Assembly (NCBI GenBank): GCA_040954595.2
Contig: CM082576.2
Location: 7,567,129 to 7,631,128 of the forward strand
Origin: Balanoglossus misakiensis
Lineage: Eukaryota > Animalia > Hemichordata
DNA length: 64,000 nt
Reading direction: 5' to 3'
Shown here: in pieces, positions 1-64,000 of the stretch
How the letters are laid out: the number at the start of each line of letters is the position of its first letter
How positions within the stretch are numbered: the stretch's first letter is position 1
The notes under the pieces: model-generated
The model's database searches: none
What the model saw: only the letters and a program-made list of their open reading frames with translations
Told to the model about the DNA's origin: nothing
Translations under genes and position numbers: made by a program

Positions 1-3000
1 GAAATTCGTTAATGATAGTCAAGCTACGATTGGTTAGAAGTTGTAGGGATTTTTTTTACTGTTGTTGAATTAATAGCTCATGACATTTGAGTTGTGTTAG
101 AATCCCCTTGGGAACAGCGCTTAGCATGTTGATGAGTTTGACATGCCTGTAGAAATTGAGTAGTCTTGTATGTTTTGTGTGCGGATTAGAAAGTTTTCAG
201 TCCTGCAGGTACACGAAACAGTAGCACACAGGTCTGCAGGTGAGGATCGAAACTGCCTAATGGCTCTGGGAGACATGTTATCGTGACTTGTCTGCTGAAA
301 TTAATAGTCAGAATAGGTTTCAGTAAGTGATTGCCAGATCGGGGCTTTTCATGCTCTCTAGACTGTCAGCTTCCATATTGAACCTGTAGATAAAAAAACC
401 CAGCAAGCGACAGTGAGCGCCTGATTACTGTTGCATATCTTTCCACATTTTGTTGTTGGAAATTAACAATGGAATCACATCCTTCACTGTGACACTTGAA
501 AACCCATACACTGCACTCCTGTACTGTCATGCAAATTTCGCAAAGAATTCCTTCAAGCGCAGTGTGCATTTTAAACACACCCTTTTTTAAACCACCGAGG
601 TTTGTCTGGTCACAAAAATGCCAGGCATTTACAATTGGACAACAAAGACATATGGTGAAATGTACAACGGTGATAGATTTATTGGGTGTAGATTGTCGAC
701 TGTGAATTTTGTCAATGCGTAGTGGCTCTCTTGAATCAGCTGTACCAGTTAGAAGTTGATGAGGTTTGTTTTTGCGTAGTGGACCGGTTTTTGGGAGGTT
801 TACGTTATAGTTCTGTTCTCATCACCCTTTTTTGTCCCCCCGCAATTGGACTGGAAATTCTGAGGGCTTCTGTACGTTGCCGACCAATTGAAGCGCAAAA
901 GGGGTGCTCCTCATTTGCATATTTTGAGGGGCAGTAAATTACAAGACAGTTACACCCTTTTCAGTGTTGTGTTCGTACAAGATTTGCAAAATGTGTAAAT
1001 TAAATTCATACACCACTGTCCAGTGCATCTTTTGTAGTCATTTCTTCAGTTTCTGCGATTACTGTACCTCTGATTATAATGACATGGTTTTCAGGACAAG
1101 CTGTGTACCCCATACAGCAGGACAGATACACAGTGAAAGTGCTGTATATGCAAATGTCTATAAGGCTTATTATCATATACCAGAGGCTTTTTTGTCATCA
1201 CCCATAATACCCAGCAGGGGCCTCTAGTTTTAACGCTATGGCGGTGATATGTCGGTAACAGTGAAAAGTTTTGCCGAAACTCTTCATGATACTGTGCTAG
1301 ACAGCCCACTTCACCTCGTCCGTCAACTGCACACACCGACAAAATGTGGAGGCTAAGGTAATTCAGTTGTCTCGTGTTGTTGTGTTAATACACGTTGTTA
1401 ATTGGGCGTCGATCTGATCTGGTGATCTGACTGTTTTGTTTGTGAAAAGGCAAAGTGAAGCAGGCATGAATTCACTGGAAGGTCTTTTAACAATAGTGTT
1501 GTGGTCATGAGTTCTGCTGTGTCTGGTTATACAAAGTGTGAGAGAGACACATTAATGAGAGTGGCGCGTGAAAAAGTTGTGGACAGAGAGATTTCCCAGT
1601 AGCATTTTTCTCTAATCTTGAGTTACTGTAAGTAGTATTAGGACACACGGACATCCTCTTTGGAAGTGGGGAACTTGTTGCTGTTATTAATCACACTTCG
1701 GTCTTGCGTTTTAAAATCAATCAATGGGCAACTGACCACATTTTAGGTTTTGGGACCACGTACAATTCCGGTGTGGTTGGTGCCCATGGAAGGCAGTTTG
1801 ACAAAACATTACAGTACACACATTGTTACAATCAATTGAACATGACTTGAAAAGAAACATCAACCATACCAGCAGAGTTGTCGACACCGATGATGTTTTT
1901 ATTGTCATCTGCCGATGTTGTGTATGTCAGATATTTTGTTCACCAAGAGAGCTCACACGGCCGGGCCATTAAAAGTGGTCTTGTTCCAGTTCAATTGATG
2001 TGAAGTCATAAAACACGATGAAAGGCAGCTACGGTACCTCCCTTTCTCTTCACTTGTCACCACTGTTTTGTGGAGTTTTTTGTGTGTATTTCACAAAGTG
2101 GTAAAATGCACTTGGAATAATGGAATACCCATCTTTGCATTGCATCACGGTGACCGACCAAATGTGGACAGCCATTGACTCTCATGAAATAGACAACTGC
2201 AACATGATCGGTGTTCACGTATTTGGTTCCAAAGAACTGGCTGTTCTGAACTGTGTCATCCAAATTTAACCCACACAGATTACCATAAAAAAGTGTAATG
2301 TTTATGTGGCGTTCTGTGCGAGAAACGGACATGTGTTGCCGATGGTTTCTGATAAAGTCAGCCAGTCAGCTGGCTTTGCAGGACATTGGCATGACCTAAA
2401 ATAATACGGTTATGTTTAATAGCACAATTGCTCTGAATTTGTCTCAGACGATGGATCACAACAGAACTAACGTACTGTAGTGCTATATCCTGTTCCCAAG
2501 ATCTCCCTGGCCTTGACTTCACCCGTAGTACAATGCACAAGGTTATGGGGAGTGCTTGTCAATATCTGTGATGTCACATGTGCATTGAGGTATCATCAGC
2601 CTGTGTGCATTGCAGTGGAAATGACATTGAAAATGGTACTGCTCCAATTCATATGATAATTACAATGAAATGGATCTTATCTGTGGACTTGAACTTAACA
2701 GAGAGTAGATTACCAACTCATAAAGCCTGATTTATAAAATGTGGCCTTTTTGTACATTTAATACCAGAACACAGATACAACGAACTATCGACTACCTTTT
2801 GTGGTGTAATGTATTCTGTATAGATGGGGAATGTGTAGAAGGCTGTGAGTAACTGTATATATGTTGTAAATTGATATCATGTCATCTCGGTGTTTGACGA
2901 AGTTCAATATTTTCTGATCGTGCCATTGAGAAATTGACTTTTATGACACAATTGTTTTGTTGGTTATTTAGGAGAAAATAGACTTGTTGCCAAGACTCTC

Positions 3001-3380
3001 TGCAGTGAGTGGATGTACTTGTACTTCCTGCTGTGTGGCGTACATGTATTTGTACCTGCAAAAATCAGCCACCCACCCCACCCTGCATGTATCAACAAAA
3101 ACTGCTATTCTGATCTCTATAGGCAAATTGTAATTTAAGAAAAGAGCCTTTGTTATCAGTTGTTATCAAATAGTTGACCGGTTTATTCGGTGAAGATGAG
3201 ATCAGATGCGTATTATTTACATAACTGCAGGGTATGTATTTACTGTTGACAGTAGTGATCATGTGTTTAAGGTGTTTCTGATAAGGAACTGGCTTTGAAT
3301 TTAGCCCTGGACGACCATGGTGTACTGAGCAATCGGGTGGAAATCTGTAGTTCGGGGATCGAGATCGGGCGGAAAAGAAG

Positions 3381-6300
3381 ATGTCGGTGTTTCGTCTGTC
3401 ACTGCGCAAGAAAGAAAGCAGTTCTGATCCGAAACCGAACGGTAGCGCGGCGCCAGTTCCTGTCGTCAGCAGTTTTAACCTTCACAACCATCTGGGTGAG
3501 CCAGGGTAGGTGTGTTGTAGATGTAATATGATTTGAGGGAATCGGCACGCTAGATAGATCGTACGACTGCCAGTTACAACAAGCTGCATACCAGTATTGT
3601 CAAGATGACTCTACACGTGTTCCCAAATGGCGATATATAGTGCACTGCAGAACTGTTCAAACGACTGTGTGCCTGAAAAAATTATTCTATGAGTACCTGA
3701 TTAGAAGACCAGTGTCATGCTACCAGGTCATTGCCTATCCTGTTATATAATTACACATCAGCAGATAAATTGAAATGATTGAAATTTACTATGGATCAGA
3801 TTTCGTCATTATGATATACTTTCAGGCAATATTGTTACTTTCAAATAGGGTGTAATGAGGTGTGTTTTTGTATAGAAACGGCCTGCAGCCCAGTTTATTA
3901 AAGGACAGCGTTTGTGAGAGAAGCTAATGTTACCAATTAAAGTTTAATGATGGTATAGTGTTTTTAATGTTTCTTGGGAACAAAATCTTCTGTGGGTTCA
4001 CTGACCAACGTGGCATACATGTATGTTCCATAGCCTGTAAATTGAGTCAAAATGATTCCAAGGACATGAATCTGATACGAATGACATCCTCAGTTTTGTG
4101 TGTGAGAAGTTGATTCGTTTACATTTGCTGAAAAAAACCCACTGGATTGTGAGTTCTTAGAAGCCATCATGGTCTATAGGAGGAGGTTTAACGATAAGTA
4201 CATTGACAGTACATGAATATTTTAGGAGACGTACATATCTACAGTGCCTATACATGTACTTTGTGATCATGCATGTCTCATCTGGGGTATTTAGACAGAA
4301 GCCATGAGAGTTTCATCAGTCGAGTACTTATAAAAGTAGGTCACAGTGTTAAGAAGTCAAGTCTGTCAGTACTGATTTTCTGGCAAATTACACCATGTGT
4401 CATTGTGTTTAAAAGCATGCATTCCCTGCCCAGTCAGGGATTAGCCTTTTAGCCTCAGATCCTGACAGAATGAATGATGATGGCTTTGGATCATTGGTAA
4501 TTTCATCATGAACATGTATTTAGTATCTTTCTAATTCCCCATTTCTTTTGGCTTGTTTTCAGGCAAGAAACTGAAAAAGCTCTTTTCAGTGTTTCTCCAT
4601 TATCTAAGAATGTATTAAACTAATTTTATAATAAAAACGTAATTAAGTAGATCTGGAAATGAAGGTGACTTTTTGCTAATAACAAAATGATGTACACGTA
4701 ATACATGTATTGAAAATAAGAGAAGGGGAAATAGAGAATATTCTACATAAAAGAGATGACATCACAGGTAATTTCCCTAGCCACTTATGTTAAATGAATA
4801 TTTTTCATCACAAATGGAAAACTTGTCGGTTCCGGATATGGTTGGCTGCTGACATCAATTTCCATGGCTCAGCGTGACTCCGGAACTCAACCGATTGCAC
4901 AAATGGGGTCCTCAGGTTTTTTTTATTTCTGGCAGGTTTTGTGGAAGCCCCGCAGTCAGACAGATTTTGTGCTGAACAGCTGGTGCGGAGATGCGTCTTT
5001 CAATGCGTGTGAATTCTCAGTTAATATAAGAATTGAAATGGTTTGTTTGCATACTTGGAAGACAAATCAATTAGATTTTCAGGATGGTAAACTCTCCACA
5101 TTGCTTTGAAAATGGTTGGTGGTCATATTAAAAATAATCAATACAGGACATAAGATTGAAAGAAGTGATTTGTTTGTTACCATAGAAACAACAAACTCTT
5201 GTGGATTATTTCTGGGTGTGTGGTTCAAAAAGCATTAATTGGTAGCAATTCCACTGATTTTTCCCCCAACAGCACTCTTGTTTATTTTTTTCTTTGTCTG
5301 CCTCGCAGTGTGTGGTTTTGAATTCATGACATAAATGCCACTAAACGTGAAGGAAATTAAATTGGAAACAGAACAGTTGGGTTTTAGTTATTATACTTTT
5401 ACCTCCAGAGGGGTTATTATGAAACTCAGGAGGGATCTGTGTCAACGATGTCACGTCTGGTTTTATATATCTCATATCTGCAGTAGTTTGTGATACAATG
5501 GCAGGACTTTTGGGAATAAGTTCCCCATCTCTGTCCATTCCGTGCGTGATTGTGATCCGGGGAAAAGATTTCCGTTCCAGATTCCATTCCACGGATAAAT
5601 ATAGAATTAAACTAATGTCATAGATATTTGTCGCGAACTCACGAGATGCGTAATACTTGCATGCCGCTTAGAGGATGTCATCCTCATATGTGGACGGAAA
5701 AGAAAGGAAGGGGAAATCCCCAAAGGTTAGGTAAAAGATGGATGGCAATGCATATACAAATTGTACAAAACTGTACTTTCACTTTTGTATAGAGAGTGGT
5801 CTCTATGTTAGAAACACAAGCTCGGAGAATTTCTTGATCTGTTTATGAATTCTCTTAAGAGTGACCAAGGTTGACATGCTACAAATAAAGTTTTTAATTA
5901 TGACTGGTTTCTATAGATGGAGATGGTTTCTATAGATGGAGATCATGCAACATTCAATAACATGTTAGGTGATGTAACGGCCTGTTTTCCTGTGAAAACT
6001 GATTGTATGTTGTTACTGATTCTGTACTACATGTACAATGGTTGATGAGCAAAACATTCCAAATTTTGCATAAATTAATTGTGTGTGCTCAATTGGCGGG
6101 CCACAGACCTTGAAAAATTCGAAGTCAGAACGAGAGAAGCAAATTCACAAAAAATTGGTGTTCATTTCTGTTTTGTAAATAGGGAAGGGTTAGGTTTTGT
6201 TTTCAGTGGAGTATGATTGATGGCATGCAGTCAGGACCATTGTGTTCCAAAAGGCTGTCTGTTCTCACACAGCACAAACATTCATTGTCTCTGTGCATTT

Positions 6301-9300
6301 TCCATCCAGTGTCGTCGCTTTTATAACAATGCCTTGAACCTTGGAAAGTTTGGAGCTGAGTTTTTATGAAAGCCTCAATTGTATTGTAACGGCGACACAC
6401 TGTCACGTTGTCATTTGCTTGTCCCGTGGACAGGTCAACTGCTGGTGTTGTTTCAAGTCGCTGGGAGTGTGTAACAAACCTCAAACGCGATCTGTGTCGC
6501 CGCATGCGCTCGGTGAAATATCAGATACTGTAAAAACACTGAATTTAATATGTATGAATTTTCAGCTGTTCTGAAGGCAGGTGGATTCTAGACTTTATAT
6601 CAGTGTGACTGACTGAGACATATACCGATATGTGGATGTGTGCACTTCATCAGTTGAAATTTTCTGAGCGTATATTTCACATGTTGTTCATGTGTACAAA
6701 TGTATGGCATGTTCATATCTTTGCATGTGAACATCATAAGCACACACAAACACATAACCTGTATGAATTTGTCTTCAACTCTCCTCTAACCGAAACACTT
6801 CTGTTCTGTTCCACTTGCAGACGTCTGTTTACCCATTCCCAATCCAAGGGTGTCCGTGTCGGCTCCAACAATTTCCACAGGTCGTTACGAAAGTCGTTCC
6901 GCAAGAGCTTCAGGATGAAGAAGCTGAGGCGAAGTCTGAGCAAGAGGGAGACGTACGTGCCGGAGTGTAGCAAGCCTCACCAATGGCAGGAAGATGAAAA
7001 ACTGGTCAAAGCGGGAACCTGCAATTTTGCAGTAAAAGTGAGTAATTTGTAACTTAAGATACTTCGAAATCATGAAGTGGAAAAATTGTTATTTGAAAGT
7101 CCATATTCATTGCATAATCAGTCATCGAAACGCCCTTGTTATACATAATTCCCATGCAGAAATTATGAAAGAAGGAAATTGTCCAGCTCATATTCTTAAT
7201 TTGCATTAAAAACGGTAATAGTACGGTGACCTTTGGTCATGGGTCAAAGGTCAAGTCACCTGATCTGGTGTTTTAAATTCCATTGTTCTTGTTCAGATTC
7301 CAAATTTGATGGAAAAGAGTTGATTGAAGTACAGCAGCTGTAGACGAACCATTATCGAGTCAATTGACATACATTACAGTGCTGCTTGGGGATACACCCT
7401 TGACTGCAATGTCAATACTGTGTAACTGCAAACTTGAGAATTTGTAGCGGTGGCTTTTCCATTGCTTGGTTGGATTTCAGTTGTATCTTGACCCAGTTCA
7501 GTGTTCACTGCCCTGACACATTCATGCATGTCTGGCCAATGCATCTCATGCTGACAGAGCTTATCAAGAACCTGCAGTGTGCCGAAGCTGTCAGTAAATG
7601 AAAAGTAAACCAGGCATAGCTTTCAACAACAACACTCGCTGTGTCAGAGGTCCCACAAAGTAAAATATTTAAAAGTGCCAAATGCAACCCAACGGCGACT
7701 GACTGTCTTGACGCATGGTAATTGTAAAACAAGACTGCGATAACATTGGAATTACTGGGTGTAGTTTACCCATTTTCTGACGTTGCATGGCAGTGAATGA
7801 TGGATTGACTTTGCCATGACCTACTTTGTGTGGTCGTGTATCGGATCCCGGTCAAATGACAGAAACGTGTTCAACTTTGAACTTCCTGGCCCCAAACTTA
7901 ATACTTGAAAAATTTGTGCAGAGCAGCGTCAGATTGTAGAGAAATAATGATCCTCACTTTATCCTGTAGTTTTCCACTTACATCATTTCATTTAACCCTT
8001 TCACCCCCATTTACCTGTATACAGGTCCAACTTTTCAATAGACAACAGTGGGTTTCAAGTGAACCATGGTGGTGAAAGGGTTAAACTTAAAGGCCGCTTG
8101 AAACTTGTGATGTGGTCAGGCGTGGTGTGCAAAAATACTGAATGTGCATTGGCACTATCGCTCTAAACATGGTTGTCTGCTTTGATTTCAGTATTTGGGA
8201 AGCATTGAAGTCTCGGAATCCAGGGGGATGCCGATATGTGAAGAAGCAGTGCGGAAACTCAAAGATGTGAGTAGTTCCTTACAGTTCTACTGTGTTCCCT
8301 TTAGTCTGTGTTTCTTCTCCATCAGTATTCAGTCAAAGATTCCTGCGTCAAACACAATCACGTTGACATCCGTGTGTTGATGTCAAACTCAACAAACGTG
8401 GCAGCGTTCAGACGATTGAATTCTGTGCACGATCGCACATGAAACAATTACAAGAGATCGAGTTGACTCGCAATAGCTGCTACACTCTGCTCCCTCTTGT
8501 GCATTACATCCATGGTTTGACCCGTGGCCCACGTCTGCCTGAGAACAAGTCAAGTCAACCTTTTTGCAATGATGAATGGTTAATAAAGCAAGAAAATGAA
8601 ACCAGAGAAGCATATTCCTGTCAGTCTCGGGGTTTCCTCGGAGCAAAGAGAAGAGATTCGGTGTGGTCGTGATTTACCAAGGCGTCATTGACGTTTCAAA
8701 ATACATGCACGTACAACATCAACCACAGGATACGTTCGACTTGATGTCACTTGCCTGAAGGGGTTAGACTAGTCGTGCAGCTCCCTGTTCTATTTTGGGA
8801 GCATTTGAAAAGTCTACGCCAAGTTATTAACAGTGAGTAGGTAGGAGGTGCAGTTGGTTGCCGTGGTAATGTGACGGTTTCTTTCAAATGTCACTGGAGA
8901 GAAGGAAGTCTAAAAATATCTGACTCTGTGGTTGTTTAATCTGATTCTCTTGAATACTAAAAGAGGCCACTGAAAAGATATTGAGCCACAGAATTCAATT
9001 TGGTCCGAGTTTATGCATGGAATCTTTCCCTTTCTTATTTAGCCGTATTTTCCACCCTATTCTGGTGAAGAAACAAACACACAACACTCTGCTAAACTCC
9101 CTGCCAGTCCTAAGATATTATGCATTGATCGTGAGCTGACCAATTTTACACGGGTCATGTACCACAGTGTCAACACAATATAACAGATTTATGGCACTAC
9201 ATAAAACCATTATTGTGGCGCAGAAAAAAAATCACAGTGGCCTTTTGCAACTTACAAAGTAACATTTTCAGTTTCTTCATGGCCATAATTATTTTCTTGT

Positions 9301-12300
9301 GTCAGTCACATTTTTCACGGTTGGTTTGATTTAACGAAGTTTGTTTTCAAATTAATTTTGGAAGTTGGGGTTGAAATGACCTGCGCTTTCTGAGTAGACC
9401 CGCTTGTTGTAAATCTTCTGTATTGTTGACTCTGTTTTTCTTTCAATCGTGTTTGGAGCCTGATCGGGTCAACACCAGATCAATATTCAATGAAATTACC
9501 TTGATATGACATCAGTCTGGTGTTTGCTCAGACTCCTCATAGACTGTGTTATGTGTATTATAGTAAATGCTTGTGTTGAGAGAAGAACATTATATTCAGC
9601 CTAACCTCTATTTTATCATAATGTTCTTGTCTTCTGACAGATTGGCAAAAAGAAAGTCAGAGCCATTCTGTGGGTGTCATCGGACGGACTCCGAGTGGTG
9701 GATGAAGAAAGCAAGGTGGGCACTCTTGTACATGTATATATGTACATACATGTATATGTAACTGTCTTTTCTTCCATTCTAAATTGTGTGTGGTCCCGCT
9801 TTGCCCTCTGGTTTGTAATGAAACTTACAAGTTTATATATAGATTTCACCCCGCGGGTACAAACGCATGTGAGAACTGTCTGTGTGCGATCAGAATTCAG
9901 TAATGCGAGCCTATGTGGAGAAATTGGTTGAGTTCAGGAAGCCATTCGGGCCCACACTCTGGTGGAAACAGACAAAAGTAAATGCGATGTTGTGGTTCTG
10001 AGCTGGACCAAACTGGATGGGTGGGTGGTGCTTGATGAATCAGCGTAGCCTCTGTGTCATGCTCTGTTCTTGCACCCACACCCGCATTGCATCTGATTGC
10101 CCCAATTACACAACGTGTACACAAACAAGACATATGTCAAGTTTGCTTCAGATGTGGAAGACAACTGGTCTATACTATAGGGAGGAATTTCCAGTTCAGA
10201 GTGCATTGGCCCTACACTGTGTTTAACGACTCCCTATTCACACAGTGCTTGGTGCAGGGGGTGCTGTATATTCTCACCACCACACACAACAGCCAGCAGT
10301 GTTGTGTAAAGATTACAGGTCAGGGCAGAGTTTAACAACTGAAAAAGAAGCTGTAAAAGCTGTGCCCGCAATTAGTCTGAAAATTATCTGTTGATAGGTC
10401 GGTCGCCCTGACCTTCTTTACCTCCCGTGGTATCAACTCTCTCGTCATAAAATTGGTGATGACAGGAGGGAGAGTGAGTATGAAACAAATATGAAGTCTA
10501 AAATTACAACTGAACTGTAAGCAACATGCATGTGAGAATCAGATGTACGGTATACATTTTTTGGCTTAGATTTTATTTCACCAACACAGCTATGAATTGG
10601 CAGAGTAGCCCCCAAGACAAGACCCACGTTTCAAAAACACTAACTATACATGTAGGTTAAGTACGTGCTCGCTGGTTTTGATTCAACCACTCGTTCGGTC
10701 AAAAGAACTATTATTAACCTGAGGCCATCTGTGGCAATTGCTTCACAGTTACATGTAAGCAATCACACACACTCACTCACTACTCGTGGCTGACCATTGA
10801 ATGTAATGAAGAGAACAAATTTGTCAAATAATGGTACTTGTTACACTTAAAGGTGTGATGATAGATTGTCTTTGGGCCAGATCATGAGAACCAGAAACAG
10901 TTGATACATTGTTATTACTGTAGTATTAGTCAGTCTTTTTAGAAGCACTGCAAAAGCATTAGTGTGTGCAAATATTCCAAATAATTTTCATCATAATAAA
11001 TACATATTCACTTATGTTGTTAAAATTGTAAAACTACAAACCAGAAGTATACCAGAAGTGAGATGTGTGTCAAGTTGACATAAATCTCAGCTTGGACAGC
11101 TGTGATGTATACTTCAATACCAACCGGAAAATGCAAATAGCCCTCCCATTGAGAGGTTTTCATTTAGCATTGATGAGATCTGAACAGCTATTCACAGTAT
11201 ATGCTTCATGTGGTGAAATTTGTATGTGGAATTTAAGACACTCGCATAAAAGAAGATGACACAGTGGGAGGCACATTCAGGAAGCACAGTTGTAAGGAAT
11301 ATTATAATTGAAGAAATTCCATCGGAACCTGTACAATTTATGAAAATAGAATTTGTTGAAGTAGAAGCTAATGACCTCAAGCATTGGAGCGCGTCAGTTG
11401 AACTATGAACTATATTTAACCTCTACTTATGAAGATGTAGTTGCTACAAGGCATTTTAATAATAAGTGTGGTCATTTATCATGAAAATTAACTGACAGGG
11501 AAATTATCACAATGGATGTGGATACCATAATACACTTGTGTTGTAGCAGAATATAAGCATTTCAACCACGGACATCAGGCAGATATATTACCCCATGCTA
11601 CATGACATAATTACCTTCTTGTTGAAAAACTGAACGTAATTGATGGAGATCAAACTCAGGGCATGGAATGTTGTGGAAAACATTTTGATGTTATGCTGGA
11701 CGGTATTTAACAACTTGAGAGGAGGAAATAAAAGTTAATTGTCTTCAGTGAAATAATATTTAAAAGATTTGTATGTGTATACTAATAATGTTTTGATGTT
11801 ATTCTGTTAACAGGGATTGGTTGTAGACCAAACTATCGAGAAGGTGTCATTTTGTGCTCCAGACAGGAACAATGACAGGGCGTTCTCGTACATCTGTCGA
11901 GACGGTACCACAAGGAGATGGCTCTGCCATGCTTTCATCGCCCAGAGAGATTCTGTAAGTTTGACTTTGAAATTTACCAAGGTCAGTTATGGTAATAAAT
12001 TGGAAGGGGTGTCGCCCTCCTAGGCAATGTGTGTTTGAATCTGCAAGAGGCAAGGAATGATCTAAGAAATGAATGCCTTGCACAGAACTTACATTAAAGC
12101 CTGAGTAACTTACAGTTTTCTGTAGTATTCTCCCATATATCAACTTTGATTTCCTGTTCTACCCAGGATGGCTTTATGAAGGGTTCAGTCCTTAGTTACT
12201 CAGCAAATCCTGTATATGAGTAACGGCCATTGTGATTGTTGACAAGTGAATTCAAGTCCGGACTTTAATTCACTTTCCAACAATAACAATGCTGTCTCTC

Positions 12301-15300
12301 CTTATGTACCATGACACGATATAACATCACATGACATTACATTACATTTGAATGACATGACATTGAAAATTTCTGTGTTGTTCACCAGGGAGAGAGACTG
12401 AGCCATGCTGTGGGATGTGCATTTTCCGCCTGTCTGGAGAGGAAACAAAGGAGGGACAAGGAATGCGGTGTCAAGGTGGAATTTGATGTCAATAAAACAA
12501 CCTTCGCGAGGCAGGGATCGTTCCGTGAACCCACGTTGACGGAGAAGTTGGAAATGCAGAAGCGGGAACGCGAAGCTGAAGAGAAAAGCAGAACAGGTCA
12601 GATTGAGAAGGATATACGATTATTTTGTAAAATTAAAAAAAAACACGTGTCAATTTCTGCCATCCATTTGTTTCACATCTTATGTTTTCTGTTTGCAAAC
12701 ACACAAGATATCAAAAATCAGAACAGAACTTTGTCAAATATTACATGCATGCAAGATGCTCTACTGAGGCAATTTTGGGTGAACACCACACTTGCAAGAT
12801 AGTGTACAAAAGTGTTGCCTTAGGATCAGCCATGATTAAGCACATGCTCAACAAGTGAGTCTGTTTGAAACGGTGTATTGTCAAGTCTTCTCCCCAGTGT
12901 GTGATCAGAAGTTGAAAAGTGGAATTTTCAATGGTAACACCACGTTGACTCATTCTCTGTCCATGTTCTTTTCTCTGCAGGAAGTGCCTCCCAACCACCC
13001 ATGCAACCAGTTTACAATCCCCATGCAGTACCCAGACGGCACGCAACTGCACAAATGTTACAGCGACAGGGTTCATTCCGAGGGTTCCCGGGACTTTCCA
13101 GCGACACGCCGTTCAAACGGCAGCTATCACTGCGTCTCAACGAGTTGCCGTCGACGCTCCAGAGACAGAAAGACCTCCAGAGCCTGGAGGAAGAATCTGG
13201 TAAGTCTCCCGTGACTCTTGCAGAAATGCAAACTTCAACTTAAGTTCTGTTGAAAACTTGAATCTCCTGATGTCCAAGCCATCTGCCAATGGAGACGTGA
13301 ATGCTGCCCTCACAGTTCATAATAGGATATAATGATGCTTGATTCACATAGCCAACCGGTGAAGCCAAAACCTTTTTTACTTTTTGCTGCGTTGTCCACT
13401 TCCTAGTTGCTGATTCAGAATGCGGGGGTGTGATAAAAATTTTACTTGAATGTCAAAAGTCACTTTGAAATGGAGAGAGCAGACATTTTACCACATGCAG
13501 TGTCTCCCCAATCTAAATCTGAAAAATAGTGACTTATGTAAACTGGGTCTGTGCAGAAGCCATTAATAGGTATGAATTATAGATTCATCGACTCAGGAAC
13601 TGCGAAAAAAATGAAGAGTAGTCTTAGATTGCGTAGGAAGTAAATCCCCCAGGAAATGATCAAAAGTAGTAGACTCAGCATAGAAGTCACAGAAATTGCA
13701 AAAGGCTAAGAGGGCTGACATTTCAAGTTTTCATGCAATTTCCTTCGGGTATTTCAATCTCACCCGCCCCCCATTAACGAAGTCTGCATTAAACTGGTCT
13801 TACTTAGAAGGCCCTGTAAGTGAATTTTTTTCTCTTTATCAGGAAAAGCATGAACAATAACTCTTGCATCCCAAATTCAAAAATGCAGAGGGACTTTATT
13901 TTATCTCCCATATACAGCACTAACTATCTACACACGTTTTTTTTTCCAGGATCGCCAACATCTCCCCTATCCCCCAGCCGTTCCCAACAACAGCCTACCC
14001 ACTTCCAGGCTTTCCAGACTCCTCCAGCACCACCACAACCCCAGCAGCCAACCGGAGGGACGAGAGCTGCCCACCAACAGGAGAGCATCAGCGCCATGTG
14101 TCAACAATTGAGCCTCGGACTGGACGAACTCAGCAAGAGAGACCCGTTCGCCGACTTCTCAGGAATGACAACCCCGTCTCCAGTCTCCAATGTGGCGTCC
14201 ACCGCAGTGGGCACCCCCGTCTACTCGCCAACCAGACAACCTCCTCCTCCTCAGCAAAGTAAGTCAGTCTCTCAGAAATTTGTCCCTGTATTTTGATGGA
14301 AGTTTTTTTTTTGGGGGGGGGTTGCAGTGTTTAGTTGTATTGCCCACATTTGAAAAATAATATACCGGTAATCACAAATATTTACAATTAAATGTAATAC
14401 ATTATAACAACTTCTGAAAAGATTGTATACTTATATAAGTACAGTTTAGGGTAATATTAATACTATGGCAGTGAAACTAAAGTCTAACAGAAAATTCCAT
14501 CTTCTGTGGTTCAGATTTATAGACAGTTTTCACTATAATTGCTTTGTTTGTATTTTTGCACAGATTTTGCCACTTCACCAGTTGCTGTGAGTAACGCAGC
14601 TTTACCGATTCGACAAAGCAATCCTTGGGAGCAGAGTCCAACCATGGCGGCCACAAACACTTCCCCCAACCAACCTCAGAAATCCGGCTGGACGCCTGGA
14701 CACCGACGACAGCTCTCGGACGCCGACAAGTGGTTGGAGACGGCCGAGCGCACAGCCGGGGCGAATAACAGTCCGGGGAATCCCTTTGCCGGTGGTACAC
14801 AGCCTGGAGGTGGTGGTAGCAGCAGTGTTGTCAAGAGTCAGTCCAGCCCGTACAATTTGTCCACCCAGCGTGGCACGCCTCCCGCCACCCGGCCGCCGAT
14901 GGTCAAGAGCCACACGATAAACGACCCCTTCATGCCTATGCAGATGCAGCCATCTCCGCAGAAAGCGCCACCACCAGCGACCACGACGAGAAACAATCAG
15001 TATAACGGGGTGGGCAACCCGCAGCAGCAGGTCAACTACACCAATATCGGCGGTGGTGGCGCGGCCAGAGTGGCCAAGCTGTCTCCGGCCGCCCAGCAGA
15101 GAACGTTTAACGGGGGACTGAACAATGCGTGGAATAACGACGCGTCGCGCAGCCTGTCTTCGGGCCACCACCACCAGCAGTCGCCGCCGCAGTTTGACGC
15201 CTTCGACGCCCAGTGGAACGCGCTCAGCAACCGGCAGAGCCAGACACCGAGCCCGGGAAATCCTTTCAGCAGCACCAGCGTGGTGAAAACTTTTGAAATC

Positions 15301-15309
15301 AACCTATGA
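3381..15309 (+). CDS. NUMB: Protein numb (PTB-domain endocytic adaptor, Notch antagonist); multi-exon
   Basis: Phase-consistent GT-AG exons: putative first coding exon 3381-3505, then 6821-7037 (internal ATG 6915, [29 protein letters not shown]), 8192-8266 ([20 protein letters not shown]), 9641-9715 ([14 protein letters not shown]), 11814-11954 ([15 protein letters not shown]...[13 protein letters not shown]), 12389-12596 ([20 protein letters not shown]), 12981-13199 (NumbF region, RQGSFRGFP...[19 protein letters not shown]), 13950-14258 and 14564-15309 (NPF/DPF motifs, C-terminus KTFEINL). The 3381 exon is less certain than the rest. Confidence 0.97.
7992..8084. mobile_element. Short non-autonomous piggyBac-like MITE (best-preserved copy), in a Numb intron
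   Basis: TTAA-CCCTTTCACC ... GGTGAAAGGG-TTAA: terminal inverted repeats beginning CCC and flanked by TTAA, the piggyBac signature. Related copies occur elsewhere in the window. Confidence 0.75.
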
Positions 15310-18300
15310 GAAGAGAGGGATCAAGAACCGGAAAAACAGGCTCGGTGCAATACGTCTTTTTTATACAGGAAAGAAGTGACAATTTTGTAATAACACTAGA
15401 CACTTTGTGATTGGACAATTCACAGATTCCAGCTCCATAAACGAGATGAAGTCATATTCTGCGATGGAAACTGCGGTCAAGATTACTGGTTGAAAATGAA
15501 ACTTAAAAGATGAGAACAGCGCAGTGTGAGAGGAGAGAGGATATTTTGTAACACCATCTTTATGAAAACAGCTGTTTTACATTTTATGGACCAATAATGT
15601 TTTATTAAAAGATGACAATATTTCCATGGTTACACACTGGAGGAACATATCATGAGAGGAACGGAAAAAGAAGAAAAACATGATTTACTCTGACTGGTTT
15701 TAGAACGTCTGGTGAAATTCTACAGAAAACGATCACCATGTAGAATACTTTTCAAAGAAACACTTTGCATGTTTTAATACAGGTTATTTCTAGATTTCTT
15801 TATTCATAGCACCGGGATGAAGATAGTTTGGCGTGAGAGAAAAAAATAATTTTGTGAGAAAGGGAGTTAAGCTTCTCGTGGTTTTGAGGTTCGAGTTTTG
15901 TTGGAAAATGGCTGCTGTGGCATGGTGTGATTTGTGGCAAACTGTTTTATGTTCCAGCAAGTGGCAGTTTGATCTGTCTGACTTGCAGGCTGGAGTCTTT
16001 TGTACCGTATCAGATCTCAGATATTATTGGATGCCAGTGTTGTACTCCATGGCAGCATCATCCTGGACGCCCAATCAGCATCCGTGTTTCATCCGAGCAA
16101 GTCACTTGAACCTCAGCACACAGCGCCACCGTGCAAGCAACCTGCCTGCCTTTCACATGTCAAGACTATTCCAATATGTCCGCCACGCCGCGACTCTGGT
16201 CTACAAGTTCAGGCTTAGCTAGACTTTGCGAAATTTTCAACTTGAATTTTTGAGGGGAAAAAATACACTAGTGAATGAGTGTGAATTTCTAAACTGAAAA
16301 TTGTGAGCCAGTACTCTAGGGACATTTAACCAAACAAATGACAAATTGAATGCCAACAGAATCCAAGCAAAGTTGGAGTTCTACCCAAACCAAGCCATCA
16401 AACAATAAAACCATGATATTCCTCACCCATAAATGAACCGGTGTAGAAATTCCTCAGCTAGAGACAGAATCCAAAGATTGTAAAAAAAAAAACAAAGTAA
16501 GGAGTTCCCATATGCTGTCTGTGTTTATGGTAACAAATGTAATGTTTACAACTACAGAGGGTGCTATTTGTAGAATTAGTTTGACTTTTAGCTTTTCTTT
16601 CTTCAATGAGGGTCATGTTGAGCAGAGATCATCACAAAATAATATAAAGAGTTTCAAAGCATGCCCAGGGGTTTTAGAAGCGGGACCTTGAGAGACAGTC
16701 GTACTGTGATCAGCTGTTGTATGGAATCTAGTGCAGCAACCAACGTCGTACATGTATTAAATTTCATAGAAGTTGTCTTTCTCGGCTATGACGAATACAC
16801 GTGTCATATTTCATAGACAAACACCTGTACTAGTATATTCCCCACCCCCGCATAATCACATGTAGGGGACAAATCTAAGAGTTGTACGTTCATGTCGTTA
16901 GATTTTACATGGTTTTTGAAATTTGATAGAGAAAAAAAATTGATCTGAATTGACACTGAAAATATTTAAAAATTTTAAGGAATGCCAATCTTTCCCCCAA
17001 TTGCAGACAAAAGAGATTTTTTTAGAAAAAAAATTGCTGCCTGAAATTGACTTAGCCTGTTCCTGTGTATGTCAGTTTCATGTCAATTTCATTTACTTTT
17101 TTTTTGTATGATTGAGGAGACAGCCGGTGTTATGGGAATTATTGTATGACTGACCAAGTATGAGTAAAACATTTTCTTTTTTTATAAATACACAATCACT
17201 TTTTGTGGAGTGAAAGTGACTGTGATAGTTTGTATCAATTGTGAAATTTTAGGCTAACTTGACATGGAAGTCAAATCTATTATACATAGCTGGTGTTTTC
17301 CAGTGGTTTGTCTCACAGTATTTTTAAGTTAACGGTATTTATTTTTAATCAGGATTGGGCCGTATTTGATCAACGGAAATAAGAAATCACTGGGTTGAAA
17401 CCAATTATTACAAAATTGCGCAAGACAGGCTGCAGGGCAGGCCTGTGGCATTGACCAGTGTTTAATGATGAATCAGAGATTTTGTAATCGCCGCCCGAGA
17501 CCGTAATTTGTAACAAAAAATGAAAACCCAGAAAGCAGATGATGTGTTATTCTTAAAAGTATACTTTTTTCAATATTGAAACAAAATCTTCTCGGAAATC
17601 GTCATTGTACATTGATTGTTGATGAAAAACATTTTTTCGCAGTTCACATAGTCTTATTGACGTGTAAGTTTTACAAATGTGGTACTAATTTTACTTCAGT
17701 TATATTTTTGGGGGAGTGGTGTTAGAGAGAGAGGGATGGAACTACAGGTCTAAAAGTGTATATTCTCATATTCCATCCCAACATTTACCCAATTTTTGTG
17801 TTGACTTGCATAACAAAATGTAGTTGTCTACTTCCATGATCTTTCCAGGATTAACCCGCGATTCTTTCATCAACCCTGCATTATTTGACAAATAGGAATA
17901 GGTGGAGTGAATTTTAAAAATTTGATTACAACCAGTGTGTGAACAATCACAGAAGATGCCTTCCCCTGCCCCTTTTCCTCCTAAGAGCATTTATTATTTT
18001 AAAGGCTAATTCCACCAATCATGTATCTTGAGGTTAAATTTTGACAAATCGGAAATGATATTTTTTTCAACAATGTAGCATATAATGTGTCAATAACCTT
18101 TCATTTTCTCCCCTTTGGACTTGTAAGAAATAATAACCATAATAAAAATATCACATCTATAAAGAATCTGTTGGGTGTTGTTGCTTTTCCAAGCTCACTC
18201 GCGAAAGTGCCATTAAGGCAGGTTTTTAGATGCCCAATTTCCAAATCCCAAAGAAATGATTTCACCTGCCGTGTGATATCAACCAGCCGATTAAATTAAT

Positions 18301-19106
18301 CAGAATGAAAGAGTGATTTTCAAAAAGGTGACTCGGACATAGATGATATAGATGTAAGGAGAGGCCTGTTAACTTTCGACAGCTGAGCTGAATAGCGCCC
18401 CCTCGTGTCAGCAAATTATATCTGAAACCAAACTGTATAACATACTACATGTAGCATGCAGTATGTTATGTACATTAAAAAAAGGTTTTAAACATTTGTA
18501 TGCTAACTCAGAGATTTCAACCTGTTATATTACGATCAACCAACAGACAATGATTGGAATTGAGTTATGAAGGGAAAAAAATAATTTTTATTTCACATGA
18601 TTAGGATGGTGTGATGATACAAACCCTCGTGAAATGAACAAGAGACAAAAAAACACTTCAGAGGGAAATATAAGTGCAGCATTTTATAAAAGGCTACTGA
18701 TCTGATCGCCTGACCTACTATTACTAGGTAAAGTACAATACAGGGGCTTTGTGAAAGATTAAATTTCTTTTACTCAACGAAGCTATGGACACAGTCACAA
18801 CTGACTTGCAGAATTGTTCACATAAACAGATGAAATGAGCCTGTATTTAAGCACATTATCAACTTCCTTGGAGCATCACAGGGCACAGGCCTTGATGAAC
18901 CAGGTAACAGCTAGTCCAATAATTCTTCCTAAGAAAATATTACATGTATAAAATATCTATCTGTGCAGAACAACTGTTTTCTCATACAAGGAAGTTCTCC
19001 ATTGTGTGCACATGACATGATTTGGCACACAACAGTCCTGGCATCAGGAAAATCAAATGCCACATGTTGGGATGGTAATATAAAACAAACAACAAAAAAG
19101 TTCATG

Positions 19107-19203
19107 TCAACCCTTTTCACCCCCGCCATTTCCTTTTTAGAGATCCAACTTTACCACAGAAAACAATGGATTTGGACCAAACCATTGCAGGGGAAGGGTT
19201 TAT
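19107..19203. mobile_element. Diverged copy of the ~90-bp piggyBac-like MITE, in the NAA40 3' region
   Basis: AACCCTTTTCACCCCC...TCCAACTTTACCACAGAAAACAATGGATTTGGACCAAACCAT...GGGGAAGGGTT aligns by eye with 7992-8084. Confidence 0.65.
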
Positions 19204-19233
19204 AGGAGCTAAAAAATGTTTTTTAACATGATC

Positions 19234-21660
19234 TCAAGCTTTTGCACACGCCCCGTCAACTTTCACCTCAGAGGCTGCACTGTCTTTGGCGTCTTCCACT
19301 TTGCTTGGAGCTGCCGGCTTGTTGGGAACTCGGATTGATTTACTGAGGATTTCATAGTCATAGTCGTCTAGTGGATAAAGAGAACTTTGGTCTGTTTCAT
19401 CAACTTCATAGCTGTAAAAAAAAGGAAACAGAGTCAAGAAGGTGAAATTCAATACTGAAACCTGTACATCTCACATATTAATCTTAGCATGATTCCACTG
19501 TGGTTAAAACATTTCAGAAGGATTCTTTAAACCAGAGTTATAGCAATTTAGAAAATGCATGTCATTTCAGAGCACCATTATTCAGATTATTACCTGGAAC
19601 AAACTTCAAATACATTATCTACCACTATAGTTGACACACTGTAAACAATACTTACTTGAGAACTTTCTTGAAGAATTCTGTGCTAGCTGTGTTATTTTTA
19701 AAGACTGTTAACATTACTTTCTTCATTAATGTCCTGTGAGAATAGGGAAAGTACATGATGTTGTCATTTCTCCATTGATCATCCCCATCACATTATTCAA
19801 CTCTTTGCACACTTGCTTGTCGCATTTATCATTTCATTGTGGTTATTTTTTGATAGTCTGCCTCCCACCATACTTACTTGTAAGCTATAAGTCCCAGAAT
19901 CTGCATCAGAAACTTGCCAAGTCCTTTCCTCTGTACCTCCGAATTTAGTTGAATTTCGTAACTGTCATTGAATGAAAAAAGTAACCATGTTAATGTGGCA
20001 CGTTGCCAAATCTAAATATCTAAGTGAGAGCATCATGATATTACAAGTAAATATTAATATCAGACTCCAGATTTCAAACTTTTACACACTGGAAGGCACA
20101 GAAAATGATTCACACATATTAATGTATTTGTAAAACAAAGAATTTTTGTGTTAAAATCATAATCTTACCAATACAAGACTTCGTCGTCATAATCAATATC
20201 AAATCTCATATGTACAAATGCTACAGGTCGCTGTTCTTGGTCCCTAGCAACCACGTACCACGCCCTGTCATCGGTCAACTCATCCTTCTTGTCTCTGTCT
20301 TTCCATCCCCAACTACTGGCCTCATACCTATGTGAGGATTGCAAAGCATTCAGTATATGGATAATACATGGTATGTTCATGGTGATCTGGGAAACGGCTG
20401 CTCTTGATGTCACATTCCTGCCCTAGTCACACTTGTCTCCAAGTGTGTGCTGAGATGGGTGTTTGTACTGGTGTGTGTGTTTGTGTGACAACTTCATAAG
20501 GCCCACTTATTTCACATAATACTTACAGATCCTGCATGTTAGCTTTGGTTAGATTGAAAGCCCAGTCAATGGTGTCCTTGTCAAGTTCCGTCACTCGAAT
20601 ACATTCTATTGTCAGGTTCAACCTGCAAATAAGTACAATCAATCTACTGTGATTTTACAATCAAATTAAAATATGCCTTAAAACTTGAAAACAGACAAAA
20701 CAGGGGGCATCTTCAAATCAGTGTAATTCAACCATCAAAAAATAAAGGGAATCTACTCTCAACTCATGCACTATGTCCATCTAATCTGGGATAGAAAATA
20801 GTTCTTGGAAGCTGGTTTTCCTTCTCAGAATTTTCACACACACACACAACTTACCCATTTCTGTCATATTTCTTTAAACGTGCTAAACTCTCCATGGGAT
20901 CTTCCAAGCCATTGGCAAGATCTACAATGGCCTGGCTAGCTGCCAGTTTGGCCTTTTCCTGCAGGCAAACAAGAACCACTTTGGCATCTCATTCATCCAA
21001 TACACAACAGATTACAGGCAAAATTGTTTGTAGGTTTCATAATTTATCCAAGAGTACGGGATACACTGCTCTGCTCTGAAATCAATCTAAGACTATCTTT
21101 TCCAAAATTTCTAATTTGAAGCATGGTCACTCAACATCTGGTTTCCACAATCTAAAATGAATTAAGAAATTTTAAAATTATCAAATACCTCTTTTCTTCT
21201 CAACTTCTTCTCTTTGCCCTTGGCTGATTTGCGCTGAAAACAAAACACAAAACTTTCACTGATCAGGATATATAAACAGCACTTTTCATTATGATTGTGT
21301 GTGGAGTACACCCGCAGTGGTCGACCAGAAAACAAGCGAGTGTGGACATAAACATTGTAACGTGTGTACTCCGAACAATCTACTGTGTCCAGTCTAGGGG
21401 ATGTTACTGCGGGTGTCATACTAGTAGTACATTACTAGTGAAACCCTATGGGTACTGCATGTACTGATGTTGGATCTACATCTCCACGGCCACTGACTGT
21501 ATTGTGATGCAACCATATGCAACTAACAAACATGACCCAGTTCAGATCACGATGACCAGAACATATGTCACCAGAAGTTCAAAGTTCATTTTAATTAACG
21601 CTCGCTATCCATTTCACCACGAAAACCGGAACAAGTAGCTGAACAGATACTTACCCCCAT
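19234..21660 (-). CDS. NAA40: N-alpha-acetyltransferase 40 (NatD, histone H4/H2A N-terminal acetyltransferase)
   Basis: Exons 21660-21655 (MG), 21233-21189 ([15 protein letters not shown]), 20958-20855, 20622-20527 ([13 protein letters not shown]), 20327-20169 ([24 protein letters not shown]...[13 protein letters not shown]), 19961-19878 ([26 protein letters not shown] acetyl-CoA motif), 19733-19656 ([11 protein letters not shown]) and 19411-19234 (DYEILSK). Confidence 0.96.
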
Positions 21661-22387
21661 AGTTAAGTGTTAAGATGCTGATTGAACTGAGATCGAAAAG
21701 CAAGGTTGACAGTACCAGGCAGCACATGTACCAGTACATACAGAAAGAAACTTCAGAAAATGGCGCGGAGGTTTAGTTAGTTTGAAATTTCGTTTCGCCA
21801 ATAAATTTCGGTAAGGTTAGGAAGAGGGCGCTTGTCTTTTCGTGTCGTTTTTGTTGAGTGTACTTTCAATGAATACAAGTCATGTTTACAATGTAAAGTG
21901 ACCAACGAAATTTATATAAAAAAACACGAAATCGCTGAATTTTATCTTCCAGTCTTCCCAAAAAATTATCGCAGTGAAATCATACCAAAAAAGTGTGCTG
22001 GCTCCAATTTATCCACAAGAGAAAAGTTTATAAAAGTTAAAAGAATATAGGAAATGTTACCAAATCAGGGAAATTGTGAACAGACTGTATCACAAACAGT
22101 GATACTTTTGTGTCATTGACTGTTTCGCAAGTTGAACGGTAAACACAAATAACAACACCGTTTACACAACAAACGACGCGGTAAGAACATCATGAGAACG
22201 CGGTATCCATGCCAACATAGCATGTGACTTTAATGTTCTATTTGTGACAACAAGAGATTCCAAACTTTCTGTGAGTGACAGACAGACGTGCCTCCTTGCA
22301 GTATCGAGAGAAACTGAGAATTGTTGCGAACTTTCCGCTTGCTCGAATTTTTCCAAGGCTTGCATCTTACATCTTGGTTGTTCAACA

Positions 22388-23098
22388 ATGGACAGATGTT
22401 CCGAGATCTCCTTGGACGTGATGGAGGATGGCGCTGACTACACTCACGCTCTGGCAGAAACAGAGCCAATGGCTTCTCGCACTTCGAAACAGAAGCGTAG
22501 TAACCCGATGAAGTTCCTGAGAAGACTGTTCCCGTGCTGTGGATCCAAAAGAATGGACGACGAGCACGATGATTCAGTTGCCATGGAATCGTCACGCCAT
22601 CATCCTAGCGATGCGAGGGACTCCACGGACACAAGTTTGACGGGTGAGAAAAGTGGTGTCGAGAAGTGTTGGATAGACTGGAACGAAGATAGCGAAAGCA
22701 GTGATGGGGAAGAGCGGAAAGAGAACGGAAAGCGAAGTCGGAAAAGCTCGTTCTGTCGCCGTATGCTGTCCTTGTTCAGACGGAAAAGACACGGCACGGC
22801 GGACGAGGAATCCAAAAAGTGGGAAGCCCTGCAGAGAGAAGTTTCTGAAAACATCGCCTTCTACCAGGAGTTGATCAAAGAGGAAGAAGCATCACTAGCA
22901 CTAAACCGTCCGCTCTTTGAAGTGCATAGCATTGGCGGCGCTGTAGGCTGCCCAGAACTGAACAGAATCGGAATGTACATGAAAAAGATAGAGCTGGAAA
23001 AGATGAAACTCAGACGAGTGGAAGAAGTGGTGCCGGAGACAACGACACCAGCGTATGTGCCACCCTCTATCTTTGGTTCTTCCAGAAGACAAATTTAA
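22388..23098 (+). CDS. Intronless hypothetical protein (~236 aa), no recognisable family
   Basis: Uninterrupted ORF (stop-free frame from 22244, first ATG in good context ACAATGG at 22388). It is GC/purine-richer than the AT-rich flanks, is followed by an AT-rich 3'UTR-like tract, and lies head-to-head with NAA40. Confidence 0.65.
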   Translation: MDRCSEISLDVMEDGADYTHALAETEPMASRTSKQKRSNPMKFLRRLFPCCGSKRMDDEHDDSVAMESSRHHPSDARDSTDTSLTGEKSGVEKCWIDWNEDSESSDGEERKENGKRSRKSSFCRRMLSLFRRKRHGTADEESKKWEALQREVSENIAFYQELIKEEEASLALNRPLFEVHSIGGAVGCPELNRIGMYMKKIELEKMKLRRVEEVVPETTTPAYVPPSIFGSSRRQI

Positions 23099-25239
23099 AA
23101 CTGACATGCAACTTTAATAGAAGAATGTCTGACGTGATGGCGATGCCTTTTATAGACAATATTTGATTGAAGACAATAGCCAGTATTGTGAAATTTCTTA
23201 CCATATATACACTTCATATATACTCATACTTTTTTATTTATAACCATTTATAACTTGGTTTATTATTTACAGAAGTATATCATTATTTATCCCATATTTA
23301 TTCTTGTCATATGAATTAAATTTTACTGTAGTTACGATTTCTGTTATTTTTTCTTCAAAAACTATAACAGTACTTGGTGATCAGTTGAACATCAGTGAAA
23401 GAAATACCTGATAATTTATATTTGAAACACGAGTCTCGAGATATTAATTAATGAAGAGAAAAAAAAGAAATCCACAAGCCTTGCTTTCCCAATCCACAAA
23501 ATCAAATTTATTCATACATATGCCACGTTTTATATTACAATCAAATGAATGCCCAAAACTACTAATGAAAACAATCTCAAACCATACCTGAGAAAAATGC
23601 CCCCCCCCCCCCCCAACAAAACTAAACAAACAAATAAAACTTGTAATAGCTGCCTACAAGAACATAATAAAATACTTAAAATAATTAACTGGCTAATGCC
23701 AAAATATAATGTAAAAATACGGCTGTCTAGTTCAACTGTAGTGGAGTAAGGTGGTATCCTCGTTATTAAACTCTCATAATCATCTAGTTTCAGTTTTTGT
23801 CTCTCACAGCAGCTGCGCAGTCTGCAAATATCAATGCCCTGTTCCCACAATGCAACAGGCAGTGGACCCCCAACAGTGCAAAGAAAAAACAAACATGACA
23901 TGACAGTAAAATGTACAAGAATTTGAAATGCTTAGTATTGGAACACATTTGATCACACCCTTAAGAAAACTAAAGGTATTCCAACCTGGACATCAACAAA
24001 TAAAATGGCAATGCCCAAAACCTTTCTTTTAAAACTGAAAGAAAAAAACCTCAAAGAAAACTACGTCACAAACTGCTCTACTACATACCACTAATTCAGC
24101 CAAAACTTAAAAATTATAGGTATACACACCATGTGGGTTATTGAAGATATATTTACATTTTGACCTCGGCTGACCTGCGACCTTTGCATGTCAAGGTCAC
24201 ACTCGGCCTTCACTTTTATTAAACACACAGGAGGAAAATTGGAACAAGGGCCCTGGAAAAAAACACTGGGCAATTTCCATTGAGAAAAATGCACAGTTAT
24301 GCATTGACATCGCAAGTGAGAAGTATGATTAGGGTACCATCGAAAGGTGAAGGCATCACCACTCAGAAAATACTTAGCTTTAGGTTTCCATGGCAATGTT
24401 CTTTTCTCCGAAATCTTCGAAACCAAGTAAATGACAATATTTTTTTTTAACGAATACCCGTACACCCTTACTGGTATTTCAGGAGATTTTGACGAATAAA
24501 CCAACTTGGCAGTGGATAGGATGAAAGGTGTTTAATCACACTAATGCCACATGATATTTATAGAAATTTGAACAAATTTGAACACTGTCCACGATTTTGA
24601 ACATGCAGGGAAAGCTGATGAGCTCTCAGAAAAATTGTATTTCGCGTATTCATGCGGTCCATTTAAGATTTACATATTAACAAGAATAGAGGTGTACGTA
24701 TGGCATACAATCCAAAATATTCACACTATTATTTTAATAACTGGTTAATTAATTAATTACTTAAATGCCCATGCTCTGCTTTGACTTTTCTGTAGTCTAT
24801 CATTTTCGGTCCCAATAATAATGCCGCTATAAGATTCTTCTATTTAGTCTATACATGGAAACCGGTAAGATTTTATGACCGATTTCATTGATAAGCTTGA
24901 TACTTTTTGTTAAAAAGGTGTGTATAATTTCAAAAATGTCAATTTTGTCATCTCTCATCACTGGTGTAAAAAATGTACCACCTCCCCTCCGGTCATCCCA
25001 TTTGGTACTTCCCCCCACTGTGACCCCCTCCCCTCAACCCTCTTCTGCCACCCCCCTTTGCTACTTTCCCCCACTGTGAAAGAGTAATGGTATTTCTGGT
25101 GCTGGTAAATCCACTTAGATAAAAAGTAATCCGGAGTGTCTGTCTTCTGAATATCCAGACCATTCAAACTGTGATCCGGACGTGCATGGTGATATGCTTG
25201 GGACACATACAGACACTGGATCTGCCTCCCCGGATCAGC

Positions 25240-28200
25240 TCAGTACATCTGGATGATGGCGTCCCTGGATTTTCCCACTCCTATCCACTTGACTGGAATG
25301 AAGAGGGGGAAGAAAATAACTGAGTTGGCTGCAAATGTATATTGCAAGTCTTCTCAGCACAGAATTTTTTTTTTCTGTTTGGTAGGGGAAAGGTCAGGGT
25401 ACGCTATTGGTGTTGATATTAGTGATAGTGAACGTCAAAAATTAGGCCTACAATGCATATGAATTCATGAAATAATTATACATGAAATGTGTACACAACG
25501 CCTGTCCAAACATGCTGTAGCTAAAACTTGTGTACTCAAGTCTCAATCAATGAAAGCAATGACTTCAAACCGTGCATATTAATGTTATGGTGTAGGTGTA
25601 TTTTCTTTCCAATGTGAATTTCATGTTCGACGGCTACGAAAACAGGCCTTTGATTGTCGCACTTACTTGGAACTCCCAGCAGCTCTTCAACTTTCCGGAT
25701 GTAATTCTGAGCATTGGGAGGAAGATCGGAGAAATTTCGCACTTTTTCCGTGCTGGTCTGCCAACCTGGAAGTGTGATATACTGGACCTCCAGTCCCTTG
25801 ACGATCTCAGGGTCAGCTGTGACAAGAAAAATAACACAAACAAAATTACAAGGTCGTTCACCTATAATTGCTATTGGATACATAACTCAGACACTTAGGG
25901 TCTGGGTGATTAAAAGTTTGGGTTGTTTTTTTTATAAGTCAAAATCAAACTATAAAAGAAAATTAGATGAACAATGGTTTAAAATGTTTAGCATGAAACT
26001 AAACAAGAAGAGATAATTTTTATTTCCGTAACTAACCTGGGAAAGATGACAATGTTTTGCCTTTGTACTTGTAGGCATAACCAATTTTCACTTCTTCCAA
26101 TGTATCCATGACATCCAACTTTGTCATACAAAGTCTAGATAAAGTATGCAAATGGTATAGCATGAATCATTGATAAAAAAAACCCAGCCAGGATGGGTTC
26201 AAAGGTCACACAGGGGTCAAACAATCAACAAAGCCCACACTTACGCTGAGTATCCATTCAACATGTGGGAATACTTCAGCACCATGGTGTCCAACCAACC
26301 ACATCGACGTCGACGTTTCGTCGTTGCCCCAAACTCTGCTCCTCTCCCCTGCAGTAGGTCTCCGATGTGCTGCAGGGGTAGAAGAAAAGAAGTTTAGAAA
26401 GCTCATCATGTTATATCAGAGCGAGGGTGCCACAAATATATTATCGTGATTGGATGAGAACCTGTTTTCATTAATGCAAGCCAGGATTAAATTAAGCATC
26501 ATCCCCATACTTCGTTAAAATTCCAGAAACATAGTTCTATTTTGCCGATGAAGATGACACATCCATAGTATGTGAACGACAGAACCAAAAAACTTACATT
26601 GTCTTGCTCAGTCGGCAAGTGGCCTTCTCCCACTCTGGTGGTGTACGCTTTGAAAACACCGATCACATCTCCGACTTTCCGGGGCGGAATTCCCAGACCC
26701 GTACAGACGCCGCCAATGGAACAACTGGAGGACGTCACATACGGATATGTCCCTGTGTTGCGTAGACGGGAAATAAACAGATGGGTTTTTACTGGATGTT
26801 ATCTGAGAGTTGTTGACCATCTGTGCAGTAGAAGGTTGGCGCAAAGTAAAGGGCAACGTCGTGTCTGCTTTTGGTGTTACTACGGTTATTTTTAAAGCGA
26901 GTTATTTCTGTCCTTCATCTCTCACAGAAATGCACTATATTATTTGTATTGATAGTTTTTTTTCAAGAAAGAGTGAGAAATGAGTCAAATATTATGTCTA
27001 AATGGAGTTTCTAAGTTGGGACAGCCCGGTCCTTGAGAAAAGCAAACAAACACTTGAGGCTGAAGTTTATTTTGCAATAAATTCAGTAGGCCTGCCATTT
27101 TCTTGTATCCCTCCTGAATTTGAAATGACAGCTCTACATCATCATTAGACTTTGATCAAAATTAGATAACAACCAATTTGCATGGCTTCTGACTGTTGTA
27201 TAAACCGTTCAGCTGATCACTGTCTAGCCAACTGTCATTCTAAAACAACATTTTTTTAAACACTTTCACACGGATAGAATATATGTGGTCATGCAGGAAT
27301 CATAGTCGGTTGACATGTACGACCGATATGAGTAGGGGCGGTACTTACCGAAATCAATATCCAACATGGTGGCGTTGGCACCTTCAACCATGATTTTCTT
27401 AGACGGGTCATTGAGGGCTTCGTATAAATAGTGGACTGTATCTCTCACCAGTGGCCGTATCGTCTCTGCATACACCTGGGAGAAAAAAATACAATAAATT
27501 TTACTTTCACAACAATACCTCCAGGAGAGTTGGACAATCTTTACGAGCTGATCACAATGAAGTCACCTTGATAACAGGCCATGTGATAAATCTGTATGAG
27601 CATTCAGACGTAGAGGCGTGGCAGCGTTGGTTTTGATATCTGATGATCACAAAGGCTTTTTAAAGAGACAAAATGAAAACATTTCTCGGAACAATAGACG
27701 GCCTGTTTTGGGTACAATGACAATACTGTGTAGACTTGAAACCAAAACTTTGACCCAGCAAGACTTTGGCAAACCTATCTTCATGTGTGAGAGCAAATAC
27801 AAAACTCCAAAACTGCACCACTTACTTTATATTTGCTCAACTCCTTGTTCACATCCACGTCAAGTTCGGGAAACAATTTTTGGTACATCTTGATCAAATT
27901 TTTCAACCTGTACAGTACAAATATTAAAATGTTTTAGGTACATTTTCAATTTTACAAATATTATCCATGCGCTGGCTTTTCTGACAATTTCAATCAGTTC
28001 AACCAGCATTATAAACTCGCTTTTACTGTCAAATGGTCCCAGTTCAAAAGAGGAAGACTTACTTCGTAGAGAACACTTCAAAGTCTCCCAATAAATCACA
28101 TATCCTAATCCCGCTTCTGCTGGCTTTGTTGGAATAGGTGGGGCCTATACCTTTCTTGGTGGTTCCAATACTGCAAAGGAAAGCAAACGTTTTCCATCAT

Positions 28201-31200
28201 CAGACAAATGTGTCTCTTTCTACAGAATGTCCAACGGCTTGACTTTAGCCCTTTCACCCCCAGTTCCCTCTTTAGAGGTCCAACCTCACCACAGAAAACC
28301 ATGGGTTTGGACTGAACCATGGTGGTGAAAGGGTCAATCAACTCTAAAGCAGTCATTGCCAGAAAGAATCCGCTAAGATGCAACCTGTTGCTATTGGTAA
28401 CCGTGACAAAGTGGGTGTCTCCCACAATGCACCCTGGCACAATCAGCACATCTATCTTATTAGCCATTCAAGGATAGCAGGAATCTTTTAAAAAGTCAAT
28501 AAAATATAAATGTTCTCTTCTGACAAGCAGAAATCAATACACCAGATGTTAATAGCTGAATAAGTTCCTGTTCATTGTAAACACAACAGAACCATGCCAC
28601 ATTAAAAACACCACTATACAAATGAAGAAAATGCCTGTTTGTTTAACATAATCTTTTATGTTCATTTTACATAACAGCATTTCCAATCAGACATGATTTA
28701 GTTTTGTTCTCCATGACGGCTAACAAGAAATCATCCCTGGGAAATAATGGCGGATAAAAATTTGAATAGCATGAAAGAAACTCACCTGTTTTTCCCTTTG
28801 GCTGTCTCCTGTAAACCGTCCACTTGTTGATGGAAGTCAAACACTGCACACAAAGAAATAAAACTGGTGATCAATAATGAATAATCCAATTCATTGCATT
28901 TTACCTCTTTGTGGGACAGGATATATAAAAGTTGTATTTGATATCAAAATTGAAGTCATCAATGAATTAAAATTTAACACAAAAACAGGATTGATATCAT
29001 TCCAGGGAGAAAACAGACCACTTGTTTTCGAATGGAAGGAATGAAACACTGTGTAAAATTGGATAAGACCCCAGTTCTGAGTTGAATAATTAAAGCAATT
29101 AATAATGGATGCAGCAACACTAGTTGTATGATGATGGACACAGCTAACACACATTTTTGCTTCCCACTCGCTGGTAACTAAGACTGTAACAAAAGAGCTG
29201 CTTGCACTGAATGGCTTCTCAATGCCCAAGTTCTTGTAATTAGCTCAGCAGAGTTCAACAACATAAAAAGACAAACAGGTAGATGATTAAACGATTTTTT
29301 TAAACACTAGTTTTCAGTGATACGACAACAACTATTGGGAATTGCGCTTCCTTTAATCCTTTCAATCGTTAATTCTTATCGTATTTCCTACGTTAAATTT
29401 GAATTATTTTTACATTTGAACTTTTTAGCTTGCACTGTAAGACGATGACATTTCCATATTTCAATTCCCACAACAAAACAGGAAAGTAAACTCTTCCATC
29501 TTAAGACTTACCAAGATGGGCACGGTCAGAAAGTATTAGTCTCTTTTCCCAGTTTTCAATGTTGTTGTTTTTCAGCTCATCAAAGAGTCCAGGTAGATGT
29601 ATAACAACACCGTTGCCTGGGAAACCAATTGAGAAAACAATTTTTTCGTTACATGCATAAGAAATGTACACAGACACCAATTTCACAGTCACGTGTATGT
29701 TGAACATTCACTCCCATGCAATTCCATGAAACATACGTTACCTATCACGTTGATGCAGTTTTCATTGATGAATCCACTGGGCAGCAGATGGAATATGTAC
29801 TCCTTGCCACCGGCCACCACTGTGTGCCCTGCATTGTTACCACCCTGCAATTCAACGAGACGTAAAAATATCAGACCACCAAGTCCGAATGTTTACCACA
29901 GCGAAGCGTTTTGTTAAAAAGATTCTACATCTTCTTCAAGAATCTCCATACTAAAAATAACAACAAAACAGTTCACATCAGGTGGCAAAAACTTTTTTTT
30001 ATTTTAATGATACAGATACGGAATAAATTCTTACTTATTGATGGCGGATTTTGAATACGCCCCATTAAAAATTTACATTCACAAATATCCACCACATAAT
30101 CTGTGTCTGTCTTTCCTGTCACGTTCGACATGTCATCACATGTAATCCCTTTCACTCTCAATGTAATTATTATAATCCATTCACTTTTCATAACTTCACC
30201 ACTATTATAGTGCAGAATAATTACAAACCTTCCTGACAAAGAGGAAACACCAAACAATGGAATCACAGGTACATTATGATTTTTCTCATAACATTAATAA
30301 TGCCATACTGTGAACCCTTTCAACCCAATTTCCTGTAAAGCAGTTCCAACTGTACCATAATGAGTTCAACGAAACTAGGACGGTAAACTTCAGGGGGAGG
30401 GGCAGTCAATGACACTGACATGTCTGGGACCTAACCATTACGTGTACTGGTACCAAAGAAGTTACCTGCAGAGCACATAATAATCTTCCCCAATTTTTTT
30501 TATGGTCACAATTGATTACATTCTTTTTAACAGACATTTACAGCTGTTCTTATAAGTGCTTTTATGCCAGAACTGAAGTAAAGAGAGAACAATTTTGTTG
30601 AAGAGATCCAATGTTAGCAAACAAAAACCTGGCTGACCAATATAACTCTACTGTTGACTTTGCCACGTACAAGAGAAATGTTTCTGAAACATTTTGTACA
30701 TCAAACCTAGCAGTTGACTGTTGGGTTTTTTACAAAGGCAGTTTTTCATTAATTGAAAAAATACACACGTAATGGTTTGTGAGAAGTTTAAGTCTCCAGA
30801 ACTGACCAGCCTATCTGACGATTTCAGAAGTTCAGACCCAACAAATGATTCATAAAGACACTGCATAAGGATCATGACTGCCTGCATCAGACAATGTTAC
30901 TTTAGTACATCTTCCCTGGTAGACTTTTCACTGCATTTAACAAGCAACATAACAAATACCCTACACAATACCAAGAGTCTGACAGTTATATAATCTGGGT
31001 TGGAAACCGCAATGCATGACAATAAGAAGAGCCACGGACTTTCATTATGACTGTACACTCATTTGCAAAAATGTCTATTTGACAATGTTTGTACACAAAT
31101 TCAATGTGGACATACAAAATAAGAATTTTCTGGGTGTTGAAGCACTGTGTAAGGCCATGGAGGAAGAATTTAGAAAGGAACGTTATATTAGTGTCTCCCC

Positions 31201-31993
31201 CCCCCCTTTTTTTTTACCTCCATGGTAAGGCGTAGCCTTGCCTGGCTGCAGTACCGTGGTTTTGCCTGTGTAGGCTGTAACTGTAACCCCCCCCCCCCCC
31301 GCATCAGCAAAACAGAGTCAAGGCACTGTAACTAGGGCAAGACGAGCCGGGGGGGGGGGGCTGGCACAGAAAGCTCTCCTTACAACTATCGGTCAGACGA
31401 GATATAGTCGACGCTCGAAATCGTCAACTATCTATCTATCGATACTATATTAATGCTATAACTAGTTACAGCTCAGCTTAGCTAAAGGTCAGCGATGACA
31501 AGTACATACTACGTCATCTTGCACTCGCCCTTTCCCGGCGGGCCGGTTTCCATGTATGGATACCGGGTACCGGGCAATTCGCACGGATAGATGATCGATC
31601 TGCAGCCATCACAGGTTCCCCGAGTTACCCCAACCCTACCCTCCCATCGGCTGGTACCAATTTCATGAAAATAAGAAGACCAGCACGCCCTAATAAAACT
31701 CGATTACCGAGTACCACGTGCAGTATTGGGCACGTCATCCACGAGTGTTGCGTGTTGCATGTTGCTGAGTGGATATCGAATGGAATACATACCGCACACC
31801 GACAGACCAGATCGGCCTCTTCGGCAAGCATATCCACCACTTTACCCTTGCCTTCGTCGCCCCACTGGCAGCCGATGATCACGGACACCTTATTTGGTAC
31901 ATCTTCCTTCATTTTCTTCCTCAGATGATCGTTTTCTGTGATGCCGTTTTCGGTAGGACAACTCTTTGTACTTGCACTGCCTGTGGCCGCCAT
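25240..31993 (-). CDS. ADSS: Adenylosuccinate synthetase (PurA family); 12 coding exons
   Basis: Exons 31993-31793 ([15 protein letters not shown]-loop), 29844-29742 ([10 protein letters not shown]...FHLLPSG), 29616-29512, 28843-28786, 28170-28063 ([12 protein letters not shown]), 27907-27826, 27475-27349 ([14 protein letters not shown]), 26752-26598 (TYPYVTSS...[10 protein letters not shown]), 26369-26245 (RRRRCGWLD), 26134-26037 (TKLDVMD), 25816-25667 (LPGW...LPPNAQNY) and 25292-25240 (WIGVGKSR). Start chosen at AAGATGGCGGC; an in-frame upstream ATG at ~32077 is possible. Confidence 0.97.
28246..28336. mobile_element. Copy of the ~90-bp piggyBac-like MITE, in an ADSS intron
   Basis: TTAGCCCTTTCACCCCC...GGTCCAACC...GAACCATGGTGGTGAAAGGGTCAA, with near-identical ends to 7992-8084. 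Confidence 0.72.
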
Positions 31994-33549
31994 CTTCGCG
32001 CGTTTAGTAGTGTTCGAACCCGGCTGCGATGCGCCTGCGCTGCTGCGTGAAGACTGGCCGTCATTGACCCACGACATAGTGCGTATGTCTGCTAATTTAT
32101 TCACTCCCCCCCCCCCCCCATTAATGATCGGTAATAGAGTTGGCTGTTCACAATACCCGTTTTTAAATAAAAACAAATGAATATAGTATTATGGTAAATA
32201 AAAAAATTCGAATGCATTTATTGATAATGATAAAGGGCGTGGTACGGGCCATGTCGTGCTTTGAAGAAGTGAATTTGTTCTTGCCAAAGCTTGAAACACG
32301 ATTTAACATTACCGGAGGTTTGGGAACGAGAGCGATTGATTTAATTCGTTAAAATTAACAAATAAATTCATTTTTAAAAAAGTGCCGATGAAGTTGGAAG
32401 AGCAACTGGTGAAAGTAAGTCCCATGATAATAAACAGAAGAATTTGATTGACTTTGTTTTTCTGGGGAAAAGTATCTTACACATCATAACCCACCTGTTA
32501 ATTTGTTTATATGAATTGAAAAATATTATGACTAAAACTGCAGGGTTTTTATATGTCACTCTAAATGGTCTACTTTCACTATTAGGTATTTTCTGTGGAA
32601 CGGGACAATTATTACCACAGCCGATATAAACATGACCGTGTTTCCGACAGTTTAATCGTAAAACAGTGAATTTCGACAGTACTTCCCCCGACGATGTCCA
32701 AAGGTTTACACATAGGCCAAGTACGATGCGCTTAATTTAATTAAAATAGTTGTGCTGTAATGTCTGTGATTAGAAATAGCAGCTATCTGCAGTGACCAAA
32801 CACTGCTCTGCACTTACAATGAAAAACTATGTCGATGTCGCCATTCTTTTCGGAAATGACGACAGCAGCAATGTTCTCTCGTGATATCAACTGTTTCCAT
32901 GACGACTTATTCCGGATGTGTTTTTTTCCAAACGTCATCGGTTTATATTACACAATGATTTGCATGGCAGTAACTAAAGAATCAATACAAAATCACGATA
33001 ACATAAAAGGCTGGCGATTTTTAATTATTTAAATGAGTACATAAGGAAATACGAATTGTTTTGTGATTCCTGAACTCTACTAACGACGGAAGACAGGAAG
33101 CCAAAATATGAAAGCTTCGGCATAGCATTTACTGTATATATGTTTTGTGTGTCGAAAGTGATACGAGTAATTTCATTTTAGTGTTCACATGTCGTGAATC
33201 TATCTTTCTGATAGTCTGAACCTGCTGGTCATTAGAATATAGCTTTTGTTGCCTTTATTTCATGTTTTATTTCGTTTTAATTGTTAAAAAACATACTCAT
33301 GTGCCGACGTGCGTATGAGTTTTTTCCATTAGATGTACCCAACCAAGTGTGGTCAAAATATACCGTGGGTGGCGCTGTAACTCCGACTACATGGATGCCA
33401 TAGATGCAACAGGTGTGGACGTCTTTCACCGAGACAATGAAGAAAGCACTGGTGTTAATATCACCCGCTGTAATAATCTGAAATTGTTCACCAGCAGAAA
33501 TCTGATGGTATCATTGTTGATCGCAACTTTCACATCATGTGACACGCAG

Positions 33550-33943
33550 ATTGGTCAAACAGAAAATCAATCACAGGCAACAGTTTTTGTGGGAATCCTG
33601 CGGGTCAGGTGCAACTATTCATCCCAACCTCCAATCATATCCCCCGCTCCCCCTGATAGAATAACATGTTAATCTGCATTTAAATTGTTGCACGTACAGC
33701 AAACAATAGAGACTCTCCGATGATTGGCCGCCGCGGACATTCATCACTATGCGTTTGCATTTTGTGGTACGAACCAGGTGGGCTAGTGGTCCCTCATTTG
33801 AGGGTCTGTGCTGGCATGTGTGTTCGTGGCTATAAAAGCAGCAACGACACGCTGGGGTCTTCACAACTGCGCTGGCTAATATCGAGAAACGTGAAGAGAC
33901 TGATCTGTTATTCGAAGAAGGTAAGGCCGTGGAACTTTCCCGC
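33550..33943 (+). promoter_or_regulatory. Core promoter and non-coding first exon of the cyclin gene
   Basis: CCAAT/ATTGG boxes at 33550, 33631 and 33723; TATAAAAG at 33831-33838; short exon ending AAG|GTAAGG at 33920/33921; E2F-like TTTCCCGC at 33936-33943. This layout is typical of cell-cycle genes. Confidence 0.55.
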
Positions 33944-34166
33944 GCACAATCTTTCACATGTTGCAGGACCAGCATTGAATTTATGTTCCTTTGAAACGAT
34001 GTATTCATCCTACTTTTTCTATACATGTACACGTTAACACTGCTGGAGCCGAACACGGTGGATTGAGAAAATGTAATCATGAAGGTAACTTTGTTCGTAC
34101 TAATCGCTCGTCGAATTTCGTTTCAGATTTTTTTGTTGCAGGGAAACTTTTGAGAATCCGATAAAG

Positions 34167-36947
34167 ATGTTGCGAAGTGGACGTACACGTATGAACATTG
34201 CCTTTGGCAAGCAGGCTGTCGGCCTGAAGAAGACACAGAGCGATATGAAAATGGCGACTGATAGAAACGCCACAAAGCCGGTGAGTTTCTGAACAACTTT
34301 TGTCGAATGTTCCGGGTTATACAGGGAAAAATAATCGAGCGCAGTTTCTTGACATGGTTTTAAATTAAAGCCTCTACTTTCGTGACAGTGTATAATACGG
34401 GCACGTCTCGTACTTGTGAACTATAGGCAGTGTTGTCTAGATCTGCATTGCACAGCCGGCAATTTTCCTCGACCGACAGTAGATTTGTAAAACGTTCTCT
34501 CTACGTTCTCGTTCATGCAGCAGAGGCGAGGACCGTTTTCTATCACCAACCTACCCGCCGCCGAAGTCGAGAAGAAGAAACCATTCGTCAGACAACAAAA
34601 TGGTTGTGTTCAGAAATCATTCAAACGTGAGTAACATTTAAATACCTCGATTGGTCGTGGTTTTTCACCCCCTGTGAAAGTTGACTTGTTCAATCATCCA
34701 CAAGACTTGCACATTTTATTGCATTGCATGTATATATTTTTTGGGAATGTTTTTACCGAATATCAATTTCCCCGCCAGAAACCAAAGATGTTGAAATGCC
34801 CTCTGAATCCAGGGATGTCGAAATGGTAAAGGCTCGCTCCGATGTCACTCCTGTTGCCGTCAGCCGTCCTGTTGACAAAGTCAAATCATCGCCAAAGTTC
34901 TGCCGTAACGCCGATAGTACAGACGTCGATTTCGCCGAATATGCTGATGACGTATACAATTATCTTAAGGTGAGACTGCATAAAAATTGGTTGTGTATGA
35001 AAAAGATGCATTTTCAGAAATCGTTCCAAATTGTGCGATATTATATTTCAAAGCCAGTTTTTGAACTTTCAGAAAGCCACACCCAAGTATTAAACTTTCT
35101 CTCGGCTACTTGTAATCCTATATGCTTGGGTTCAGCGTCGGACCGAATCGAATTTTCCCTTTTCTGCACGAGTAAGCCTTCTCCGCAGAGTCTCGACATG
35201 ACCTCATTCCCTCTCAAATCTTGTACATCCACGCAGCGAATGGAACACAAGACGTGTCTGCCTGACACTTTTTTGAATGGTGACAACGATTATACAAGAC
35301 TGAGGAGAGCCATTCTTCTGGACTGGGTGATTCAAGTACAGGTAGGCCTAACGCATCATTTTTAAGTTTCCCATTTTTCATTTTCTTTAAGTGCCTTGGC
35401 AATTGCCTTCTTACTAATCATTCAATCGTTCTACATGTATTTCACACCCCAGTGCCATTTGCATCTACATGATGAAACTCTCCACTTGGCCGTGACCATG
35501 ACGGACAGATTCCTCAGCCTTGCTACCGTCCCTCTCGACAAGTTGCAATTATTGGGCGTCACCTGTCTTCTGGTCGCTTCTAAGATTGAAGAGAGGTACC
35601 CTCCCGACGTAAGTATATGGACATCGTCTCCTAAACCCATATCGGCGTGTACCTACAGATCTTAAATTTAGATTTTTTTTGTCGTCACTTCAGTGTGGTG
35701 TTGCCAAGGATTTTAGCCTAGTATATTGTATTCTTTCCCCGCAGGTGGAGATGTTGTGTTTCTTGACCAACAACACCTACAAGAAATCTGCCGTGTTACA
35801 AATGGAGATGATCATTCTGAGAACGCTGGCATTCGACTTCTGCCTCCCAACGCCCGTGCAGTTTTATGATCTCTACACCACTTCCAAGGCTTTCGACGTT
35901 TCTGACGAATCTAAAGCAGAAGTAAGTTTTCCAAACGCCTGCCTATGAACGCCACTTTTCCTCGTGATCAGTATAGTTGATCGTTGTCCTCATCGACATT
36001 TTTTCTGAGTAATGATTAATATCGGAAGGTTAAGATATAATTTGATATTTGACTGTTTGGAAGTGTTTGGAAGTACTTGGAAAACGATATATCAACTTTA
36101 CACCTCACCAAGGTGCTTTTCTTTGACGAGTACTCGGTTAACGAACAATATATTGGCCAACGTCTTTTGGAATACATGGACGTAAATCGCACTCTGGCTA
36201 TATAATATCCCTTTCCCGACTGCTGACTAACCAGACCCCGTATCTTTTTCAGATGATGAAGAATCTTGGAAAATACATACTGGATTTGGGCATTTGCAAT
36301 AAACACGTCTTGGCTATCCCGCCTTCCCAGCGAGCGGCAGCGGCCCTGGCATTGGCCACTAAAATACTGGCGGGCAACAATACGACGTCATCTCCCGCCT
36401 GGACACCTGCTCTTGCCAACACCACGGGATATGTGGAGGCGGCATTGTTGCCTTGCATGGAGATATATGCCACTCTACTGGCTAAAGCTCACCGCTCCAA
36501 ACAACAGGTACGACATGGTATTCAATATACCTGAAAATGTTGCATAAAGTAATAGTACATAAAGATCTCGCATCCTTGAGAAAAATTTTGAACGGCTAAT
36601 ATTGTCTTAAGTTAAAAAGCTAGACAATTTTAAGGTAGCTCCACGCGAGTTATTAATTCAAAATTGCGAAAAAAGATGCACCAACTAAATTCGCCCCGTA
36701 GTTTTTAGGGGGACAACTTGTAAACGATGCAAATTTGTTGCCCGACTTTTGGATGTCGCGCTTATAAATTTTTCTATGCCTCTCCAGCGAATGTACTAGA
36801 TTCTCACCTTCCATGTTTCCCGTTGCATTGCAGGGCGCAAGAGCGAAATACAGCAGCATCTCCGTTTACGGTGGTTTGAGTCAACTACCACTCGTCACCA
36901 AATCCCCAGTGGTCAGACAGTTGGTCATGGCGGGTGCACAGGTTTAA
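34167..36947 (+). CDS. Divergent A/B-type cyclin (possibly cyclin P/CNTD2-like)
   Basis: Exons 34167-34280, 34521-34626, 34779-34969 (EYADDVYNYLK), 35237-35341 (RRAILLDWVIQVQ), 35453-35608 (ETLHLAVTMTDRFLS...KLQLLGVTCLLVASKIEERYPP), 35745-35921 (LTNNTYKKSAVLQMEMIILRTLAFDFCLPTP), 36253-36507 (PPSQRAAAALALA...WTPALANTTGY) and 36834-36947. Both cyclin boxes are present and the frames are consistent. Confidence 0.92.
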
Positions 36948-38277
36948 ATGGAGCCGTCCAGGGAGATGCCCCACATTTTAGGACCATTGAAGATTTGCTG
37001 GTAATTCGAATGCAAATGGCCTAATTTTGTGGAAATTTATTTCGCCATGATCAAAAATGGGACCTGAAACGTGACTGCGTAATGTTTCCATTTTTTTTTT
37101 GGAAACTTGCACAACGCCCTTTTTTCTCTAGGGGTTCGCCGGCCAATGACAATTTCCCCTTCCCCCGCGGGCGGGGGCTTTCTGAATACGATTTAATATT
37201 TACCAGAGCAGGTTGTTTTTGTACATTTTGTAAAAAGACTACACTAACATTTGAAATCCCCTAACAAATGTACAAAGTGTATAGAACTAATGTTTCGTCA
37301 TGTTCCTAACGTTTTCTTGTTCTCTGGCCACGTTTGTATTTGTTTCTGCGGCCATTTCATTTGCGTTCATTTTTTGAATTTCCAAATCGCTGTTCGAGTT
37401 TGAAATTCATCGTTGGTTTTCGGTTTTAACTAATGTGTACATATGGTTTTCGTTTCACCAAACTGCTTTCGTTTGTCTGTATATATGTAAAAAGGCAGTT
37501 TTACTAACGGTTTTTGTTCCAGCTGTTTTGAGTGTTGACTGCGTTTTCTGATTTTTGAATGTTTGCAGTTGTATTTAAAAGCATATTCAATATTATTTTT
37601 AGCCAACACTTTCGAGAAACTGTACAGACGCTCTAATCACTAACAAGCCTGACTTTTATCAGGAACAATGTGAATATGTACAAAGAAGAAAAAGTTTATT
37701 ATATCGAGAGTGATTTATACTAAGAGTTATATATTAATAGTTTATCTTGAGTGGATTGTTATGTTCCAAGTTTGTCAGTTTCGTAAAGTTGGTTACATTA
37801 TATACTCAATAACAAATAAAAAAAAAATATTCTAAAATTACCGAGTTTTCTTCCCCATTGTCGGCAATTCGTTGAATTATGCATCTTGATTGACATAGAG
37901 GGCGCACTGTTAGTTGGCCAACCCTCTATTTAGCTGAAAAGGGTATTATAGGAACTAGTACTTTAGCACTGGTGATTTTAGTTGTATATGTACACTTGAC
38001 TACCTTATCAAACCAACAGACGTTCATCTTGACCATCAAAAAGTACTTTATTACTTTGAAAATGGAGAAATTATTTTTTCTCCCAAACGGATACAAAATC
38101 TGAAAACAGTCTCTATTGCACATAACCATACCAACTGAAAACTCATCTCTGAAGGGAATTGATTGTATCTTCAATGAAAATATTCTCAATTTCATGACGT
38201 ATTTACAGCTTAAAACCTAAACTCATTTTTAAAGCTTTAAAAAATGCAGTTTGCTTCGTCACGTGACGAAGCATACT

Positions 38278-41200
38278 TCAAAGTGTATTGAGGCAAGCAT
38301 GTTGCGGTTCGGAACTGATAAATTTTTCACATTCTGCTTCTGTGAGTAACCTCGCACAGAAATCGGTATCCAACGGACGAGGTTTGCTCAGTTTTTTCTT
38401 CTTTCCTTTTGACATTTCATAAAACTAGAGGGAGCAAAAAAAAATTAAAATTAGAGATGAGAGTGTACAACAAAGTTCTAAAAATTGATGTACTCTAACG
38501 CATGGCAAGAGATCAATCCCACTATCGATAGTAATAATTGAACTGGTGAGTGAGAGGAAAAAACTGCACTGGTGGACTTACCTGTAGGTTATTGTTTTCA
38601 CACACTTCAAATTTATATGGTTTTTGCTTTTGTCCACTTCGACGGACAACACCGTACAGGCTGAACTGCTGACCCGAGTTCTAATGATGCAAAATGGTGA
38701 CACCAAAACTTTTTAGAGCAACATATACCGGTAGTAAGAGCAGAAGTAAACATCGTAATTTACATGCTACCGGTACTTGGCATGAAAGTAAAGTGTAATT
38801 GTGAGAACTATGAAAACATTAGATCACTGGTCTAGTCTTTTCAACTCGTGATATGTCACAGCCGTACCTCGATTTGTTTGTGTGTTCCCCTCAGATTCAG
38901 ATACACCTTTTCAGATTGTGACTTCCCTGAAGCTGCTTGGCTCTTGTGTTTTCTGCTGCCCTTCCCTGTGAGAAAAAAATGAACACCACAGTGACTTCAA
39001 GAGCCAAAATTACTCTCTTCAGACCAGTATAATTTTCTGACAAGAAAACCAGACCACAAGCAACAACCATCTCACCTGATGTTCTTGATGACGAGCTTGC
39101 TCTGGAGTCTGTAGAATCTCTCCTTTGTTTCTTGGATGTTGGATGGAGTAGATGCTGCAGCTGAGTGGAATTTTCTATCGACTTGGCAATGCCTTTTCCC
39201 TTGCTCTTTGAGTTGGCTGTAACTGGCTGTAGCCTTTCAACTGTCATGTCACAGAAGATGAAAGATGAACGAGTGAATTCAATGAACTAAAACGTTTCTT
39301 AATTTGGAGTGTTTTTTAAATGTATGAAGTGATGGACAGGCACATGCTACTTAGTAGTTTAACGTTGACCAGGGACACTAATTTTTACTAGCGCCACCAA
39401 CAACCAAAATGCAGATTCAACTAGAGCTTGAGTCTCTTTCCCGCATAGCACTTTTTATCTGCTGTTTCATTCTAACTTCCTGTAAGATGTTTGTTGTAGG
39501 TGACTCCAAGGATGCTGACAAAACCCACTCACCTTCTTCATCAGAGAAAGTTCCCAGAGTTTCTTTGCTCCTGTCACTCTTTCGCTTATTTTCATTTTTG
39601 TCCCTGAATTCTGACGCCACATATCCATTTGCATTCTCCAACCTTTTTGGCACCTGTTGCAAAACAATGGAATATACACGATAAACTAAACCCTGTTTAC
39701 CTTATACATTTCTAGCACACATAAAAGTAATTATAGATAAGATGAACAATTAAGTTACCTTTGACATGCATCTTCTAACTAAGGCAACGACTGAAAAATA
39801 AATAGGAAAGTTTGAAGTTAGAATCCTATCAACATGAAACATAGAGACTGGACAGAGCTCTTTTATACTGTTTCTTACATACCGGTACACTCATTTGAGT
39901 GAAATTTGTTCCATAACAATGCAACAAAACACAATGTGGAAGTTATACATGCGGCTGTTTTCAAGTGTTTTGCAGTAGACACACACACACACACACACTG
40001 GCTGATAAGCTCTGTTGCCATTGTGAAGATTGTTATTTCATGATATACAGATTTATTGCAATATTACAAGGGTTGCCTGAGATCTACAGAAACATAAGTG
40101 ACCTGTGCAGAGAGAGAAGGGGCATAGCTTTTATGGTTAGCTCGTGTTTTTCCCCCACATAGATGCTAAGAAATGCTCACCTAGAAGAAGTAGAAGGAGT
40201 ATTAGTGTTGCTAGGATACCATGGATGTGAGTTAAACTAGAGAAGTCATGCAGTGATTCTGCCACCAGTGTTAAGTACTGCGTAACTTCATTCAATGTCT
40301 GTGCTGTGCTGTCAGCTACCTGATCCCGGCTGTCATCGTTGTCGTGATTTCCATTTTTGGAAACCTCTGCTTGCCCGTTGCTCTCTGTTTCACAACTGTC
40401 CCTTTCACAGTTTGTACCCTCCTCATTACGAGTCTGTTCTGTTTCTTCACTATCGACTTCATCCTTTGTCACTTCAGTCCTGAGCACAATCTCTACCAAG
40501 TAGCTATAGTTGTGGGGATACTGATAGACCAGTGAATGACTCCCTGGGGATCTGACATCCTTACTCAAATTTGTCTCTAACAAGTCTCCATAGAAACCAG
40601 CAAAGTATCTTCCCTTCTTGCCTTGGGCCATTTCATTCTGAAACAGCAAAGAACCGGCATTTTATTCCTCAGATTTAACACATTGGCATAGTCACGTTAA
40701 GTCTAATTTTACCTTCACACATCGAAACTGATCGGTGACATAGTATATTTGACACAATTATTGACCATCATATTTCTAGGATTTTCTGCGCTTACCACAT
40801 CATGGAACCACGCATCATATGGCTGGTTTTCCAAACAGGTCATGAGAGGTTTATTGCAGGGGTCCTCTTGATTGATGAATGCTTGGTATGACACTCCCAT
40901 CTTGTTGCACTGGCTGCCATCAGTGACAATGTCCGACTTGTTCACCACTAAATATTCATAAGCACCAAGCTAGGAAAACAAGAATTATGGATGCTTTTAG
41001 ATCATCAAATTTGTCTCAAATTAAAAGTGCTACTTGGCAAAGGGGATTATTATCAAACTTCGTTATAATGAAGTGTCCAAATCATTCTTAATATGCATGC
41101 AAAAATGTAAATACAGGTTTGGTACAACACATTTACTTACTTGTGTTTGAGGGTCACCTGGCTGGACAGTGGATGATGGGTCTGGTATTAGAACTACTTT

Positions 41201-43228
41201 GTCTCCAAAATTGATTGGAAAGAATAAGTCCACATTGCTGTGTTTCTCGGCGTAAGTCACTGTAACCCGAAACTTGAAACAAAAATATGGGGGAGGGGGG
41301 TTAGCTGTATCATATTTGGGGGAAACTTGAGATCGATCAAAGCGCTTGCATGACGTGAATTTGGCCAAAAATTAGGATGTTTTTGCAAAAAATATATATA
41401 CATACTGTTTCATTATTTTTAAAGTGTACTGGTTGCGTGATTCCAATTTCCACATCTTTGATGAAAAAGTCCTCTATCTTAAATCCTTTTCCCAGACTGT
41501 TGTCTCTGCCAGTGTCGACATTCAGCTTAATCATGTGTTCTATTCTGGGTTGTCCAAGTTCATACACTTGATACCTGGTGTGAAAAAAATAATGGTCAGT
41601 TCATGTGTGAGGGCGCCATAACCTCATGACACCAAACTTCAGTTGTCAGAGATTACGAGTTTTGTTAGGGTTAAACACACACATCTTGAAATATAAATGC
41701 CTGCCTTGAATGGAAATGGGAGATGAAGTCATTTCATCTGTTTTCCGGCATGTCTCAGCATCTTAGTCATGCATACCTGATATGTCCAGGACAAGTTTCT
41801 GAAATCGTGACTGAAAATGAATTTTGACCTTTCAAAGGTACACGTGAAGTCCACTTCCTTAACAACATCAGAATCTATGTTTGAAACAGTAATGAATGGA
41901 TGTCACTTTATTTCCTTCAATCCCTAAATGCACTTACCAGAGATCATCCATCAACAGACAATGTGTACTGGCGTGGTATGCGTCATGATCTGTGATGTGA
42001 TCTGGTGTCTCAGTGCTGGAACAGTCCTGGCCTCCACGCGTCTGGTATTTCGAGTCCTCCAAATCTTGGCAGTGACAACAAAATCCCTGTGTAGATGGAA
42101 GAACACAAAGTAATTAAAAGCCACACGTTTTTTTTTTAATATCACAGAGAGCTGTTGCCAAGAAATTAATCTCCTACAAACAGCTTATTTACTGTGCATG
42201 AAGCCACATCTGTAAATGACTGATCTTTGTTCTGTCAAAGGCTAAACCTGACCTTTGTGATTTGGTGCGATTCTTGAGATGTAGTAACCTTTGGCCCGCA
42301 ACTGCCAGGGTTACATCCAGTGTATTGTCTGTCGTTGTCTTTGCTGATCACATCTTCATATGCATAGTTATTTACCATCTGCAAAAGAAAAATAATAATG
42401 GCATTGCAGAACCTGAAACTTACATTGCTTATTCACATTACAAGTGTAATGTGGAAAAGATAGTCAACAAGTTGCCATCATAACCAATGTTGATTGAAAT
42501 TTTCCTGTTTTCCAACAAGCAGAACCGTACAGTGAATGAAATGTTCAATAAGTATTTACTTCTCATAATTTTCAACCAACCTTGCCAGAATATCTCAATG
42601 GATAGTTTACAACTGGAGACGACAGCTCATCTATCATAATCTCAATTGGTCTCGACAATGTAATGAACTTTTCAGTTGACGTATCATAGACTTCTGGGAT
42701 AACAATGAAATCTTTCACAGCACTGTGGTCTTCCTGAAAAGTTAAGGACAAGATTGAATAATGCAACTTCTGGTCATCTCCATCCCTGACCAACTTGAGG
42801 ACCCCCCCCCCCCCCAAAAAAAAATGTTCTCTCTCTCTGACCTTTGTAGTACTTTTTTTCCAGACAGCCAAATTGAATGACATTGCGAGGTCTTGCTTTA
42901 GTCAGAAATCCAGTGAATTAACTAGGTGTCGAAAAGGACTAACCTTCGTGGAAACTGCACTAACAGTAACATCCTTGTTCTTGACGATCCTGCTCTTGTT
43001 GGTCGTGGAAGTCGCATTCAACGTGACAACAATGATGTGTGTCGAGCCCGTCGTCAGCAACTCCGCCGTTGTGTGTATTTCGGTTTCGTCGTCGTTTGAT
43101 CGCAGGGTTGTTCGGTGAAGGTGGACGCACATTATTGTCCATGAGAATATTAAGATCGTTAGAAAAGTCTGCTTCGCTGAGTAAGTGGGCATCATCACCC
43201 GCCGATCGCCAAACTCATAGAATCTCAT
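38278..43228 (-). CDS. HAP2: HAP2/GCS1 (hapless 2) class II fusexin homologue with atypical architecture, ~769 aa
   Basis: Exons 43228-42944 (N-terminal hydrophobic segment), 42733-42581 (VYDT...LSRPIEIMI...VNYPLRY), 42378-42253 (MVNNYAYEDV...C...C), 42086-41938 (GFCCHC...TRGGQDC...STHCLLMDDLW), 41574-41406 (YQVYELG), 41272-41141 (DKVVLIP), 40969-40796 (DGSQCNKMGVSYQAFINQEDPCNKPLMTCLENQP, the HAP2/GCS1 signature), 40637-40181 (ends in TM GILATLILLLLLL), 40102-40068 (least certain), 39653-39533, 39240-39076, 38965-38868, 38680-38582 and 38424-38278. The exons sum to 2310 nt, in frame. Confidence 0.9.
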
Positions 43229-44563
43229 GTTGGTCTTACCGGTGTTTGATGTACACTGTACAACACAACAACAATGTACACCGACACAAAATGATCGAGA
43301 TCCTGGTTGCGATATTTTGAAAAAAAAATACTAGACGTGGCGGGGTCTGAGAGTACCCAATAAGAAAAGTCACTTGCGGGTAAAACACTCCGATTTCCCA
43401 CTCACAGAAGCACGACTGTACTCTCGATCACTTCACCTTCAGAATGATCGCGCGCCTGACTATCACCGACATCTTGATTGACCCCGAGCTCGGGGTCGCG
43501 TGACGTAATAGACGACGGGGAATCCCACTGTATGCAAATATTGCAACGCAAACGGTGAACACGCACATAGCGACAACGTGGAACCCCACCTTAGAAATGA
43601 TATAAAAATGCCACTTATTGTCTTTCTAAATATGAAATAAGTTATTTCACGAAAATTTCAGTGAGTAAATTCTACTTTTGTGTCCTGTTCCCAGTCGAAA
43701 AGTCGGATAAAAGAAAGCAACGCCTCGATTAATCCCTGGTAAATTTGCAATGGAATTATGATTAGAAATAAACTGGTTGTATATTAATTGAATCATTTTC
43801 TACCCAGTTAATCAGTAATTTTCGCATATGGCCAGGTATATTAACACCCGGATGTCAAGATCCATGGCACTCTATTACTATTGACCTGACAGTGACTTAG
43901 AACATTTAGTACTAGGGGGCATAAATCTTGGGACCATTAATACTGATGTATTGACACATTAGAGGGCACCAATGCGAATTTGACCCCATAAAAGACACTG
44001 CTACTACCGGTATTATAGATTTTACTATGATTGGTTTTATTAATGAACATTCAGTCACAGTGAAAGCAATGTACTGGGTAAGTCGAGTTAAAAATACACA
44101 ATATACCCACGCAAAGTCTTGTCAATGAGAGTCTGTTGTTTTGTCTCACAAAACATGAATTTGTCTAATCCTACAATCGCATCAGTCCTGTTGGAATTTT
44201 CTTGGCAGTATATTAAATTTTAAAAAAAGTATGATACAAATCTTGCGTGTTTCAGCACACAAGTTAAATACTTGGAATACTTGCACAAAAGTTGATGGCG
44301 ATGTGTGCTTTGAATATGGCAATAAACATGAAATAGTCTCTGATCATATAGCATACAGTTATGTCCGTCGGAGGCCACATTCAGTGTTCATTCCAAGAAA
44401 TGACTCCGAACATTCAACAAAATGTTTGCTGACATGGCATGGTCACATGTTCATTCCACCCTTTTGTGTGTATGGCTGGACAATTTCACAGCGGTTCTCC
44501 TGCAGCAAGCTGGAGATACCTCAACTCGGAGGACGTCCGACCAATGACCGGCACCGAGGACCG

Positions 44564-47500
44564 TCACTGCACCAGCGCGGCCATCAGAAGTTCAATCTTG
44601 TTGACCAAGTTCCTCCCTTTCATCTTCTCAACGTTGACTTCCTTGAAGTAACCTCCCAGGTTATCCCACTTGGAATCTATGATCACGTCGCTGCGCGCCT
44701 CCGTGCTGCTCTGTTGATTCTTGGGGAACTGCACCGATACCCGGGTGCCGCTGTCTGCTCCATTCCGCACGGCAATGACCCTGTCAAGGAATGAACAAAC
44801 ACAGTATGCTTTAGAGTGTTTTCTTGGAACATGCAGTTGGAGATTTAAATTTCAATCTACCACTGTTATGTGTCTCCATCCTGGCAATGCCAGAGAGATG
44901 ATAATTTTTTTTCCAGTAATAATTCAGATCTGCTGAAATTATATTTACACAGTGACAACAATTCTTGCCATTCTCCCATCAACACCCCCCCCCCCCCCAC
45001 CCTCAAACTTTGAGTGACTCACCTGTCCCCCGACGGAGATATGAGCATAATTCCGGCAGCGTTTCCGATCTTCTCCACGGGCCCCACTCCGAGGTGCACA
45101 CTGCTCTGAAGAACCTGCCAACCCATGACTTTAGCCAGGGCTTGAATGCTGTTCACTTGATGCTGTGCAATCTGATCATCCAAAGTAAAAAAGAAGAAAG
45201 TACACAGTCATATTCATGATGCTTGTCTCTCATATCCCTCAGAACCTTATGGTCATTGCTATGTTGGGTGGCTGGCCAAATTGACTTAATCAAATGCACA
45301 CTTAGCGTAACACAGTTAAGAAAATAACACTGGGAACACTAAACTTGTATGAGTACTCTGTACATAGATTGACCCTGCAAAATTTATCACACAATACACC
45401 TGATTTGCATGTTTGGTTTGGTTTCAGTAGAGGAACTGACATTCATCTGGTTCAGGTACCATCATCAATTTTGTGAACAACTGCTGCTTTCAGATACTGG
45501 TACATTTTTTTGGATGCAGGGTATCATTCATTAAAATTTGAGTCTGTACATGTAGCTCTATGGCGCAAATTTTCTGCCGGAAACTCACTTGTGAGGACAG
45601 GAAGTTTTTGATTTCTTGTTCTTCGTACGACAGAACGATCACTCGTCCATCTTTGCAGACAGCTTTGACTTGATCGATTCCAATGACTAGCTGAAGCGGT
45701 GTCCTGGATACAAAACACAAACATGAAAACTTATAGATGTTTGTCAGGCAATAAAATAGTATGTAGATCATTGATGTCTACTGGTATAAATTTCAACACC
45801 ATGGAAAGAGCAGATGCTTCTCACCTTCCGATATGTTCATAGCCACTGGACATGATCTGTAATTTGACACTGGACTGTAAATTTTGATTGGCAGCACTCC
45901 AGTGGGCTAGAAGACATGGATCATTCAGATGTCTGGCGAGGTTGTCTATGATGTTACACACCCTTTCAAAGAAGACAAAGTGTACACAGAAGGTTATTAG
46001 TGTTGTCATTCACACTCATCGTGTGGGAGATTTGGTGTTTTTACCCTCTCCATTACCATTTATTTTACTGACAGAAAACCTTTGTTACAGAAACTGAGAT
46101 ATACAGTATTCATATGTATGCTATATATGCAACTGATTTTCATACATCCACACTCATTGAGACTGTGAATATTTAAGCAATAACCCCCGCCGCAGGCGGG
46201 TATACACGAGATTTGGGTACAATTCGAGACATATAGCACGAGCCGTCAGGCGAGTGCTATATGGAGCGAATTGTACCCAAATCGAGTGTATACCCGACTG
46301 AGGCGGGGGTTATTGCTATTATATTATATCAACAACTGTTTTTGTGGCATATCAGTGTCATTTTCTTACCGAAACGGCGTCAGAAAGAGAAATTGTGATC
46401 GTGAACCAAAATGGCGACGACGAATGTAAACACGCGCGGCCGGGATCGAGCATTAAACATGCAGCAGACGACAAAAAGTGACAAGACGGGCATCGCGCGT
46501 GGCAAAGCGACAAATATATCCACAGAGCAGTTCCAAAATAAAACGTCCGTTAATTCAACAGTATTTTTGTTTTATTTATTTGGTTTAAACACGCGCGACT
46601 GTGGTTTAACCGCACATTTTTGCTGCCGAATGCTAGTTCAGGGGCCCGTTTTACCACTGCTAGCCATGGTAAAACAGTATTTTACCATCGCTGGATTCAG
46701 CTCTCGTCCAATCAGAATCACGGACGGTAGCATGATATAATATAATTTGTAATACGAAAGACTCAGAGCTACAAATTGAACCTGCTGTATACATACCTTG
46801 TTTGTAATACTTTATGTCTGACTTGTTTCAATATCTTCTCCAACAAACATTCACTATAAGAAAAAGATAGACATAAGTATTTTAAAATCAAAATTGAAAA
46901 ACATTCACAACGTGCACCAGACACACTGAATGAGACGATACCAAAGACTACTACTGTGGGTATTAAAAAAAGACTGTGTATCACCTCTGTTGGAACTCTG
47001 CAAGCTCTTTCTTTCCCATGGCCTGTGCCCCGGCCAGTCGCCTTCTTTTACTGACGCCTATGGGCGCCGTGACAGGGTGTGGCGTTGATGGATTCAGGTT
47101 GTTTTGGTGAAGCTCTCTCAGGAGTTGATGCAATGAATGTTCTAATACTGCGCTGTTGGGTGGTGCCCGTGATGTCGATGTGTCATGATTCTGTGTGGAC
47201 TGCAATCGAAATGGGATATAATGATGACAGATTCAAGTGAAATGGCTACAGCCTCAAAGAACTGCCAGCTCTGAAAAAAAATAGTTCTGTAAAAGTACAA
47301 TGGAGAATTTGAGAAATGGAGTCTCCACTAGACATTACAGATGCAATAATCTAACTTTTGAGTTATTTAATTGCATTGCATTGTATTTAATTGTATTGTA
47401 TTGTATTTTAGTATTGTATTGTCTGTATAGTATAGTATCATTGTAGACATCAACCTACCTTTTTGCCTGTGTTGTCATGACAGAGTGTGATACAAAGCTG

Positions 47501-48938
47501 TATTCCTGGGAATACATGGGATACTATTTGATTTCCAATGACAAGGTGAGGTATTGGGGCTTTCAGCTGCACTGCTTCCCTTGCCAGCTGCAAAACAAAA
47601 CACAGAAGGTTGCATTGAAATGGTGGAATGAATAATTATCAGAAAGAAGTGAAAACCCAAGTATTTGTCGTGAAACCTGGAAATACTTATCCAGAGTTTT
47701 ACTTTTGCCATGTGGCATTTATAAAAACTCTTATTACATCTATGCTTAATGTGTACACACCTGGGCAAACAGCTCTTTGCAAAACAGCACCGTCTGCGCA
47801 GTTTCCAACGTTTCCTGCCAGTGGGTATCTGTAGCTATCTTCCCTTTGAAACAATCGAATAGCCCATCTTGAGGTGGGTCTGCTCCCTCTGATGATGAAA
47901 CAAAATTCACTTGTCAGCTTTGCGATATAAATTTCACTGTGATTGTAGGGATAATGATACGTTACAAATGATAAGCTGTGGGAAATCTTGACCACTGACC
48001 TTGCTGGATGCACACATGGATGTAACTTCTGCCTGACAGATCACTGGGCACGCTGACTTCCAACGGGTGGGTACACTCCTCCCCTTGCTCCCTGTTCTCC
48101 GCAGTCTTGATCACTTCAAACGCTCCATTGTGCCAAAACCTGGACCCAGCTGCAAACACATAGTCAACAGTCAATGGTAAATATACACATGGTCATGAGA
48201 ATGGTAGCACAAAGCTTATCTCTCTCCTTGGGGACTGACAGTGACCTAAACCCCTTTCACCATCATGGTTTGGTCCACATCCATTGTTTTCTGTCTTAGA
48301 GTTGGACATCCACAGACAGAAATAGGGTGAACCAGGCTTACTGCAGTACATTTAATTTCAATAGCAAAAACAAACAAACTCTTGGGTCAATCATATACCC
48401 TCGAAAATACAGAGTACAGGCAGATAAACACTGCATCTGACCTGTTTTGAAACTGAGATCACCGATGATGGTCTTGCCGACTTTCTTCAGCCTCCAGTTC
48501 TGGTGTAGCCTGAGAAGTTCTGAGTGGAAATCTTGTTTTTTGGACATCAGGCTTTGTGTTTGTGATCGGAAGAGTCTGCTGGCTCCCATGACGAGTATAT
48601 TGGATGCACCAGCCATGCTCTGAAAAGACAGAAACAAAGGGGATGGGGGTAAATGTCTTGTAGGGAATAAATGTCCTTAAACTAGCTGTTTTAAAGTTAC
48701 ATGTACCTGGCCAAAACAATAAGCATGATTTACTACTATGCCGTGTACCTTTTTCTTTGCAAGGAGCTGTATGACAGGTTTTGTTGGGGGCAAGTCCTGT
48801 GACACTGGGTCCAGTACCATGTACCTCTTCTCCTTGGCAATGCCGAGAACATCTGCTAGGACACTGACTTCGGTCAAGGCATGGCTGCATCAATGAGGAA
48901 AGAGACAGTGTGTTTATGACATATATGACAGATGATGC

Positions 48939-48997
<59 letters not shown>

Positions 48998-49079
48998 CCA
49001 CCACACTCACCATCACCATCATCATCATCATCATCACCACACTCACCATCACCATCATCATCATCATCACCACACTCAC

Positions 49080-49177
<98 letters not shown>

Positions 49178-49945
49178 CCACCACCAGTCCACCACACCAC
49201 ACCACACCACATTCACAAACATTACTGGACAAAGTTGTTATATGTGGAAAAACCATCACCATGTACACATGTATTACCGGAGTTTGTTTCGAACTGATTC
49301 CCATGGCCACTGTGGTGGTTGGAATGGCGTCAGCTCCTTCCCTGTTTCATCATCATCCTTCTCCTCTGTTTTGTCTTTTTCTGGTGTTTCCTCTTCCTCG
49401 CCGTTTTTATTGAAGTCAATTCTGTGTGCTAACTTGGTGAGGTTCTCTGACATAGACAGTGGCCTGTTAGGAATAATAGCCAATAGAGATTCCAATTCAT
49501 TTGCATAGTGTCAACTTATTCATGCATTTGACCCCAGGTCATATTAGAAATGCCCAAGCCTTCCCTGTACAATGTACTACACTACACATGATGGTGGTGC
49601 GTCTGGACTGTCTTGTGTACCACCTCTTCGGAAATTATGCCCGGTGTACTCTAGACATTCTAGTGGGCCCAGCTGTTAAAGTACCTTTCAATTCCATGAG
49701 TGTACTGCATAAGTACACACATGATGATCAACACGAGAGTACCCTATTCATTGTTGACAAAATAGACAACATGTAAATAAATGTTTACTGTGGTATTTTG
49801 ACAATGTTTTAATTGTGAATACGCTCTAGGGTGTATTCAGAAACGATACTTACGCGATATAAGTTTCCTGGCCATCCAGAGATACTTCCTGGATCTGGTT
49901 TTCTGAGATCGCCTCCACACTCACTTTAACCCCGTTGGTAGCCAT
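44564..49945 (-). CDS. MED17: Mediator of RNA polymerase II transcription subunit 17
   Basis: N-terminus [29 protein letters not shown]|[17 protein letters not shown]; PWESVRNKL; [27 protein letters not shown]; [28 protein letters not shown]; [10 protein letters not shown]...PHPVTAP.G..KRRRLAG; C-terminus [15 protein letters not shown]. About 13 coding exons with GT-AG junctions (first 49945-49854, last ~44780-44564). Confidence 0.96.
46174..46746. mobile_element. Non-autonomous Crypton-like palindromic DNA element, in a MED17 intron
   Basis: Starts TAAGCAATAA. Positions 46176-46317 form a ~65-bp-arm hairpin with a central CGAGCCGTCAGGCGAG loop. It ends ...CCAATCAGAATCACGG...GATATAA, and ATTATATTATATCA (46318-46331) and TGATATAATATAAT (46733-46746) are a perfect 14-bp inverted repeat. 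The layout recalls non-autonomous CryptonV-type elements; the family call is from memory. Confidence 0.6.
47369..47445. repeat. Degenerate (ATTGT/ATAGT)n pentanucleotide microsatellite
   Basis: ATTGCATTGCATTGTATTTAATTGTATTGTATTGTATTTTAGTATTGTATTGT...ATAGTATAGT, in a MED17 intron. Confidence 0.8.
48247..48340. mobile_element. Reverse-oriented diverged copy of the piggyBac-like MITE, in a MED17 intron
   Basis: AACCCCTTTCACCATCATGGTTTGGTCC...CCATTGTTTTC...GTTGGAC...GAAATAGGGGTGAA matches the reverse complement of the family consensus. Confidence 0.62.
48939..49208. repeat. Long (CAT)n microsatellite with CACCACACTCAC interruptions and a (CACCA)n tail
   Basis: About 240 bp of CAT repeats in the MED17 intron between exons ending at 49278 and starting at 48884; three interruption units. 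Confidence 0.97.
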
Positions 49946-52853
49946 CTTTGTTCTCATCCGATCGTTGAGGGCGCTCACCCCGAAGACGACTATGCTTTTG
50001 TTTTTGCACTGACTCTTACGCATGACAGGTAACTTTTTGGATCACGTACAAACGGAATCCTTCCCTTTGGAAGAGGCCTACTAGCCCCTTACAAAAGTTA
50101 TCTACTCTCTAGACAATTCGACATCAGTTTGACAGCAAGCAAGCTTTGTGTCACATTATATGTCCTCACACCAGAAGTGAGCGCCCCTTGTGCAAAATTA
50201 CTTTTTATCTGTCCATTTCCAACTAAGATTTTGTTGTAGACTTTTTTCAAGAAAAGACACAGTGTGGTATCCTTCTTCTGTATGATTTTTTACGAGTAAT
50301 GATGTCTTTCAAAATCCATTGTGCTGCTGAGAACTGTTTCCCTTCTGTCTTGCATCAAATAGTTTGTCTGTCCTTGAAGAACTCGCTTTTTTGTTCACCC
50401 CCGGAGGTTAATGTTCATTCTTAGCCTAATTGCCTCGCAGTTGCTAGTTATTAGGTCACGCGGCCTGTTTTTACTGTGACAGATAGCAATAAACCTGCCA
50501 AAACCGTGTGACCTAATAGCAAACGACTGTGAATATTGTCTACGTGTGTGACATGACACCTGTGCGTGTCTCACCGTCAAGTCAAGAGATCAAGTCCATC
50601 TGAATTTGTTTAGTTTCCATTTGAGGACGCAGTCGAGCATGCAGTTCGGGTTCTGGTGTCTGGAGATTACAGCTGTCGCTCTTCAAACTTACCAACGCGA
50701 CCAGAATAGACAATTAGGCCACGGGTGAACAAAAAACCGAGATATCACCAAGGACAAATTCTGAACTATATTGGGAGTGCTCCATTCTTCGCGCCTTTAT
50801 TCGCCAATACATATGGGTTGCATCGCTTTGTCATCATTTCATATCGGTCTGTATTTCAAAGTTTGAAAAAGACAATAAAACCTTTAGTCTGCTTCCAGGT
50901 GGATTTTAAAGATATACGTTATTGGCCGAAGTTTAGCAGACGTCATGAATTTCTCTTTAAGTGATATTGATCTTGTTCATTGTACTGGAATAGTGGGAGC
51001 GACAATGGGATGGTTTCAGGTCAGGTTGTAACCATACAAGCTATTATGACGGACTTGCTAGACCGTGCACCGTATTGTAAGGCTAAGAGCTTCTTTTCAA
51101 CAGGGCGGGCAGTTTAACTGTCTTCATTAAAACGTAACGGAGGACAGACCTATCTTTACTCCACTGGTCAGAAAGCAAAGTGACGTGAACTGTTTTATGT
51201 CACGCAAGCACTTTCGATTAAAACAAGTACTTGAAGGCAACACAAAATGTAGCTGCAATCGAATGGCAAGACTTGATTAGAAAACCAAGCCAGTATCACC
51301 AGAGATAATAGTTTACTAATATGTCCGACGTCCTTGGATACAGTTGCACCGGCGCCGTAATTATAGGAAGAGTTTCACATGTGATGGATTTGCGCCTAAG
51401 GTAAAAGCCTAAATATGTGCAGAAATGCGCCACAAGATTGTTTAAGCCTCGGATGAAGCACCCGTAAAAACGGGGTGAAGTCAAGTTGGCCTTGAAAGTG
51501 ATACGGGCGATGGCCAGAAAAAACTCTTACAAGTAAACGCATGTAGCTGCAACTGCCATCCCGACAGATACTCAGAATCTGTCCTTCAAATCAAATGCAC
51601 CAAGTAAAACATCATTCGGAATGATAGCGCAGTTGGGTCGTTTGATATCGGGGTATGGAAGATTGACCCTGGTTGGCAGAAGAAATTAATAATGCCACAT
51701 CATCAATCTTTCAGACGCCGGGTATCCACCACTCTGGTCCTTATATGGAAAGAAGACTACTTCTAGACCCCAATGATCAACGAAATGTTTATAAATGTAT
51801 TAGTGACTTGAAAATTCGTTGATTTTGAAAGTGGACTTGATTTATTGGAATGGGGAAAGTCTCGATAATGCTCACTTTTACTGCTCGACTTTACTCTGGT
51901 TCTGCGGTTTATCACGAAAACTTATCAAAATCGCCAGTTCACGCCCTCAGGCGGTTGAAAGATTCAGAAGGAAAAAAAGATGGAGGGATGCTTGGGGTGT
52001 GCGTCTTCAGCCTGGCTGACAGAAAAAGGTACGAAAAGAAGCTAGAAGGTATACCCTCCACGTCAGTTGACTGCCCTTTGTTTATTTTGATGGTTATGGA
52101 CCACCTGCAGGTCACTATCTTCACATTTGGCGACCTGCCAAGTCACCTTTGAGACGGGGCAATGGCCACGAGTTTCATCAACGGAGAACATTATCCTCCT
52201 CATCCTGATATCTATGCAAATATGGTAATGTCAAAGGTCGGTGCGTGTCCGAAAATCTCGACCAGGCGGCTGAACCACGGAGCTCTGCAGCACAAGGTGA
52301 GCGTTCCAGCAACTTTCCTGGTTTCGGTCGAATTTCTACGTAAACCCGGTGCATTTTAAAGCAGAAATAATGCTTCAGTGTGGAATGCTTTGAATGCGAA
52401 AAAGTTTGCCGACGTGTGAAAGTTTCTTCGGACGAAGTTTTACCTTTTTACCGGCAACTCCCCAGCGCACTTTATGGGTTGTTGTACTCTACATTCTGCT
52501 ATCTGCTTCTGTGATCTGGAACACTTTGTACCGGAGAGACAGTCTTTAACATTCTTTTGGTCAAGTGACCCGAACTTCGCCCTATTTTAACCATCTCCGG
52601 TAAATTGAAGTCGAACACAGTAATACATCTGTTGCCATTTTCGAGGCATTTTCTGAAAGATACATTTCTTTTTGAAGCTAAAAAACAAGACGCACTTTTC
52701 TTTGACAAAGTTCTACCCCCTCCCCCATTCCGTGGTTTGTCAAATATCCCGAGTCTTATCTTTCAAATTCCATTCGGACAAAAATCAAACCAGGTAATTT
52801 ATGGAAGCGAACATTCTTTTTTCCTCACTGCAATTCTTTTTTTGACTTTCAGC

Positions 52854-55800
52854 ATGTCGGTTCATTGGAAAGTTGCGGTCGTTGCCATTTTGTTTGTGAC
52901 GAGTCAGGCTGCATCTGAAGATCAGGTAAGACCCGGAGATAAGCTACAGTTATGCAATGTAACCGATCACAGATCAACAGATTACAAAAATGTCAAATAT
53001 TATTCTTTTAATTGTTTGACACAGGAAAGTTTAAGCAAAACTTAAAGGAAGACATTTTTCATCCCGTACTAAAACACTGATCACTTGGCCAATTCTCTGT
53101 GCATTTAACCCTTTTTCTTCTGCTTCTCAACCAGAACCCCCTATACATAAAATCCGATGAACAAAACTGTTTTATGTAAGCAGGAAGCTAAACAAAGCAG
53201 GCATTAGTTTCCATAAAGTTAAATGGGGGAAAAAAAGCTTTTCAAACATAGTGAGAATTGTGTTTCATATGAGTCAGCTCGTGTTGTCAGCAGTCATTAC
53301 TTCAATCACTGGTACTAGTACTCTTTCCAACTTTTTTTTCATTCATTGTCTGCAAGACTTCCTGCTGGTTTCGGGTATTCCCATTGTTCTGCTCTTCAAG
53401 TTCAAGGCAGTTTTTCATGCCGAGTGGTGTTCCTTTGTTGTTTCTCGGGGATGCAGTGTTAATCCGAGCAAGGCATGAAGTGTGGTGAAGGGCCCGGCCA
53501 CAGATTAGGAAACAGTTGTTTTGATTGCAATTTGAAATGAGATACACCCTCTCATACAGACAGCTGCTGGTGTTTTGGACTTCCATTGTTAGGTTGATAT
53601 GGCTTCTCTTGAAGGGCTGCAATGTGATGTGTAAACACAGTGAGTAGGAATGACCGGAAACCTAGCATTGTGTCTGCTTCTTGCCTTTCAAGTGGTAGTA
53701 CACTTGTCATGGTGACCTGGCCCGGCCTGCTTACATACGTGTCCATGGTCTTACTGAACTTCAGCTTGGTCCCAGGATTATTAACTTTAGGTGTTTTGTT
53801 CTTTCCAGAAACAACAGTTGGGGAGGGGGGACAGAAAGATAAAATATTTCAACTGTGATTTAATCTCTTTAAATGCTCAGAAAATCAAAAGTTAACTGTA
53901 GGGACTGTGACTGTATTCAAGAATTCATTGAATTCTACTTTTCCGAAAACTATTGTTTTAGCTTGTTTATGTACTAGTTTTTTGGTAGTAATTGGCCGAA
54001 GGAGTTTCAGCATTGTAAATGCTGATATTTTCACTGTATTATAATTAACCTATGGAAGGTCAATTACCAGAACTTTCTCAAATGCAACTTGCAGAAGTAA
54101 TATGTGTACCCACCCAACCTTCTGTTTAATTAGTCCATTGTAAATGATTTGTCAGTCAATTAGACCACAGGCCCCTCTGGCAGATTTATGGGCGCTGTAT
54201 TTGTTCAGTGAGATGTAGGTCAATGGTGCTGAAATTCCTGTGGGACTGTAAGCAAACTGGGTGTTTTGAGTTTTTCCTCTAATAATGGCTAAAATGTTAG
54301 CCTTGAGGCGGAGGCTTTTGTTGATTGAGTTGGGTAAAGTATTTATGTACATTTAGGCGTGTGTCTGAACCCATTCCAGTGTGACGTTAAGGGGATGGAA
54401 ATTCCTTGCTTCATTTTAATACGATGGGGTGTGATTTGAGGAGAGGTAGAGCATTCAGGTTCAAGAACAAATTCGAAGAAATTTCGTAATTCTCATCATG
54501 TCGGTGATGTAATTATGCGTTTTGTAATCGCCATTGATCAAATATTTGTCACTTTGTGGAGTGCCTGGCGTATAATCTAAATCGTTTGACTCGTTTGACG
54601 TGGCGATGGCCCTGAGCTTTTAATAGCTTTTAAAGATTTAAGAGTGGGAGTCCTATCATGGTTGTAAATTTGCACGGTTTCAGCGAAATCCTTGAGGCCT
54701 AGGGTCTTTAAATTCCTGGGACATAGTTGAATTCAGAAATCTTCCAACAGGTTGCACATCGTAATTAAGTCGGTAATCTTTGAGCGATGACCTGTGGATG
54801 CCTAATAGAGCAGGACGGGGGAGATAATTGCGATACCGAGTGTAAATACAAAACATGCAAGGGATCTAGTTGTGTCAGTTTTATCAAAGTTTTAAGGCTG
54901 ACTTTTTTGTGTCAGCGGCTGGCTCATTGGCATGGGTATGGTGTCTGAAGAAATGAATGAAAAGGAAATTGTTCGGCCTTGTCCAGTAAATTATAGCCAG
55001 GACGACATTCCTTAGGTGACCGCAGAGGGAAATGCAAATCGTTTCGGAATAATGATCGAATTGTAGTCATCTACTGCCAGTATGTATGACTCAAAGACAA
55101 AATTGGACTGAACCCAAATAATTCATGGGATGACTTATTTGGTTGATTCAAAGTGTTAAGAAATCTGGTATATACAAACATAAGATTTCAGAGTTCAAAT
55201 TGTGTGCACGCTCCATATCCAATATTTCATGGTAGATAATGTAATTGTGAATTCCTCGATGCAGCATCTTGGCCAAAAATAGTACAGGAACATGTTGGAA
55301 GGTACTGCCTGTTGTTGATTCTGATCCAGTTGCAGTTGAGATATAACCCTTGAAGTTCTCAGTTTTGTTCTTTTATGCTGTGGTCTTTTGAAATGGAAAG
55401 TTCTACACCTGACACCTTGTCTCACCTTAAATCTCTTTGGATTGTCTCTTCTGGAATAGAATGAGCCAGAAAAGCCATATATTATGACTGCAGCCAGCAT
55501 ACCTATTGGATTCCTATTCATGGTGTATCAAATTTGATAAGAAATTGTGAAATCTATTGCCCCCAAAAATATGATCAAGAGATCTGTGAAAAGAACATTC
55601 GAAAATTGGCAATCCCTCCACTCAGGAAATATTCTTAAGTTTTGTATGTATTTGTAATCTAGAACAAGGCTTGAACAAAACCGATAAAGTGAGTCACTCA
55701 GAACATTGATCCAATTACAACGACCTTTATTTTTTGTAGTTCATTTACAATGTCAAGGTTCTGTGAGGGAACTCCCATCATTTACCTTTGCATTCCTTGA

Positions 55801-58800
55801 CCAACAAAAGCTTTGCCAGGGCATATGAAGTTCACTTTTGTTCACTGTGATTTAGATGCAAATGATGAAACTGTCACCAGTTGCTTTCATGAGCAATAGA
55901 ACTCCCAGTACTTGGTTAGGATGTGTTCTCTCTGGAACCACTGCGTCAGAGCAGAAATGTTCTTTTTGCCATGCCATTGTGTAAAATAATAAAGTGAGAA
56001 CAATTCCTGCTGGTCCTGCACTGGTGCAGATTCACTGAGTCGAGGGGGTGGTCTTACGTCAATCTGATCAGATGTAGGGAACGGCGACATGTTTTCTTTT
56101 TGCTGTCGCCTAAAAAACCCCACATCATTGGTGAAATTGTTTGGTAATCCGTTGTCCTGCATTTTATTCCCCCTTGGCAGTTACAGAGGATTGCCCGGCA
56201 AGCGCAGGATTACTGGGAGGACTGGGGAGCATTCGGACCCTGTTCCCGTAGCTGTGGTGGCGGCGTTTCCTATCAAGAGAGAAGATGCAGAAGTATAAGG
56301 TAAAATTGTTTGTTCTGTTATGAAGCAAAATTTGCGGCAAAAAAGTCAAGTGGCTACCAGTGCCACGGTTATCAGAGAGATAAGGTAACACTGAAATGTT
56401 ATGCTGGGCCCAGAGATGGCTCAGAGAGATATGGCGATCTTTGGTGGGTGTGAAAACAGATACCTGGCATTGTATTAAAATGAGGCCTGCCAAACGGACA
56501 TCAAGACACTCCTGTCATTGTATATGACCTGCACTAATAGCTTGGTAGGGGACCATCAGCTGTGAAAAAAAACTGTCTCCATACTAATGGAAGACACCTG
56601 TGGCTAAGTGTTATGTAGGGTGCTGGTTCAACCCCATTGAATTTTATGGTACTGGTATTTTTAAGAACAATACTAAGAAACTCTAACGCTGAGTGTGACA
56701 ACCAAAACCAACTTCAGTTTGGCAAGATGAGCTGAAGTTATGGGAACTGAAACTGTATGGGGAACTAAGGATTTTTCATGTTGAATTTTTCCCTAAAATT
56801 GACAGAATTGTGTAGTCATGTAGAATGTCTGCGGCAAATTAATTTAAATGAAATCAGAAATAAATAATAAACTGTCATTTACAATAAATGAAAATGTGTC
56901 ATCGAGCATCTTTATTGTTACTTGGTTATCTTATTCGAGAACCCTATTCAGAGTGCTTCTTGTGACATTCTATGGTTTTGTATTTAGATTTTTCCTGACT
57001 GCAAGATTTGCACTTTTCTCCAATGTCGTAGAACTGATGGTGGAAGTAGCTGTGTTGGTCCCAAAAGGAATTACCGGTCGTGCAACATCCAAGATTGCCC
57101 GGAAGGTTCTGCCGACTTCAGAGCTGAACAGTGCTCCAAGTACAATGACGTCCCCTTCGAAGGAAAATACTTCAAATGGGCACCATATACAGGAGGTACT
57201 GTACCTGATGAACAGTTACATAATATTTCATTTATGAAATAAACTGAAACTGACTGAAGTTATGTATTGTTCGTGTAAAAAAAAGATAGGGAATATATAG
57301 CATGGTGGTGATTTGGGTGGCAGTTTCAATGCCCAGTGTCACTTGATGCAATATTATCATTTCTGGATTTGTATGTAATGTGAAGAGCATGATGAACTTG
57401 GACAGTGGTGTTGTGGAAAGTCTTATTGGGTCTGTAAAATCTGTGATGGTTGTATTTTCAGCGCCCAATAAATGTGAACTGAACTGCATGCCCAAGGGGG
57501 AGCATTTCTACTACCGTCATGCATTGAAAGTCATCGATGGCACCAAATGCACTGAAGATTTGCCAGATGTTTGTGTTGATGGCATCTGTCAGGTGAGTGC
57601 TGCGTCAACACCTCTTATTGGCAAGTTGGTGGTAACTGCACTGATTTAAAGAGTGCTATAAAACTTCAGCAACTTTGACAATTGGAGGTTTTACATGACT
57701 ACCCAGCCAAATCCAAGGACACACAGCCAGATTTGTAGGAATTTTGTAGCTTGATTGGAAAGGGGGCTCTGTTGATTTAGCAGGATGGCGCATTTCACTG
57801 CCAGACAGGACAAAGGTTCAAAAGACAGCCTCTATCTCTTTTGGTCTGTTCAAGACCAAATTTTGAAATCACATTCTCCAAAGGAAAAATGATGAAGTGT
57901 AACACAACTATCGCACTGACAATACCTTTTCTATTTCTGTGGACCTGCAGTCAGTTGGGTGCGATTTCATGTTGGGTTCGGATGCAAAAGAGGATAAGTG
58001 TAGGGAATGTGGCGGTGATGGAAGTAGCTGTAACTCTGTGGAAGATTTGTTCGACCTGCAAGATCTGTCTGTTGGTAAGTTAGTTGAATCTTTCTAAATC
58101 ATCTTATGCTACCCACGATATTTGTTGAATCTGTGTTAGCCAAACTGTGATATTACCGGTACATTTAGTTATGGAGACAACTTGTAGACCAGGATCTTAA
58201 AATGAAAGAAAAGATGATAGGACTACCGTGAATTCTAGTCTTTTTGAAGTTATGAGTTGTGTTAAAATTTGTATGCAAAACCAATTTCTGTATTTTAAAG
58301 GTGCCTAAATTGCAACTGACTACTGACGTTGTTCCCAAAATGACATTCTCCTTGCAATACCGGTAGACTGATGGTCTCGCATTTGCTTGCAGGTTACAAT
58401 GATGTAGTGTTGATTCCTGCTGGGGCAACCAATATTCACATCGAAGAGGCACAAGCATCAGACAACTATATAGGTATGGCATTTGTCACAGTATGAGAGC
58501 AGCACAGGCACAGAACTGTGAAAACTGATCATGTTAATACAGTTTTGCCACCTGAGGTGCTTGTGCTGTGTTACCATGGTGACTGAATCAGTTTACAACA
58601 CATCCTAATTGCAGATGCTGTCATTCCTGTTTTCTCAATGACTCGTGTTGTAATGACTTCATACAAGTTTTAGTTAGTTGTCAGTGCAGTCCCTGGCTTC
58701 TGTCATACTGTGTCCTAAAAGTGTTGTCCAGAAACTAATTTGATCACCATGGTGATGAGAAGTTGCCCAGTAATTTGTTTGAGGCACCACTTAGTCGGAA

Positions 58801-61800
58801 AATTTAACATACAATAGTCCATAAATAAGCACATTGTTATTCCCCATGTGTCCCTGCTGTTAAAATCTTGCAATTAGTGCATTGTTTACACAGGTCCACC
58901 TTAATTGATATATGACTTTAAACATTGAAAAAAGGAACCACTTACATTTTTTTGTTAGCTTTTGTGATTTCGTATTTCAGCTGGCACAAACAGCCTTTTG
59001 TCAATAAGTAATTTGATGAAAGACTGATGCAGTTTCGCTGGTGTCTTTGTCTCCTGACGAGAGCGGGCGTGTCAAATAACTTTTTTTTTTCAATTCTCCC
59101 CAAAAAGGGGTTCAGTCTTTGACAGAAGTCACTGTGAGTTAAGCAATACCCTGCTGACACAATTTCAGCACAACAGTGCAGGCTCAGGTGTCTTCACAAC
59201 ATTAGCGCCAGCTGTACACTTCAGTACCTTTGCTGAGTGATTGAGAGATATGTCACACACAGCACAGGGCAGCCGTATAACCATTCTTTTACCCAGGCCT
59301 GAGCATGTATATATGTTTGGCTTAGTTTACGGCAAAAGTACCGGTAGCACGCACCCTGTTTTGCATCCTGGCACATGGAGGTTTTTTTTGAGCTTTCAGT
59401 AAAGGAACAGTCAGAAATTTTACAAATAAATGAAGACGCCCAAAATTATTCCAAAGTCTTAATTTCTGGTTGACCAGTACCAACTTGAAGAAAAGTTGTT
59501 CAACAATTACTTGCTGTTGATTGAAGTGTTTTGGTGCAAACTTTCTCATGTGTGCAATTTAATACATCTCGCAATCAGATGTCAATCATTGACTGGAACC
59601 ATGCGTGGTCCAGCAATGGAATTTCTGAACTGTGTATTCCAGTAATCAGATTAAGGGACATGTCATCTGTTTCTTGTTTAACGCATGTAACACACCGCAG
59701 TAAACCTGTATTCTATAGTAATCCATCTCCCGTTTCTTTTTTCCACACTCCCTAGCTCTCAGAAATGCCACTGGTTTCTACTACTTGAACGGAGAGTGGA
59801 GAGTTGACCATCCCAAGAGTTTCCAAGCTGCCGGAACGACTATCCACTACGAGCGCAAACCACAGGCATTCCCTGCGCCGGAGGTGGTCAGAGCCCTGGG
59901 ACCAACTACAGAGCCTCTTTATCTTGTTGTGAGTAAAAATTGTTGTAAGGGAATAATTTACTTGAATTTTGAGAATTTTTTGCACAGATTTGATAACATC
60001 TGTGATATTGTCAACTTTGGCAGTGTTTGGAATAAACAACATTGTTGTGTAAACCACTTCATATATAGTGGAGGTCACTGACTGAACGAAATGATATCAG
60101 ATGTGAGGTCATTGGCCAGTGATGTGTTCGCTTTGTCCTAAACTGAACATAATTCCCATTCAACCAAGGTTATATGTGGGGTGTGTCTATAAAGCCTGGG
60201 TTCAGATGAGGTTAGGGCCTTTAACTTTTAGATGTTATTTTTACTTGCTTGTGTATATAAGTGTAGAATTTGATCAAATGTTAAATTGGTAATCAGATAT
60301 GTGCTGTATGTTTTTAATAAGATATGTATGTTTTTGTTAAAAGAATGTGAAATCTGTTTAAGGTCTGGATTCCTGCATGTACTAAGCAGTGGGAAAATAA
60401 TGTTTTCAGAATGTCAAGCCTAAATATGACTGAATAATGAGTTAATTCTTGTGCACGTGCGTTTGTTTATGTTTCAGTTACTTGTACAAGAACAGAATCT
60501 TGGCGTCCGGTATGAATTTTCCATTCCACATGGAGCGGGTGATCCACCATCAGATTCTTACTCCTGGATTTTCGGGTCATTTGGGGAATGCAGCAAGGAA
60601 TGTGCTGGAGGTTGGTGGATGTTATATTGGTACATTTGGGGGAAATAAATGTGGTTATTGATGTCTGCATGTACATCACACACCTTAATCAGTAATGCTG
60701 GCATAGCAGTTGTATGTCTGTAGAAATTAGAGAATGGCAAATAGATCTATTTTCTTTATACTCACAGGTTTCCAAATCAGGAGCGTGTCTTGTGCCAGGA
60801 ACAGTGATGCCCAGATTGTAGCAGACTATCTGTGTGATATTGAAACCAAGCCATCTTACAACAGATCCTGTAACAATCAACCGTGCTCTGCCCAGTAAGT
60901 ACAGTATACACTCATTTTTTTCTATTCTCGAGTCATAGCAGTAAAACTTTGCTACCAACAGATGCAGAATCTTGTGATTTTGTTTCAAACAGAATTTAAC
61001 ATTTATATGACATGATACCATGTGAAACTTGGAATACATACTCTAACTTTTGTTTCTAATAATTTTGAAAATGGCCGGGTTACATCTTTGTCTGTTTCTT
61101 TATTAATTTGCCTAAATATAAAACTGCAGCTTTATTGTGTGTCTTGTAAATCACGGCATATAATGAAACATTGACATTTATGCTCTTTCTGGTTAGAGGT
61201 ATGTACATGTACATGTCATAAATCAAAATGATAGTTTTAACTCTTAGATCATTTCCCTTTTCCAAAACCTCTAAAAAAGAGACCTCTCTTTGAAATCAAC
61301 AGGTGGTATGTTGGTGATTGGAGTCCTTGTTCTCATTCATGTGGGCAGCACGGCACCCAGGTCCGTCTGGTCTACTGCGAGCAATTGCTGGAAGGAACAA
61401 CGGCTGCAACCGTTGATGATGCGTTCTGTAGGGTCAGGGAAGGCCCCAAACCAATCTATGCAAGGCACTGTAATGAAGGTGTGGAGTGCGCCAAGTGGCA
61501 GACCGGATCATGGTCAAGGGTAAGGAGGGGGGAGTAATATAATCGAGGGGAGGGAGGGGGTGATACGGTCAAGGGTAAAGAGGGGCGGGGAAGGGGTGAC
61601 ATTGTGGATGATGGTCCAGGGTGAGAGGGGACTGTCAGTAAGCGTCCTAGAAAATCTCTGAGAAAGACTTGGAATCTTGGAAGTAACCACCACTGGGAAA
61701 TCATTGAAATTTTGTGAACTTTTGATATGTTTGATGTGTAGTCATGACAACAAATTTATTTACAAAACGATTTTTCTTTTTTCAGTGTTCTGCCCAGTGT

Positions 61801-64000
61801 GGACCGGGAGTTCAGAGAAGACAGGTGACTTGCAATGCCAATGGCGTTGTGGGTGATGACCAGTGTAACACCCAGGAAAGACCCGTTACAGAGAAAGATT
61901 GCAATCTTGGTCCGTGTGAAGGCGTGGAGTGGATGTATTCTGACTGGAGTGAGGTACGGTCTGATCATTGCTTTGTACATGTGTACTTTTGTTGGTAGAT
62001 TATCAATCTGTGGTTTCGGTGGGGAAACTTGTGAAAATGATGTGGAAATAGATAAAAAAGTTTCAGGTACTGAAGATAAAAGAATGAGCTAACCACACTG
62101 TCTGTCCAGTGCTGGGTTAGTCTAATAATAAATTTAAGATGAATAGTATCTTTGTTCTGTATCATAACTTTTCGTGAATTCTTACCTTGAACTTATTCAT
62201 TGTTTTATAAGTGTCTGACTTCATCCTGTTCTCCACCTTCTACACTGTACTATTACGAGAATCGATTTTCATCTGACTTCTAACTCTTACCACAGTGCTC
62301 ACAAGATTGTGGCCGTGGCATGGTGTCTCGTCAAGTGCACTGTTCAAGTAAGAAGGGCATAGTTTATCCAGATGAGTTGTGTAGCGCAAAGAGAAAACCC
62401 AAAGTGATCGATGAATGCATCTCTACCACGGCCTGCCCTCCACAATGGCATTCATCTGAATGGAGTGAGGTCAGTGCAGACTCTCAGCATTGATGTAAAA
62501 AGGGGAAAGGGGATATATTGAAATCAGCTAAGTTTCATAGGAATCTATAATTAGGATTTGTGTGTTCATAGAATATCTGCAGTGGTCCAGATGCACCGTT
62601 TGGGTGAGAATACCCCCTTTTTATAATACAAGCAGCACACACTGTTTACTAACAGACTGTTTTGATATGATTCTCCAGTGTTCAAGTAACTGTGGTGAAG
62701 GAATACAGACCCGGACTGTTGTGTGCGCATCCATGATCGGCTCGGAATTGCAGACCTTGGCTAATGACGAGTGCAGTGCCAAAGATAAACCCGAAGACAG
62801 CAAGGCCTGCAATAATGATCCCTGTACTGCCATGTGGTTCACTGGTCCCTGGACAAAGGTAAGGTTATCAGGAATTGGCTTCCAGCAATGTTTACCTTCC
62901 AACACAGCATCATATTCTGTAACGAGAACATTTCGAGAACCAAATTTGTTTTTCCTTGTGGTATGGGGAGTAGGAAGTTACTTGTCAAAAAACAAAAACA
63001 TGAGTGAATTGGAAAATGGACAGTGATGTACTGGTATGATGTAAATCCAAATTTTGCAAAGTTTAAAAACACAAGGAAAGTTTCTCTGAAATAATAGTAT
63101 GAAAAGTTAAAAAGAATAACCATCTGTGAAAAAACTGGTCATAACTGTCTTGTTTCTGTTTTAGTGCACAGAGCCATGCGGTAGTGGACAGAGGAGTAGA
63201 GAGGTCATGTGTTTCTCTGATGGTCAGATTGTTTCTGAAATACAGTGCGATATTGGCCAACGACCAGTGGACAGAGAATATTGTAACACTGATCCATGTG
63301 ATGAAGGTCTGTGTTCTCATTTTCATCCTCATGCATTGATACAGACCATGGTTGTAATGTTCAATTCTGATTCAGAATAACTCTTTTATTGCTGACTTAG
63401 GACCAGTTTTGATACTTTGCAACTGATGCATATCAGAATGGATTCCAAATTGAAAAATGTGTGTTAACTACTTGCTCCCATTTCAGGTGATGCAAGGGAA
63501 TTTACAGATCCACTAGCAGATAGAATAAATGGGAATTGCGAGAACTCAGAGTTTGGTTGCTGTGGCGATGATGTGACGGCCGCTTCAGGACCGTTCCTCC
63601 AAGGATGCCCACCAGTGACATACAGGTATTTGTCCTCCCTTCCAAACACAGCCTCATTTATTTGAGGAAATCTGTTGTGATGCGCAGAACACACGATAGA
63701 ACTATGCACATACCTCTCATATAATGTTACCATGAAAGCTGTAGTCCAACCCCATTGTTTTTCAGTGGTGTGGGTGGACCACACTTATTAGGAAATAGGG
63801 GTGAAAGGGTTTGTGTGGTGGGTTTAGCCACATCTTTCATGTATACTGGCCCTGTGTGATGCAGAAAAATGTCTCAAATATTGAAAACATTGAGATAAAT
63901 ATACAGATCACAGCTCAACAAATGTTTGAGAAATATATGTTACCGTTTCTGCGCAGGGATTGTGCTGAGAGTCGGTATGGCTGTTGCGAAGATGGCGAAA
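52854..64000 (+). CDS. PAPLN: Papilin (ADAMTS-like extracellular matrix proteoglycan), 5' part; 3' end lies outside the window
   Basis: Signal-peptide exon 52854-52925 (MSVHWKVAVVAILFVTSQA); TSR1 56181-56299 (WEDWGAFGPCSRSCGGG); 57032-57195 (CNIQDCPEGSADFRAEQC); ADAMTS Cys-rich 57462-57592 and 57951-58074; spacer 58393-58473, 59755-59928 and 60478-60610; further TSR exons 60768-60895, 61303-61519, 61786-61953, 62297-62469, 62679-62858 and 63166-63307; then papilin/lagrin-type repeats (CENSEFGCCGDDVTAASGP, CAESRYGCCEDG) at 63488+ and 63958+. No metalloprotease domain. Confidence 0.93.
63728..63812. mobile_element. Partial reverse copy of the piggyBac-like MITE, in a papilin intron
   Basis: ...CCCCATTGTTTTTCAGTGGTG...TGGACC...AGGAAATAGGGGTGAAAGGGTT retains one intact terminal repeat. 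Confidence 0.6.

What the first reader, a model, noticed from the sequence alone, without database searches (positions are those of the whole stretch)
40181..40637. HAP2/GCS1 fusexin lacking the Ig-like domain III, replaced by an acidic linker within one exon
Seen: after the final domain-I-like strand (YSYLVEIVLRTE), the same uninterrupted exon continues into ~60 aa of acidic, low-complexity sequence (VTKDEVDSEETEQTRNEEGTNCERDSCETESNGQ...DNDDSRDQ), a short helix-like stretch, and then the TM segment. Since this is a single exon and the following introns are short (78 and ~415 bp), there is nowhere for domain III exons to hide. Established: HAP2 from Chlamydomonas and Arabidopsis, EFF-1 and viral class II proteins need the beta-sandwich domain III to fold back on the trimer and drive membrane merger. 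Inference: this intact ~769-aa gene encodes a remodelled fusexin. It could be an adhesion/recognition protein, a regulator of a canonical HAP2 paralogue, or a fusogen with a different mechanism. I do not know of a described example.
Basis: partly seen in the sequence, partly recalled or inferred. Interest (0 to 1): 0.9.

Follow-up and report, generated by a model that had tools for sequence, protein, structure and literature searches.

The report
Acorn-worm HAP2 lacking domain III
Acorn worms carry an intact version of the ancient sperm-egg fusion protein HAP2 that lacks the domain thought to pull the two membranes together, so it likely holds membranes in contact rather than fusing them on its own.

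Summary
The window holds a 14-exon, 768-aa HAP2/GCS1 gene whose domain I runs into a 50-aa polar linker, an amphipathic helix and the TM segment, with no domain III (DIII). The Ptychodera flava and Saccoglossus kowalevskii proteins lack DIII too. The three form one clade (100/100) inside the animal HAP2s, whose mollusc, nemertean and arthropod members keep it. The loss is therefore likely over 370 My old. All ten domain II cysteines, the TM and a folded cytoplasmic domain are kept. An AlphaFold model of the P. flava protein matches only domains I/II of solved HAP2 and leaves the linker disordered. Corrections: the next exon is 39790-39759, the linker is acidic in only two of three species, and the one spliced contig found skips the helix and TM through an internal donor. 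Best reading (about 0.5): a membrane tether or primer, not a stand-alone class II fusogen; DIII-independent fusion is not excluded. Nine literature searches found no mention of the loss, though the Saccoglossus protein is cited as HAP2. The scan's earlier notes hold only different, bacterial domain-loss relatives.

The parts
42944..43228 (-). Exon 1: start codon, hydrophobic N-terminal segment (likely signal peptide), first domain I strands; lacks the two domain I cysteines of other HAP2s
42581..42733 (-). Exon 2 (domain I to II)
42253..42378 (-). Exon 3 (domain II; conserved E154 and two Cys)
41938..42086 (-). Exon 4 (domain II tip: five Cys, R205, putative fusion-loop region)
   Evidence: Pfam PF10699 E 0.0038; junction to exon 5 seen in an X3 contig
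41406..41574 (-). Exon 5
41141..41272 (-). Exon 6 (AAG acceptor)
   Evidence: junctions not seen in RNA contigs
40796..40969 (-). Exon 7: HAP2-GCS1 core motif with three Cys
   Evidence: PF10699 E 2.1e-18; junction to exon 8 in X3
40470..40637 (-). Exon 8, first part: end of domain II and last domain I strand (aa 397-452)
40320..40469 (-). Exon 8: 50-aa acidic/polar linker where domain III would be (aa 453-502)
40319..40319 (-). Internal 5' splice site (CAG|GTAGCT) used by the X3 contig; removes 139 nt coding helix and TM start; product predicted to stop 3 codons into exon 9 (505 aa)
40233..40319 (-). Exon 8: amphipathic membrane-proximal helix (aa 503-531), MPER-like by inference
   Evidence: hydrophobic moment 0.47; 14 of 29 identical to P. 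flava
40181..40232 (-). Exon 8: start of the TM segment (aa 532-548), ending at donor 40180
39759..39790 (-). Exon 9 (32 nt): end of TM and basic stop-transfer residues
   Evidence: both ends used in the X3 contig; matches P. flava
39533..39653 (-). Exon 10 (cytoplasmic, predicted disordered)
39076..39240 (-). Exon 11 (cytoplasmic, Ser/Lys-rich, predicted disordered)
38868..38965 (-). Exon 12 (start of the conserved C-terminal cytoplasmic domain)
38582..38680 (-). Exon 13 (C-terminal domain)
38278..38424 (-). Exon 14 (end of C-terminal domain, stop codon)

Best explanation
This gene is the acorn-worm orthologue of HAP2/GCS1 and has no domain III, so its product likely works as a membrane-anchored tether or primer at gamete contact rather than as a stand-alone fusogen. 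Shown: orthology, absence of DIII in three hemichordate species, retention of the domain I/II fold, its domain II cysteines, the TM and the cytoplasmic domain. Inferred: (1) surface display on a gamete; (2) the domain II tip engages the opposite membrane or a partner and the domain I/II rods trimerise, as a DIII-deleted algal HAP2 does; (3) the 79-124 residues between domain I and the TM are long enough to let a hairpin form but supply no clamp to drive it, so the membranes are held close and another factor completes the merger; (4) the internal donor at 40319 gives a TM-less product that would be degraded or secreted, a possible off-switch outside gametes.
For: P. flava XP_070578829.1 and S. 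kowalevskii LOC102804021 share the architecture. PF10699 matches stop at profile position 357 and 325-326 of 515, while 41 of the 45 proteins reach 417 or more. A DIII profile hits 91 of 107 proteins of 300 aa or more and 0 of 4 hemichordate rows. Tree: 3 hemichordate rows 100/100 on a 0.87 stem within a 43-row animal clade (100/99); 37 of the other 40 rows have a DIII hit and 3 end before or at DIII. AlphaFold of P0003 with an 88-row alignment, most rows carrying DIII: domains I/II mostly pLDDT 85-97, residues 457-569 under 50. The model aligns to Cyanidioschyzon HAP2 residues 37-456 only (Z 25.7, rmsd 5.2, 362 aligned), almost exactly the D1D2 construct 28-457 that still forms trimers (PMC9279424, passages). 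DIII buries about 2,100 A2 and clamps the trimer (PMC5332557, passages). 10 of 10 domain II Cys columns are kept; both domain I Cys and at least 7 of 8 DIII/stem Cys columns are lost. Linker and domain I/II are both net acidic in the window (-16, -19) and P. flava (-25, -18), and linker length and charge vary (79, 124, 90 aa; Saccoglossus -2), which argues against a specific substitute clamp. Selection: 10 of 10 listed allelic indels are intronic and 0 of 41 changed codons is a stop; the C-terminal domain is 60 of 93 identical to P. flava against 233 of 401 for domains I/II, so the TM-bearing frame is the maintained one.
Against: No function, expression site or localisation was tested. Everything a fusogen needs except DIII is kept (domain II cysteines, the conserved Glu and Arg, MPER-like helix, TM), which fits continued fusion as well. 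The only spliced contig lacks the TM, so the membrane form was not seen in this species' RNA. The putative fusion loop has only 2 bulky hydrophobic residues in 24 in the window (4 in P. flava, 7 in Saccoglossus; 1-5 in nine DIII-bearing animal HAP2s), so membrane insertion is uncertain. A DIII-bearing paralogue or a separate DIII gene could not be excluded (no genome; 65 of 215 hits not listed; 30 look-ups for names, several unnamed).
Confidence: 0.5

Rival explanations
1. It is still the gamete fusogen and fuses without domain III: the domain I/II trimer zippers from the membrane-inserted tips, and the flexible linker lets the stem/MPER-like helix bind domain II and bring the TM to the fusion loops.
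For: Domain II cysteines, conserved Glu/Arg, amphipathic helix and TM are all kept over more than 370 My. D1D2 alone trimerises (PMC9279424). The stem of algal HAP2 binds a domain II groove (PMC6327110 section 12). The linker is long enough to span a gap of about 15 nm (contour length inferred).
Against: DIII fold-back is the consensus driving step in the passages read, and soluble DIII blocks EFF-1 and viral fusion (PMC8784728; PMC2171229 listing). The linker is predicted disordered, poorly conserved (13 of 50 and 10 of 50) and like-charged with domains I/II in two of three species.
Confidence: 0.25
2. It is half of a split or regulated system: a separate DIII-bearing protein, or a canonical HAP2 paralogue, supplies the clamp or is inhibited by this protein.
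For: Free DIII binds core trimers in viral class II proteins (PMC2171229, listing and abstract start). A TM-less splice form exists.
Against: No DIII-like frame in the 64-kb window (best E 0.45). No second hemichordate HAP2 among the hits that carry names.
Confidence: 0.1
3. It has been co-opted for a non-gametic role, or is a decaying remnant whose main transcript is non-productive.
For: Long stem branch (0.87). The one spliced contig has a stop codon 3 codons into exon 9. 25 of 41 changed codons between alleles are non-synonymous.
Against: Open frame over 14 exons; 10 of 10 listed indels intronic; exon 7 has 5 synonymous and 3 non-synonymous changes over 33 and 141 sites; 58% and 42% identity in domains I/II to P. 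flava and Saccoglossus. These reject decay but not co-option.
Confidence: 0.13
4. The missing domain is an assembly or gene-model artefact.
For: Short-read contigs only; no single record spans the gene.
Against: Three species and separate assemblies agree. DNA contigs tile the exon without joints and a spliced contig shows no extra exon. The longest stop-free stretches in the three neighbouring introns are 30, 62 and 16 codons.
Confidence: 0.02

Closest known systems
HAP2/GCS1 gamete fusogen (Pfam PF10699; PDB 7S0K, 5MF1, 6E18, 6DBS, 5OW3, 5OW4)
   Same: Domain I/II sequence and predicted fold, ten domain II cysteines, conserved Glu and Arg, amphipathic helix before a single TM.
   Different: No domain III, no cysteine-rich stem, no first domain I disulfide; a polar disordered linker instead.
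Saccoglossus kowalevskii LOC102804021 (XP_006821859.1), listed as a HAP2 in PMC6327110
   Same: Orthologue with the same DIII-less architecture.
   Different: The text and supplement legends that I read do not mention the missing domain; its linker is not acidic.
Mollusc, nemertean and arthropod HAP2-like proteins (Solemya, Pecten, Tubulanus, Lineus, Uloborus, Cryptolaemus and others)
   Same: Nearest clade members; molluscs and nemerteans share the C-terminal cytoplasmic domain.
   Different: They keep DIII and 6-11 cysteines between the core motif and the TM, against 0-2 here.
Engineered D1D2 fragment of Cyanidioschyzon HAP2 (residues 28-457; PMC9279424)
   Same: Same domain boundaries as the modelled ectodomain (37-456 aligned).
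   Different: A soluble laboratory construct; here the truncation is natural, membrane-anchored and conserved.
Other fusexins: EFF-1/AFF-1, archaeal Fsx1, viral class II proteins
   Same: Domain I/II fold similarity (Z 8-10).
   Different: All the solved ones listed have DIII by my recall and the passages read; Fsx1 adds a domain IV rather than losing one (PMC9259645).

Membership tests
HAP2/GCS1 gene family (by descent) | PF10699 match above the curated cut-off | tested here: met
   Exon 7 alone 66.6 bits against 27.4; orthologues 174.5 and 162.3 bits
HAP2/GCS1 gene family (by descent) | Groups with other HAP2s in a tree | tested here: met
   Within a 43-row animal clade, 100/99; midpoint root, 66 of 89 rows used
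HAP2/GCS1 gene family (by descent) | Conserved domain II cysteines and the Glu/Arg pair at the tip | tested here: met
   10 of 10 Cys columns; E154 and R205 align with algal HAP2 via P0003; that they form the salt bridge is recalled, not computed
Canonical three-domain class II fusexin | Domain I beta-sandwich and elongated domain II | tested here: met
   Model of the P. flava orthologue: Foldseek E 9.5e-23 and VIA Z 25.7 to 7S0K
Canonical three-domain class II fusexin | Ig-like domain III between domain I and the TM | tested here: not met
   No profile hit in 4 of 4 hemichordate rows, no strands predicted, DIII cysteines absent
Canonical three-domain class II fusexin | Single C-terminal TM anchor with membrane-proximal amphipathic segment | tested here: met
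   In the genomic frame and both orthologues; absent from the one spliced contig
Canonical three-domain class II fusexin | Hydrophobic fusion loop(s) at the domain II tip | tested here: inconclusive
   2, 4 and 7 bulky hydrophobic residues in 24 in the three species; 1-5 in DIII-bearing animal relatives
Canonical three-domain class II fusexin | Post-fusion homotrimer | not testable with these tools
   Three copies of the 405-residue ectodomain exceed the tool's size limit; needs purified protein
Canonical three-domain class II fusexin | Fuses membranes; gamete expression | not testable with these tools
   Needs cell-fusion assays and gonad RNA; the tissue of run X3 is not on record

The most novel reading that the evidence does not exclude
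Acorn worms fertilise with a fusexin that merges membranes without domain III, the first natural class II fusogen to dispense with the fold-back clamp, switched on by choice of a splice donor that adds the membrane anchor.
Probability: 0.22. Interest if true: 0.92.

Novelty: new variant of a known kind. Interest (0 to 1): 0.67.

Why it matters
Hemichordates are the deuterostomes that papers name as having HAP2 (PMC5332557, PMC9279424). If their protein cannot fuse alone, a canonical HAP2 may be missing from this lineage as well, which bears on when the ancestors of vertebrates changed their gamete-fusion machinery. If it does fuse, domain III fold-back is not obligatory for class II fusion. 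Either result is testable with one construct, and mollusc HAP2 offers a close DIII-bearing control.

Tried and rejected
No genome is held for this window, so no paralogue scan. No run is on record as RNA; X3 was recognised as spliced from its GT-AG joints. A single-sequence AlphaFold run was uninformative (mean pLDDT 34.4). A two-copy complex job on residues 48-452 of P0003 gave no verdict (score 0.00, alignment not used, fold uncertain) and is not used either way. Word-index searches were insensitive: 1, 8 and 1 hits; one search missed even P0003. Atlas search of the C-terminal domain gave no usable hit, and VIA matches to Tudor/PWWP/SH3-like barrels were weak (Z 3.6-4.3); the domain was not folded alone. 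Twelve non-hemichordate proteins without a DIII profile hit were examined and not counted as parallel losses: five end inside domain II (P0061, P0072, P0081, P0082, P0140), one is a C-terminal fragment (P0161), two reach Pfam position 477-510 (P0091, P0059), two look like faulty or fused models (P0020, P0069), P0011 ends 24 aa after domain I, and plant-like P0127 lacks the end of the core as well. The CxxxxC pair in the window and P. flava linkers was considered as a DIII remnant; it is absent in Saccoglossus and its alignment to a DIII cysteine is probably forced. Literature searches for a described DIII-less HAP2 found none. The scan's notes hold no look-alike by sequence.

Full report
The locus. 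The window is eukaryotic DNA. On the minus strand, 43228-38278, 14 exons join into one frame of 768 codons. Exon 7 matches Pfam HAP2-GCS1 at E 2.1e-18 and exon 4 weakly; 2 of the 9 exon translations scanned hit the family. The finding is exon 8 (40637-40181). It holds the last domain I strand, a 50-aa linker with 17 acidic residues, an amphipathic helix and the start of the TM segment.

Not an artefact. Three runs of one sample record hold the stretch. Contigs of X1 and X2 cover exon 8 in every bin, with no joint or loose end. X3 is labelled 'DNA?' but its contigs skip eight GT-AG introns, so I read it as cDNA; X1 and X2 show none of these joints, which argues against a retrocopy. Its main contig joins exon 7 to 8 and 8 to 9 directly. 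The longest stop-free stretches in introns 7-9 are 30, 62 and 16 codons. A DIII profile has no hit better than E 0.45 in six frames of the window.

Exon 9 is 39790-39759: the spliced contig uses it and it matches the P. flava protein. The X3 contig leaves exon 8 at 40320, dropping the 139 nt that code the helix and TM start; the frame then stops after three codons, giving 505 aa. No X3 contig covers 40319-40181, but contigs show presence, not absence. The two donors score alike (7 of 9 consensus matches each). The TM-bearing frame is the one under constraint: the cytoplasmic C-terminal domain, which only that frame encodes, is 60 of 93 identical to P. flava. By the exon-junction rule (recalled) the short form would be an NMD target.

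Orthologues. The best hit of exon 7 is a P. flava protein, 81% identical there; the second is S. kowalevskii LOC102804021. I infer that the window is from an acorn worm closer to Ptychodera. Both proteins go from domain I into a polar linker, helix and TM. Their Pfam matches end at 357 and 325-326 of 515; 41 of the 45 proteins scanned reach 417 or more, the four others being Saccoglossus, two short proteins and one model with an RNase H insert. My DIII profile hits 91 of 107 proteins of 300 aa or more; most of those helped to build it, so Pfam is the independent check. The 16 misses are 4 hemichordate rows and 12 others. Only the hemichordate rows combine a complete domain I/II core, no DIII, a TM and a tail; P0011 and P0127 are the nearest exceptions and look truncated.

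Direction of change. In a tree of the domain I/II core (66 of 89 rows; 20 left out for covering under 70% of the core, 3 as isoforms) the three hemichordate rows form one clade, 100/100, on a stem of 0.87. It sits in a 43-row clade (100/99) whose named members are molluscs, nemerteans and arthropods. Of the other 40 rows, 37 have a DIII hit and 3 end before or at it. The root is a midpoint and the position inside the clade is weak (82/69 with spiralians). Since DIII is also present outside the clade, one loss on the hemichordate stem is the simplest reading. The two lineages split more than 370 My ago (PMC4729200, passages). No echinoderm or chordate name appeared in 30 look-ups, but many rows are unnamed and 65 of 215 hits were not listed.

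Structure. I folded the P. flava orthologue, not the window protein. With an 88-row alignment, residues 50-443 are mostly confident, 457-569 are under pLDDT 50, 570-597 form the TM helix, 599-713 are mostly under 50 and 718-805 fold confidently. The nine best Foldseek rows are HAP2 chains. VIA aligns model 54-455 to 7S0K 37-456 (Z 25.7, rmsd 5.2, 362 aligned) and stops at 455, 381 and 382 in 5MF1, 5OW3 and 5OW4. All 10 domain II cysteine columns are kept in the three species; the 2 domain I columns and 7 of 8 DIII/stem columns are empty in all three, and the eighth is doubtful. Between the core motif and the TM there are 145-195 residues with 0-2 Cys, against 210-237 residues with 6-11 Cys in ten named animal relatives. 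The linker is acidic in the window and P. flava but not in Saccoglossus.

Selection. Of 63 allelic substitutions taken from the truncated lists are intronic; 41 codons change, 16 silently, none to a stop. Domains I/II have 10 silent and 8 replacement changes; the linker 4 and 6; helix and TM 0 and 2; the tail 2 and 6. All 10 listed indels are intronic although exons are 47% of the gene. The numbers are small.

Mechanism. In the consensus model DIII folds back on the domain I/II trimer, burying about 2,100 A2, and pulls the TM to the fusion loops (PMC5332557, passages). Algal HAP2 without DIII still trimerises (PMC9279424, passages), and the natural protein here has nearly the same boundaries. 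I therefore expect it to engage and trimerise but not to pull: a tether or primer (0.5). The rival is fusion without DIII, using the stem and MPER-like helix (0.25); the algal stem binds a domain II groove (PMC6327110, section 12) and every other element is kept. A split or paralogue-regulating system (0.1) and a non-gametic role (0.13) remain open. Against my reading: nothing functional was tested, the tip is not clearly hydrophobic, and the TM form was not seen in RNA.

What is in print. Hemichordates are named as HAP2 holders in PMC5332557 and PMC9279424 (passages), and XP_006821859.1 is in the resources table of PMC6327110. Nine searches found no statement of a DIII-less HAP2; 'HAP2' with 'Ptychodera' gave 0 papers. 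I read passages only of PMC6089408, PMC2766252, PMC9259645, PMC8777248 and PMC8784728, and only the listing and abstract start of PMC2171229. The supplement of PMC6327110 gave legends only; its Figure S4, a stem-region alignment, is a picture and may show the gap. Most subscription papers are outside the library.

Verdict. A real, conserved, apparently unremarked variant: a HAP2 orthologue by descent that fails the three-domain definition of a class II fusexin. New variant of a known kind; interest 0.67.

Noticed in passing
window 38965-38278 (- strand), aa 672-767; P0003 715-809: A confidently predicted folded cytoplasmic domain of about 95 aa with no Pfam match. A profile from five spiralian-clade rows finds it in hemichordates, molluscs, nemerteans and one unnamed cluster outside the animal clade (P0095 and members), 19 of 107 proteins, and in none of the named arthropod rows. 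Weak likeness to Tudor/PWWP/SH3-like barrels.
   Followed up: partly
window 40319 and 40178: The internal donor removes exactly the helix and TM. One allele in run X2 changes position +3 of the long-form donor from G to A. The codons Gln-Val at the internal donor are also present in P. flava.
   Followed up: partly
window about 34230-36950 (+ strand): A cyclin gene (Cyclin_N and Cyclin_C) ends about 1.3 kb from the HAP2 stop codon, tail to tail; an adenylosuccinate synthetase exon lies at about 31600-32200 (- strand).
   Followed up: no
P0008, P0012, P0045, P0053, P0050 and relatives: Molluscs, nemerteans, spiders, ticks, barnacles and many insects have full three-domain HAP2s, wider than the 2009 view that most bilaterians lost it (PMC2766252). 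Several show a second hydrophobic segment after the first TM that hemichordates lack.
   Followed up: no
window 40401-40599, runs X1-X3: Two divergent alleles: 18 differences in 200 bases of exon 8. The X3 contig carries one allele's letters at 40536-40599 and the other's at 40401-40467.
   Followed up: no
window 39970-40007 and 41273: A CA microsatellite in intron 8, and an AAG acceptor at exon 6.
   Followed up: no

Follow-up and report, generated by a model that had tools for sequence, protein, structure and literature searches.

HAP2 is the gamete-fusion protein of plants and protists. Its domain III is the part that draws the two membranes together and clamps the post-fusion hairpin, and fold-back of this domain is held to be the membrane-pulling step in class II fusogens. 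In the hemichordate gene described here, domains I-II are kept and domain III is absent. For class II proteins, lipid mixing has been reported to require domain III fold-back (PMC2171229), and domain III has been described as clamping the HAP2 trimer (PMC5332557); Cyanidioschyzon HAP2 without domain III is reported still to make the trimer core (PMC9279424). In Hydra, expression of an animal HAP2 has been seen in spermatogenic cells (PMC2766252). Hemichordates have already been given as HAP2 holders (PMC5332557, PMC9279424, and PMC13601591), and the mere presence of HAP2 in these animals is not new.

The window, that is, the whole 64-kb stretch of Balanoglossus DNA that was analysed, also carries NUMB, ADAMTS-like, and MED17 genes, neighbours that fit an animal genome. 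The HAP2-derived gene lies on the minus strand, from the ATG at 43228 to the TGA at 38278, in 14 exons spanned by a single open frame of 768 codons. All 13 introns are GT-AG and 105–390 nt in length. These coordinates, strand, and exon number are those of the first-pass annotation, which had also described the gene as fragmented in the ORF track; indeed, its exons are visible only as fragments in the ORF list. Splicing was inferred from homology, and the model aligned over its whole length with one built independently by NCBI for Ptychodera flava, with 419 of the 768 residues identical. A 15-exon draft, with an extra, doubtful 54-nt in-frame exon (42895-42842, with a 48-nt intron) and an early exon-12 donor, was dropped because the Ptychodera alignment fits 14 exons; the same alignment moved the donor of exon 12 to 38867. 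An acceptor following the anchor exon, at 40103, was ruled out, as the anchor-continuing frame stops within 16 codons. The features are as follows, with strand names by analogy with solved HAP2 and P0001 denoting the Ptychodera orthologue.

42944..43228, minus strand: exon 1, with the start codon and a weak segment resembling a signal peptide; domain I strands A0/B0, lacking the A0-B0 cysteine pair
42581..42733, minus strand: exon 2, domain I C0/D0, passing into domain II
42253..42378, minus strand: exon 3, strand b, conserved Glu154 (42357-42355), two conserved Cys
41938..42086, minus strand: exon 4, GFCC.C, cd (fusion-loop) segment with a polar, acidic loop and conserved Arg205 (42038-42036), HC motif
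41406..41574, minus strand: exon 5, domain I E0-G0 region
41141..41272, minus strand: exon 6, running from domain I H0 into the second domain II segment
40796..40969, minus strand: exon 7, HAP2-GCS1 signature (ij loop), Cys359/376/383, Gln387; 81% identical to P0001
40181..40637, minus strand: exon 8 (457 nt, unbroken), last part of domains I-II, then the acidic linker, the amphipathic helix, and the bulk of the transmembrane helix; the expected site of the absent domain III
40317..40481, minus strand: acidic linker in the place of domain III, within exon 8, 55 aa
40236..40316, minus strand: membrane-proximal amphipathic helix, within exon 8, common to the three hemichordate proteins
39759..39790, minus strand: exon 9, where the transmembrane helix ends, with basic stop-transfer residues
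39533..39653, minus strand: exon 10, cytoplasmic tail
39076..39240, minus strand: exon 11, cytoplasmic tail, basic, Ser-rich
38868..38965, minus strand: exon 12, tail; the conserved C-terminal domain begins
38582..38680, minus strand: exon 13, conserved C-terminal cytoplasmic domain
38278..38424, minus strand: exon 14, the C-terminal domain ends; stop codon

Around exon 1, 23 of the 40 N-terminal residues are identical to P0001, for which AlphaFold2 (AF2) predicted a helix at 14-39 and strands at 51-79. The N-terminal apolar stretch is conserved between Balanoglossus and Ptychodera and forms a helix in the AF2 model, but scored below 1.5 on a 19-residue hydropathy window.

When scanned against PF10699 (cut-off 27.4 bits), exon 7 scored 66.6 bits (E 2.1e-18), and exon 4 matched profile positions 115-154 (E 0.004); the other 9 of the 11 exon pieces scanned gave no match. 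Against the same profile the orthologues from Ptychodera and Saccoglossus scored 174.5 and 162.3 bits. The CNK.GVSY.AF..Q...C......CL.NQ signature, GFCC.C, and HC...DDLWY, on which the first-pass annotation had based its assignment, were all found; this check was made on the 15-exon draft, in which exons 2-11 are the same as in the final model. In a tree of 30 rows and 336 columns, the Balanoglossus gene grouped with Ptychodera and Saccoglossus (100/100) within a bilaterian HAP2 clade (100/100), with two cnidarians as sister to that clade (95/90); the outgroup did not form one side of a branch, one row being off. The stem branch of the hemichordate clade was long, at 0.83 changes per column. 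Word-seeded protein searches, started from P0001 and from a 14-row alignment, retrieved P0001 alone, which reflects search sensitivity, since an exhaustive search yielded 384 proteins at E up to 0.001. Neither a second hemichordate paralogue nor an echinoderm or chordate protein was among the 30 named clusters (30 of 150 matches), which is weak evidence. All PDB sequence matches under E 1e-8 were HAP2. Judged by sequence, the gene is a genuine conserved hemichordate HAP2/GCS1 orthologue in a bilaterian, as the first-pass annotation had proposed. Its conservation with Ptychodera and Saccoglossus suggests constraint on the protein; identity to Ptychodera was 231/401 in the core, 118/212 in the tail, and 18/60 in the linker.

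In the domain I-II core, the Balanoglossus protein keeps 33 of the 34 columns that are conserved across the family, in 80% or more of 45 other homologues. Glu154 in strand b, Arg205 in the cd loop, Gln387 in the ij loop, and ten domain II cysteines, whose roles are described in PMC5332557, are all retained. The A0-B0 cysteine pair of domain I, with strands named by analogy, was absent from all three hemichordates and present in 10/10 other proteins shown. The AF2 model of P0001 was mostly above pLDDT 70 in blocks from 71 to 440, and its top structural matches were all HAP2. The class II domain I-II fold is probably kept, as predicted for the Ptychodera orthologue and not for the window protein itself. 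A single-sequence fold prediction reached pLDDT 34, and a search of the ESM Atlas with the whole protein gave no usable match.

Domain III is absent from the HAP2 proteins of Balanoglossus, Ptychodera, and Saccoglossus, a loss backed by four routes. Firstly, our own domain III profile scored at least 15 bits in 111 of 122 assessable homologues (proteins with the core and a downstream membrane segment; 32 of the 111 seeded the profile), versus -0.3, -0.1, and -0.5 bits for the window, Ptychodera, and Saccoglossus segments, respectively. Secondly, for the two named hemichordates Pfam coverage stopped at profile positions 357 and 325 of 515, versus 455-494 in 9/9 controls. Thirdly, AF2 placed residues 455-548 of P0001 under pLDDT 50, although most alignment rows carry domain III. 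Fourthly, structural alignments ended where domains I-II of the targets end; with Fsx1, for instance, they covered 26-338, and its domain III starts at 350. A domain III exon was not found in six frames of the 64-kb window, the best score being 7.7 bits outside the gene and 0.2 bits within 33-48 kb, and exon 8 gave no meaningful match in the PDB. A single exon holds both the end of domain I and the anchor, leaving no intron to hide exons, and the break point is identical in the three species, of which two are represented by independent NCBI models. Linker length alone was rejected as proof of loss, the segment being 133 aa in Ptychodera versus a minimum of 137-145 aa in domain III carriers. 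In the literature searched, no description of domain III loss in hemichordate HAP2 was found.

In place of domain III, the Balanoglossus protein has a disordered acidic linker of 33% Asp/Glu and 7% large hydrophobic residues; the matching region of P0001 was under pLDDT 50 in AF2. Linker lengths are 55 (window), 100 (Ptychodera), and 59 aa (Saccoglossus), sufficient to reach the domain II tip. Among the three hemichordates, a Cys-x4-Cys pair occurs in the linker of the window protein and Ptychodera only, and the cysteine counts from domain I to the anchor are 2, 2, and 0 versus 6-9 in five relatives. The following helix had a hydrophobic moment of 0.45-0.52 in all three hemichordates versus 0.17-0.30 in the five domain-III-bearing bilaterian-clade proteins compared, and corresponds to AF2 helix 542-567 of P0001, a membrane-proximal amphipathic helix. 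A clear coiled-coil register in it was rejected, with hydrophobic residues at just 5-6 of the 10 a/d places. Also rejected was an electrostatic zipper joining linker to core, both being acidic (net core charge -21, -17, and -10 in the three proteins). A single hydropathy peak of 2.9 marks one transmembrane helix. The cytoplasmic tail is basic, with 43 Lys/Arg in 212 aa, and ends in a domain of about 95 residues common to hemichordates, molluscs, nemerteans, and a sponge; this end domain had no Pfam match and no usable match in the ESM Atlas, and constitutes a second lead in animal HAP2.

The cd loop of the window protein contains no Phe or Trp and 2 large aliphatic residues, with a net charge of -6 and a hydropathy of -1.56. 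That of Saccoglossus has 8 large hydrophobic residues and is less polar. Median hydropathy was -1.38 in the three hemichordates, -1.29 in the bilaterian clade (12 measured of 25 tried), and -0.27 in non-bilaterian HAP2; a hydrophobic-moment comparison of the domain II tip did not separate the groups. Loop polarity is no proof of lost insertion, because domain-III-bearing bilaterian HAP2s are equally polar. The first-pass annotation had called the gene an intact fusogen. The word holds for the reading frame, which is open, and not for the HAP2 architecture, with domain III absent and a fusion loop of the composition and charge given above.

We tentatively favour, while stopping just short of calling it probable, the reading that this domain-III-less orthologue works as a gamete-surface tether and not as a self-sufficient fusogen. 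By analogy with Hydra and other HAP2s, the protein would be displayed on sperm, with the flexible acidic stalk holding out the domain I-II rod, whose domain II tip would engage the egg surface. Because the loop is polar, lipid insertion would be a less likely mode of contact with the egg than binding to a protein or glycan partner. The rods may trimerise, like engineered HAP2 without domain III; lacking the clamp, the trimer would bridge the membranes with no known means of fold-back, and merger would need another component. The tail domain may localise or regulate the protein. Two features weigh against a tether: the kept Glu154, Arg205, and Gln387, organisers of the fusion loops, suit a fusogen, and the linker, with the length to span to the domain II tip, together with the new amphipathic helix before the anchor, could replace the clamp.

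These features belong to the strongest alternative, possible although in our judgement unlikely, in which the protein is still the sperm-egg fusogen: the domain I-II trimer would bridge the membranes, and the helix, freed by the flexible linker, would either zip onto this trimer or make the sperm membrane unstable, so standing in for domain III and the stem. The retained Glu-Arg pair, Gln387, and ten domain II cysteines agree with such a role, as does a pre-anchor amphipathic helix in 3/3 hemichordates and 0/5 domain-III-bearing relatives compared. The Cyanidioschyzon trimer core is reported to assemble without domain III (PMC9279424), and a membrane-proximal amphipathic region has been proposed for HAP2 (PMC6327110). 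However, lipid mixing by viral class II proteins reportedly stops when domain III fold-back is blocked (PMC2171229), the acidity of both linker and core leaves no electrostatic zipper apparent, and the window loop is without Phe and Trp. It is improbable that the protein no longer takes part in fertilisation and acts instead as a surface receptor or adhesion molecule, somatic or germ-line, signalling via its conserved cytoplasmic end domain. The long hemichordate stem (0.83 changes per column), the coupled loss of domain III and the A0-B0 cysteine pair, and conservation of the tail end domain from sponge to hemichordates would agree with this, but animal HAP2 expression has so far been reported in spermatogenic cells, in Hydra (PMC2766252). 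Very improbable is a split fusogen, with domain III encoded by a separate gene elsewhere in hemichordate genomes and supplied in trans: free domain III is reported to bind class II core trimers stably and the genome search covered 64 kb only, but no domain III lies in that window, and a free domain III has no link to the anchor and is reported to inhibit fusion (PMC2171229). Slighter still is the chance of a decaying relic or an assembly or gene-model artefact, to which splicing deduced from homology and the disagreement of Saccoglossus models at their ends would lend themselves, given a frame open over 14 exons, the same break point in three species (two via independent NCBI models), and a domain I end and anchor sharing one exon with no intron for hidden exons.

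That acorn worms fuse gametes with a natural two-domain fusexin, an acidic tether and amphipathic helix replacing the clamp, is a doubtful but serious possibility; if true, it would be the first class II fusion protein working without domain III and a half-way stage in HAP2 loss along the deuterostome line to vertebrates. Hemichordates are cited in PMC13601591 as deuterostomes keeping the ancestral gamete fusogen, chordates having lost HAP2. If the hemichordate copy lacks the fold-back domain, this citation overstates the case, and deuterostomes may already have lost canonical HAP2 fusion; such a loss has a bearing on the open question of which factor fuses vertebrate gametes and at what point it took over. 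Hemichordate HAP2 is a natural deletion experiment that makes the class II fold-back rule directly testable in a cell-fusion assay.

Among known systems, P0001 of Ptychodera flava (811 aa) has the same domains I-II, acidic linker, amphipathic helix, single anchor, and tail end domain, and LOC102804021 of Saccoglossus kowalevskii (XP_006821859.1, XP_077868997.1) has the architecture of the window protein. Both likewise lack domain III and the A0-B0 cysteine pair, and differ from the window protein in linker length. Both are named uncharacterised by their sources, and the two Saccoglossus models disagree at their ends. Canonical HAP2/GCS1, here Cyanidioschyzon 7S0K, Arabidopsis 5OW3, Chlamydomonas 5MF1/6E18/6DBS, Trypanosoma 5OW4, and mollusc, nemertean, arthropod, and cnidarian "hapless 2-like" proteins (PF10699), shares the domain I-II sequence, predicted fold, Glu-Arg-Gln network, single anchor, and basic tail (7S0K: Z 19.6, rmsd 5.7, 361 aligned; 6E18: Foldseek E 5e-20). 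Unlike it, the hemichordate proteins have no domain III, Cys-rich stem, or A0-B0 disulfide, and their cd loop is more polar than that of non-bilaterian HAP2. Nematode EFF-1 4OJC (Z 7.3, rmsd 5.7, 270 aligned) and archaeal Fsx1 7P4L (Z 9.3, rmsd 6.4, 269 aligned) share the class II domain I-II fold, but EFF-1/AFF-1 and Fsx1 possess domain III. The EFF-1 domain II tip is described as electronegative, not hydrophobic (PMC8784728). With a Z of 7.3 for EFF-1 versus 15.9-19.6 for HAP2, the hemichordate gene is far closer to HAP2 than to EFF-1/AFF-1/Fsx1 by sequence and fold score. The engineered Cyanidioschyzon HAP2 D1D2, reported to form the trimer core (PMC9279424), has the same ectodomain domain content; it is a soluble laboratory construct, whereas in hemichordates the deletion occurs naturally, in a membrane-anchored protein, and is conserved in three species.

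Six-frame reading placed HAP2-like pieces on the minus strand from 43228 to 38278, and an initial 15-exon draft had an open frame containing all three motifs named in the first-pass annotation. When exon pieces were scanned against Pfam, there was a significant PF10699 match in exon 7 (66.6 bits, E = 2.1e-18) and a weak one in exon 4 (E = 0.004); the other 9 of 11 pieces, each scanned alone, gave no match to this family. Searched against proteins, exon 7 gave one hit from 2 candidates, an uncharacterised Ptychodera flava model of 811 aa (81% identity). Alignment to this protein bore out the first-pass coordinates and count of 14 exons; the final model has 768 codons and GT-AG at 13/13 introns, its splicing being predicted from splice signals and homology, and its product aligned with the Ptychodera protein from start to end with 419 identical residues. 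A possible alternative minor exon of 54 nt, in frame and bounded by AG/GT, lies within intron 1 (42842-42895, minus strand), without support from the Ptychodera model.

Features in the window other than the HAP2 core
approximately 6600-15300, plus strand, NUMB (Pfam)
22196-23098, plus strand, open frame of 300 codons between NUMB and adenylosuccinate synthetase
approximately 24900-32200, minus strand, adenylosuccinate synthetase (Pfam)
approximately 34700-36600, plus strand, cyclin-B-like gene (Pfam Cyclin_N and Cyclin_C)
38287-38912, minus strand, conserved domain ending the HAP2 tail (exons 12-14; profile of spiralian tails)
44564 upwards, minus strand as for HAP2, MED17, ending approximately 1.3 kb upstream of the start codon of HAP2
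approximately 52500-63100, plus strand, ADAMTS-like gene with thrombospondin repeats (Pfam)

The cyclin-B-like gene converges on the 3' end of HAP2 and is, judged by its sequence, a divergent cyclin, since its best PDB match (cyclin B1) reached only E = 1e-6. No significant Pfam match was found for the 300-codon frame. A (CAT)n microsatellite of approximately 79 copies (48939-49176) is the source of spurious poly-His, poly-Asp and poly-Met frames.

With the Ptychodera protein as query, an exhaustive search yielded 384 relatives (E up to 0.001); among the 150 listed, Saccoglossus kowalevskii came closest, followed by bivalves, nemerteans, spiders and insects. Relatives P0029, P0042, P0044, P0045 and P0094 are proteins of 2400-2560 aa with the HAP2 domain at their C-terminal end, and may be natural fusions or merged gene models. 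In a 30-row tree of domains I-II, the window protein grouped with Ptychodera (support 99/97) and Saccoglossus joined at 100/100; the hemichordates were nested in a 20-row clade containing every named bilaterian (100/100), with two cnidarians as its sister (95/90), and a 48-row quick tree gave the same result. The search relatives and this placement, which agrees with the initial reading of HAP2 in a bilaterian-type genome, indicate that the gene is a vertically inherited orthologue in an acorn-worm-type genome. HAP2 in hemichordates is already published (PMC5332557, PMC9279424, PMC13601591), and the resource table of PMC6327110 contains the Saccoglossus accession.

Across 45 other homologues, 34 core columns are conserved in at least 80% of sequences; the window protein retained 33 of these, including Glu154, Arg205, Gln387 and ten cysteines of domain II. 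The counterparts in Chlamydomonas HAP2, a Glu126-Arg185 salt bridge and Gln379, have the role of organising the fusion loops (PMC5332557). Domain I lacked its A0-B0 cysteine pair in 3/3 hemichordates; 10/10 other proteins shown have it. Introns at residues 188/189 and 238 flank the cd loop, the fusion-loop segment at the domain II tip, in agreement with the pattern described in PMC6089408. This loop is polar in the window protein (0 Phe/Trp, net -6); median hydropathy was -1.38 in hemichordates (3/3), -1.29 in the bilaterian clade (12 of 25 readable by pattern) and -0.27 outside it (19 of 21). A polar loop with few Phe/Trp is, in general, common to bilaterian-clade HAP2s, unlike those of plants, algae and protists; P0003-P0009, P0026, P0037 and others are examples. 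An AlphaFold model built with 101 sequences, which gives the fold of the Ptychodera orthologue and not of the window protein itself, was mostly confident over residues 71-440, and its top structural matches were HAP2 structures (Foldseek E = 5e-20; against 7S0K, Z 19.6, rmsd 5.7, 361 aligned).

The gene had been described as an intact fusogen homologue; the HAP2 assignment and open frame stood, but domain III, the fold-back clamp, was absent by profile, Pfam, AlphaFold model and structural alignment. All three hemichordate proteins diverge from the family alignment right after the final domain I strand. A domain III profile seeded with 32 canonical proteins was scored on 156 proteins, of which 34 were left out (2 lacked a core score; 32, mostly fragments, had no membrane segment downstream). 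Among those 34, a full-length cockroach model likewise showed no domain III. The domain was found at 15 bits or more in 111 of the 122 assessable proteins, 32 of them seeds scored on their own profile. The 11 below threshold comprised 4 hemichordate rows (three species), 2 short fragments, 1 protein with a miscalled anchor (domain III nonetheless 37.8 bits) and 4 with a weak domain III. When the segment was isolated, these last four scored 12.7-16.9 bits, and the window, Ptychodera and Saccoglossus proteins -0.3, -0.1 and -0.5 bits. Pfam gave independent agreement: coverage ended at profile position 357 and 325 of 515 in the two hemichordate orthologues versus 455-494 in 9/9 controls, and the region was disordered in the Ptychodera model. 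Structural alignment of this model spanned 25-382 of Arabidopsis HAP2 and 1-288 of alphavirus E1, whose positions 382 and 288 we take to be the ends of domains I-II. Alignment to Fsx1 spanned 26-338, and Fsx1 domain III starts at 350 (PMC9259645). In the window, a single 457-nt exon spans the domain I end, linker and anchor, and no domain III signal was found in six frames (best 7.7 bits at 43665, opposite strand, versus 75.0 for the control profile). Because relatives with domain III occur both inside and outside the hemichordates' bilaterian clade, the loss is a derived state for which the tree requires a single change.

In place of domain III, the three hemichordates have an acidic linker (55, 100 and 59 residues; 33%, 30% and 20% Asp/Glu), then an amphipathic helix, then the anchor. 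Linker identity between window and Ptychodera proteins was low (18/60, versus 231/401 in the core), and the hydrophobic moment of the helix was 0.45-0.52 in the three species versus 0.17-0.30 in five domain-III-bearing relatives. Many bilaterian-clade HAP2s have a second hydrophobic segment approximately 80 residues past the anchor, which the hemichordates lack. The basic tail of the window protein (212 residues) ends in a domain of approximately 95 residues. A profile built with three spiralian tails detected it in the window (48.5 bits), confirming the last three exons, and in Ptychodera, Saccoglossus, other molluscs and nemerteans, one further protein and the sponge Sycon, with weak matches in a few others. 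It had no Pfam match and was folded at pLDDT about 75-80 in the Ptychodera model.

Class II fusion proceeds by trimerisation of domains I-II, which bridge the membranes, followed by fold-back of domain III, which clamps the trimer and pulls the membranes together (PMC5332557, PMC6327110, PMC9279424); blocking the fold-back stopped lipid mixing in viral fusion (PMC2171229). Since HAP2 without domain III still formed a trimer core (PMC9279424), the window protein would, by analogy, reach the membrane-bridging state with the known clamp missing. Bridging without that clamp, and without an evident hydrophobic tip in this species, would tentatively point to a tether on the sperm surface or a co-factor of fusion, with expression in sperm suggested by analogy with Hydra (PMC2766252). 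A somewhat less probable reading, based on the retained loop-organising residues Glu154, Arg205 and Gln387, is a domain-III-independent fusogen using the new pre-anchor helix. According to a section heading in PMC12905498, transmission is not blocked by nanobodies against Plasmodium domain 3, a caution on the weight given to domain III. A non-gamete receptor is unlikely. A split gene with domain III supplied separately is more doubtful still. Relic or artefact is the least probable reading of what we regard as a real gene of known family and lineage.

The gene encodes a two-domain variant, conserved in three species and apparently undescribed. In the open-access literature we found only an engineered deletion and no natural HAP2 lacking domain III; figure and supplement alignments of PMC6327110, which include Saccoglossus, may show the gap. 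After HAP2 itself, the next structural matches of the Ptychodera model were Fsx1, alphavirus E1 and EFF-1.
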